A stretch of 64,000 bases of DNA from Hyaloraphidium curvatum SAG 235-1. Its lineage: Eukaryota; Fungi; Monoblepharomycota. Where the stretch lies: positions 124,001 to 188,000 of the forward strand of contig JAIVFI010000008.1 in the NCBI GenBank assembly GCA_025558095.1, read 5' to 3'. The notes beneath the pieces were generated by a model that was not told where the DNA came from, did not search any database, and saw only the letters and a list, made by a program, of their open reading frames with translations. Made by a program: the position numbers and the translations under genes. Each line of letters starts with the position of its first letter. The first letter of the stretch is position 1. This document shows, one piece after another, positions 1 to 64,000 of this stretch.

Positions 1-1
1 A

Positions 2-545
2 GCCGATGCCAAAGGGCCGGATGCCAAGGGGCCCAAAACCGCGTCGGCCGACTCCAAAGGCCCCGATGCCAAGGGCCCGGAAGCAAAGCCGGACGCAAAA
101 GGCCCTGAAGCTGCTTCTGTTGCTGCTCCTGCGGATCCCGTACCGACCGATCTGCCGGAGAAAGGCCCGACCGTTGCCGCGCCCGCTCCGGAACCTCCCA
201 AGGCACCCGAAGCCCCTGCCGAAGGCCCCGTGAAGAAGGTATTTGTCGTCGCCGCCCAATTCTTGCCCGATTCTTACATCATCTCCGCAGTACGCTCCCC
301 CGCCCGGAAGGCCGCCGGCTCCTGCTGCCGCCGCTCCGGCCGCGATCCCAGCCGCTCCTGCCGGCGGGGAAGCCGCTTCTCCCAAGAAGTACGCACCACC
401 TCCGCGGCCGCCGCCGGCTGCTGCTGCTGGCCTCGCCGCTCCTGCCGCCGCGCCTCCCGCTGCGGCAAAGACCTATGCTCCGCCGCCCCGGCCGGCTCCC
501 GCGACGCAGTACGCTCCTCCGCCGAGGCCTCCTCCGAAGCAGTGA
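2..545 (+). CDS. 3' end of a Pro/Ala/Lys-rich low-complexity protein (5' part outside the window)
   Basis: Frame 2 reads ADAKGPDAKGP...EGPVKK to 238, then a phase-0 GT-AG intron at 239-290, then YAPPPGRPP...YAPPPRPPPKQ* ending in TGA at 543-545. DAKGP and YAPPPRP motifs repeat. Confidence 0.7.
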
Positions 546-1154
546 AACCAGTTAGCCGTTCGATCGGCGTGGAGTGATGAGCTCGTAGCGGGGCTAGAGC
601 TGACAACACGTTCTCCTTGCAGGACCATTCAATCATGAAGCAGTATTTGGCTGTATCGAATCAATATTCTTTCTTCCAATCTCTTCATCTGCTTTCCATG
701 AAGTTCTCCCGCTTTCTCTCGCTTTCTGCGCTGTGTGAACTGCGACTTGAAGCAGTACGTGAAGCGCAAGGTCTGGGCTGACCCGTGCGAAATTGACTCC
801 AAAGCAATCCGTCTCGTCTGCTCGCACACCGCGACTCCCGGCTCCGTTCCCGCAATTCCGACCGTCCAGGCTCCCAAGAGTTCGGCCCCGGTGCCACACG
901 GCCCGTGCTCGGCGGAGGTGAGTGTTGATGCGCGGTGTCCTGGTGCCAGAAGAGTTGACCAATCTCACCATCCCGGCGCTCCGCTTTCCGCCGCGCCTGT
1001 TTTCTTCGCGTCTGCGCTTTCTTCATGCCAAGGAGTCTCGGCGTTGCTGGCTAGGACCGTGTGCGCGGGGCATCGCACGACTTCGCCCGTCGGAGCCGAG
1101 CGCGACGCCGACTGGGGCCTCGGAGCACCGCTGCCGCCGCGCGAACCAGCCACG

Positions 1155-2734
1155 ATGGCCGCACCCGTGCTGCCGCCGCTCCCGGGCAACCAGGCCCCGG
1201 GCGACCTCTACATGTCGTGAGTAAGCAGCTCTCCGCGTTCGTCCCCCTACTTCTCACCTCACCTACTGTATGTTCCAGGGGAGCGAACGAGTTTGACCAG
1301 CTCGGCCTGTAAGTCTCTTGCCTAACGATTGCCGCGCCGACTCTGACACCGCGCTCCTCCCCGCTTCAGCGGCCCCGACTACGAGGACATCAGCCAGGTC
1401 CTCGACCCGACGAGAGTCAACCTTGGCAACAACAACGTCCTCGACATATTTCGGAGCTGCATGGCGACTTTTGCCATGATCCGCAAAGAAGACGGCACCG
1501 TCAACGTGCTCTCCTGCGGCGCGGATGATGGAGGAGTTCTCGGTGCGTTGCGTCACGGCGTCTGGCTCAAGAAAGACACGCTCACCCTTTCGTCGTATTC
1601 AGGTCGCGTGGTGGTCGAAGAGTCGGACGAGCAGAACTTCCTGCCGGTCCAGGGCATCGAGCGCAGCGTGATCCAAGGAGATGCCGGGGAGCTCATCGCG
1701 GTGATCATCGACCAGGACGGAACAGCCTTTTACACCGGCAAGTTCAGGGTAGGTTGTTTGTTCATCTGCGCCGCAAAACAGTGCGCTGAGCCTCCTCTCC
1801 TATCTTTCGTTGCCTCACAGGACGATGGAGGCAACTGGATCCTCCAGCCTGGATTTGAGCAGTCAAATACTTTCATTCCGATCCCGGGGCTTCCGAGGGG
1901 ACGCAAATTCGTCAAGGTCGCCGTCGGGTACTCGTTCGTCATCCTTCTCGACGAAACGGGCCGGGCGTACTCGTTCGGCGCTGGAGACCACGGAGAGCTC
2001 GGCCGCAGAACCAGCTTCCGCAGCCGCGAGAGCACGTCGCTCGCGCCGCGGGGCATCAACACAAGCAGGATGCCGTTTGGGGACGTGGCTGCAAACGGTT
2101 ACCACGCACTCGCAATCTCCAAGGACCACCAAACGCTCTACGCCTGGGGCGTGAACAACGCAGGCCAGCTGTGAGTCTTTCGCGGATCCGACTGCTTTCG
2201 CAGCTGACGATGTCCCACAGTGGCATGGGTTACGCATCTGAAGACCCGATCGGCACCCCGACTCCCATCAACTTCGAGCTCCCGGAGGGCCGTCGCTACG
2301 TCGACCTTGCCTGCGGAGAGTCACACTCTTTCTTCAAGCTGGACGACGGTAGGAGCCCGCCGCGTCTTCTGCGTTGTCTGCGCTGACACTCGCATTCAGG
2401 AACCTGGTATGCCATGGGCATGAACAAGAACGGCCAGCTGGGACTGCCGATCTGCCCCGCCATCACCACGCCTACCCCCATCCCGCACCGCATGATCCAG
2501 ATCTCTTGCGGTGGCCAGTTCACGGTCGGCGTGCACGAGAGCGGCCTGGCCTGGGGCTGGGGCTCCGCCGAAACCTCCAACCTCGGCCGGCTTACCGCGA
2601 CGGAGGAGCACGACCCGACGGGCACGCTGCCGGAGCGGACCAAGCTCCCCGGGCCGATCGTACCAGAAATTCGGTGCATCAAGGTCGTCGCGGGCTCGCA
2701 GCACACGGCCTACCTGTGCCCCAGGGCGCAGTAA
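1155..2734 (+). CDS. RCC1/Pim1-like beta-propeller (Ran-GEF-like), multi-exon
   Basis: RCC1 repeats: GANEFDQLG, VAVGYSFVILLDETGRAYSFGAGDHGELGR, AANGYHALAISKDHQTLYAWGVNNAGQL, ACGESHSFF, GMNKNGQLG, ISCGGQFTV, VAGSQHT. The ORF pieces are joined by short GT-AG introns. Confidence 0.85.
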
Positions 2735-2943
2735 CTTCCGAGTTCACGCTCGGAGTCAAGATGCTCGATACCCAACACAATCGCTCTGGCACGACTCGCA
2801 CGCGTTTTGGACACTTTCCACTCGTACAGCTCGGACACTCTCACGATGCATTCGTCGTCTATACCCACTTCGATGCTCTTCTTAGTCTATGGATGTATTC
2901 TCTCTGTTGTTTGTTTGACAAGTAGATTGATCTTCTTCTTCGG

Positions 2944-4675
2944 TTATGCATCGTATACCGCCGCGTACGCCTCCCACGCCCCTTGCCACTTTCCTCCCCT
3001 CCCGGCCGCCATCTTTCCTGCCATGGTCGACCTCTCGACGATGATCGGCTGAAGAGCGGCGACCGCGAGTAGCATCCTGAAGGCACCGAGCGCGTCAAAC
3101 GACCTGACGTTGCTGGCCTTCATGCAGTCGCTCAAGATCTCGTAGCCAACGGTCGGCTTGACGAGGCAGAAGTCCGAGAGGAGGTAGTCGAACAGAAACG
3201 CACTTGCGGAAGGCCGGGAGGGGGAAAGGGGAAAAGAAAGGGAAAGAGAGGGGAGGGGAGGAAGGGGGAAAGGACATACGAGTTGCTTTTCCGTCAACCT
3301 CTTGCCGCTCTCCACGAGTTCATTTGCACTCTCGCGGGCACCTTGGAGAATCAACGCGTACAGATCCGGGGCCATGTCGCAGTGGATGCGGGCGAATTCG
3401 TCGATCGGGCGAAACAGATTCATCTGCATCTTGCCGAGCAAGGTCGACCGGCACTTGCTCAGGGAAGCACGCCCCGCTTCGGTGTCCAGCCAGCCTTGCT
3501 CCGCGAGGACCTCCAGAAGCGAGCGAAGGAACGCTTCCTCCTCCGCAGTGTCCGATTCCGCACCCCGGCCCACTGCGGCAAACCTCAGCACGTCTGGCCA
3601 CTGCCCGTCGAGCTTGCCGTCATAAAGGTCGACGCAGTACACCTTGCAGAGCAGAGAAACGACCGTCGCATTGATGTCGGGTTGGATCCACGTCAAGCAG
3701 AGCGCTGAGCATTTCCTTGGCTCGCGAACCCGAGAGCATCTCGGTATCCTCCTCTGGGAGCGCGAGCAGAATGAGCTCTTCCTCAAGCCTTGCCAGAAAG
3801 CTGTGCACGGTGTGCCAGACGAAGGAGCCGTCCCGGAGCTCCGGCGACACGCCAAATTTCACCAGACGGCGGACGGCGACAATGTCCCCTTGTGCACGGC
3901 ACAAAACAGCACATAGTAGCCCGTCCTGATGCCTTCGACGCCAACGTCATCTCCAAAAATGCCAGTGTACTTGGTGGTGCGCACTTTGGACTCCAGTGTC
4001 GCGTCGGGCCCGAAGCCGTACTTGTTCCTGAGCGTCAGCATTGCGGTCAGCACGGGATCGTTCTCCACAGCCCATCCGCCGAGCTTTCCCTGATCCACGA
4101 GGAACTCTTGGTATGGCGCAAGCTTCTCCGATTTCGCATTGACGAGCCCTTCAAAGTCTCTCGAATCGGAGAGCGCCGGGTTGAAGCCGAGGTGGCCGAT
4201 GGTAGGCACCTTCTTGCGCAGGCACGAGACGGTGGAAACGGCAGGTGGAGGATATAGGGCGTCCGCGGCAACCATGATTGGCAGTAGGAGATCTGCCCTC
4301 GAGGCATTCGAACACCGGCGGTAGAGACGCTGGAACTGGTAGCGCGGCACCGGATCGCACTTGCGGGCGAGCACCTCGACGACCTCGCGAGTGAGGAGCG
4401 CCAGCTAAGACTGTGCGCCCTCGAGAGCCCGGGCGTTTCCGTAGACTGCGACGAGGAAGTCTGCGCGCGTTGAGGCCGCAGAGCCCAGCAAATGCAGCGC
4501 CCGACACGTCTGTAAGAAGTGCGCAGGAGTTGCCCGAAGATTCAAGGGGCTCCGTCCACAGAACGAGATGATTCGGACCAGCAATTCGGGAGGGAGGTCG
4601 AGGAGAAGGGGACGCAAGTCCAACTCGGATCCGGCCTCTTCTGCCGCCTCCTCGGGGGATTCGAGCCCAGCATCG
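2944..4675 (-). pseudogene. Disrupted paralogue of the F-box-like helical protein at 12969-14894
   Basis: Colinear with the 12969 protein (LPPELL..IISFCG; PVPRYQ.QRLY; DALYPPPAVS; RIHCD; ILSDCMK). In-frame TAG at 4405-4407 falls where the paralogue has Trp, homology switches frame near 3900 and ~3680, and a segment is missing before YEILSDCMK. Confidence 0.7.
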
Positions 4676-5203
4676 AGTCCGGAGCGCCGACAGCGCAGGG
4701 ACTGAAGTCTTGGCCAGGAAGTGTGGGGACGGCGAGGGACCGCGGTCACCGTTTTGCGGTCAAGACCTTCGGCAGCTTCACGGGCTGCGAGCAACCCCAA
4801 GCAAGTATTCGCCCTCAGGTAATCGATCAAAACACATTAGGTCAGCTTGGATCGGATCTGCTGACATTAAGAGGCGTCTCGATCGGTCGAAAGAATGGTC
4901 CGTTCTCGTGCAGGCCGCAAGAAGCCGAGCCCGACGATCACCGAATAAAGCGTTATTCATCTCTGCGTTGATCTGCATTGTTTACCTGGAGATTGGAGGT
5001 TGTCGACTGGTGCGCAACGCCGCTTTGTGAGTCACCTGCTTGTGAGGCTGTGCGCTGCCTAGTCGGGGCTTGACTTGGGCGCGGATGTGGACCCCAGTCC
5101 GCAAAAGCCGACCCAACTTCCCCGGCCGCGAGGGAGTCTCAGGAGTGGAGGGCGGGGAGAGCAACACAATCGCTCAATCAAAAGACCATCGGGAACGTCC
5201 GCG

Positions 5204-7393
5204 ATGGCGGCCAACGGGCGGGACGTCGCTGTCGACGTGGAAAAGGGCAAGCCAGGGAACCCCCAACTCTACCTCGAATGGAGGGACCTCTGCCTCGAAG
5301 TGCCGGACCGGAACAACAAAAAGAGCACGATGAAGATTCTAGACGGCGGTGGGCATCTGTTTCCGGGCTGCGCAGGCGGTGCTTGACGGGGAGACCAGCA
5401 TCGGGTTCCGTGGCCTCTGGGGAGGTCCTCGCCGTCCTCGGCCCCTCGGGTTGCGGCAAGACGACGCTGCTGAACGTGCTGTCGGCAAGAGTGTATTCTG
5501 GCAAGGCAAGAGTCACGGAGTATCGGTGCTTCGAGTTGTGACTCATGACTCCCAACAGGTCACGGGGACAGTCCTCATCAACGGCCAGCACAGGCCGAAA
5601 GACTGGCCCTCTCTCACTGGAATGGTCCAACAGGATGACGTAGTGTTCGTAGGCGTCGTTCTGCGGTTCCTAACTCCCTCCATGACACCGTTTCGCTCCG
5701 ACAGCTACGAGGAGCTCACCGTGATGGAGACGATGCGGTTCGCGGCCAAGCTCCGGCTGCCGAAGGGAACGCCGGAGGCAGAGATTGATTCCCGCTGCCG
5801 CATGCTGCTTTCGGAGCTTGGTTTGGCGGAGGTGGAGAACGTGATGGTCGGCAACTCGGTCAAGAAGGGCATTTCGGTCTGTCCGCGAACGCCGAAGCCA
5901 TTCGGATCAGAGATCTGATACTTTTGTTCGACAACTTGCAGGGAGGACAGCGGAAGCGGCTGATAGTTGCCTCGGAGCTCGTCGACCAGCCCGACATCCT
6001 CTTCCTCGACGAACCCACCTCTGGCCTCGACGCCTCGAGCGCCATCATCCTGATCGAGGCCCTGCAAAAGATGGCCCGCCGCGAGGGCTCCATCATCATC
6101 CTGACAATCCACCAGCCCCGCGCCTCCATCTTCTCCTCTTTCGACAAGGTCTGCATCATGTCGAAGGGGAGGGAGGCCTTTTTCGGCCCGCCCGCGGCGG
6201 CCCTGGACCACTGGACCAAAATGGGCCTGCCCGTCCCCGAGGGGGACAACCCCGCGGACCACTACCTGGACACGGTGACGATCAGCGGCCTGACGCCCGA
6301 GGCACGCACCGAGCAGGGAAAGCAGCTCGAGGCGTTGCTGCAGGCCTGGAACAGAGACAGGCCGCCCGTGCCGCCCAACACCTTTGCGCCCGTCATGATC
6401 ACTAGGGGTTCGGGACCCGGCGTCCAGAAGCCGGGCTGGACGACGCAGTTCTCGGCCAACCTGAAGAGGCAGTGGCAGATGTTCGTCCGCGACCGAGGGT
6501 CCCTGGTCAGCACCGTCGTGCAGACCCTGGTGATCGCCATGTTCCTTGGAATCGTGTTCTTTGGCATGACCGAGGGTGCCGGTGCCTTGCTGCTACGATT
6601 ACTGGCTTTGGTAGGTCCGAGCCAAGAGCTGCATTCGCTCGCCCTGCTGATTGCTCGGTCCCGCAGTTCTTTGTCACCTTTGTAACCCTCGTCGTCAATC
6701 TCCTGCCGATCGTCCAGGCTTTCGCCCTCGAGCGCCGCATCCTGGTTCGCGAGCGCAGCAGCAACACGTACGATCCCTCGTCGTTCTACCTCGCCAAGCT
6801 GGCGATAGTATTCCCCATTGCCACCATCTCTTCGATCGTTATCGTCTCGATCTCTTACTGGATGATGAACTTCGTCGACTCGGCGCAGCGGTTCTTCCTC
6901 TACATGGTCGCCGTGGTCGTCCTCGCCTGGATCGCGCAGGCGCTCGGCCTGGTGATCGGTTCGTGGATCGAGAACCCGCAGACGGGGGCGGGCATCGCGC
7001 AAATCGTGGTGCTCGTCGCCATCGTCTTTGGCGGCCTGTTCAGCGGTTTCGTGGGTGGTAGCAGGGCGCTCGCGCGGTCAGGAACTCACTTTGAACCCTC
7101 CCAACCAGATGCCCAACTGGATTTCGTGGATCCAATGGCTTTCTCCCGCCAACTACGCCTTCCGTGCCATGGCCCAGATGGTCCTGCAAGGCGAGAAGTT
7201 CCGGTGCGACCTCACCATCGGGCAGAGCACGATCTGCCTCGTCACCGGCGACGATGCTCTGCAGATGTTCGGCGTCTCCTACCCCACGGCTTGGATCTGT
7301 ATCCTCATTGAGCTGGGGATGTTCTGCGTCTTCCACATCCTTGCTATCATTGGCCTGTACACGACGCTCAGGCGGAAGCCGATCATTATCTGA
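5204..7393 (+). CDS. ABCG (White-like) half-size ABC transporter, multi-exon
   Basis: Walker A GPSGCGKTT, signature ISGGQRKR (split by an intron), Walker B ILFLDEPTSGLD and TIHQP, followed by an ABC2 membrane domain (ERRILVRER; WISWIQWLSPANYAF). Confidence 0.93.
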
Positions 7394-7480
7394 AGACCAT
7401 AATCGGATGCTCCTTAACTGTACCTGTTGTGCGAATGTGGATGAATGCTGATTAGGGTGCCTGGCAAGCTCAAAAAATAC

Positions 7481-7537
7481 CGTGCCCACGGGCATGCCCA
7501 TCACCTGATCCGATGGGCACCATATGGGCATGCCCAT
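7481..7537. repeat. Left subterminal TGGGCA/TGCCCA motif array of the hAT element
   Basis: Several TGCCCA/TGGGCA copies, including the palindrome GGGCATGCCC twice. Confidence 0.8.
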
Positions 7538-7561
7538 CATGTACTTGTAGAAGAGAGTCTA

Positions 7562-9976
7562 TTAGGAACGTGCACGATGCTGCGCTAAGAGTGCTTCCAA
7601 GCTTATCTGTGCCTCCCCCTCCTCAACAAAAGCCCGCAGCGGTTGAGCAGCAGCCAATTGGGCTTCCTCAGCAGTGCGCAGTTGATTAATGTCGAGGAAA
7701 CTCTCCAAGACATAGGGCCCTGTCGCGGCGCGGAAGACGGAAGTTGTCCCAAATCCCACCTCGAACTCCTCCTCCTCCGCATCAATGCGAGGCCAAAGTG
7801 CGTGGAAAACATCTCGGTGCTGCTCGTTTTCCGGGTCCAGGGCCCGGATAGGAGCTCCCGAGCCCAAGGTCAAGGAATCCAGGACGTCGGCAAGGTTGTC
7901 ATCGGTTCCGTGGGTTCTCCAGGGCTTTTCCTCCGCAGATTGCACCCTTGGCTTTAAGGTCTTCATCTCCTGCTTCAATGCGCTCTTGACCAGCCCTATT
8001 TCCTTCAACGTTGCGGAATTCATTCGATTCCGCGAGTCTGTCTTTGCAAGGCCCAAACTGGAAAACACGCGCTCGGTCGCGGCACTGTGCGGCGCAATGC
8101 TAAGCACCATGAGCGCAAACTCGCGCACAAAGACGAGTTCCGTAGTGCCCAAGCCCCAGGTCTCCCAGAACTCCCTTGCCGTCCGAACCTGGCCGTCGAT
8201 CCCGCTGAACATGTTGCGCCCGAAGAAATAGTCATCCAGCTGGGCAAGGACCGACAAGCTGGCCTCCTGTCGGAACTTCCAAGCAAGCAGCAGCTTGCCA
8301 ATCTCCCATTCGAGCCACCGCTTCTTGTCCCTGCCGTCGACCTGGCACCCAGTCACAGAAAACTTCCGGTGAACAGGGGAAAGGTGGAGAGCAACAAGGT
8401 AGATCGCATGATCAAACTCCTTGACTCTGGCATTTAACGACAACTTAGCCAGAGCGAATGTTTCCCTGGCACCCTCCACAACGGGACTAACACCACGCCA
8501 GGTCCGAGCAACCATCGAATACTCGATCAGTACGTCTGCCAGGGTCGCGTCCGAATGCTCAAGGCGGCCTAGGGCATCCACAATCGGCCTCACGATCTGG
8601 ATCAGCTCCGCATTGTGGGCAAAGTGATACGGGTCCTTCACCACATCCAGCACCCGATCTGGAACGTCTGTCGGCCGTACACCGGGTTCCAGGCCATCGT
8701 GCGCGTGTTGCGGGCTGAGGAGAAGACGGAACCACGGCTGATGTGCGTCAATGCCCAAGCAGACCGTAATGAGAGAGTACCAGCGCGAGTCGGTATGCGT
8801 CGCGAGGGAGTGTGCAACATCGTGCTTGCCGGCCCAAATCTGGGCCAAGCGGCGCCACATAGGCGCCTTGTGAATCCAATTGACGAGAGTGAGGTTCTTT
8901 TTGATCACGGAGGTGGCCCAGTCGTGCTTCACAATGTCCTTGACGAGCAGGTTGAGGTTGTGGAGAACACACCGAATGCCGATGATGTGGGGGTGCTCCG
9001 TGCTCACCAGCCGACGAAGCTTCTTCATGACGGAAGGACTGTCCGTGCAGAACGCGTTCACGGGGCCCGGGGCCGCGAGATTGAGGCCAATTGAGCGGCA
9101 CGACATGTTCACCTTCTCGTGCAAAAGCTCCGCGTTGTGGCGATCCTGAGTGACATCCCAGAGGTCCAACAAACGCTCCATGCCCGGTGTAACGGCTACC
9201 ATCGCGTAGATTGAGGCCCCAGACGAATCCTCCCATCCGTCAAGCTGCAGAGTCCACGACTTTGCGGTCCCACAAAGCACGACCAACTTCTGGGCTTCGT
9301 CCCTAGTGATCTGGGTCAGGATACCACCAATAGAGTGGCGTGTCAGGGGCCGGTACGCCGGGCTCAGGATCCCCAGAGCTTGCAGCAAATATGGATTCGA
9401 CGCGAATCGAAACGGGACGTTGCCGGTCACAAAAGCTTTGGTGATCGCGAAATCCACCGCACTTGCAGTGGCAGCAGACAGAGGGGGATGGAAATGAGCC
9501 AGGAGAGTTCCAGCGCCAGATGCGGAGCCCGCCGCAGAACACGCCGAGGGCGGCGTCGACGACGCGTCAGAAAACGCGTTCCTCTTCCTGCGTTTGCTCT
9601 GCGGCGCTGCAGCAGACTTTTTCTTCTGCTCCTCGTCGTACTGATTGAGGCGCCGAAGGTACGCGACGCGTTCTTCCCCCACGGACTTGCACTTGGAAAC
9701 GATGTGCTGCTCCAACCGTTCTGGCCGGCCATCCATTTCCTCCGAGCAGAAAGTGCACTTGGCCGTGACGCGTTTGCCCCTGTTCACCCCGTCCTTCCTT
9801 TTGACGAGGAAGCCCGCCCATCGCGGGTCGAGATCCGGTGCCGGGCGCACCCAATCGCCCCGCTCCACGGAAGGTCGCAAGGAGGCAGAGCCGCGCTCGG
9901 ATCCGCTCTCCTCCTCGTCGCTGCGTCCTTCATTGACTGCGCTGATGCTGTCATTGGGCGCGAGTTCGTCCTCCAT
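7562..9976 (-). CDS. hAT transposase (BED zinc finger, DUF659/RNase H-like DDE core, hATC dimerisation region), intronless
   Basis: BED finger CTFC...HIVSKC, LQLDGWED, CTDSPSVM, CVLH (CxxH) and SAATERVFSS. Likely ATG at 9976; the ORF is open from 10084. Confidence 0.93.
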   Translation of the reverse strand: MEDELAPNDSISAVNEGRSDEEESGSERGSASLRPSVERGDWVRPAPDLDPRWAGFLVKRKDGVNRGKRVTAKCTFCSEEMDGRPERLEQHIVSKCKSVGEERVAYLRRLNQYDEEQKKKSAAAPQSKRRKRNAFSDASSTPPSACSAAGSASGAGTLLAHFHPPLSAATASAVDFAITKAFVTGNVPFRFASNPYLLQALGILSPAYRPLTRHSIGGILTQITRDEAQKLVVLCGTAKSWTLQLDGWEDSSGASIYAMVAVTPGMERLLDLWDVTQDRHNAELLHEKVNMSCRSIGLNLAAPGPVNAFCTDSPSVMKKLRRLVSTEHPHIIGIRCVLHNLNLLVKDIVKHDWATSVIKKNLTLVNWIHKAPMWRRLAQIWAGKHDVAHSLATHTDSRWYSLITVCLGIDAHQPWFRLLLSPQHAHDGLEPGVRPTDVPDRVLDVVKDPYHFAHNAELIQIVRPIVDALGRLEHSDATLADVLIEYSMVARTWRGVSPVVEGARETFALAKLSLNARVKEFDHAIYLVALHLSPVHRKFSVTGCQVDGRDKKRWLEWEIGKLLLAWKFRQEASLSVLAQLDDYFFGRNMFSGIDGQVRTAREFWETWGLGTTELVFVREFALMVLSIAPHSAATERVFSSLGLAKTDSRNRMNSATLKEIGLVKSALKQEMKTLKPRVQSAEEKPWRTHGTDDNLADVLDSLTLGSGAPIRALDPENEQHRDVFHALWPRIDAEEEEFEVGFGTTSVFRAATGPYVLESFLDINQLRTAEEAQLAAAQPLRAFVEEGEAQISLEALLAQHRARS

Positions 9977-10200
9977 GTTCAGGACTTCGCAAAGCCGGTG
10001 AACTCGCGACGCACCCCCCACCCGCCGACCGCGACACCCTCGCAGAAAAGGAACGGAGACCGCTCTACGGATGAATGATTTCATTGAATCACTATATCAA
10101 TTCATCCACGTTTGCTTGGCGTGAGCGATAGATTCCGCGTCCTGGCCCTGGCTCCTGACCCCTTAGGCCGGCTCCCCTGCCCGCTCGACGGGCTCGCTGT

Positions 10201-10266
10201 TGGGCACCCGGTGGGCAGCGCATCCGCAATTGGTGCCCATGGGCATGCCCACTTTGGGCATGCCCA
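10201..10266. repeat. Right subterminal TGGGCA/TGCCCA motif array of the hAT element
   Basis: TGGGCA twice, TGCCCA, and the palindrome TGGGCATGCCCA twice. Confidence 0.8.
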
Positions 10267-10598
10267 ACTTTTTGGTGCCAGGCACCCTAATGCTGATATC
10301 CAGTTTGCGATCCCCTGAACGGAGAATGCGGCGTTGCGTCGGGCCGCCGTCGGCTGCCAACTCACCTCAACCGACTGCCGCGCAGCACCTCGTCCCGCCG
10401 GCCTAGAGACCTAGCCGGCCCCGAGCGGACGACGAATCCACTTTTCTCTTGATCCAGTGCCCGCCGGCCTCCCCGTACTGCCGGCGGGCGCTGCGCTTGG
10501 GCTCGGAACGGCCAGGGAATCCGGCAGAAGAAAGCACCCCCACGGCTCTCCGCGGCTCCGGATACGCCGCCGCGCTACGTAGCCTCTCTGGACGCATA

Positions 10599-11803
10599 AT
10601 GGAAGCCGCTCGCAACGCCGCACTGCCCGCCCGGCGGCCCTCCCCGGTTCCGTCGTCCGCCCGCTCGCCGAAGAAGCGCGACCCCTCGCGGCCCGGCGCA
10701 GGCACTCCAACGACGTCGGCGACGCTCAGCCCGGCACGCACGCCCGCGGAGGACGACGACACCGCCGCCGGCTCGGGAGCAGAGTCGCCGCGGGACGCCC
10801 CGGCTCCGGACCGCGCCCGCTCGCCTTCGCCCCAGCGGGAGGACTCACCCGATCGCCTGGCCCGCGAAGCTCGTCGCTCCAACTGGGCTCCGGCATCCCC
10901 TTTGCCGAGGACGCCGTCGGTTTCGCCCTCGCGCAAGCGCCGGCGCCCCTCCCCGTCTCCTCCCCGGCCCCGTTCGCCTTCTCCGGGCGAGGAATGGCGC
11001 CAGCCCTCGAACCTCAACCCTGTTGTGAAGCGTGATCTCGTGCTCGAATACTGGGAGCGCTCGGAAGAGTGCACGGTCCGCAAGAAGGCCCACCTGGTGA
11101 GCGGTGCCCGTCCATTCAGTTGATGTGGGCACTCTAACCCGTTTGAAACTCTCTTTTCGTTCCTCTTCTCCGTTCATACCTCTTCTCTTCCTTCTTTCGT
11201 AAGGCCGACATCGACCGCATTCAAGGTTCGCGCGAGGATTGGATTATGCGCTCGGTGCTGCACACGGACCACACGGTGCTCGAACCCAACCCGTTCCCGT
11301 ACACGACTCCCAGGGGCATAGAACATTGGACTCTGTGGAGCGTAGGCAATTTGAACACGGAACAGGTCGAATCTTTCGTCGTCGGATGGATCGAGAGGGA
11401 GAAGAAAGAAGTGGTCAGGTGGAACTTTGACTGGAACGAGGTTGGTCGAATTTCTGCCCATCCCCGCATCAAAGTCGCTCATCTGACTCCCACGAAACAG
11501 GGCATCGGCTCCATCGACGTCTGGCACATCCACGTCTACTTCCAGACGGTCCCCGACGACCTCGTCGACCGCTCCGTCGTCGCCGCGGAGCGCGAGGCCG
11601 AGCGCCGGAAGCACGAGGAGGAGCGGCGGCGGTACGAGGAGGAGCGGGGCAGGAAGAGGGTACGGTGGGACGAGGGCCCTTCGAGGAGCCCGTCGAGGAG
11701 CCCGGAGGGGGGCAATGGGTGGGATTCGTGGGAGAGGGCGCGGGACGGGGACCCGTGCGCGGCGGCGGAACGGGAGCGCGAGGCGCAAGCACCGGCCGGA
11801 TAG
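10599..11803 (+). CDS. DUF3605-like (HIT-fold-like) protein with Ser/Pro/Arg-rich N-terminus, 3 exons
   Basis: NPFPYTTPRGIEHWTLWS and SIDVWHIHVYF resemble the DUF3605 NxxPY..I.H..WS and SxxxxxHxHV motifs. Introns at ~11097-11203 and 11441-11500. Confidence 0.7.
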
Positions 11804-11882
11804 AGGAAGGAGGGAAGGGGGGGGGGGGGGGGGGGAACTCCCTCATCCAACAACTTCGTCATACCATGTTCATAGAAACAGT

Positions 11883-12722
11883 TCACGTGGTATACTGCTC
11901 GATAACAGGTCTCGAGAGCTGCTTCCCGAGCACCCGAATGGCCATCTTTCCGTCCGCAGAGGCCAAGATGGGAACTTCGAGCTCCGTTGGGCCCCATCCT
12001 TTCGGGATCGTCACTTTCTCATGACCAACGCGGAATTCAAGAGTTTTGTCACCAAGTTGGAAGGCAACGGTGGTTCCATCCGAGGACCCATCGCCCCGTT
12101 GCCATCCTGCCCCAGCCGTCTGCCCAAAGACGGTTTCCGAGAACCGTCCTGCGGCACCATCGGCATCGCGCCACTGGAACTTCAAGCCCGTGGTGTCGTC
12201 GTCCACCAGCCTGCCATCGAACGCGGCGGCCTTGCCGTCCTTGACTCCCTCGCCTTCCGTGATCCATGCCACATGCTGTGAGAACTTCTCTCCATCGGGG
12301 GACGTGAGGACCCCCTTTCCGATGTCGGCAACCGCCTTCGGCGGCGCATCGAAGACGACCAGCACCGCCTTCCTGTCCTCCTCGTCGTCGGCCAGCGACG
12401 CCGACTCGAACTCGACCTTTCCGCCGTCGAGCAGCCGCACTTCCAGCGGAAACTGCCCCAGCGCCGTGCGAATCGCGTAGTTCATCCCCGCAGCCTTCGA
12501 CACCGCTGCCGGGCCGGCCGAGACAAGCGTCGCGGTGCCGTCAGCGCGGCCGACGAATAGGCAGGTGCCGGTGCGGACGTTGGGGTCGTTGTGCAGGATC
12601 CCGGAGGCAGTGTAGCGGAGGTCCTCGCCCGCGGGGCGGAAGGAGATCGAGGGGCCGTGGCGGGTGCCCGTGGTAAAGGTGCGATTGCAGAGAAACGCGT
12701 GAAGAGAGTGGGGAGACGACAT
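11883..12722 (-). CDS. Hypothetical protein (~279 aa, Gly-rich, beta-like, intronless)
   Basis: Open frame from ATG 12722 with GC3-rich codons and globular composition. No motif recognised. Confidence 0.6.
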   Translation of the reverse strand: MSSPHSLHAFLCNRTFTTGTRHGPSISFRPAGEDLRYTASGILHNDPNVRTGTCLFVGRADGTATLVSAGPAAVSKAAGMNYAIRTALGQFPLEVRLLDGGKVEFESASLADDEEDRKAVLVVFDAPPKAVADIGKGVLTSPDGEKFSQHVAWITEGEGVKDGKAAAFDGRLVDDDTTGLKFQWRDADGAAGRFSETVFGQTAGAGWQRGDGSSDGTTVAFQLGDKTLEFRVGHEKVTIPKGWGPTELEVPILASADGKMAIRVLGKQLSRPVIEQYTT

Positions 12723-12968
12723 CTCGCGTCCGGGAGACAGTTCCAGAGGAACGGGAGCAGGCTCTCTTGGAATGCCGATCGACGCGATGGAAAAGAGCTT
12801 GAGAGCTCGTCGAAATAATGCGCTAAGTACTGATTGTTCGCCTTTGCTTCGCGCGGAGCGACGCGAGTTGAGAAAGTTGAGACCTTTTGAGACCCGCGGT
12901 GACATCCTCGCGCCTCCATCGTCTCGAGTAAGGAGGGGCAGGAGGTCGCTTCGAAAGGCAACGCAAGA

Positions 12969-14894
12969 ATGGACTCTCCGACTACAGAAGAGGCTGCGCC
13001 GACGCCGCTCTCGCTGCCTCCGGAGCTGCTCACCAAGATCATCTCGTTCTGCGGTCGGACCTTCGAACACGTCCGGGCGACGCCTTCCGCGCTTCTCCAA
13101 TCGTGCCGCCGGCTTTATGAGCTCGGTCGGTCGCCGGCTACGCGCGTCGAGTTCCTCGTGACGACGTACGGCACATCGCGCGCCTTCGAGGCTTCCGGAC
13201 TCTGGTTGAGACTGCTCAACCGAGATGTCGTGTCGGGCCTCGCGAGGAGGTGCCATCCCGTCCCGCGCTACCAGCTCCAGCGGCTCTACCAGCGATGCGC
13301 GAACGCTTTCAGGACGGACCTCCATCTCCCCATCCTCGTGTCGTCAGACGCCCTCTATCCCCCGCCGGCCGTCTCCAGCTCGGTGGAGTGGCGCCCGGGA
13401 GTGCCGGCCGCAAGCCTCGGATTCTGTCCCGATTGGCCGGACGACGTCGAGTTCGAGAAGCTTGCCTTCTTTGACGGCGAAGCCCTGGATGGCTGGCAGC
13501 AGAAACTGGTGGAAGAAGGCCGAAGCGGTGGCTGGGCCGCACCGGACGACCCTGCGCTGACGGCCATGCTCACGTTGAAGAACGTCTACGGCCTGGGTCC
13601 CGATGCGACGATGGCATACGTCGCGAAATCCTCCATCTCGGCCCGGGAGGACGAGGACGACCTGCCCCTGGACTCTGGAATCGAGGGCGCCAGGCTTTCG
13701 TACGCGCTCCTGCAGCAGGCGGGAGACATGAGGGACGAGGTCGCGCTCCGCCGGCTCATGCGGTACGGTGCCTCGCCGCAGCTCGCGGACGATTCCTTCT
13801 TCTGGCGCACGCTGGGCCGGTACAAGGAGCGTAGGGAGAAGGGTGAGGGCAAGGATCTTGAGGATGACAACGGAGAGCGGCTCATGTGGGACCTGCTCAA
13901 TGTCGAGAATCAAGCCGCCCGCGGCGACCTCGGCTTCATCAATCTCAACAGCCGCGATTTCGAAGGCACGGTCGTCGACGTTATGGCCAGTTGGTACAAG
14001 TCGGAGATGATGGATTCCCTGCGCGACGTCCTCTGGGTCGCGAACATTCTCTCCGCGTCCTGCGTGGACTCTATGAGCGAGAGCTTTTTCCGGGTACTGC
14101 TTTAGCAGCTTCAGGCCAACGGCTGGCTTGCGACGGACGCCGGGCGAGCCGCGCTGCGGAAGGCCGAGAAAGAGCTGCTCGACCGCATGAATGTCCCGCT
14201 GTTAGACCTTCTCGTTCCCTATGTGCGGATTCACTGCGATGCAACTCCGAATCTTTACGCCACCCTCCTCCGCGGTGCGAGGGATGAGGCAATCCAGCTG
14301 CGCGCCGAAGGAAGGAGGTTAACCGCGGACGAAATCGTAGGTAGAAATCGTCGAATCTCCGGCACATGGGTTGACTTGTTGGCTTCCTCTCTATTTCAGG
14401 GCACCATTATGCAGGGAGATCCGGTGCCGCAGGCCGCCACCGACTTTGTGATCCGTGACTACCCGTTCACCGCCGAGGAAATCAAGCAGCTGGTCCAGTG
14501 GATCGTGGCCAACCCCAGCGTCTCGCGTGTACGCAACCTCATCGCCCTCGTCGGTGCGCATCTGGACCTCGTGGACCGGGCAGAGACGTCCGCGGCGCTG
14601 GGTTCACTCCTGAAGCGGTCCCTCCGATTTCCGGCCCTCGCCGACGAGCTCCTTCCGGTTGGCTGGCTGATGCCGCCCGCCATTACCTACGACATCCTCA
14701 GCGACTGCATGAAGGCGATCCATGTGAAGTCGATCGACGCCCTCGGCACCTTCAAGAAGCTGCTCGCGGCCGCCGCCAGGCAGCCTGCGATCATCGGGAG
14801 GGCCAATATGGCGCGGAAGATGGCGGAAGGGAGGGGCGGGGAGTGGAAGGATGCCTGGGATGGCTACGAGAGGAGGTACCAGGCGAAAAAGTAG
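12969..14894 (+). pseudogene. F-box-like N-terminus plus helical domain protein with one in-frame TAG (pseudogene or sequence variant)
   Basis: F-box-like start LSLPPELLTKIISFC. ORFs 12969-14105 and 14187-14894 share a frame. The sequence after TAG 14103-14105 (QLQANGWLATDAGRAAL) aligns with the paralogue (VLAEQGWLDTEAGRASL), whose residue at the stop is Glu. Confidence 0.65.
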
Positions 14895-14982
14895 GCTCTT
14901 TGGGGCATGGATCTTTCGGGACGCTCGAAGTGGCACATCTCGCTCTTGTATCTTCCATCTTGCCATCAACTTGTTGCTCTGA

Positions 14983-17900
14983 CTATACACACCTCCAAGC
15001 AACTACAAGAACGTAGGACTTTACGCAGTTGAACTGCGTGTAGAAGTCCGCCTCGCTGGGGTTCAGAGCGAAACCCGAGCAAGACTGGCGTCCATCGCAG
15101 GCGGCCTGGGTCAGCGCGTCCTTTGCGTCGCGGGAACGTTCGCTGGCGCCGGGCGCTTGTTGGTTTTGCAACTGCTTTGTCACATGTGCGAGACCCGTGG
15201 AGAAAGGGTTCCTGAACATGTTCTGAAGGGAGCTCTGCACATTGGCAGCGGCGAAAGCAGCCGTGCACGCGTCCGTGGCCGCTGCCCTGTCCCCGGGCAC
15301 TTTGCACGTATCGGCCCGGAACGCCTCCGACCCGACCGGATCGTAGGCAAAGGTTTCGATCTTGATCTTCTTGCCAGCGTCGCACTGGATCTCTGCCCGC
15401 TCCTTCGCACACCAAGACCTGCCGAAGAGCCTCGGGCCGGTGTTCACGAAGCCCGACATCCACGTCTTGCCGACTTGCGCAAACGGTGCAACGCTCACGG
15501 TGTCGCAAGAGGCAATGTAGCAGTCCCTGGACGTGAGAGCGCTCGGGCTCGGGTCTGCTGCGTCCCAGGAGAACGCGCGGCATGGGCTAGGCGAGTTCGG
15601 CGCGCCGATCCTGCTAGCACAAGCTGAGCGGCACATGTCGAACGTCGGCACTTTGCCCAGATAGAGGCAGCCTCCGCTGCATGGGCAAGCGAAACTCGCG
15701 GTCCTCATGATGATCTCCCGATTGATCTGGTTGGCGAGCGTCGAGAAAATGCCCGGCAATCCTATCAGGGCCGCAGGATTCAGATAGAGCCTCATGAACG
15801 AACTGAGGCTGTTGGGTCCGGGCTTGACTTCGACCATTTTGTCGGGCTGCTCGTCGAAATACTGCTTGTATCCCGAAACGTGGCTGTTGGTCTGGGCAAT
15901 CGCGTTCAAGCTGAAGGTGGCGTACGAAAAGGTCGTCGTCCAGGCTGCCCTGCCGATGCATTGCGAGTCCCCGCCCCGCGCCCACGTGAAGCCCCAGCAG
16001 ACCGGATCCGCCTCGCACCTCCTCTTGCACGCAGAGGCTGAATCCATCTTGCCGTACGTCTTGAGGCCGTTGAGGCCGTCGCCCCAGTCGCGCACCGCGC
16101 CGGCCGGGACCATCCCCTCGATCAGGCTCCATCCGTCCATGTCCTCCCATTCCTTGAACCCCATCGGCGGTGCCGCGGGATGCTTCGCCACGTAGGCGGC
16201 CTGCCACTCCTCCACCTTCTTCTTCAGATCCGCAGGCAGCAACCTGTGCGCGGGGACGAAGGCATCCATCTTGATCACCCGCCATTGGTCGTAGGTCTGA
16301 TCGACGGACGCAGCCCAGGCGACAAACGAGCTGGTGTCGCCGTCCGGTCTGAACCCTCCCGAGAGCTGGCTCGTCGCACCCCCCACGGCGGTCCAGGTGC
16401 TGCCGCTCACGGCGCTCTTGAACGACCCCGAGGACGAGGACGAGGATCCGCCGCCGGCTCCGACGGATACCCCGGCCTTGCCGAGGCTGACCGACACCTC
16501 GGCGCTGATCGACTGCGACAGCGACGACGAGCTGGAGCCCGCCATGCTCGACGCATCGAAGCTCGAGTACAGCTTGGCCCCGAGCTCGACCTCGGACGGT
16601 ATCACGTGGCCCCACGTGCTCTTGAGCAGATCCTGGTACTGCCCGAACTTGGCGTCCGGAGCCGCCGCCGACTTGTCCACGGCCTGCACCGCGGCGACGA
16701 AATCTGGGTTCACCTTGAAGGGCGACGGGTTGTTGGGGTCCCACGTGATGACGAGCCTCCGGTAGTTCCAGCTTGCCACAGCTCGGGTCTGCTCGCTGCT
16801 CGAAGAGGACTCCGACGACCTTTCCTCCTTGTAGCTGGCAGATGCCGACACGAAACCGTAACTGGCCGAAACGGAGACATCCACGAACCCTGATGTCGCC
16901 ATGGCCGTTTCCCGCTCGGAATGGGTGATCTGGGTCGAGGCTTCCGCGGTGCTGGTGGGACGCAGTGTCAGCCGGATGGCAAAAGGCTTCCGATCCCGAC
17001 ATCACCTCAGAACCTTGTACTGCGGTTTCGGAAACTCTTTCGGATTCGGCGGCACGAGCAGGGCAAACTTGGATCCGATCGACTGCGCCGGCGCCGCCCC
17101 GGAGAGCTTGAACCCGTTCAGAAGGCTATTGGCGTCGAAGATCTCGAACCACTGCTTCGAGCAGAACTTGGACGGCCGCGGGGGCGAGGCGTCGCCGCAG
17201 GTCGCGCCGTCCTTGTCTTGGTCCTTGCCGCCCGAACCGGCGCCCTTCCCGCCCGCATCCTTTCCGTCCGAATCGTCGTCCTCGCTCGAATCTTCGTCGT
17301 CGCCGACCTCTTCCTCCTCCTCGTCGCCATCTTCCTCCTCGGATGCGAGCCCCTCGACGCGCATCTCGTACCCCGGCGCGATCCTCTGCCCCTTGGCCGC
17401 CATCACCCCGAGGTACATCCCTTCGAGCTCCCCGTCCACGGTCGCCGTGAGGACGAACTGTCCCGGGCTCTTCTGCTTCCCCTTGGCCGCACCGCAGGCC
17501 TGCTGCCGCAGCGGATCCGGTTTGCTCGAACCCGACGAGCCGGCTTTGGCGGAGAACTTGACGGGTTTGGCGCCGGCGCCGGCCTGGGTGGTCATGGCCA
17601 CGAGGGAGAGGTCCTTGAGCGCGAGCGGGGAGCCGTCGCCGCAGGCCCAGCCGCCGATGCGGACGGTGCCGGCGTCCGTGTCGAGGTCGAAGCTTTCGAG
17701 GTCCCCGGCAAATTGCGGGGCTGCGGTGGCGGATCAATGAGCGCGCGCTCGAGGATTGGATCGCATGCACTTACGTGTGACGGTGACGGGCTTGGCGTCC
17801 TTGGTCACCAGCTCCACCTGCTGCGCCTGCCCTGCCTTCGAGGCGGGATCCGCCCCCGGCGGGAAAGCAAAAGCTTTGAGCGCCTTGCCGATAACCCCCG

Positions 17901-19263
17901 TGACCTTCTCCGCCGGAACCACGATCGAGAACCGCACCGTCGCGGCCGCGATCCCGCCGCACTTTGCCAGCACCGCCGGATCGGTGTTGGCCACGGCGGT
18001 GACCCCCGTCGCCATCTCGCTGCCCTTCCCGTACGGCGCGGCCTGCACCGCGACCACGACGGGGGAGCTGGACCCCGTGAGACAGGCCCACCCTTCGACG
18101 AGCCCGGCCCCGGGGACGTCCGGATTGGGCCTGTACCCCGCCAGCTCGCCGATCAGCTTCGGGGGCTCCGCCTTGGCCTTGAGCTGGGCCGCAATCTCCT
18201 CCGCCGTCATGGGTTTGGGCGGTTTCGCGACGCATTGGTACCAAACGCGGAGGTACGGCTCCTCGTCGGCGTCGTTGACCGTGCACGTCTCGGGCTCGCC
18301 GTCGGCGGCCAGCTTGGGTGTCGCGGTGACGGTGCACTTTGTCTTGCCCTGGCACCGCTTCTGCAGCTCCACGAGGGCATTCTTGTCCGTGCCGCAGAGG
18401 GGGCCGGGCGCCTTGGGCTGGCCGCCGCACAGGTTGGCCGAGCCAGGGTACCGTCCCCACGTCGCCCTGAGCACGGATATCTTGTTGCTGGGGCAGGTGA
18501 CGCTGGCCTTCTTGTCCCCGCAGATGGTGGTGAGAAAGAGGCCGACGTGCGGCGCGGGCTTGGACGGCGCGCAGCGGTAGTCGACCTTGAGCGCAGCCTG
18601 CTGGCCGGTGCAGGCCGCGGCCGAGGATACAAGCTCGAAGATGTCGGCGCCGCAGGATTGCCGCGCTTGGCAGGCGGCCTTGACGCGGTCCGTGATGAGC
18701 GTCATCTCGTCAGCCGACACGGCGCACTCTGGTGCCGGGCCCGGGGCGGTTGCCTTGCTTTTCGCGGCCGCCTTTCTCCTGGTGAGACGGCGGCCCGCGT
18801 TCGGGCTCCGAGGGCCGCCCCACATTCGCCGGAGCCAGAGCCGTCCGGCGTACCGCGACCGCAACCGCCGGATCCGGCGTCTCTCCTCCTCATCGTCCCA
18901 AGACTCTTCCTCATCGTCCCCCTCTTCGTCGTCCTCCGCGCTCTCGTCCTCCTCCGAATCCTCGTCCGCGTCCTCCGACTCGTCCTCGCCGTCCCCGTCG
19001 CCGCCCCCGTCGCCGCCCCCAGCCGGCGACTTGCCGCCCTTGCATCCCGCGTCCCCCGCGGCGAACGCGACCTTCTGCACGTCCACGAAGTTCTCGCCGC
19101 AGTCGAGGAACAGGAAGTCGCCGTCCGCGCAGACTGTGGCGGATGCCTGCCCCTTCTTCCCGCGTTCGACCCGGCCAGGCCCTCGCGACGCGTCGGCGCG
19201 CGCCGCGGCCGCCCACGCGAGGACGACGAGCGCGAGGCAGATCAGCGCCGCGCGGAGGGCCAT
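14983..19263 (-). CDS. Secreted MACPF pore-forming-like protein with 3 SUEL-type lectin domains and 2 PAN/Apple-like domains (~1390 aa, 3 exons)
   Basis: Exons 19263-17775, 17720-17006 and 16951-14983 splice in frame. Signal peptide MALRAALICLALVVLAWAAAA. SUEL Cys patterns (ATWGRY..C..CQGKTKC..YLRVWYQC). MACPF signature WGHVIPSEVELGAKL with Ser/Gly-rich TMH-like segments and WAASV..WRVI..P..LL. PAN-like CKRRCEADPVCWGFTW. Confidence 0.82.
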
Positions 19264-20400
19264 CCTCGGGGGCGGGACGGGCGGGAGGCGGCGGGGGGTT
19301 GAAGGATGGGTCCCGCCTTGAGTGGAGCTCCCCAGCCCGTTTCGGGTCTGTCCTCAAGGCCTCAAGGCGACGAGTCGGTGAACATCCAGGAGCGTTCATC
19401 AGTCGGATATTGTGCTGTTGTCTCCTTGGAGGGATGCAAGGCTCGCTAGCCGGCGAGAGCGCCGGAACTTGTGCTCCAACGGGGCTCTCTGATCGAGGAG
19501 TCACCTCGACAACAACCAACAGCCCGCCATAATCTGTCGAAAAATGCCTATTCTTCCGGCTGCATTCCATTATGCAAACCATTCGTTCATTTGCGCTCTT
19601 TCGCGGTCGCCGTCAGTGCCAAGGACCGTCCCCGCCCGGTGCCCTCGCGGCGCGCTTGGGCGGCATTGCGGCGGCGTGACCACGAGGAAGCTGTGCCGGC
19701 CGCCCCGTCCGAAGCCAGTGAGCCGGGCCGCGTGGGAACAAGCCGGTATAAACATGTTCCGGCCGCCAAGCCGCGATTGTAGGCGGCCGACCGGTGTGGC
19801 CGATCGCACACAGCAATCCCGGCCGGTCCGGTCTCCGCGGCGGGGATCCCTGGGCGGCGGGCACCGGAGCGCCGGGACCCGATTTGGATGTGCCGCGAGG
19901 CTTTTGACATGTGTAGCGAGGGGGCATGTGAAGGCGGGCGGGCCGCCATGAGGTTCAGGGTCCCCGGCGCGGAGGCGGGGGCGGGCGGAGGTGTTTGCGA
20001 CACCTGCGCGGCCGGCCGCCCCATCGGAGCGGTTCGGTCTGAGCGGTACAGTGAGATAGAAGGTTGGGCCGCGCGGTTTCGGAGGGCGGAGGCGCGGTCG
20101 GCCGGGTAGAAGCTGGTCCGAAGTTTAGGCGCTGGGTGGCTGAAGCCGGACGGCCCTCGCGATCTGTGGCGAGGCGAATCGGAGGCCGAAGGTAGGCCTA
20201 GTGGCTCCAGGTGTCGGCGGGAGCAGCTTCGAAAGGAACAATCTTTAGGTAGCGCCGCGAATCAGGCCGGGCTTCCGCGGAATTCGTCGGAGGCGGCGTT
20301 TGGAAATGGCGCTGTGTCGGCCGGCCACGACTAGCCGCGGCGCGGGCGGACCCTTTTCATCATCAGCGAAAACAGGTTTCCCCTCTGCCCTGACAAAACC

Positions 20401-21057
20401 ATGAGCATGTCGCCTGTTTCCCCGCAGCCGCCTTCCCCCGCGCTGGTCGAGCTGGCCATGCCGCCGCCGGTGGTGCGGACGCCGAACGGCGTCGTCGCGC
20501 TTTCTGTGACCGACCTAACCGGAGCGGCCGACGACGACGCCCACTCGGTGCGCTCCGTGGCCACCTGCGGCCACTCGGACTCTGGAGACTTGGACGCCTT
20601 TTGCTACGGGTGCCATGTGGACGCCGGCCAGCAGCGCCGGGCCCGGTCAACATCGCCCGCCCGCTCCGCCTCGGTCCGCTCCGGGCCGCTCGACGCCCGC
20701 CCGCCCCCGCCCCACGCCCTGCGCCGCGCGACGTCGATGTCGATGCCCGGCGCACCGGCACCGCCCGGGTTCTCCTCCCTGGGCATGATGTCGCTGCCCG
20801 CGGGCGGCGCCCTGCCGCACACGCACCCGATGGCCCTCTCGATGACCCTTGCGCCCGTGCCGAACGGGCACGCGCATTTCTTGCGGGCCGCGTCGCAGAC
20901 CCTGGGGTCGGGCGCGGTGCCCGTTGCCCCGGTTGTCCCGGACAACAAGTTTACCGCCGCTGTGATGAAGAGCCGGCGGAAGGAGATGGAAAAGCAGCTG
21001 CCGCTTCAGTTGCAGATGCCCGGCATGCAGCTGGACACGCCGGTGGCATTTTACTGA
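20401..21057 (+). CDS. Hypothetical Pro/Ser-rich protein
   Basis: 218-aa ORF with GC3-biased codons, mostly disordered, one CYGCH motif. Confidence 0.5.
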   Translation: MSMSPVSPQPPSPALVELAMPPPVVRTPNGVVALSVTDLTGAADDDAHSVRSVATCGHSDSGDLDAFCYGCHVDAGQQRRARSTSPARSASVRSGPLDARPPPPHALRRATSMSMPGAPAPPGFSSLGMMSLPAGGALPHTHPMALSMTLAPVPNGHAHFLRAASQTLGSGAVPVAPVVPDNKFTAAVMKSRRKEMEKQLPLQLQMPGMQLDTPVAFY

Positions 21058-21512
21058 TTGCTGGGCGATGCGGTGCTGGGCACGGACCTGCCTTTGGCCA
21101 AAATGGACCTTCATGGGAACCCGTGGTGATCTAGACGGAGAACGGCGGCGGGAGCGGCACATGGACCTGCCGGCCCGCGGCCAGAGAATCAGCTTATTTA
21201 CCCCAGCTCATGTACACTTATTGGCGAATGGCACGGACCTGAAGAAGCTCGACTTTGTGTGTCCCCTTGTCCCGGAGCAGGGTGGCTTTTGGCTTCCGGT
21301 AAGTCGAAGAACATTGTTCCATTTCCTGCCATTCCTTCGCGGTCAATCTGCGGACGGTCGTGCCTCGCGATTCTCATTGAGTTTCGTAGCGCGTTGTTGT
21401 TCCTTGGAGGTCGACCCTGCTCGAGTGATGATTCGTCCCCCCCAACCGAAACGTCCGACGCCGCCGTCCCAACCAGACCACCTTCTCCCTCCTTCCCCGC
21501 CTTCCGATAACA

Positions 21513-22116
21513 ATGGTACGCTGCTATCGAGCGCTGCAACGCCGGCCGGGCGGTCCCGCGCGCGCCTGCGCGGTGCCGGTTCCGCTTCTCGGCGTGCGGC
21601 CAAAACCGTCGCGACCCCCGCCCTTTCTGCACCGTGATCCGCCCTTTCGGGAACTGATTCGTACTTTTCTTGCCTTGCGTTTTCCCGCCGCACCGCCGCC
21701 CGGACTCTTCCCCGCCCTCCGACGCCTCCTCGCACCCTTGGCGCGTCCCCTTCGCCCGGCCCCGCCTCCCCCTCCGCAGGCCAAGGCCGCCAAATCCTCC
21801 ACCACCAAGTCCGGCGCGCCCAAGGAGAAGCGACCGTCGACGTGCGCCGTCCATCCGCCGCGCACGTGCTTGATCTGACGCCTTTCTCCCTCTTGACTTC
21901 CTCCCTTTCCCTCCCTACCAGCCCCTGGAACAACTTCGTCTCGTCCCGCCTGAAGGACATCAAGGCCGCCCATCCCGGATGGTCCGTTCCCTCGCCGTCT
22001 GCCGACTGCGTCCGCGCGGCTGACCGTTGTCCGCCCGCAGGACGCACAAGGAGGCCATGGAGCACCTCGGAGGGATCTGGAAGAACGCGCCGGAGAACCC
22101 CAAGAGGGGCAAGTGA
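21513..22116 (+). CDS. Small YABBY/HMG-box-like DNA-binding protein (~65 aa)
   Basis: Spliced product M|AKAAKSSTTKSGAPKEKRPST|PWNNFVSSRLKDIKAAHPGW|THKEAMEHLGGIWKNAPENPKRGK*, matching the fungal YABBY-like (S)xYNxF..L...P...HKE....A..WK.APENP pattern. Introns at 21516-21779, 21842-21921 and 21982-22040. Confidence 0.8.
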
Positions 22117-22580
22117 TCAAGGTGGGCTATCGGTCGCGGAAGGTGCGGACTGGTCTGATCTCTTCGCCTGTTGATCAGAGAAACGGTGGAATGCGGCTGT
22201 AGCAGGGGACGAGGGACGGGCTTTGTCGTAGAGGGGCTGAATGCATGGTTTCTGAGGCAATTTGATCTACTCGCCCTACTCGCGTTTTGTCCGGCGCTGG
22301 CGTCCGTGGGATGTCCTGTCCGATCGCTGAGCCGGACAAGATAGAACAAATCCGCCGTATCGTCCGTGCTTGTATTGCGAGGTGGTAGAGCATCGATTTC
22401 AAGTCCGAATCATTTTTCGTGGAGGACGGATGAAGGCGCCTCCGACGCATTTCGTGCGGCCTTCTCCCGGCCGGGCAGCTCCTTGCATGGAACACCAAAA
22501 AGGGAGAAAAGGAACGAGAGTGTTGTAGAGAACTAGATATTTAGGTGAACAGACACAGCAGCAGGCATACATGCAGTTGA

Positions 22581-37460: not shown

Positions 37461-38438
37461 ATGCCTGCGTTCGGGCACTTTGCCGCCTCCGTGCTCGTGG
37501 ACGGATCCCCCCTCCGGGAGTTTGTCGAGGAGGGCGGGGGAGACTCCACGCTTTTCAACGGATCTCCGTGCCGGACGGCCTTTATCGAGAGCCAGACGGG
37601 CAAGCGGTTCAAGCTCCTCTTTCGCTGCTCCGCGCCCAGGGGAACGTACGAGGGCATGGTCATCATCATCCGCGTCGACGGGCGGAAGCTGAACAACAGC
37701 AAGCTCAAGGACATCCCCGGGGAGATGATCAAGGAGGGATCCATGGAGGGAGACGGAGCCATGGTGGGCCCGTAGCCCCTTTTGATTTTTCACGCGTCTG
37801 CTCATCCCATGCTCGGACAGCGCGCTCGGTACCCGCTCATCTTCAACAACGTCAGCTTAGTCTCCGACATGGACGGCGAAGAGGCGGAGAGGCTTCTGGA
37901 AGAGCAATTGGCCAAGGGCGTCGAGGGCGGCAAGATCATGGTAGAATTCTGGCGCGCCTTCCCGTCGGCAAAGCAGCGCCCCGTCCGCACAAGGGCGCCA
38001 GTGGCTCCTCACCGGACGCGCATTCACGAGAAGGCAAAAAAGGCCTTCCTCACCCACACTACTGGTCGGTGCTCGAAATCGTCGGTCTTGGCCTCGCTGA
38101 CGGTTTCCGCAGGCTACGGCGACCCGATCCTCGCACCGACCTCCCGGAGCTCGAAAACGGAATGGACGAAGCTCGACGACGCCCCTCTTGCCACATTCGT
38201 CTTCGAATACCGCTCGCGCCTCATCCTGGAGACCCTCGGTTTCGATCTGGGTTCGCCCGCGGAGGAGCTGCCGGTGCCGCACGTTCCCTCGGGTCCCCGC
38301 GTGAACGCACCGCCGCCTGGCGTCGCCGCTCCTGCGGTCGCAGCCCCTGCGGCGTTGGTTCCCAAAGTGAAGCCTGATCCCGCGCAGAAGGTCAAGATCG
38401 AGCGCGGCTTGACCATCGACCTCACTCTGGACGATTAG
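37461..38438 (+). CDS. Conserved fungal hypothetical protein (DUF7918-like), 3 exons
   Basis: SVLVDGSPLREF..TAFIESQTGKRF and PLATFVFEYRSRLILETLG resemble a widespread fungal family. Confidence 0.65.
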
Positions 38439-38733
38439 GGCAGGACGCGGGCCCCTTCGACGGATGCACGGTTCGCGGGGCTCATCTTCGGCATGCTGCT
38501 ACACGGGAGGAGGAAGAATGGGGAGAACTTGGCGTGTGGACTTTGACGCTTGACCTCAATGTGGCATTAGTATATCCCGATTGATTGTAGTTGTAGATTT
38601 GTACAGCATCATGCGATTCATTCGTCACGCATCGCCGATATCAGAAATCAATCCTGCTGAGTCTCATCGTGGTCATTCTGGAGAAAGAGAGAACGCATTC
38701 GAGGCCGTGCTCACTCAGGGCCGAGTTCCCCCT

Positions 38734-39030
38734 TCACTCCTCAATTCTGACGTATCCCTCCTCGCCCGCCACCTTCTCCGCCCCCACATCCTCCACCAGC
38801 TTCCTCCCCGAGTCCGTCCGGCCGACCACCTTGGCCCCCTTCTCCTCGGCCTCCTGCTCCGCCTTGGCCCGCTTCACCTCCTCCTCCGGCACGTCCACGC
38901 GGGCGACGGTGATCGCTCCGTCGCCCGGGACCGATGCCGAGACGCCCGGGAGCCTCGGTTTGGCGAGCGAGGGGTCGGAAGGGGGGGAGGGCGAGGTGGA
39001 GGGGGCGGAGGAGCTCCTGTCGGAGGACAT
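38734..39030 (-). CDS. Small hydrophilic hypothetical protein (~98 aa)
   Basis: ATG at 39030, strongly GC3-biased codons, E/K-rich. Confidence 0.55.
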   Translation of the reverse strand: MSSDRSSSAPSTSPSPPSDPSLAKPRLPGVSASVPGDGAITVARVDVPEEEVKRAKAEQEAEEKGAKVVGRTDSGRKLVEDVGAEKVAGEEGYVRIEE

Positions 39031-39357
39031 GGCGATGCGGCACGGTGGAGCGCGAGGGCGGGTTGCCGGCCGCGGAGGTGGAAGTGGGAGGTGTTTTGAG
39101 TGCGTTCCGAGCGTTTTTGGGTGTCTTTGAGACCGCTGGAGGCCGGAAGGACTACTAGTGTCGCGCTTTGTCCCGGCCGAAAAGCCTCCACAGCCGCTGC
39201 CGAAGTTGCCGCTCTTGCACGGCCCAAATGAACGCTGCTCTCGATCAACGAGGAGGAAGAGAAGAAGAGCAGAAGAAAGATGTAATCTAAATGTCCTGCA
39301 CCATGATTGTCTCAAGATGTGCTCTAGATCCCGTCCACCCTCCGCATCACACGTCAA

Positions 39358-40285
39358 TCACCCCGTCCCCGCGACGCCCTCGAGCCCGTTGGTCTCCACC
39401 GCCAGCGACACCGCCTCGTTCACGCCCAGCCTGAATCCTCCCGCGAGCTCGGTGTAGTCCCCTGCGAGCAGAAGTGAGCGATTGGTCCCGGGGGGACGAG
39501 AGCGCGGCGTACCGGGCCAGATGAACCTGTCGACAGGGACCACGAACCCGTTGCCGGTCCTCACGGCCTCCCCAATCACCCTAGCCGAATTCACCCTCGA
39601 AGGCTCCGTCGTTGCGTTGATCCTTTCGGGTGCGCGTCAGCCACATCCCCCGCGATCAGCTGCTCGGAACACCCACTCCGCCCCCGTGAGCGTCGGAAGC
39701 CCCCTCCCTGCCTCCCAGGTAGCAGGCGGGAACGACCCGTTGGCGACGTGGTACGCGGACACGAGCCTCCAGAAAGGAGCGCTGTATGGTTCCTGCAAGA
39801 CGGCTATCCGCGGGACGGAGTCGAAGAACGCGGCCAGTGCTGCCGGAAAGGTGACTCAGCGCCCAATTCTCCCCGGCCGCGGTCAGAGGGAGCATACCTT
39901 CGTCCATGGGGGCAAAAACGGTGAATTCCTGCGCCGCCGGTTGTTCGGCCTGCCTCCTTTCGAGTGCGGGGAGGCGCGGGAAGCCCCGCCGCGAGACGCC
40001 GCCCCCGCCGATGGGGCGCCCCGGTGCCTCGGGGGTGACCTGGGTTCCGGGAGGGAGGCCGGCAAGGAGGGGCCATAGATCCTGCGAGTATGTTTGGTGA
40101 GCATCGGAGGGAACGGAGTGGGGAGGGGGCCGCACGTCCTGCTTGGAGATGACGCTCAGGAAGACGAAGAAGGAGCCGTTGTTCTGGAGGTAGTCGAGGC
40201 ACGTCGGCGCCACGTCCTGGGCTGACGCGGCGGCAACGAAAGAAAGGAGCAGGGCCAGACCGGCGAGGGGGCGGAGGGGGGCCAT
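39358..40285 (-). CDS. Secreted fasciclin (FAS1) domain protein, multi-exon
   Basis: Signal peptide MAPLRPLAGLALLLSFVAAASA, FAS1 H1 FTVFAPMDE.AF, YHV motif, and H2 NGFVVPVDRFI. Confidence 0.8.
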
Positions 40286-41036
40286 TGCCGCGGTCGTTTG
40301 TTTGGAAGTTGCTGCTGAGGCGTCGGGCAAGGGTGCCGCATGACTGTGCTCGTCGGCTCGGAACCGGAACCGGTTTCGGACGCGAGCACGTGAATCACGC
40401 AACGGAAATCGATTCGTTGGCGAGGATCGAAGTATGTTTGACTTTCTTCCAACATCTTGCCACCGTCCCCATTCATCTCCCCCCACCCGGGCCCCAGGGA
40501 TGCAGCCCGATACCCCGCCGCATTCTCCCGGGCGGTCCGCTGCACCTCCGTTGCGGAATCGCTCCGGGAAAGACGGGTTCGTTGCATCCCTGTCCCCTTT
40601 TCCTGTCGAAGGATCGAGGGACGGAGTCCTCGGATCCCTGCCCTTGCGTACCGGCATCGCCGCGGTTCGCACCCATTCAGGACACCAAGCAGGTCGATTG
40701 GACGGAGATCGAGGGCTAGAGATGAACCAGAGCCCATTCGGCCCGGATTCTGGGCGCCGCGGTCGTGGGGCGGGACCCCAGTCGGTGCTGAGTCAGCCAG
40801 CAACTTTCGAGCGCCGTTCCTCCTGCGGTGCTGATAGGAACCGGGGTTGGGCACGCCATGTGACTCCGAGAGCCACACCGGTGCACCATCATGGATCCAG
40901 GCTCGCGCCGACGGGGTTTGCGCGAGTTAGCGCGGATCGAGCCCTCTTTGAGGGACGCTTGCGGCTGCGCGTCATCGAGCTTCGCCTCCTCTCCCTGCAA
41001 ACCACGCACAGAACACTTTTCCCATACCAACTTACG

Positions 41037-44000
41037 ATGACAGCGGACGATCCCGTGCCGCGGGCGCGCCGGCCGACGCCGCCGTCCGCGGGCGCGGAGC
41101 CGCCCGCTTGGGTGCCGCCGCCGCGGCCGCCCGCGGTGTCGGACGCCCACCTCGACGAGGGCCCTCTGCCGGTCGACGCCGAGATGGCGCCGCGGCCGCG
41201 GCGCCGCAGCGAGAGGGCGAGGAGGGCGGCGGGGCCGGCGGAGGGGCCGGCGGAGGGGACGGAGGGGCCGCCCGCGCAACCCGCGCCCCGCAAGAAGAGG
41301 AAGCGGCGGGCGGCCGAGCAGCCGGCCGCCGCCCCGCCGTCCTTTGCCGACCTCGCGCGCGCCTCGTTCGCCTCGATCCGCGGCCGCACGCGCGCGCACT
41401 ACCCGCTCGGCGGCACGGACGCCGCCGCCGCGGGCCTCGAACCGCTGTCGCGCCAGCGCTCCGTCATGTCGATGGCGCTGGGCGACCTGATGGCCCGCGT
41501 GGGCCTGCAGAGCCTGTCCAACTCGCTGGCCGGGCAGCTGGCCGCCGCCTCCCCCGCGGAGGCGCAGCCCGAGATGGTGCAGGTGCGCCTTGGACGCACC
41601 TCGCCGGCCCCCTTCTACCCGCTGGACCCCTCGCCGGCCGACGTCGCAGCCGCCAGCGCTGCCGTGGCGGACCTGCAGGCGCAGCAGCGTGCCGCACACG
41701 CCCACAAGAAGCACAGGAAGCACCGGAGGCACCACAATGCGGAAGGCGACGAGCACGCCGACGGCCCCGCTGACCCCGCGGACCCCGAGCTGGGCTACCC
41801 GCAGTACGAGGACTACGCGCACCCGCATCACCACCACCACGGGCACCGCAAAACCCGCGGCGCGCCCGCGGACTCCGCCGTGCCCGAGTTCGAGTACGCC
41901 GCGGTCGACTTTGCCGCCCTGGACCCCGAGCTGCGCTTCGCCTCGCCGCTGCCGCCCCCCGACCCCGAGCCGGACGAGCCGGCGCCCATGTTCCTTCCGA
42001 TTCCGTCGCCGCCGACCCCCAGCGGCATCCCCGAGTGGCTCGCCCCGCTCTTTCCCCCGGTCACGGCGCTCCCGGCCTTTCTTCAATTGCGCCACCCCAC
42101 CCTGGGCATGAACGTCGGCGCGCGCGCCTGGATCCTCACCCTGGTCGCCCTCTGGGTGATCCTCAGCTACCTCCCCTTCTTTCCCCCCTCGGGCAGCGCC
42201 ACCGCGTTTTCCGCCGACGCCGCCAACCACACCCTGGCCTTTGACCACGCCGGCACCGACATCTACAACGTCTCCACCTTTGCCGGCTACTCGCACTTCC
42301 GCAACATCGGCCTGCTCAACACCAACACGGGCCAGTCCTCCTTCCTCCCCGCCTGGTCCGAGTTCGTTTCCTCGGGCGCCAACGGCACCCGCAACGACAC
42401 CCCCGCCGACGCCTGCGCTGCGTTCCTGGGCTCTCGGGGTTGGGTGCTCCCCGGGTACACCGTGACGGGGATCCCGGACTTTAGCGTGACCAACGACACC
42501 TCGACCGTCGTCGTCACCTGGAACGGGCCGATGGCGGGCAGGGCTGTTCCCCGCTGGAACGGCGGGCCGGCGCTGCACTCGGCGTTCGAGTACCTCGACC
42601 GCGCCATCAACAACCTGACCTCCTCCCCCATGACCTTCGGCCAACCCTCCCGCTCCGCCTCGATCCTCCGCTCCGCACCCGGCCGCATGTACTCCAAGGA
42701 TTCGGACCCCATCCTTGCTTGGGACGACAAGTCCACGCAGGACGTGGTGGACGGCGAGACGGGGGACTACGTGAACCCCAAGACGGGGCTGCGGACAGTG
42801 GTCGCGGCGGGGCTGAGGTGGACGGCGGTCAGGGTGAAGGCGACAGGGACGGAAGGGGGCAAGGCGGCGGTGTTTGTCGCGGGGATGGACACACGTGGGC
42901 ATTTTGTCGCACCGCACATTGCTTTGCAGCGTGGGCTGACCCATCCTGTCCCCGCAGCGCCCAACGACCCCCCGCCAAACACCCTCTCCACCCCCCCGGC
43001 CCTCCTCCTCGCCCTCCTGCGGCACCTCCTCAACCCCACGTCCCCCGCCCTGCCGTACGACATCCTCCTCCTCTGGACCTCGGGCACCTCCGCCCCGACG
43101 CAGCACTACACCCTCTCCGCACCCACCAGCGCATGGTACGCTGACTCGGGCATGACGGGCCTGCTGATGCAGCCCGGGTTCCGGGACTTCACCACCTCGG
43201 AGATGTGGAAGTCCGCCGCCCCCGCCGCCGTCGTGTGGCTCGGCCCCGTGGGCCCGGGCGCGCTCGAGGTCGACTACGCGGCCGAGATGCGCGGGTCGTG
43301 GCAGCCCTCGGGCGACGGGAGCGGGCGGCAGGTCTGGGAGCGCACGCGCCGCCTCCAGGGCGTTCCCAGGTGGGGCGCGGGGAGCAGCATCGGGCGGCAC
43401 CTGCGGATGCGGAGCAACGTGACCTGGAACGCGCCGTTCCTGGGGCCGCTTTGGGACGCCGGGTTCGACGCGCTCTCCGCGAGGAGCATGGACGCCGGGG
43501 AGGGGGAGAGGACGAGGTTCGTGCACGCGTACACGCGCGGGGCGATCGACTCGGCGGACTGGGGGGCCAGGCCGACGCATGCGGGGTTGGAGGCGGTGGG
43601 GGGTTGGTTGCGCGGGATCGCGGCGGATCCGGGGCAGCTCGAGGCCGACGCCGCTTACGGCCTTGATCACGCGGGGACCAACTACTACCCGCTCGCATCG
43701 GGCATGGCTTCCTATTCCCTCGCCGGCGCGTGGGCGTTCGCGGGCATCGACATGGTGCTCGCCACGCTGGCGCTCGCGTTCGCGTTCTGGCGGCGGTACG
43801 CCACCGAGGAGGGCAGCGGGTGGGGGACCGAGCTCGGCGCGTGGTGCTGGGCCTCGGCGCTGTGGGTGATCGGTGTGGGGGTTGTGGGGACCGCGGTGCC
43901 GGTGGGGGTGTGGTGGATCGCGAGCTTTTCGAGCACGTGGGTTGCGCCGTCTGGGATGCGTGCGTGCCAAGGCTGACTCGGTTCGTTGCGTGCAGATCGC

Positions 44001-46230
44001 TGAGGCTGTACCAGACCCTGGGCATCCCCGGGTACATCCCCTCGCCCTCGCTGCCGCTGCTCGCCGCGGCCATCACGCTGGCCTGGTCCGCCGTGTCGAC
44101 GGGCGAGTCGACGATCGCGGCGCTGCACACCTCGGCCATGTTCCTGCTCGCCTGCCTCAACATCGCGGGGACGGCCATGATCCCCGAAAGCAACTGGTTC
44201 CTCTCCTTCACCGTGCTCTTCGGCGTGCTGATCGGGTGCCCGCTCGAGTTCTGGTGCGAGGAGTACTCGCGGTGGCTCGTGAGGGAGGAAGACGGGCGGC
44301 ACTACTCGCGCCAGCTGGCCGAGTGGGAGCGCTGGTCGGCCGAGCGGCTGCGGGAGGACAAGGAGCGCGAGGCGGCGGCGGTGCCCGAGTGGCTCGCGGC
44401 GCGGAGGGAGAGCGCGCGCAACGGGGAAGGGGTGGGGGTGCCGGAGTGGAGCGCGGCGGGGCAGTCCGCCGGGGCGGTGCTTTCGGACCTCGTGGACGAG
44501 CTGCTGGCCGAGGCGGGGGGGTACTACGACGCCGAACAGCCGGAAGGGCACGGCTCGCAGGACAGGCTGCATTCGGCTTCCGACGACGCCGAGGCGGTGG
44601 ACGAGGAGGACGAGGAGTACGTCGAGTACTCGCCCGTCGAGATCGCCAACGCCGAGGTCTACCGGCTCTTCTACACCCCGCACCTCTACCACCTCCCCAC
44701 GACGCTCTTCCTGCTCGTGCGCACGGCCTTTTTGCCGTTCCTCGCCCTGGCGCCCATCTGGGCCGCCGTGACGGCCGTCGAGACGACGACCAACCCGATG
44801 AACTCGTGGTCGCTGGCCGTCGGCGGCGTGCCATGGATCGCCGTGGCGCCCTCGGCCGCGGCTGCGATCGCGGTTGCTGCCGTGGTGCCGCTGTGGGCGC
44901 TCTGGAGCGAAAACAGGGTCACGGGGCGGGGCGTGGAAAAGGACTGGGCCTGGCTGCGGTGGCTTCCTTGCATCGCCTTCTTCTTTGCCTTCCTCGGGTG
45001 CTTCCTGGCCGGCCTACTCGGCGCATCCAAGTTCGTGGACGGCAACGGGGCCTACCCCGTGCCGACGACGATCGGCTACCTCATGGACTCGTCGCTGCCC
45101 TTCGGCACCGCCAGCGCGACCATGTTCTTCAGCATGGACGAGGCCGTCTACACGCCCTTTACGGCGCAGTTCATGCAGTTCCCGATCGCACCCGAGTCGT
45201 TCCACCTGGTGCAGACCTCGCCTTACCTCGACTACGGGCGCGGCATGCTCGGATTGCGGGTCAAGGGCCGGCAGACGCTGCAGGCCAACGCGCCGCTGTG
45301 GAGCTTGACAACGCCCAGTGTCGGGGTAGTCTCGGACCTCTATGCGGACAACAACACCGACACCACGAAGCGCAACCTCACCCTGCTCATCGGCGGCCCG
45401 CGCGGCTCGGTGCACTGGAGCGTGCAGATCACCGCGCCCGCCAACGTCGTGGGCCTGCAGGTTTGGGACCACAAAGTGGACCTGTCGCGCCCGCCGCAGC
45501 GGTTCGTGACCAGCGGCGCCGGCGGGGCAGGCAGTGCGGCCTTCAGCAGGTTCCACCTGGACTGCATACCCTGCCCGCCCGACGGCCTGCAGGTGTCGAT
45601 GATCCTGTCGTCGACTGCGGGCAACACGACCGTGCGGATGTCCGAGACGGGATGGGGCTTGCCGTGGAAGGATTCGAGCATGGCGTTCCCGCCCTTCCCC
45701 TGGGAGGACAGGTCGGCCAAGGAGATGATGGGCGGCCTCTGGGGCATGTCCGATCCCACGGTGGGCATCCGCACGCGGCGTGGAGTGGCAACGCAACCAA
45801 CTAACTTGTCGTCTTCCTTCAGGTCGTGTTTGCTCAGGCGATCGTCGTCAGCAAGGTCAACAGCTCGGGCTTCGAGTTTGTCGCGCCCGAGCAGGTCAAC
45901 TCCCAGGTGGTCACCACGGCCGCACGGACTACGACGGCGTGGTTCACGGGAACGAGCATCTACACCGGCTCGACGAGGACGGGAACCATCACCTACTCGG
46001 GAACGGGAACGGCGGCCAAGTCCACGGGAACGCTGGCCGTGGAGTTCGAAGGCGAGACCATCGTGGCGACCGAGACCTCCGCCACGACGACGGCGAGGCG
46101 CACGAGGACGCCCGCAACGACGACGCTGGCGACGGGGGCGAGGACCGCGTCGGGCACGACGACCAGGGCGGTAAGGCGGGAGGCAGTGACCGCCGTCGCG
46201 ACGCCGAGCGCGGGCGGTGGATGGTGGTGA
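41037..46230 (+). CDS. Large multi-pass membrane protein, ERMP1/Pff1 (M28)-like architecture, probably catalytically inactive
   Basis: Disordered N-terminus, one TM, a sequon-rich luminal domain with a degenerate M28 pattern, several TM helices and a luminal C-terminal domain. Exon blocks 41037-~43955, ~43996-~45770 and ~45823-46230. Confidence 0.6.
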
Positions 46231-46352
46231 GGCAGTAAGGGGGGGGGGCAAAGATGAAGAAGGAAATGTGTGCTTTGTCAAATCTGAACACTGATCATTC
46301 TGCTCTGCAAGATGTTTTCCACTGCAAGATGCTCTTCTCCTTCGTCTCGCAC

Positions 46353-46910
46353 TCAAGGTCCTTTGGTGTGCATCTCCTCCCCGATCTCGCCACCGGTCTT
46401 GCCCTGATTGTTGTTCGCCCTGATGTTCTCGGGGGACCCGAGCACGTTGGTGTACTCCACGTGGCCGAGAGCCGCGGTAGCCCTCTCGAGCATTTCCGGC
46501 GGCGGCCTGACGCTGCCGGGCTCTCCGGGAGGGCTCGGCTCGGGGAGGTCCTCCTTCGCCGTCAGGATCTTCGACTTGCCGAGCTCGATGGCCGGCATTC
46601 CTCCTGGAGTGTCTACAGTAGCGGCATGCCATTCTTTGTCATCCGTCCTAGCGTAGGCGTCGGCTCGCTTCTGGCCGGGCGAGATGCCTTCGGCCCAAAT
46701 GTTGGGATCGGCCGGATCGCCGACGAGCGCGCCCGATTCCGGTCCCAGCGCGTCGTCTTCCTCCTTCGTGCCCATGGGGTCCAGCGTGTGCGTCCCCGGC
46801 GCAGCGTGCGGCTTGTGCGACGCCGCAGAGGCCGAGGACGCAAAGGCTTTGCGAGCGCCGCTGCTCGCACTCGGCAGCCGGTGAGCAGCGAGGGTGAGGA
46901 CGCGCAGCAT
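46353..46910 (-). CDS. Hypothetical hydrophilic protein with mitochondrial-type presequence
   Basis: MLRVLTLAAHRLPSASSGARKAFASS is Arg/Ser/Ala-rich with no acidic residues, followed by an acidic Pro/Gly-rich body. Confidence 0.6.
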   Translation of the reverse strand: MLRVLTLAAHRLPSASSGARKAFASSASAASHKPHAAPGTHTLDPMGTKEEDDALGPESGALVGDPADPNIWAEGISPGQKRADAYARTDDKEWHAATVDTPGGMPAIELGKSKILTAKEDLPEPSPPGEPGSVRPPPEMLERATAALGHVEYTNVLGSPENIRANNNQGKTGGEIGEEMHTKGP

Positions 46911-47141
46911 TGTGTCTCGTTTGACCGATGACGTGGTTGGCTGCGTGATCGTCCGCCGCCAACCTTGCTCGACGTCGGGCAAAAGAACAGGACATAACTG
47001 GTAGGCAAGTGGCTGCAAGCGATTCGCATTGTGAGCTCAACAGCTTCTCCAGCTCCGGATCGATTGGCCCAAGTCGGGCCTCGTGATGAGGCGGCAAAAC
47101 GTCGGGCCGCCGCCCATTCAATTGGCCCACTCCACGCGGCC

Positions 47142-47927
47142 ATGGAGACCGTTCCGGACGCGTCTGGCCTTTTCTCCCTCCGTGGAAAGCGCGCACTCGT
47201 CACCGGTGCTTCGTCGGGCCTCGGCCATCGCGCGGCGCTCGTGTTTGCCAAGGCTGGCGCATCCGTCGTCGCCGCCGCCCGCCGAAAGGACCGGCTCGCG
47301 GACTTGGTCCGCCAGATCACGGAAGCCGGCGGTCAAGCGCTCGCCGTAGAGTGTGATGTGCGCTCTCCGGCCTCCGTCACGGCTTTGTTTGACGAAATCG
47401 AGCAAACCGGACCCGTCGCGGATGTCGTGTTGAACTGCGCCGGAATTGCAACGTCGGCACCCTTTCTCGCCCAAGGCGAGGCCGAATGGGACTCAGTGGT
47501 CGGCACCAACCTCACCGCTGCGTGGCGCGTCGCCCGTGAGTCTGCGGCTAGGCTCGTCAAGGCCGCGAAACCCGGCACAATCATAAACATGGTGTCGGTT
47601 ACCGGAATCCGCGCTCAGGGACACGTTGCGCCTTATGCTGCAGCGAAAGCCGGGTTAGATCAGCTTTCTCGGGTCATGGCTCTGGAGTTGGCCCGTTACA
47701 ACATCCGCACGAACTCATTGGCGCCTGGCTACTTCTCGACGGAGCTCAACTCGGACCACCTGAAATCCAAGGGCGGTGAGCAGATGCGGATGAAGGTGCC
47801 TATGCGGCGGTTCGGCAAGGAAGGGGAGCTCGACGGGGCGATGTTGCTGCTAGCGTCGGACGCGGGTTCCTACATCAACGGCTCGACGATCGTCGTAGAC
47901 GGAGGTCACCTCCAAAGCTCGCTCTAA
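47142..47927 (+). CDS. Classical short-chain dehydrogenase/reductase (FabG/KduD-like), intronless
   Basis: TGASSGLG, NCAG, YAAAK and NSLAPG motifs, C-terminal VVDGG. Confidence 0.92.
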   Translation: METVPDASGLFSLRGKRALVTGASSGLGHRAALVFAKAGASVVAAARRKDRLADLVRQITEAGGQALAVECDVRSPASVTALFDEIEQTGPVADVVLNCAGIATSAPFLAQGEAEWDSVVGTNLTAAWRVARESAARLVKAAKPGTIINMVSVTGIRAQGHVAPYAAAKAGLDQLSRVMALELARYNIRTNSLAPGYFSTELNSDHLKSKGGEQMRMKVPMRRFGKEGELDGAMLLLASDAGSYINGSTIVVDGGHLQSSL

Positions 47928-48502
47928 AAAGAAGGGGGGGGGGGGGAGAAAAGGGGGAGAGGGAAAAGGGGGCGGACTCCGGTCGGTCTGGAACAAAAGA
48001 GGACACAGTCCAATGACGCCTATAACCTCATTAGCAACTCGGAGAGAGAGCGCTGGGTCCACCGGTCCCAAGCGGCCGGAAAACCCACGGATCTGCATGT
48101 GGGGGAGCGCCGAGTCTTGGGCATCTACCGCGACCAAAACGGAACATACAGTTGAGAAACACGGTGCACGTCGAGGACATAGAGATGACTTTCTTCGTGG
48201 CCGACGGCCTGGTAAGCGGGCCGCCATGACACATCGCAGCGGGTTCAAAGGGACCCGTTGAATTTCAAGGATCGTCGGGTGGTGACGTCTGGCTGTGCGA
48301 CACGCGGCCACCCCTGGCGCGGGGGAGGTTTGGCCCGGAAGACGTCCGGAGTGCCTGCTTGAGTGGCGGGGAGAGGTCCTGGGCCGTTTTTTCGGTTCTG
48401 GAGCGCGATTGGTCGGTCAAGTGACCGTGACTTATCGGGTCCCCAGGCGGGAGGCGGAGGACGCCGACCCACCCAATTCGCCCCGCCGGGCCAGACATGC
48501 CC

Positions 48503-49774
48503 ATGGCAACCTCTGCAATTGCACCCGGCCTGCCGTCGGCGTCGGAGCCGTGGGGCACGCCATTGGAGCCCTTCTTCCGGGGCCGCAAAGAAGACTACGT
48601 GAAGCTCTCGACTTTGGGGTACGGCTCGCAGGCGACCGTGCGCCTCGGCCGCCACCGACCGACCGGCAAGCTGGTTGCCGTGAAAACCATCGACAAGAAG
48701 GACTGTCCTCTCTCTCTCTCCTGTTCGCCGGGGTCGCCCGTGGACAAGGCCACTGTCGAGGCCGTTACCGCAGCCGACAACGTTATCAACGAGGCCCGAA
48801 TCCTCGGTTGCGACGCCGCGGGGCACCCCAATATTCCACATCTCTACGACTTTTTCGAATCGGAGAACAGGTATTACGTCGTCCTGGAGTACTGTCAGGG
48901 AGTGGTGGGTTCACCGCAAGGCTCTCGCCTTGTGCCTGAGCTCTATCTCACTGTGGCCCCAGGACCTGGAAACCTTCCTGGGCGAGCATCCCGACGGCCT
49001 CTCGGAAACGCAAGCAATCCCCATCATCACCACCCTTCTGTATACCATCGCCTACCTGCATTCCAAGGGCATCGTGCACCGAGACCTGAAGCCGGCGAAC
49101 ATCATCCTCCGAGACGCGGCCCACGATCCGGGCAACCTCGCCCTCATCGACTTTGGCTCCGCATTCACCGTCGGCCGCAAACAGCCCCGCTTCGCATCTC
49201 TAGGCATTCCGGCAGTGCCCAGCACCATGGAGGCGCTCAGGACAATCTGTGAGTTCTCGACGCTGCCTCGACACGATCCAGCTCACCGCGTCTACCCGCA
49301 GGCGGAACACCTTTCTACATCGCCCCGGAACTTGTGCGGGGAGTCGAGTACACCGCCAAGGTCGACGTCTGGGGCCTGGGCTGCCTGGCCTACACCCTGC
49401 TGTGCGGCGTGTCGCCCTTCCACGACGCCGGCTCGTTCGACGTCCTGTACAAGCGCATCCTGCATGCGGACTTTGGTTTCCCGGAGCATTGCCACGTCTC
49501 GAGCGAGGCGCAGAGCTTCATCCGTTACCTGCTCAACCCGGACCCGCATGCGAGGCCGACTGCAGGGCAGGCCTTGGCGCACGTTTGGGTCTCGCCGCAC
49601 GAATTCGTGAGGTCGTCGAGCTTCGTTCGTCGGAGGCGGAGCGGGGTGCAGGTTGAGTTTTCGGACGGCTCCCTGCGTTGCAGCTCCGAAGCACCGAAGG
49701 CGTCGTCATCCTTGCCGCGAAGGATGTTCAGCTTCATGGTCGGTGGCCACGATCACAGCGAAAGGCGGCATTGA
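48503..49774 (+). CDS. Ser/Thr protein kinase, CAMK-like, 3 exons
   Basis: LGYGSQATV, VAVK, HRDLKPAN, DFG, CGTPFYIAPE (spliced) and DVWGLG. Confidence 0.92.
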
Positions 49775-49891
49775 TGGAGTTGTGCGGCCGCGGATTGGAT
49801 GTACAGGCGTTGGCTTCATTTCGTTTGTTCTTCTTTCGTTGGTGTACAATGCGCTGCAATTGGTGTCGTGAAGTTTGATTCGAAAGGCATC

Positions 49892-50579
49892 CTAGAGAGA
49901 GCTATCCGCGTCCCATCCGCGATCGAGAACGTAGATGAGCTCGCCCGCCTCGCCAGCGGCCGCGCCTTCTCCCGGGAGAAAAACGCTGCAAAACAGCCTG
50001 CAGTCGGGAAGATTGCACGCTGCAGGATTGGCGAAAGAGACCGAGCCTCCGTGGGTTGTGAAGGGAACCTCTGTAGCGTTCTTTGTCCTTCCGTCGACGG
50101 CAAAGATCCTCCAGCTTGACCAGTCGTTCTTTCGAAGCTGACCTTCCTGCAGGTACCATGCTCCACCCCGGAACGTGAAACGCGATCGCCCTCCGATGTT
50201 GCCGGCCACTCCAAGTGCTTCCAAGGCCCCGTTCAGCTCTTGATCGGGCCACGCATGCCAGCTCCCGAGTCCGCGCAGCACGCCCGACGCTGCACGGTCC
50301 ACGTCCATGTCCCGGTAGTAGTGAAACCGCAACCTGAGTTCGTTGTCGTGCAACTTCTCGAAGCTGGGCGTGCCTTCCGCCGTCGGAGCCAGGGTGCGAG
50401 CGAGCGTCACCTCAACCGAATGTTGTCCGGTTTCCAAAAAGCTCAGGCTTTGGTAGCGCCGGAGGAGGAGGCACGCCTTCGTCGTCCGCCGCCGCGTAGC
50501 GATGCGAGAACGCCCTGTCCACGCGTCCGATGCGCGTCGCGAGGGACAGCAGGCTCATCGATGGTCCGGAATCATTCAT
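49892..50579 (-). CDS. Hypothetical protein resembling a bacterial/fungal beta-rich family; 5' structure uncertain
   Basis: Conserved-looking GNIGGR..YLQEGQL.KNDWSSWR..THGGSVSFANP..FLPGEGAAAGEAGELIY in ORF 49892-50437. The start is probably in an upstream exon. Confidence 0.55.
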
Positions 50580-50793
50580 TGTTGCACTGTTTGTTGACTC
50601 GCGCAGGCGGATCGCGCACGCGCTGCATGCGCCGCCGCCGGGCCGTCTCCCAGCCGAAGCTTCCTCTGGTTCCGGCCTCCCCGCGCGAACTCGGACACTG
50701 ATTCCTCTGGATCGCCATCCATCTCGTTCCTCCACGGTCCTGGCGCGGCGGGCTTTCTTTTAGCCGCGGGATTAGCTTTCCGTTTCCCTCGCG

Positions 50794-52762
50794 ATGGTCG
50801 TCTTCCGGGGACCCCTCATTCCGATACCGCGCGTGTCCGTCCAGGACTACCTGTTCCGCGATGGGGACGCCGATAAGCTGGAGAAACGGTCCCTGCCCAT
50901 CGTTGAGGACAGCATAACGGGGGAGGTCCTCACCTTTGGAGACTTTGCGGACGCTGCAGAGGACCTGGCTTCGGAATGGATGCTCCTAGGAGGACCGTGG
51001 ACCGTCAACCGGGGAGACGTCGTCGCGCTCATCTCACCGAACCACGTGGACTACTTCCGCGCGTTCTTTGCCATCATCCGTTGCGGCGGCGTAGTCTCGA
51101 CTATGAATCACCTGTACCGGGAGTTCGAGTTCAAGCACACAATCAGCCTGGTGAATGCAAAATACCTGATCGTCCACTCGCAAGTGCTGGACACCGTGAT
51201 GGCGGTTGCGAAGGAGTTGGGCATCGACAAGTCGCGGGTCGCCGTTTTCGACGACATCATTCTCGGAGGCACGATCGCTCCGCGCACGGGGCTTGCAAAA
51301 GAGCTGCCTTCGCTGCGCGAGATGATGCAGAGCGGGAGACGAAAGGCGACCAAGGCTCCGTGGATCAGCTTGCGCGAGGACGAGGTGGACAAGACGCTCC
51401 TCTGGGTTCCTTTCAGCTCTGGGACTACTGGATTGAGCAAAGGCGTAGCTTTATCACATTACAATCTCGTTGCTCAGGCGGAGCAGCGCATATTCGTCGA
51501 CGCCGACGAGTTCGTCCCCGGCCGCTTCGTGTCGCTTTCGGCAACCCCGCCAGCTCACATCGGCGGGGGCACTTTCATGTGCACGTATCTGAAGGTAGAT
51601 TGACGCATGATTGCATGATTGACACATCATTGACGCATGATTGCGCTCCTTTTTACCCCGTTTCCAGTCAAAGGTCAAGAGCGTATTGCTTCCTCGTTTC
51701 GAGATCGAGCCCGTTCTCAAGGCCGTCGAGAAGTACAAGGTCTCGTTCCTGCCCGTACTGCCTCCGGTGGCGGTCAACATCCTCGCGCTGGGGGGCAAGG
51801 ACTACCTCTCCAAGTTTGACTTGCGATCGATCAGATTTTTGAGCTGCGCGACGGCGACGCTTCCTGCCTCGACCGAAGACGCCATCACGAAGGCGTTTGG
51901 GGTGCGGATGCGTCAGATGTACGGCATGAGCGAATGTACCGTGAGTGCTCGTCGTGCTGGAGAGTTCGCCTCGCTCTGGGCTGACCACTCGCCACCGGCA
52001 GTGTGTCACTCACTGTACGAGACGTGAATCGCGCATTCGCTCTCGTCCTGACTCGCCGCTTTCCCTTCTTGTCCACTACAAGCGCGGACCGGACGTCAAG
52101 GGCTCAAATGGACCTCCCGTTCCCTGCCTGGATTGCAAGCTCGTCGATCCGAAGACGGGCAAGGAGTGCGGTGTGGGCGAGGAAGGCGAGGTCCTTCTCA
52201 AGGGTCCAACCGTCTTCATGGGCTACTTGGGCAACGACAAGGCGACTGCCGAAGCGATCTTGGAGGACGCGGACGGGAAGTGGTACCGGACGGGCGACAT
52301 CGGCGTCTGCGACGAACTCGGATTCCTCACGATTACCGACCGCATCAAGGAGATGTTCAAGGTCAACGGTTCGTCACGAGGAGGGCGCCGATGCTTTTCA
52401 TGTGCTGATGCACATTTGCAGGCTACCAAGTCTCTCCTGCTGAGCTGGAAGCGCTGTTGATTCAGCACCGGGCCGTGGCGGAGGCAGCGGTCATCGGCAT
52501 CCCCGATCCTGTCAGCGGCGACATCCCCAAGGCCTTCGTCGTTTTGAAACCCGGCGTGCAAGGGACGCAGGAGCTTGTCAAGGACATCACGGACTTTGTT
52601 GCGCCGAAAGTCGCCCCTTACAAGCGGCTCCGGGGCGGGATCGAGTTCGTCGACGAGCTAGTCAAGGTGATAGTCAGAATGGGACGATCACAATTATTCA
52701 ACAATGTAAAGTACATAGAATGGCACGATCGTAATACTCTACATGACTCTTTCGCGGGGTAA
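50794..52762 (+). CDS. 4-coumarate-CoA ligase/luciferase-like acyl-CoA ligase; final exon apparently missing
   Basis: FSSGTTGLSKGV, QMYGMSE, GEVLLKGP, YRTGD, DRIKEMFKVNG|YQVSPAELE and KRLRGGIEFVDE are present. No A10 GKxLR motif follows. Confidence 0.88.
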
Positions 52763-52779
52763 AGGTGGAATGTCGCAAC

Positions 52780-52811
52780 GTGCGTGATCTTGGGTGTGCG
52801 TGATCTTGGGT
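52780..52811. repeat. 16-bp perfect tandem duplication (GTGCGTGATCTTGGGT x2)
   Basis: Copies at 52780-52795 and 52796-52811. Confidence 0.85.
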
Positions 52812-52891
52812 ATCAGGGTATCCATCGACTATCGAGTCTTTCAGATTGAGCCAGCGCAACAACGACGGTGTAACAAATCACCTGCATTCAA

Positions 52892-55800
52892 TCAGTCGTC
52901 AACCATCATCGGATCATCGACGTGCCGAAGCGCCGCTTCGAGCGCCATCTCGATCTCGTCCGCGGCGGCAGCCATCGCGGCCTCGTCACCATCGAACCGG
53001 TAGTCTTCTGCTAGATCCAGGTCAAGGAGGCCTCCCTCACGAGGGCGAACAACTCACTGATTGCCTCCGCCAGAACGGTCTCGTTGACCGGACCCAATTC
53101 CGTCTCGGTTGCAAGGTCCACGCCGCTGCACCCATATACATCAGCAACGACGGCGGGTTGGAGGACCAATCGCGGCGTACCTGCTCGTGTGGAGCGCTGG
53201 GGCCGTCTGCGGCATCTCCGAATACTGCGTCCTGGTCGGAACGGTCGGCTCAGGGGTTTTGGGGCCCTTCTTGGAGACTGCATCCGTCTTCGCGAAGCTC
53301 AGCTTGACCTGCTGCTTGGCAGGCTTGGCCGACGGGGCGGCTTGCGCCGACGCCTTCGGGCGAGGAGGCGCAGTCGCAGCCAATGGTGCGTCAAACAGCT
53401 TCCGCTGTTGGAAGTTCTGCGAGGTCGGCAGCGACTTTGGTGCGGCGGAAGAGGGTGCTCGTGTCGGTGCGGGAATGGCAACGGAGACTTCCACAACCGC
53501 TGGTTTGGTCGGAGCCACCGAGGCAGCAGGCACCGCCGCGGCGGCAGTCTCCGTCGATGCAGCAGGCGCCGAGGCAGCCGCGGCCGGAAGAGGAATACCG
53601 AGTGAATCCAGGAGCATGTTGGCAATCCTCTGCAGTGTTTCGGGTTTCAGCCGGATCCGCTCTTCGTCGTAACGACACGCGACGGTAACAGGAGGCATGT
53701 TGTCCGGCATCTTCATTCGGAGCGTGAGCTTGAGCTGGTTCAGCACATCGCGCTGAGCAGTGTGAAGTCCAGGAAGCACGGCCATTGCGTGGCGCAGCTT
53801 GTAGAAGTACGAGTCCGCGGAGGTCTGTGGCAGGATCTCGACGTCCACCCGGACATCGGCAATCTCCCTGAAAACATGCCTATGGGTGACTTGAACCTTG
53901 CTCTTCGGTGGAGGTTTGCTCTCGGCCTTCCGCCGTGCATTGGCCTTGGCCTCCTTCTCGTCGCGCTCCCTGTGCAGGCGTTCAGAGATGGCGGCTTGGC
54001 GCTGCCCCCACTCGATTGATTCCTTCCATTTCCGGTAACGATCCGCCGGAAACCCCAACGTCAAGTCCCCAACGTTGTAGAAGGCAATCTTGAAGCTGCT
54101 CTGCACGTTCGACTTGTTGGTGTTGGAGAGCGTAGGGATCAGGCCCTGCTTCACCAGCTTCGACATGCCCAACGGCGAGGAGGGAGCGGCGGGCACCGTC
54201 GGATCCTCGAGCGGCGCTCCGACGGCCTCCACCGCCGGGCCGTTGGGGTCGACCGCGGCGAGATCCACTGAAAACCCTTGCGCGAGCACGGGATCGACGA
54301 CGTTCACGGCCGGAAGAACGTGGGGTTCAGCAGCTCCAACGGCGGCAGGAAGAAGAGGTTCGGAGCCAGCGGGGGAAGGGGGAGGAAGCGGTTCGGAGGC
54401 TGCAGACCAAGATCAGTTTCGCCGAGAAACGGAACCCGAAGCAAAGATTACCAGAGCCCTTAGCCATCTTCACCCTCTTGCGCGTTCCTTTGCTGCCGTA
54501 TTGCTCCGCAAAGTCGGGGAACTGCTTCGCCATGTTCAGGTTCTCTTTGGTGACACCGCGCTTTTTCCATTCGTCCGCAGTCGTCGCGACCCGGTCGCCC
54601 TCGATCCAGGTGATCACGGCCTTGACGTTCTCGGCAGCGTTGGCGAACCTCCCCATTTCTCCGGAAAAGATCACGGCGACGTGGTCCGGGTCGTCTCCCG
54701 GCATCTTGTACGACAAGACCAACTTCAGACGCATGCACACCGCGATGTCCTCAGCCGAGAGTTCCGCGTTTGCGAGGCGGTGGCGAACCTTCCCGAAAAG
54801 CGACTCATCCGTCTGGCTGGGGAGCAGCTCGACAATGACGCGAGGGTCGGCCATACGCATGAAGACGTCCGCGTCCCAAATTTCCTCCCGGGTCTTCAGA
54901 CGGCCGTTGTTCTCTTGCGCTCGGGCAGCAACTCGTGCTGTTTGCTCCTCCTCCAGCGCGATTTTCCAAGTGTCCGTCTCCATCCACCGCTCCAGTGCTC
55001 CAAGCCATGCCTCCTTAGGGACTCCCATCTGCGGATAGCATGGATTAGCAGAGCCGAAGCAATGCAACGCGCATGCGCAAACCTGGACCGCTGGCAGCAC
55101 CGTCTGGTCCGCAACGGCTTTGCGCGCTTGAACGAGCGTGACTTCCAAGCATCGCTGGCTGGTAGCGAACGCGTGGATGCCATCCCGCAGAGCGCTTTCT
55201 AGACCGCGCTTATGATGCATAGTCGCGAGTGCCGCGATTTGGTTCGGAGTGCCAGTAGCCAGAGTCACGAAGTGCGCGTTGTACTGGGTTCTGAACGCGG
55301 TAAACATGCCGTTCGGCCCATGAACGTAAGCGGCAAGAGCTTTCCCGAACTCCGAGCGCAAGGCCGCGGTCACTGGTCCATTCTCCATTTCCGTCCTCTG
55401 GTTCAGGCCGTGTTGGAAGGGCGAAGAGTAAAGCTCTTTCAGCTCCGGGTATCCCGCAAACTCGACTGCCGCGACGCTGTACACGCTCCTGCATCCGTCG
55501 CGGAAGAACAAGCCAGTCGCCTCGAGAAACATCCGCCGCTCCTCGGCAGCATCCTTGTGCAGGATGTCGAACCGTTGCGGAAGCGTGGTCGCCGCGTACT
55601 CGTAGTGCTTGGAGTCGATGAGATACAGGAACTTCTTCGGAGTCTTTGCACGTGCACTGTCCGAATCGTGACCTGTGGTCTGCCGCGCTGCGATACCGCC
55701 GACCATACCCGTTTCGCCGTCGTAAAAGTTCGATGGACCGTTGCGCAAGAGATGCCCGGCATCGTCCGTCGCCGCACGAAGCTTTCCGGTTTCGGTGAGT

Positions 55801-56189
55801 TGGACTGCAAGCCCCTGCGAAGCCCGGACGGTGTAGTTTCCTTGCCACCGGGGGAGCTTGCCGATTGGTCCGAACTCCAGGTAGTTGATGTCGCCGAGGA
55901 GGTACGACTTGATCTCGTTGTTGTTGCGGAGCGTTGACATCGTGGTAACAAAGTAGTCCTCCGATTGCATGCGACTGAAGTACCACGAGTTCCGAGTCCC
56001 GACGCCCTCGTGTTCGGCAGCGAGACGCGCGTATATCCTCAGAGCGGGAAACATGTCCTCTTTGACGCGGCGCATGAGCTCCGTGCGCTCAGGATCTTCG
56101 GGGATAGCCATCGCGATGGCGAGGTTCTGCATCAGGAGCTGGCCGTCCGCCACCGGACGCAACCACGTCGCATCAGGCACAGTCGGCAT
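52892..56189 (-). CDS. Large orphan protein (~1000 aa, multi-exon), no recognised domain
   Basis: ORFs 54327-56189 and 53141-54307 are joined by a GT-AG intron (~54401-54451). Further introns lie near 55030-55083, 53130-53180 and 53010-53057. The last exon ..RHVDDPMMVDD* ends at 52892. Confidence 0.65.
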
Positions 56190-58635
56190 CTTGAAAAGGA
56201 ACCAGAAGACGAAGCTGCTGAAGTTTAGCGGGAAAGATCCGGCCTGCGCGATGGCTGCGAGCTCACCAGAGAGCGGACCGCGGGACGGACGCCCCTTGCG
56301 AAAAGCGCGCGGCTTTCCGCACTACGGCCCCGCGCGGCCGCGCGGTGGCCGTGAGAACGACAAGATCGTCGTCCTATACGCGAAACGGGGAGCGCGAGCC
56401 TCCACCGGCCGGTTTCCGCGGTCCGGTGTGAGCCGTCTTCGAAGTGAAGAAAGTGGGAGGAGGGAAGCGCGCGACGCGACCCACACGCGCAGTCACACCG
56501 CACAAACGGCAAGGGGGCTGGCCGGCTCCCAAGCACACCGCCGCCGAAATCCCCCCAACGACGCCTCCAAAGGGACTGGAGGGGCTGCAGACGCGCTCGG
56601 AGGCAGGAGAGGGCGCGGAGGCCGCATCTCGCACGAGACGCGGCCGTCGCGGGAACACACGGAGATCGGGATGGGCTACAGGCCATCTCTGGCATGGGAA
56701 GACGAGGTGAGGCGCATCGCGGCGATTGAGCACGGAGGAGGCCTTACATTGCCATCTTCCCATGGTTGGTTGCGTCCGGTGTTCAATGGACCGGTTTAGC
56801 GACCGCCAGCTGGCGGTGCTCTTTCTCCGGCGGCGCTAAACAGCGCCAAACAAGCCGGTGCTGCGAGGCCGATGACTCGGCGCCGCGCGCCAGGGGCCCC
56901 GCCACGTGAGCGGGACCCCGGGCAACACAACCCACATCGCCGGCGGCCGTCGTCGCCGCGGGCCAGCTCACCTACTATAACGACAGCTACGCGCGGCTCG
57001 TGCTCGGAATCTCGCCTGACCCGCTCCGCTGGGACAATCTGCGCGGCGGAAACGAGTACCTGGGTAGCGCGCCTTCTGGGGACGCTTCCGGAGCGAATCC
57101 CCGACGGCGCCGCCGTCTGCGCCCCGTTGGCCATCGGTCAGTGCGGAAGCCGTCGGGCGGTGCCAGTCGCCAGCGGAGCCGCGGGTTGCGACTTCGCCTG
57201 ATTGGCCGACGGAGTGGGCGTGACTGCGCGCGGCTGGACGCGCACAATCCCCGATACATGTCACTGCTACGCGAGTGCGGGTCACCGTTTCCTTGTCGGC
57301 GCTTCCTACCGCCATCTCTGTTCCTGGGTGGGCGTGGACGGCTCCCGTGGCGCCCTGAACTGTGCTTCTGCGTAGTCGGGGAACCTAGCTGGACGGCGCG
57401 ACGGAAGGTGCCCCTCGGACAGGACTGGGATGCCAGAGGCATGATTCGGTCTTTTGGATTGCAACTAGCTCTCTCGGATTACCAAAATCCGGGAGAGGAC
57501 TGCGTTCCGCGGACGAGCATCGAGAGAGCGGCAGGCCGGACGATCCACTCCTCTCCTCGCCGACCTTCAGATCAACGTTATCTCTCATGTTCATTTTCTG
57601 CTAGCTCCCTTTCCACGAGGTTGAATCGTTCTTTCTTTCGATCACCCTTCTTTCGAACTCAATGAAAAGAGGTTTCAACTCAATGAACAGTTCTGGTGTC
57701 TAAGTGCTCTAGCTAAACTCGGCCAGCAGGTCGTCGACCCCCAAAAGAATCCCGATATCGCCGCCACGATCGACTTCGTTCCGCTCCAGTCCCCCCCACA
57801 GGGCGTATCAGTCGACGCCTCCCGGAAGGCGGTCCCAGCGACCGAGTTCCAACGGTGCTCCGATGCCGACCTCGTGGCCGACATCGTCCACGAGCTTCTA
57901 GATATCCTCGTCCGTCGGCTGGTCCTCGAAGCCGCCAAAGAATGGAGGATGCGGAAAGCAAGGACATGCGCCGTCCGCTGGACTCGCAGCTCGATTCCAA
58001 AGTATGACAACGCGATGGCGACTCCCTGCGGCCGCTGGCCGCGTCGCACAAGTCAAGATCGCAGGCGTTGTGCCGGTGGCTGCCAACGAGCCCATGCCAC
58101 GGGTGAACGACGAGTCCGCCCCGCGTCCGAGAAGGAGGAGCACGAAGACAAGGTTCTAGCTGCAAGAGTCTAACTAGAGTCGAGAATGTTGGAGATCACG
58201 CGGGCGGCACGGCCGCCTCGTGCCCCCGCATCGGCATTTGGACGCGATGACGATTGCATAACGACGCTGCCGTAGTTCGAACTTTGCGGCCGCGCATCCG
58301 GGAACACAGGGAATGAGCTCCGTCCGCAAGTATAAGGTAGAGGCGATGCGGCCGGTCTAGCGCACGGAGCCATGACGACGGGCGGCGCGCGGCGACGAGC
58401 GGCGCCAGAATGGTGTCCGGGGCGTTCTCGCGGGGCCAGGCGCGGCGATGGGCGAGACGGAGAGCGCCCGCGGTGAAGCAGGCGACCCGCAATCTAGCGC
58501 GGCCGGGCACCCGCACGGTGCGAAGAGGGCTGCCAGCTGGCGGGCGGCACCACCAGCCGCCGACGCCGAGGGCCTCCGTCGGCCCGCCAGCCCCTCTCGA
58601 ATTGGAACCGCACCGCAACACCGTCTGTCCCCGAC

Positions 58636-60036
58636 ATGATTAAGCAGATCAGCATTCCGCTGCTACCGTCGGCGCGGAGGAAGCGGGGTGCGCTGCAGGG
58701 TCTCCGGGCCACGGAGCGGACGACCAAGCTCGGAAACGCGCGTCCCGCGTACGCGCTAGATGCAGTGCCCCCAGGGGCCGAGATCCTCGAGAAACACGAG
58801 CATGGAAATGTATCCTACATGACTCCGGACGGATCCAAGCTTTCGTACCCGGTCAAAGTCCGCCGCCTGAAGGAGCCCGTCCCCGGGCTGTGGGGGTTCA
58901 TCGCGGACAGCTTCCTGCAGGCTCTCCCGGCCCTGAAATCGTACGACCGGAAATCTGCGCCATTGCATGAGGTCGCTGGCGAGGGCGCGGAGCCGAGTAC
59001 CTACAATCTTGGCCTCCACGAGACACCGCTGGCGGACGGCCGGAAGCTGCGGACGACCAAGAACATGGCTTCTGACCTCGGACAGTCACTTAACAGCGAG
59101 AAAGGGGCCATGGGTATGCTCAGCGCCATGATCGACGAGTCGTTCATGAGAATGGATCCGGCGGAGGCCAAGCGGCACTTCGCTTTGGTCGCCCTGCTGA
59201 AGACGCTCGCCCGCGTCGCCGAGAGCTACGGCCCGCGCTGCGCGCTCGCCGTCAACGTCAACCTCAACGCCGCCACCTTCGCCCACATGGACTTCAAGAA
59301 CCTGCTCAACAGCATCTGTCACCTGTTCGTCGTCTACGGCAGCGAAGGCGAGGTGGAGCTTGGCGACCTCGTCATCCTCGAAGGGGAACGTAAGCTAGTC
59401 ATCCGGATGGCGCCCGGCACGCACGTCTCCGGCCCCTTTCACCTTTTCTGGCACTGCAACCCCCCTCTCCTCCTCCGCCGTGGCGGCGCCCGGCTCGCCT
59501 TCATCTTTTATCTCATGGACGGCATGATTGAACTCTCGCTCCTCGCCTTCGCGCTCTCCGAGCACTTCGCGAGGTTGAACGACGAGAGCGTCAAGCTGCT
59601 GAAGCACTTTGGTGCGGGCAAGCACTGGTTCGACTCGGAGGGGAGGATCGAGCTTGGCGTGATCAACCCCAAGTGGAGGAGCTTTGCTCCGAAGCGCATC
59701 CGTCCCGCGCTCCCCGCCACGGTCGAGGGCGACGAGCCGCGCGAGACAGTGGCGGAGAGGGAGGACCGGCTCCGTCGGGCAACCCTGGCTGCGAGGGAGG
59801 TGGAGGAGCAGGCTGCTCGCGAGCGCGGAGCAGACGAGGAGGAAGAGGACAGGCGAGTTTCCGACAAACGGAAAGATCCCTGCGGTACGCTCATCGTACG
59901 CATTCGATCCTGCAGGTTCCTCGACCCGAACGCGGAGGAAGCAGAGGACGATCGAGTTTACGAATGGGAGCTCCCGCATCCCGATCCTTCCGACGGCGCC
60001 CACTCCGCCTCGAAGGCCGCCGCAGAAGCTTCCTAA
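58636..60036 (+). CDS. TET/JBP-family 2-oxoglutarate/Fe(II) dioxygenase-like protein
   Basis: HxD (HMD at 59284-59292), GDLVILE..MAPG, distal His in FWHCNPP (59452) and 2OG-binding Arg in GARLAFIFY (59491) follow the fungal TET/JBP spacing pattern. Confidence 0.75.
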   Translation: MIKQISIPLLPSARRKRGALQGLRATERTTKLGNARPAYALDAVPPGAEILEKHEHGNVSYMTPDGSKLSYPVKVRRLKEPVPGLWGFIADSFLQALPALKSYDRKSAPLHEVAGEGAEPSTYNLGLHETPLADGRKLRTTKNMASDLGQSLNSEKGAMGMLSAMIDESFMRMDPAEAKRHFALVALLKTLARVAESYGPRCALAVNVNLNAATFAHMDFKNLLNSICHLFVVYGSEGEVELGDLVILEGERKLVIRMAPGTHVSGPFHLFWHCNPPLLLRRGGARLAFIFYLMDGMIELSLLAFALSEHFARLNDESVKLLKHFGAGKHWFDSEGRIELGVINPKWRSFAPKRIRPALPATVEGDEPRETVAEREDRLRRATLAAREVEEQAARERGADEEEEDRRVSDKRKDPCGTLIVRIRSCRFLDPNAEEAEDDRVYEWELPHPDPSDGAHSASKAAAEAS

Positions 60037-61074
60037 CAGCCCTCCGAGGAGCCCATCGACGTCGGGAAGCTCTTTTTTGTGCCGAAGCTGACCGAGCCAG
60101 CTCTGGCACTCCTGGAGTACCGCCGCCGCGAACCCGGATCCTCCATCGCCTGCCTCATCCCCGAAGGATTCGTGCCGCCGGGGCTCGAGTTTTTCAAGAT
60201 GCCTCTGTGCATGGTGCTGGAGGATATGGACATGCAGACCAAGGGCCAGAAGATGCTGGACGATGCCCGTGTCGTGCACGACAACGCCGCACTGCTTCGA
60301 GGAGATGCGACGAAGCGGCTGGCGCGGTCGGAAAAGGCCCTGATCAAAGCTGCGATGATCCAGTGGGGCGAGGACCTAGACAGGAAGTGGGAGCAGCACA
60401 AGACGGGGCTGATCGATATGATGATTCTCCGCGATCGCACCCTGCCCGTGCCCAACCCCCTCGCTACCATGATTCATCTCGTGCAGGTCTGCCGCTGCGA
60501 CAACCGAGCTTCTAAACGGAACGAGGACGACGAGTATCGCCAGTACTCGAAGGCGTACTTCAAGATCCGCGACAAGGTGGCGGCGGACCTGCGGCGCCTG
60601 AAGGATTCTGCCAAGGCCGAGTACGCCGAGCAGCAGCGGGAGCGGCGGGCTGCAGAGGAAGCTGCGGACAAGGCGGCAAACCTGCGACATGCGTCCGCGC
60701 TGCTCAGCGAGAGCGAGGCGCTGCGCACGGCGTCGGGGCTCCCCCGTGACGGCACAGTTCGCGATCCCGATGGCGATGGCGCCCCCGGAGCTGCCAGGGA
60801 ACGCAGCGAAAGCGGTGGCAGCAGCGCCGTTCGGAACCCCGAGATCCTCGTACTTGTTGCCGACGCGCAGGAAAAGCTGGGCGAGATCGATCGAGAGGAC
60901 GAGCAAGTCAAGGACCGACGGAAGCGCCTCGCCGAAGACATCGAGAAGGTTAAGGAAGAGCTGAAGCGCCTGAGGGGAGAGGATCGAGAGGCGGAGCGTG
61001 AGGAGGAGGAGCTGGAAAAGAAGCGGGAGGAAGTCAAGATCCAACTAGCCCGCCTGGCCAAGGAGGCGGAATAG
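60037..61074 (+). CDS. Helical/coiled-coil region in frame with the TET/JBP ORF (probable C-terminal continuation)
   Basis: Same frame as 58636, separated only by TAA 60034-60036. E/K/R-rich heptads at the C-terminus. Confidence 0.55.
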   Translation, partial: QPSEEPIDVGKLFFVPKLTEPALALLEYRRREPGSSIACLIPEGFVPPGLEFFKMPLCMVLEDMDMQTKGQKMLDDARVVHDNAALLRGDATKRLARSEKALIKAAMIQWGEDLDRKWEQHKTGLIDMMILRDRTLPVPNPLATMIHLVQVCRCDNRASKRNEDDEYRQYSKAYFKIRDKVAADLRRLKDSAKAEYAEQQRERRAAEEAADKAANLRHASALLSESEALRTASGLPRDGTVRDPDGDGAPGAARERSESGGSSAVRNPEILVLVADAQEKLGEIDREDEQVKDRRKRLAEDIEKVKEELKRLRGEDREAEREEEELEKKREEVKIQLARLAKEAE

Positions 61075-61105
61075 GATGCAACAAGCATGGCAGAATGTCT
61101 GCAAT

Positions 61106-64000: not shown

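What the first reader, a model, noticed from the sequence alone, without database searches (positions are those of the whole stretch)
58636..60036. TET/JBP-like DNA-base dioxygenase without an adjacent recognisable KDZ transposase
Seen: HMD..GDLVILE..PG..FWHCNPP..GARLAFIFY. Known: fungal TET/JBP genes are mostly described in basidiomycetes, travelling with Kyakuja-Dileera-Zisupton transposons; Coprinopsis TET oxidises 5mC and also acts on 6mA, and many early-diverging fungi have abundant 6mA. Here the usual RxS is RxA and no CxC/KDZ transposase is visible. Inference: a DNA-modifying enzyme in a new genomic context, possibly with altered substrate or co-substrate.
Basis: partly seen in the sequence, partly recalled or inferred. 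Interest (0 to 1): 0.75.

Follow-up and report, generated by a model that had tools for sequence, protein, structure and literature searches.

The report
Divergent TET/JBP dioxygenase in aquatic fungus
An early-branching aquatic fungus transcribes and splices a very divergent gene of the TET/JBP enzyme family that likely oxidises methylated cytosine (or thymine) in DNA, with no recognisable transposase beside it and with protein-like code continuing past its stop codon.

Summary
The gene is real. It is Hyaloraphidium curvatum KAI9027763.1, 445 aa after removal of a 63-nt GC-AG intron seen in an RNA contig. Pfam misses it, but three lines place it in TET/JBP: a language-model search (0.96), profile comparison (97.7% against 1.5% and 0.7% for other 2OG-oxygenase families) and a TET-alignment-guided model whose top three matches are TET2, NgTet1 and CcTet. 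H217, D219, H273 and R286 are kept in its only homologue (33% identity). No KDZ/CxC domain was found in 137 window ORFs, but TET genes already ride 11 transposon lineages. RxA is weak evidence of a changed co-substrate, since NgTet1 has RxG. Asn222 argues against 6mA. The base-reading His/Arg is Met here, as in ParB-type phage T-dioxygenases, so thymine is a serious rival to 5mC. New observation: 54 coding-like codons follow the TAA in frame into a 345-codon ORF on the same RNA contig, which suggests a longer product by readthrough, alternative splicing or a recent nonsense change. Verdict: a new, divergent member of a known family.

The parts
58636..59852 (+). Exon 1 coding part: N-terminal segment, TET/JBP dioxygenase domain (about residues 50-310) and start of an acidic linker
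59284..59301 (+). H217-x-D219-x-x-N222: two predicted iron ligands and a base-reading Asn (TET2 N1387 position)
59452..59454 (+). H273, predicted third iron ligand (WHCN)
59491..59517 (+). R286-L-A288-F-I290-F-Y292-L-M294: predicted 2OG-binding Arg, RxA, pocket residue, base-stacking Tyr, and Met in place of the His/Arg of solved TETs
59853..59915 (+). 63-nt GC-AG intron, in frame, removed in the RNA contig
59916..60036 (+). Exon 2 to the TAA stop (acidic tail of the 445-aa protein)
59956..60039 (+). Possible 84-nt alternative intron (GT..AG, phase 0) whose removal would drop the TAA and fuse both ORFs; not spliced in the one RNA contig; hypothetical
   Evidence: retained
60037..60198 (+). 54 codons directly after the TAA, in frame, with coding-like codon use and no ATG
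60199..61074 (+). In-frame downstream ORF, annotated by NCBI as a separate 291-aa protein; charged C-terminal part (likely coiled coil); no family hit
52892..56189 (-). Divergent neighbour: spliced 1028-aa protein of unknown family with an internal repeat; not recognised as a transposase

Best explanation
This is a transcribed, spliced fungal gene for a divergent TET/JBP-family protein that is predicted to bind Fe(II) and 2-oxoglutarate and likely oxidises the 5-methyl group of a flipped-out DNA pyrimidine, most likely 5mC to 5hmC, with thymine as the next candidate. Shown: ORF, intron, transcript, family-level similarity, and conservation of H217/D219/H273/R286 in a 33%-identical homologue. 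Inferred: H217, D219 and H273 hold iron; R286 and T214 hold 2OG; Y292 and I290 line the base pocket; N222 and C228 read the C4 substituent of the pyrimidine and exclude 6mA; Asn207 at the TET2 T1372 position may stall the reaction at the hydroxymethyl step. The gene was probably left behind by a mobile element or virus and now sits as an ordinary intron-bearing host gene, where it would loosen or re-mark 5mC silencing.
For: ESM Atlas, no alignment given: best hit 0.96, 10 of the 10 best named hits share the Tet_JBP family or clan. hhalign of the two-sequence profile: 97.65% (P 2.6e-12, 188 columns) against mixed phage/bacterial TET/JBP; 1.47% against 12 PF13640 proteins; 0.66% against 5 AlkB-type proteins. 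Independent HMM test. AlphaFold2 with a 90-row alignment: pLDDT 73, pTM 0.72. Foldseek: all 15 rows shown from ranks 1-20 are CMD1, CcTet, NgTet1 or TET2. VIA-align over 48,161 chains: TET2 Z 16.8 (rmsd 3.7, 239 aligned), NgTet1 16.2, CcTet 15.6, then ALKBH3 and CMD1 14.2. N209, H217, D219, H273, R286, Y292 and M297 are invariant in all 90 rows. Pocket positions mapped by sequence offset to TET2, NgTet1 and CcTet. In the chytrid Spizellomyces 5mC is confined to transposons (PMC12695648).
Against: No Pfam, NCBIfam or PDB sequence hit for the protein alone; PHROG E 0.02 only. An HMM of 98 mostly ParB-type phage proteins did not detect it. The single-sequence model failed (pLDDT 34), and the good model was built from a TET alignment I chose, so the fold match is not independent. 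The His/Arg that hydrogen-bonds the base in TET2 (H1904), NgTet1 (H297) and CcTet (R393) is Met294 here and Val in the homologue. The Arg called strictly conserved in 5mC dioxygenases (TET2 R1261) could not be placed: R105 is shared with the homologue and is the candidate, but residues 103-143 have pLDDT under 50 and two alignment registers compete. No methylation data for this species were found. CpG is not depleted in the window (o/e 0.99-1.18). No activity was measured.
Confidence: 0.62

Rival explanations
1. It is mainly a DNA thymine hydroxylase (T to 5hmU), working like JBP1/2 or the phage T-dioxygenases. This is the T-preferring share of the best explanation, stated apart.
For: The pair Asn at His+5 and no His/Arg at Tyr+2 matches the ParB-type phage group: Asn in 84 of 86; Leu 50, Lys 21, Ile 7 of 86 at Tyr+2 (regex counts, one row mislabelled). 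ParB-dependent phage enzymes are shown T-dioxygenases (PMC13229309). I assign my group to that subclass only from the ParB-like neighbour annotations. Best single sequence relatives are about 450-aa phage proteins (35-40 bits).
Against: In a tree of the core the pair lies on a very long branch and joins no phage group. No ParB-like or glycosyltransferase gene was found nearby. The basis of T versus 5mC selectivity is stated to be poorly known (PMC8256090). I found no report of 5hmU as a DNA mark in these fungi.
Confidence: 0.25
2. The true or former product is a roughly 760-790-aa fusion: TET domain, acidic linker, unknown domain, coiled coil. It would be made by readthrough of the TAA or by splicing out 59956-60039, or it was cut recently by a nonsense change. 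This is compatible with the best explanation and concerns targeting rather than chemistry.
For: The 54 codons between the TAA and the first ATG score like coding sequence: GC by position 0.69/0.43/0.81; codon score 0.18 against 0.22 for the ORF behind and 0.29 for the TET core; reached by 3 of 5000 stop-free shuffles and 0 of 180 overlapping stop-free non-coding windows. One RNA contig runs through the stop with no other letters. The stop is followed by C (TAA CAG), a leaky context (recalled). GTT donors occur in 4 of 17 RNA-supported introns here.
Against: A contig across two genes shows no single transcript, and this one also runs on into the next gene. NCBI annotates the downstream ORF separately. 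Its ATG has the same 13-nt context as the neighbour gene's start. The homologue ends right after the TET domain. The 84-nt segment is not spliced in the one contig.
Confidence: 0.45
3. It is still cargo of a mobile element or viral insert not recognised here, with the divergent 1028-aa gene and the downstream ORF as other parts, inserted between two paralogous AMP-binding genes.
For: All characterised fungal TET/JBP genes in PMC12730594 are transposon cargo. Only one homologue exists among 1.84 billion representatives, a patchy distribution. Both neighbours lack any family hit.
Against: No terminal inverted repeat: best arm-to-arm match is 13 nt, at two start codons. No second copy in the window and one member in the protein collection. 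Both genes carry host-type introns. GC content does not differ from the flanks. The one recognisable transposase (hAT) is 48 kb away.
Confidence: 0.2
4. It demethylates 6mA like CcTet, or uses ascorbate like CMD1.
For: Foldseek E-value ranks CMD1 and CcTet first. T214 matches CcTet T323, whose equivalent in CMD1 contacts ascorbate. RxA is absent from 163 phage/bacterial relatives. Early-diverging fungi are rich in 6mA.
Against: Asn222 instead of Gly331 and Cys228 instead of Asp337. R286 is present, whereas CMD1 lacks that Arg (recalled). TM-score and Z favour TET2 and NgTet1. NgTet1 has RxG.
Confidence: 0.08
5. It is catalytically dead or acts on RNA or another substrate, keeping the fold for binding.
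For: The base-reading His/Arg is lost and the R1261 equivalent is unresolved. Some phage members with full motifs showed no activity.
Against: All four catalytic residues are kept across 33% identity.
Confidence: 0.15

Closest known systems
Human TET2 and Naegleria NgTet1 (5mC dioxygenases)
   Same: Fold (Z 16.8 and 16.2); HxDxxN as in TET2; helix-Pro before the first core strand; R-x-x-x-V/I-x-Y/F strand.
   Different: 12-14% identity; Met at the H1904/H297 position; Asn at the T1372/A212 position; RxA; no Cys-rich insert recognised; short acidic tail.
CcTet and the AG, PU, PE types of fungal transposon-borne TET/JBP (PMC12730594, PMC11040006)
   Same: Fungal TET/JBP fold (Z 15.6); HxD (not the PE-type HxE); Thr at His-3.
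   Different: Host outside Dikarya; no transposase or TIR found; Asn/Cys instead of Gly331/Asp337; no AG/PU/PE member surfaced in three sequence searches. I did not align it to the AG/PU/PE sets.
Phage 5-methylpyrimidine dioxygenases, including ParB-dependent T-dioxygenases (PMC13229309, PMC8256090)
   Same: Best sequence and language-model neighbours; Asn at His+5 and non-His/Arg at Tyr+2 as in the ParB-type group.
   Different: 17-24% identity over the core; long separate branch; eukaryotic introns; no ParB, methyltransferase or glycosyltransferase neighbour found.
Chlamydomonas CMD1
   Same: Fold (top Foldseek E-value, Z 14.2).
   Different: The 2OG-binding Arg is present here (its absence in CMD1 is recalled).
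P0003, an unnamed 371-aa protein from Logan contigs
   Same: 33% identity over 341 aa; HxDxxN, WHCN, GGARxA, Asn at His-10.
   Different: Ends after the TET domain; its source and neighbours could not be seen.

Membership tests
TET/JBP (PF12851) | Double-stranded beta-helix 2OG-oxygenase fold closest to TET/JBP | tested here: met
   the model was guided by a TET alignment
TET/JBP (PF12851) | HxD...H iron triad and distal 2OG-binding Arg | tested here: met
   H217, D219, H273, R286 invariant in 90 of 90 rows and in the homologue; metal geometry not measured on the model
TET/JBP (PF12851) | Score over the Pfam curated cut-off (34.9 bits) | tested here: not met
   no hit at E<=10; the bona fide member Cooper gp2 also falls under the cut-off at 26.6 bits, so this is a sensitivity limit
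TET/JBP (PF12851) | N-terminal Arg equivalent to TET2 R1261 / NgTet1 R224 | tested here: inconclusive
   R105 shared with P0003 is the candidate; low pLDDT and two registers
TET/JBP (PF12851) | Hydrophobic pocket Tyr/Phe and Val (TET2 Y1902, V1900) | tested here: met
   Y292, I290
TET/JBP (PF12851) | Oxidation of 5mC or T in DNA | not testable with these tools
   needs an assay
5mC TETs of solved structure | His or Arg two residues after the stacking aromatic, hydrogen-bonding the base | tested here: not met
   Met294; Val in P0003
Transposon-borne fungal TET (KDZ and other TET+ elements) | Transposase gene in the same element | tested here: inconclusive
   0 of 137 ORFs hit KDZ/CxC/Plavaka; hAT 48 kb away; two neighbours are of unknown family and unfolded; window ends 4 kb downstream
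Transposon-borne fungal TET (KDZ and other TET+ elements) | Terminal inverted repeats or target-site duplication | tested here: not met
   (inverted repeats only; some Kyakuja and Helitron elements have none)
Transposon-borne fungal TET (KDZ and other TET+ elements) | Multiple copies in the genome | not testable with these tools
   no genome held; one protein member in the collection
CcTet-like 6mA demethylase | Gly at His+5 and Asp at His+11 | tested here: not met
   Asn222, Cys228; Asn, Ser in P0003
CMD1-like ascorbate enzyme | Loss of the 2OG-binding Arg (feature recalled) | tested here: not met
   R286 present
JBP1/JBP2 | J-binding or SWI2/SNF2 domain on the same chain | tested here: not met
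   no such Pfam hit in the protein or the downstream ORF; architecture from PMC11065753
ParB-dependent phage T-dioxygenase | Adjacent ParB-like activator gene | tested here: inconclusive
   no ParB hit nearby, but Pfam also missed Cooper gp1

The most novel reading that the evidence does not exclude
A new TET/JBP subfamily gives this fungus a thymine hydroxylase that writes 5hmU into its own DNA, a base-J-like mark not described in fungi, and readthrough or alternative splicing at the TAA switches the enzyme between a bare form and a form fused to a targeting domain.
Probability: 0.12. Interest if true: 0.85.

Novelty: new member of a known kind. Interest (0 to 1): 0.48.

Why it matters
Described fungal TET/JBP genes are transposon cargo in rusts, mushrooms and Pezizomycetes. 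An expressed, intron-bearing member in a much earlier-branching fungus, invisible to Pfam, suggests that the family is under-counted in early-diverging fungi and may have been domesticated there. Its pocket mixes TET2-like and phage-T-dioxygenase-like residues, so it is a small, directly testable case for the open question of what decides 5mC versus thymine selectivity (PMC8256090). If it makes 5hmU, it would add a DNA mark to fungi.

Tried and rejected
Single-sequence AlphaFold2: pLDDT 34, not searched. Pfam, NCBIfam and PDB sequence searches of the protein alone: nothing. tblastn of phages: only E 5-8 hits on 39 residues. Related-locus scans: viral 0 loci and one spurious 28-aa hit in a non-gene frame, L001; metagenome and prokaryote genome scans none. 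P0004 (E 3.6e-5) is a tandem repeat containing WHCN, rejected. HMM of 98 mostly ParB-type proteins did not detect the gene; its top window hit (frame at 62424, 9.5 bits) is treated as noise. Tree of 45 cores: the pair is a long branch, no donor can be named; no eukaryotic TET was in it, and one row was mislabelled. PF12851 scans of three bacterial phyla gave 1-2 of 301 genomes each and were used only to collect sequences. No TIR. No relatives of the downstream ORF in viral contigs. No run on record as RNA was listed; X1 is taken as RNA because its contigs lack the introns. Run X2 is too shallow to check the TAA. Earlier-findings look-ups by place and sequence were empty.

Full report
Observation. 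The protein search returned the gene's own record: Hyaloraphidium curvatum KAI9027763.1, 445 aa; its placement among Monoblepharidomycetes, early-diverging aquatic fungi, is recalled. Contigs of run X1 lack the introns of this and neighbouring genes, so X1 is RNA. Contig 3 covers 58595-59849 and 59913-61263 with no other letters. The skip is a 63-nt GC..AG intron at 59853-59915 and reproduces the 445-aa protein. The gene is therefore transcribed and spliced; contigs cannot give level, strand or ends.

Homologues. Three searches found one true relative: phmmer over 1.84 billion representatives gave 3 hits, namely itself, P0003 (E 9e-40) and a spurious repeat protein; two word-indexed searches added nothing. 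P0003 is 33% identical over 341 aa and keeps N-x-N-x-N-x-A-T-x-x-H-x-D-x-x-N, G-x-L-V-x-L-E, FWHCN and GGAR-x-A. Conservation of all four catalytic positions at that distance points to selection on an active site.

Family. Pfam, NCBIfam and PDB sequence searches miss the protein. The ESM Atlas, which used no alignment of mine, gave 0.96 to viral Tet_JBP clusters and 0.95 to an unnamed Basidiomycota cluster. I collected phage and bacterial TET/JBP proteins. An HMM of 98 mostly ParB-type proteins did not detect the gene. An HMM of 20 representatives at 50% identity, built without it, ranked P0003 (32.6 bits) and P0002 (17.2) above all other frames of 623 in the window and above 2000 shuffles (best 4.0). 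Profile-profile: 97.65% against a mixed TET/JBP set and 82-96% against its subgroups, versus 1.47% for 12 PF13640 proteins and 0.66% for 5 AlkB-type proteins (2 long control proteins were not extracted and the unpublished one was left out). A 90-row alignment gave a model of pLDDT 73, pTM 0.72, with residues 103-143 under 50. Foldseek rows from ranks 1-20 were all CMD1, CcTet, NgTet1 or TET2, with the best query TM-score 0.62 for TET2. VIA-align ranked TET2 16.8, NgTet1 16.2, CcTet 15.6, then ALKBH3 and CMD1 14.2. In viral models the named TET/JBP proteins ranked 3 and 6, above the AlkB-like ones. The model leans on my TET alignment, so carry more weight than the fold searches.

Active site, mapped by sequence offset (inferred). 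Iron: H217, D219, H273. 2OG: R286 (TET2 R1896, CcTet R385) and T214 (CcTet T323). RxA: Ser in 150, Thr in 10, other in 3 of 163 relatives, none Ala; 2 of 165 were missed by the pattern; NgTet1 has R-I-G. Pocket: Y292 and I290 match Y1902 and V1900. N222 matches TET2 N1387, which binds 5mC N4 and blocks 6mA; C228 matches T1393/S238, not CcTet D337. M294 stands where TET2, NgTet1 and CcTet have His or Arg bonding the base; the ParB-type phage group also lacks His/Arg there and has Asn at His+5, and ParB-dependent phage enzymes oxidise thymine. N207 stands at TET2 T1372, where some substitutions stall oxidation at 5hmC (Asn itself was not named in the passages seen). The R1261 equivalent is unresolved; R105 is the candidate.

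Context. Left: an AMP-binding (4-coumarate-CoA-ligase-like, my label) gene on +, then a divergent spliced 1028-aa gene on - (52892-56189) with an internal repeat and no family hit. Right: an in-frame ORF, a small spliced minus-strand gene and a second AMP-binding gene on -. No KDZ/CxC/Plavaka hit in 137 ORFs; a hAT-like ORF lies at 7565-10096. No TIR and no second copy in the window. GC is flat. No genome is held, so copy number is open.

The stop codon. TAA 60034-60036 is followed in frame by 345 open codons. NCBI annotates a separate protein from ATG 60199. The 54 codons before that ATG look coding: score 0.18, reached by 3 of 5000 stop-free shuffles and 0 of 180 overlapping non-coding windows, while the 46 codons upstream of the TET ATG score -0.19. 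Three readings: readthrough, a minor GT..AG splice of 59956-60039, or a recent nonsense change. Against: the splice is absent from the one contig, the downstream ATG has a good context shared with the neighbour's start, and P0003 has no such tail. In each case the catalytic domain is whole.

Mechanism and odds. TET/JBP family about 0.93. Active on a DNA 5-methylpyrimidine about 0.62, split about 0.37 for 5mC-preferring and 0.25 for T-preferring. 6mA or ascorbate chemistry about 0.08. Dead or other substrate about 0.15. The biological role (relief or re-marking of 5mC silencing) is inferred from other fungi and is the weakest step.

Literature seen. PMC12730594: parts 1-4 of 7 and a word search with 0 hits for chytrid, Mucor, early-diverging, Monoblepharid. 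PMC11040006: passages and section 16. PMC13229309: passages and section 5. PMC13297926, PMC12695648, PMC8256090, PMC6244454, PMC11065753: passages. Eight searches (listings only) showed no paper on a TET/JBP gene in Hyaloraphidium or its class. The library lacks most subscription papers, the original Iyer et al. survey was not seen, and no supplements were read; these could list chytrid members or give the T-dioxygenase alignment.

Verdict. Observation confirmed, interpretation partly supported. A new, strongly diverged member of a known family in a host lineage where I found none reported, with an unusual pocket and an unexplained in-frame continuation. Interest 0.48.

Noticed in passing
window 60034-61074 (+): In-frame 345-codon ORF straight after the TET stop; the first 54 codons, before any ATG, have coding-like codon use; same RNA contig.
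   Followed up: partly
window 52892-56189 (-): Spliced 1028-aa protein of no known family with an internal repeat (residues about 370-483 and 727-797, tblastn E 1e-7 to 1e-6), divergent from the TET gene; two more introns in its 5' leader.
   Followed up: partly
window 56185-56197 and 60191-60203: The start codons of the minus-strand neighbour and of the downstream ORF share an identical 13-nt context (blastn E 0.2, may be chance or a favoured start context).
   Followed up: no
window 50776-52760 (+) and 62420-64000 (-): Two paralogous AMP-binding enzyme genes in inverted orientation flank the block (86-nt arms 73% complementary at their C-terminal domains).
   Followed up: partly
window 57632-58527: A separate unspliced 896-nt RNA contig just upstream of the TET gene with no convincing ORF; strand unknown.
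   Followed up: no
window 7565-10096 (-): Intronless 844-codon hAT-like transposase ORF (DUF659, hAT dimerisation domain).
   Followed up: no
window 14986-26147 (-): Cluster of ORFs with MACPF-like, PAN and SUEL-lectin domains, likely secreted proteins.
   Followed up: no
window 61080-62300 (-): Small spliced gene (about 109 aa, acidic, low complexity) between the downstream ORF and the second AMP-binding gene.
   Followed up: no
window 59853-59915: The TET gene's only RNA-supported intron is GC-AG; the other 16 listed are GT-AG.
   Followed up: yes
window 48998/59825, 52928, 56224: A joint with only 22 letters on one side in X1 and two single-base gaps in shallow X2 contigs; probably assembly noise.
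   Followed up: no
L127:67-1416 and L134-L213: An abundant group of about 450-aa phage TET/JBP proteins is the best sequence match to the fungal pair (35-40 bits); their substrate was not established here.
   Followed up: partly
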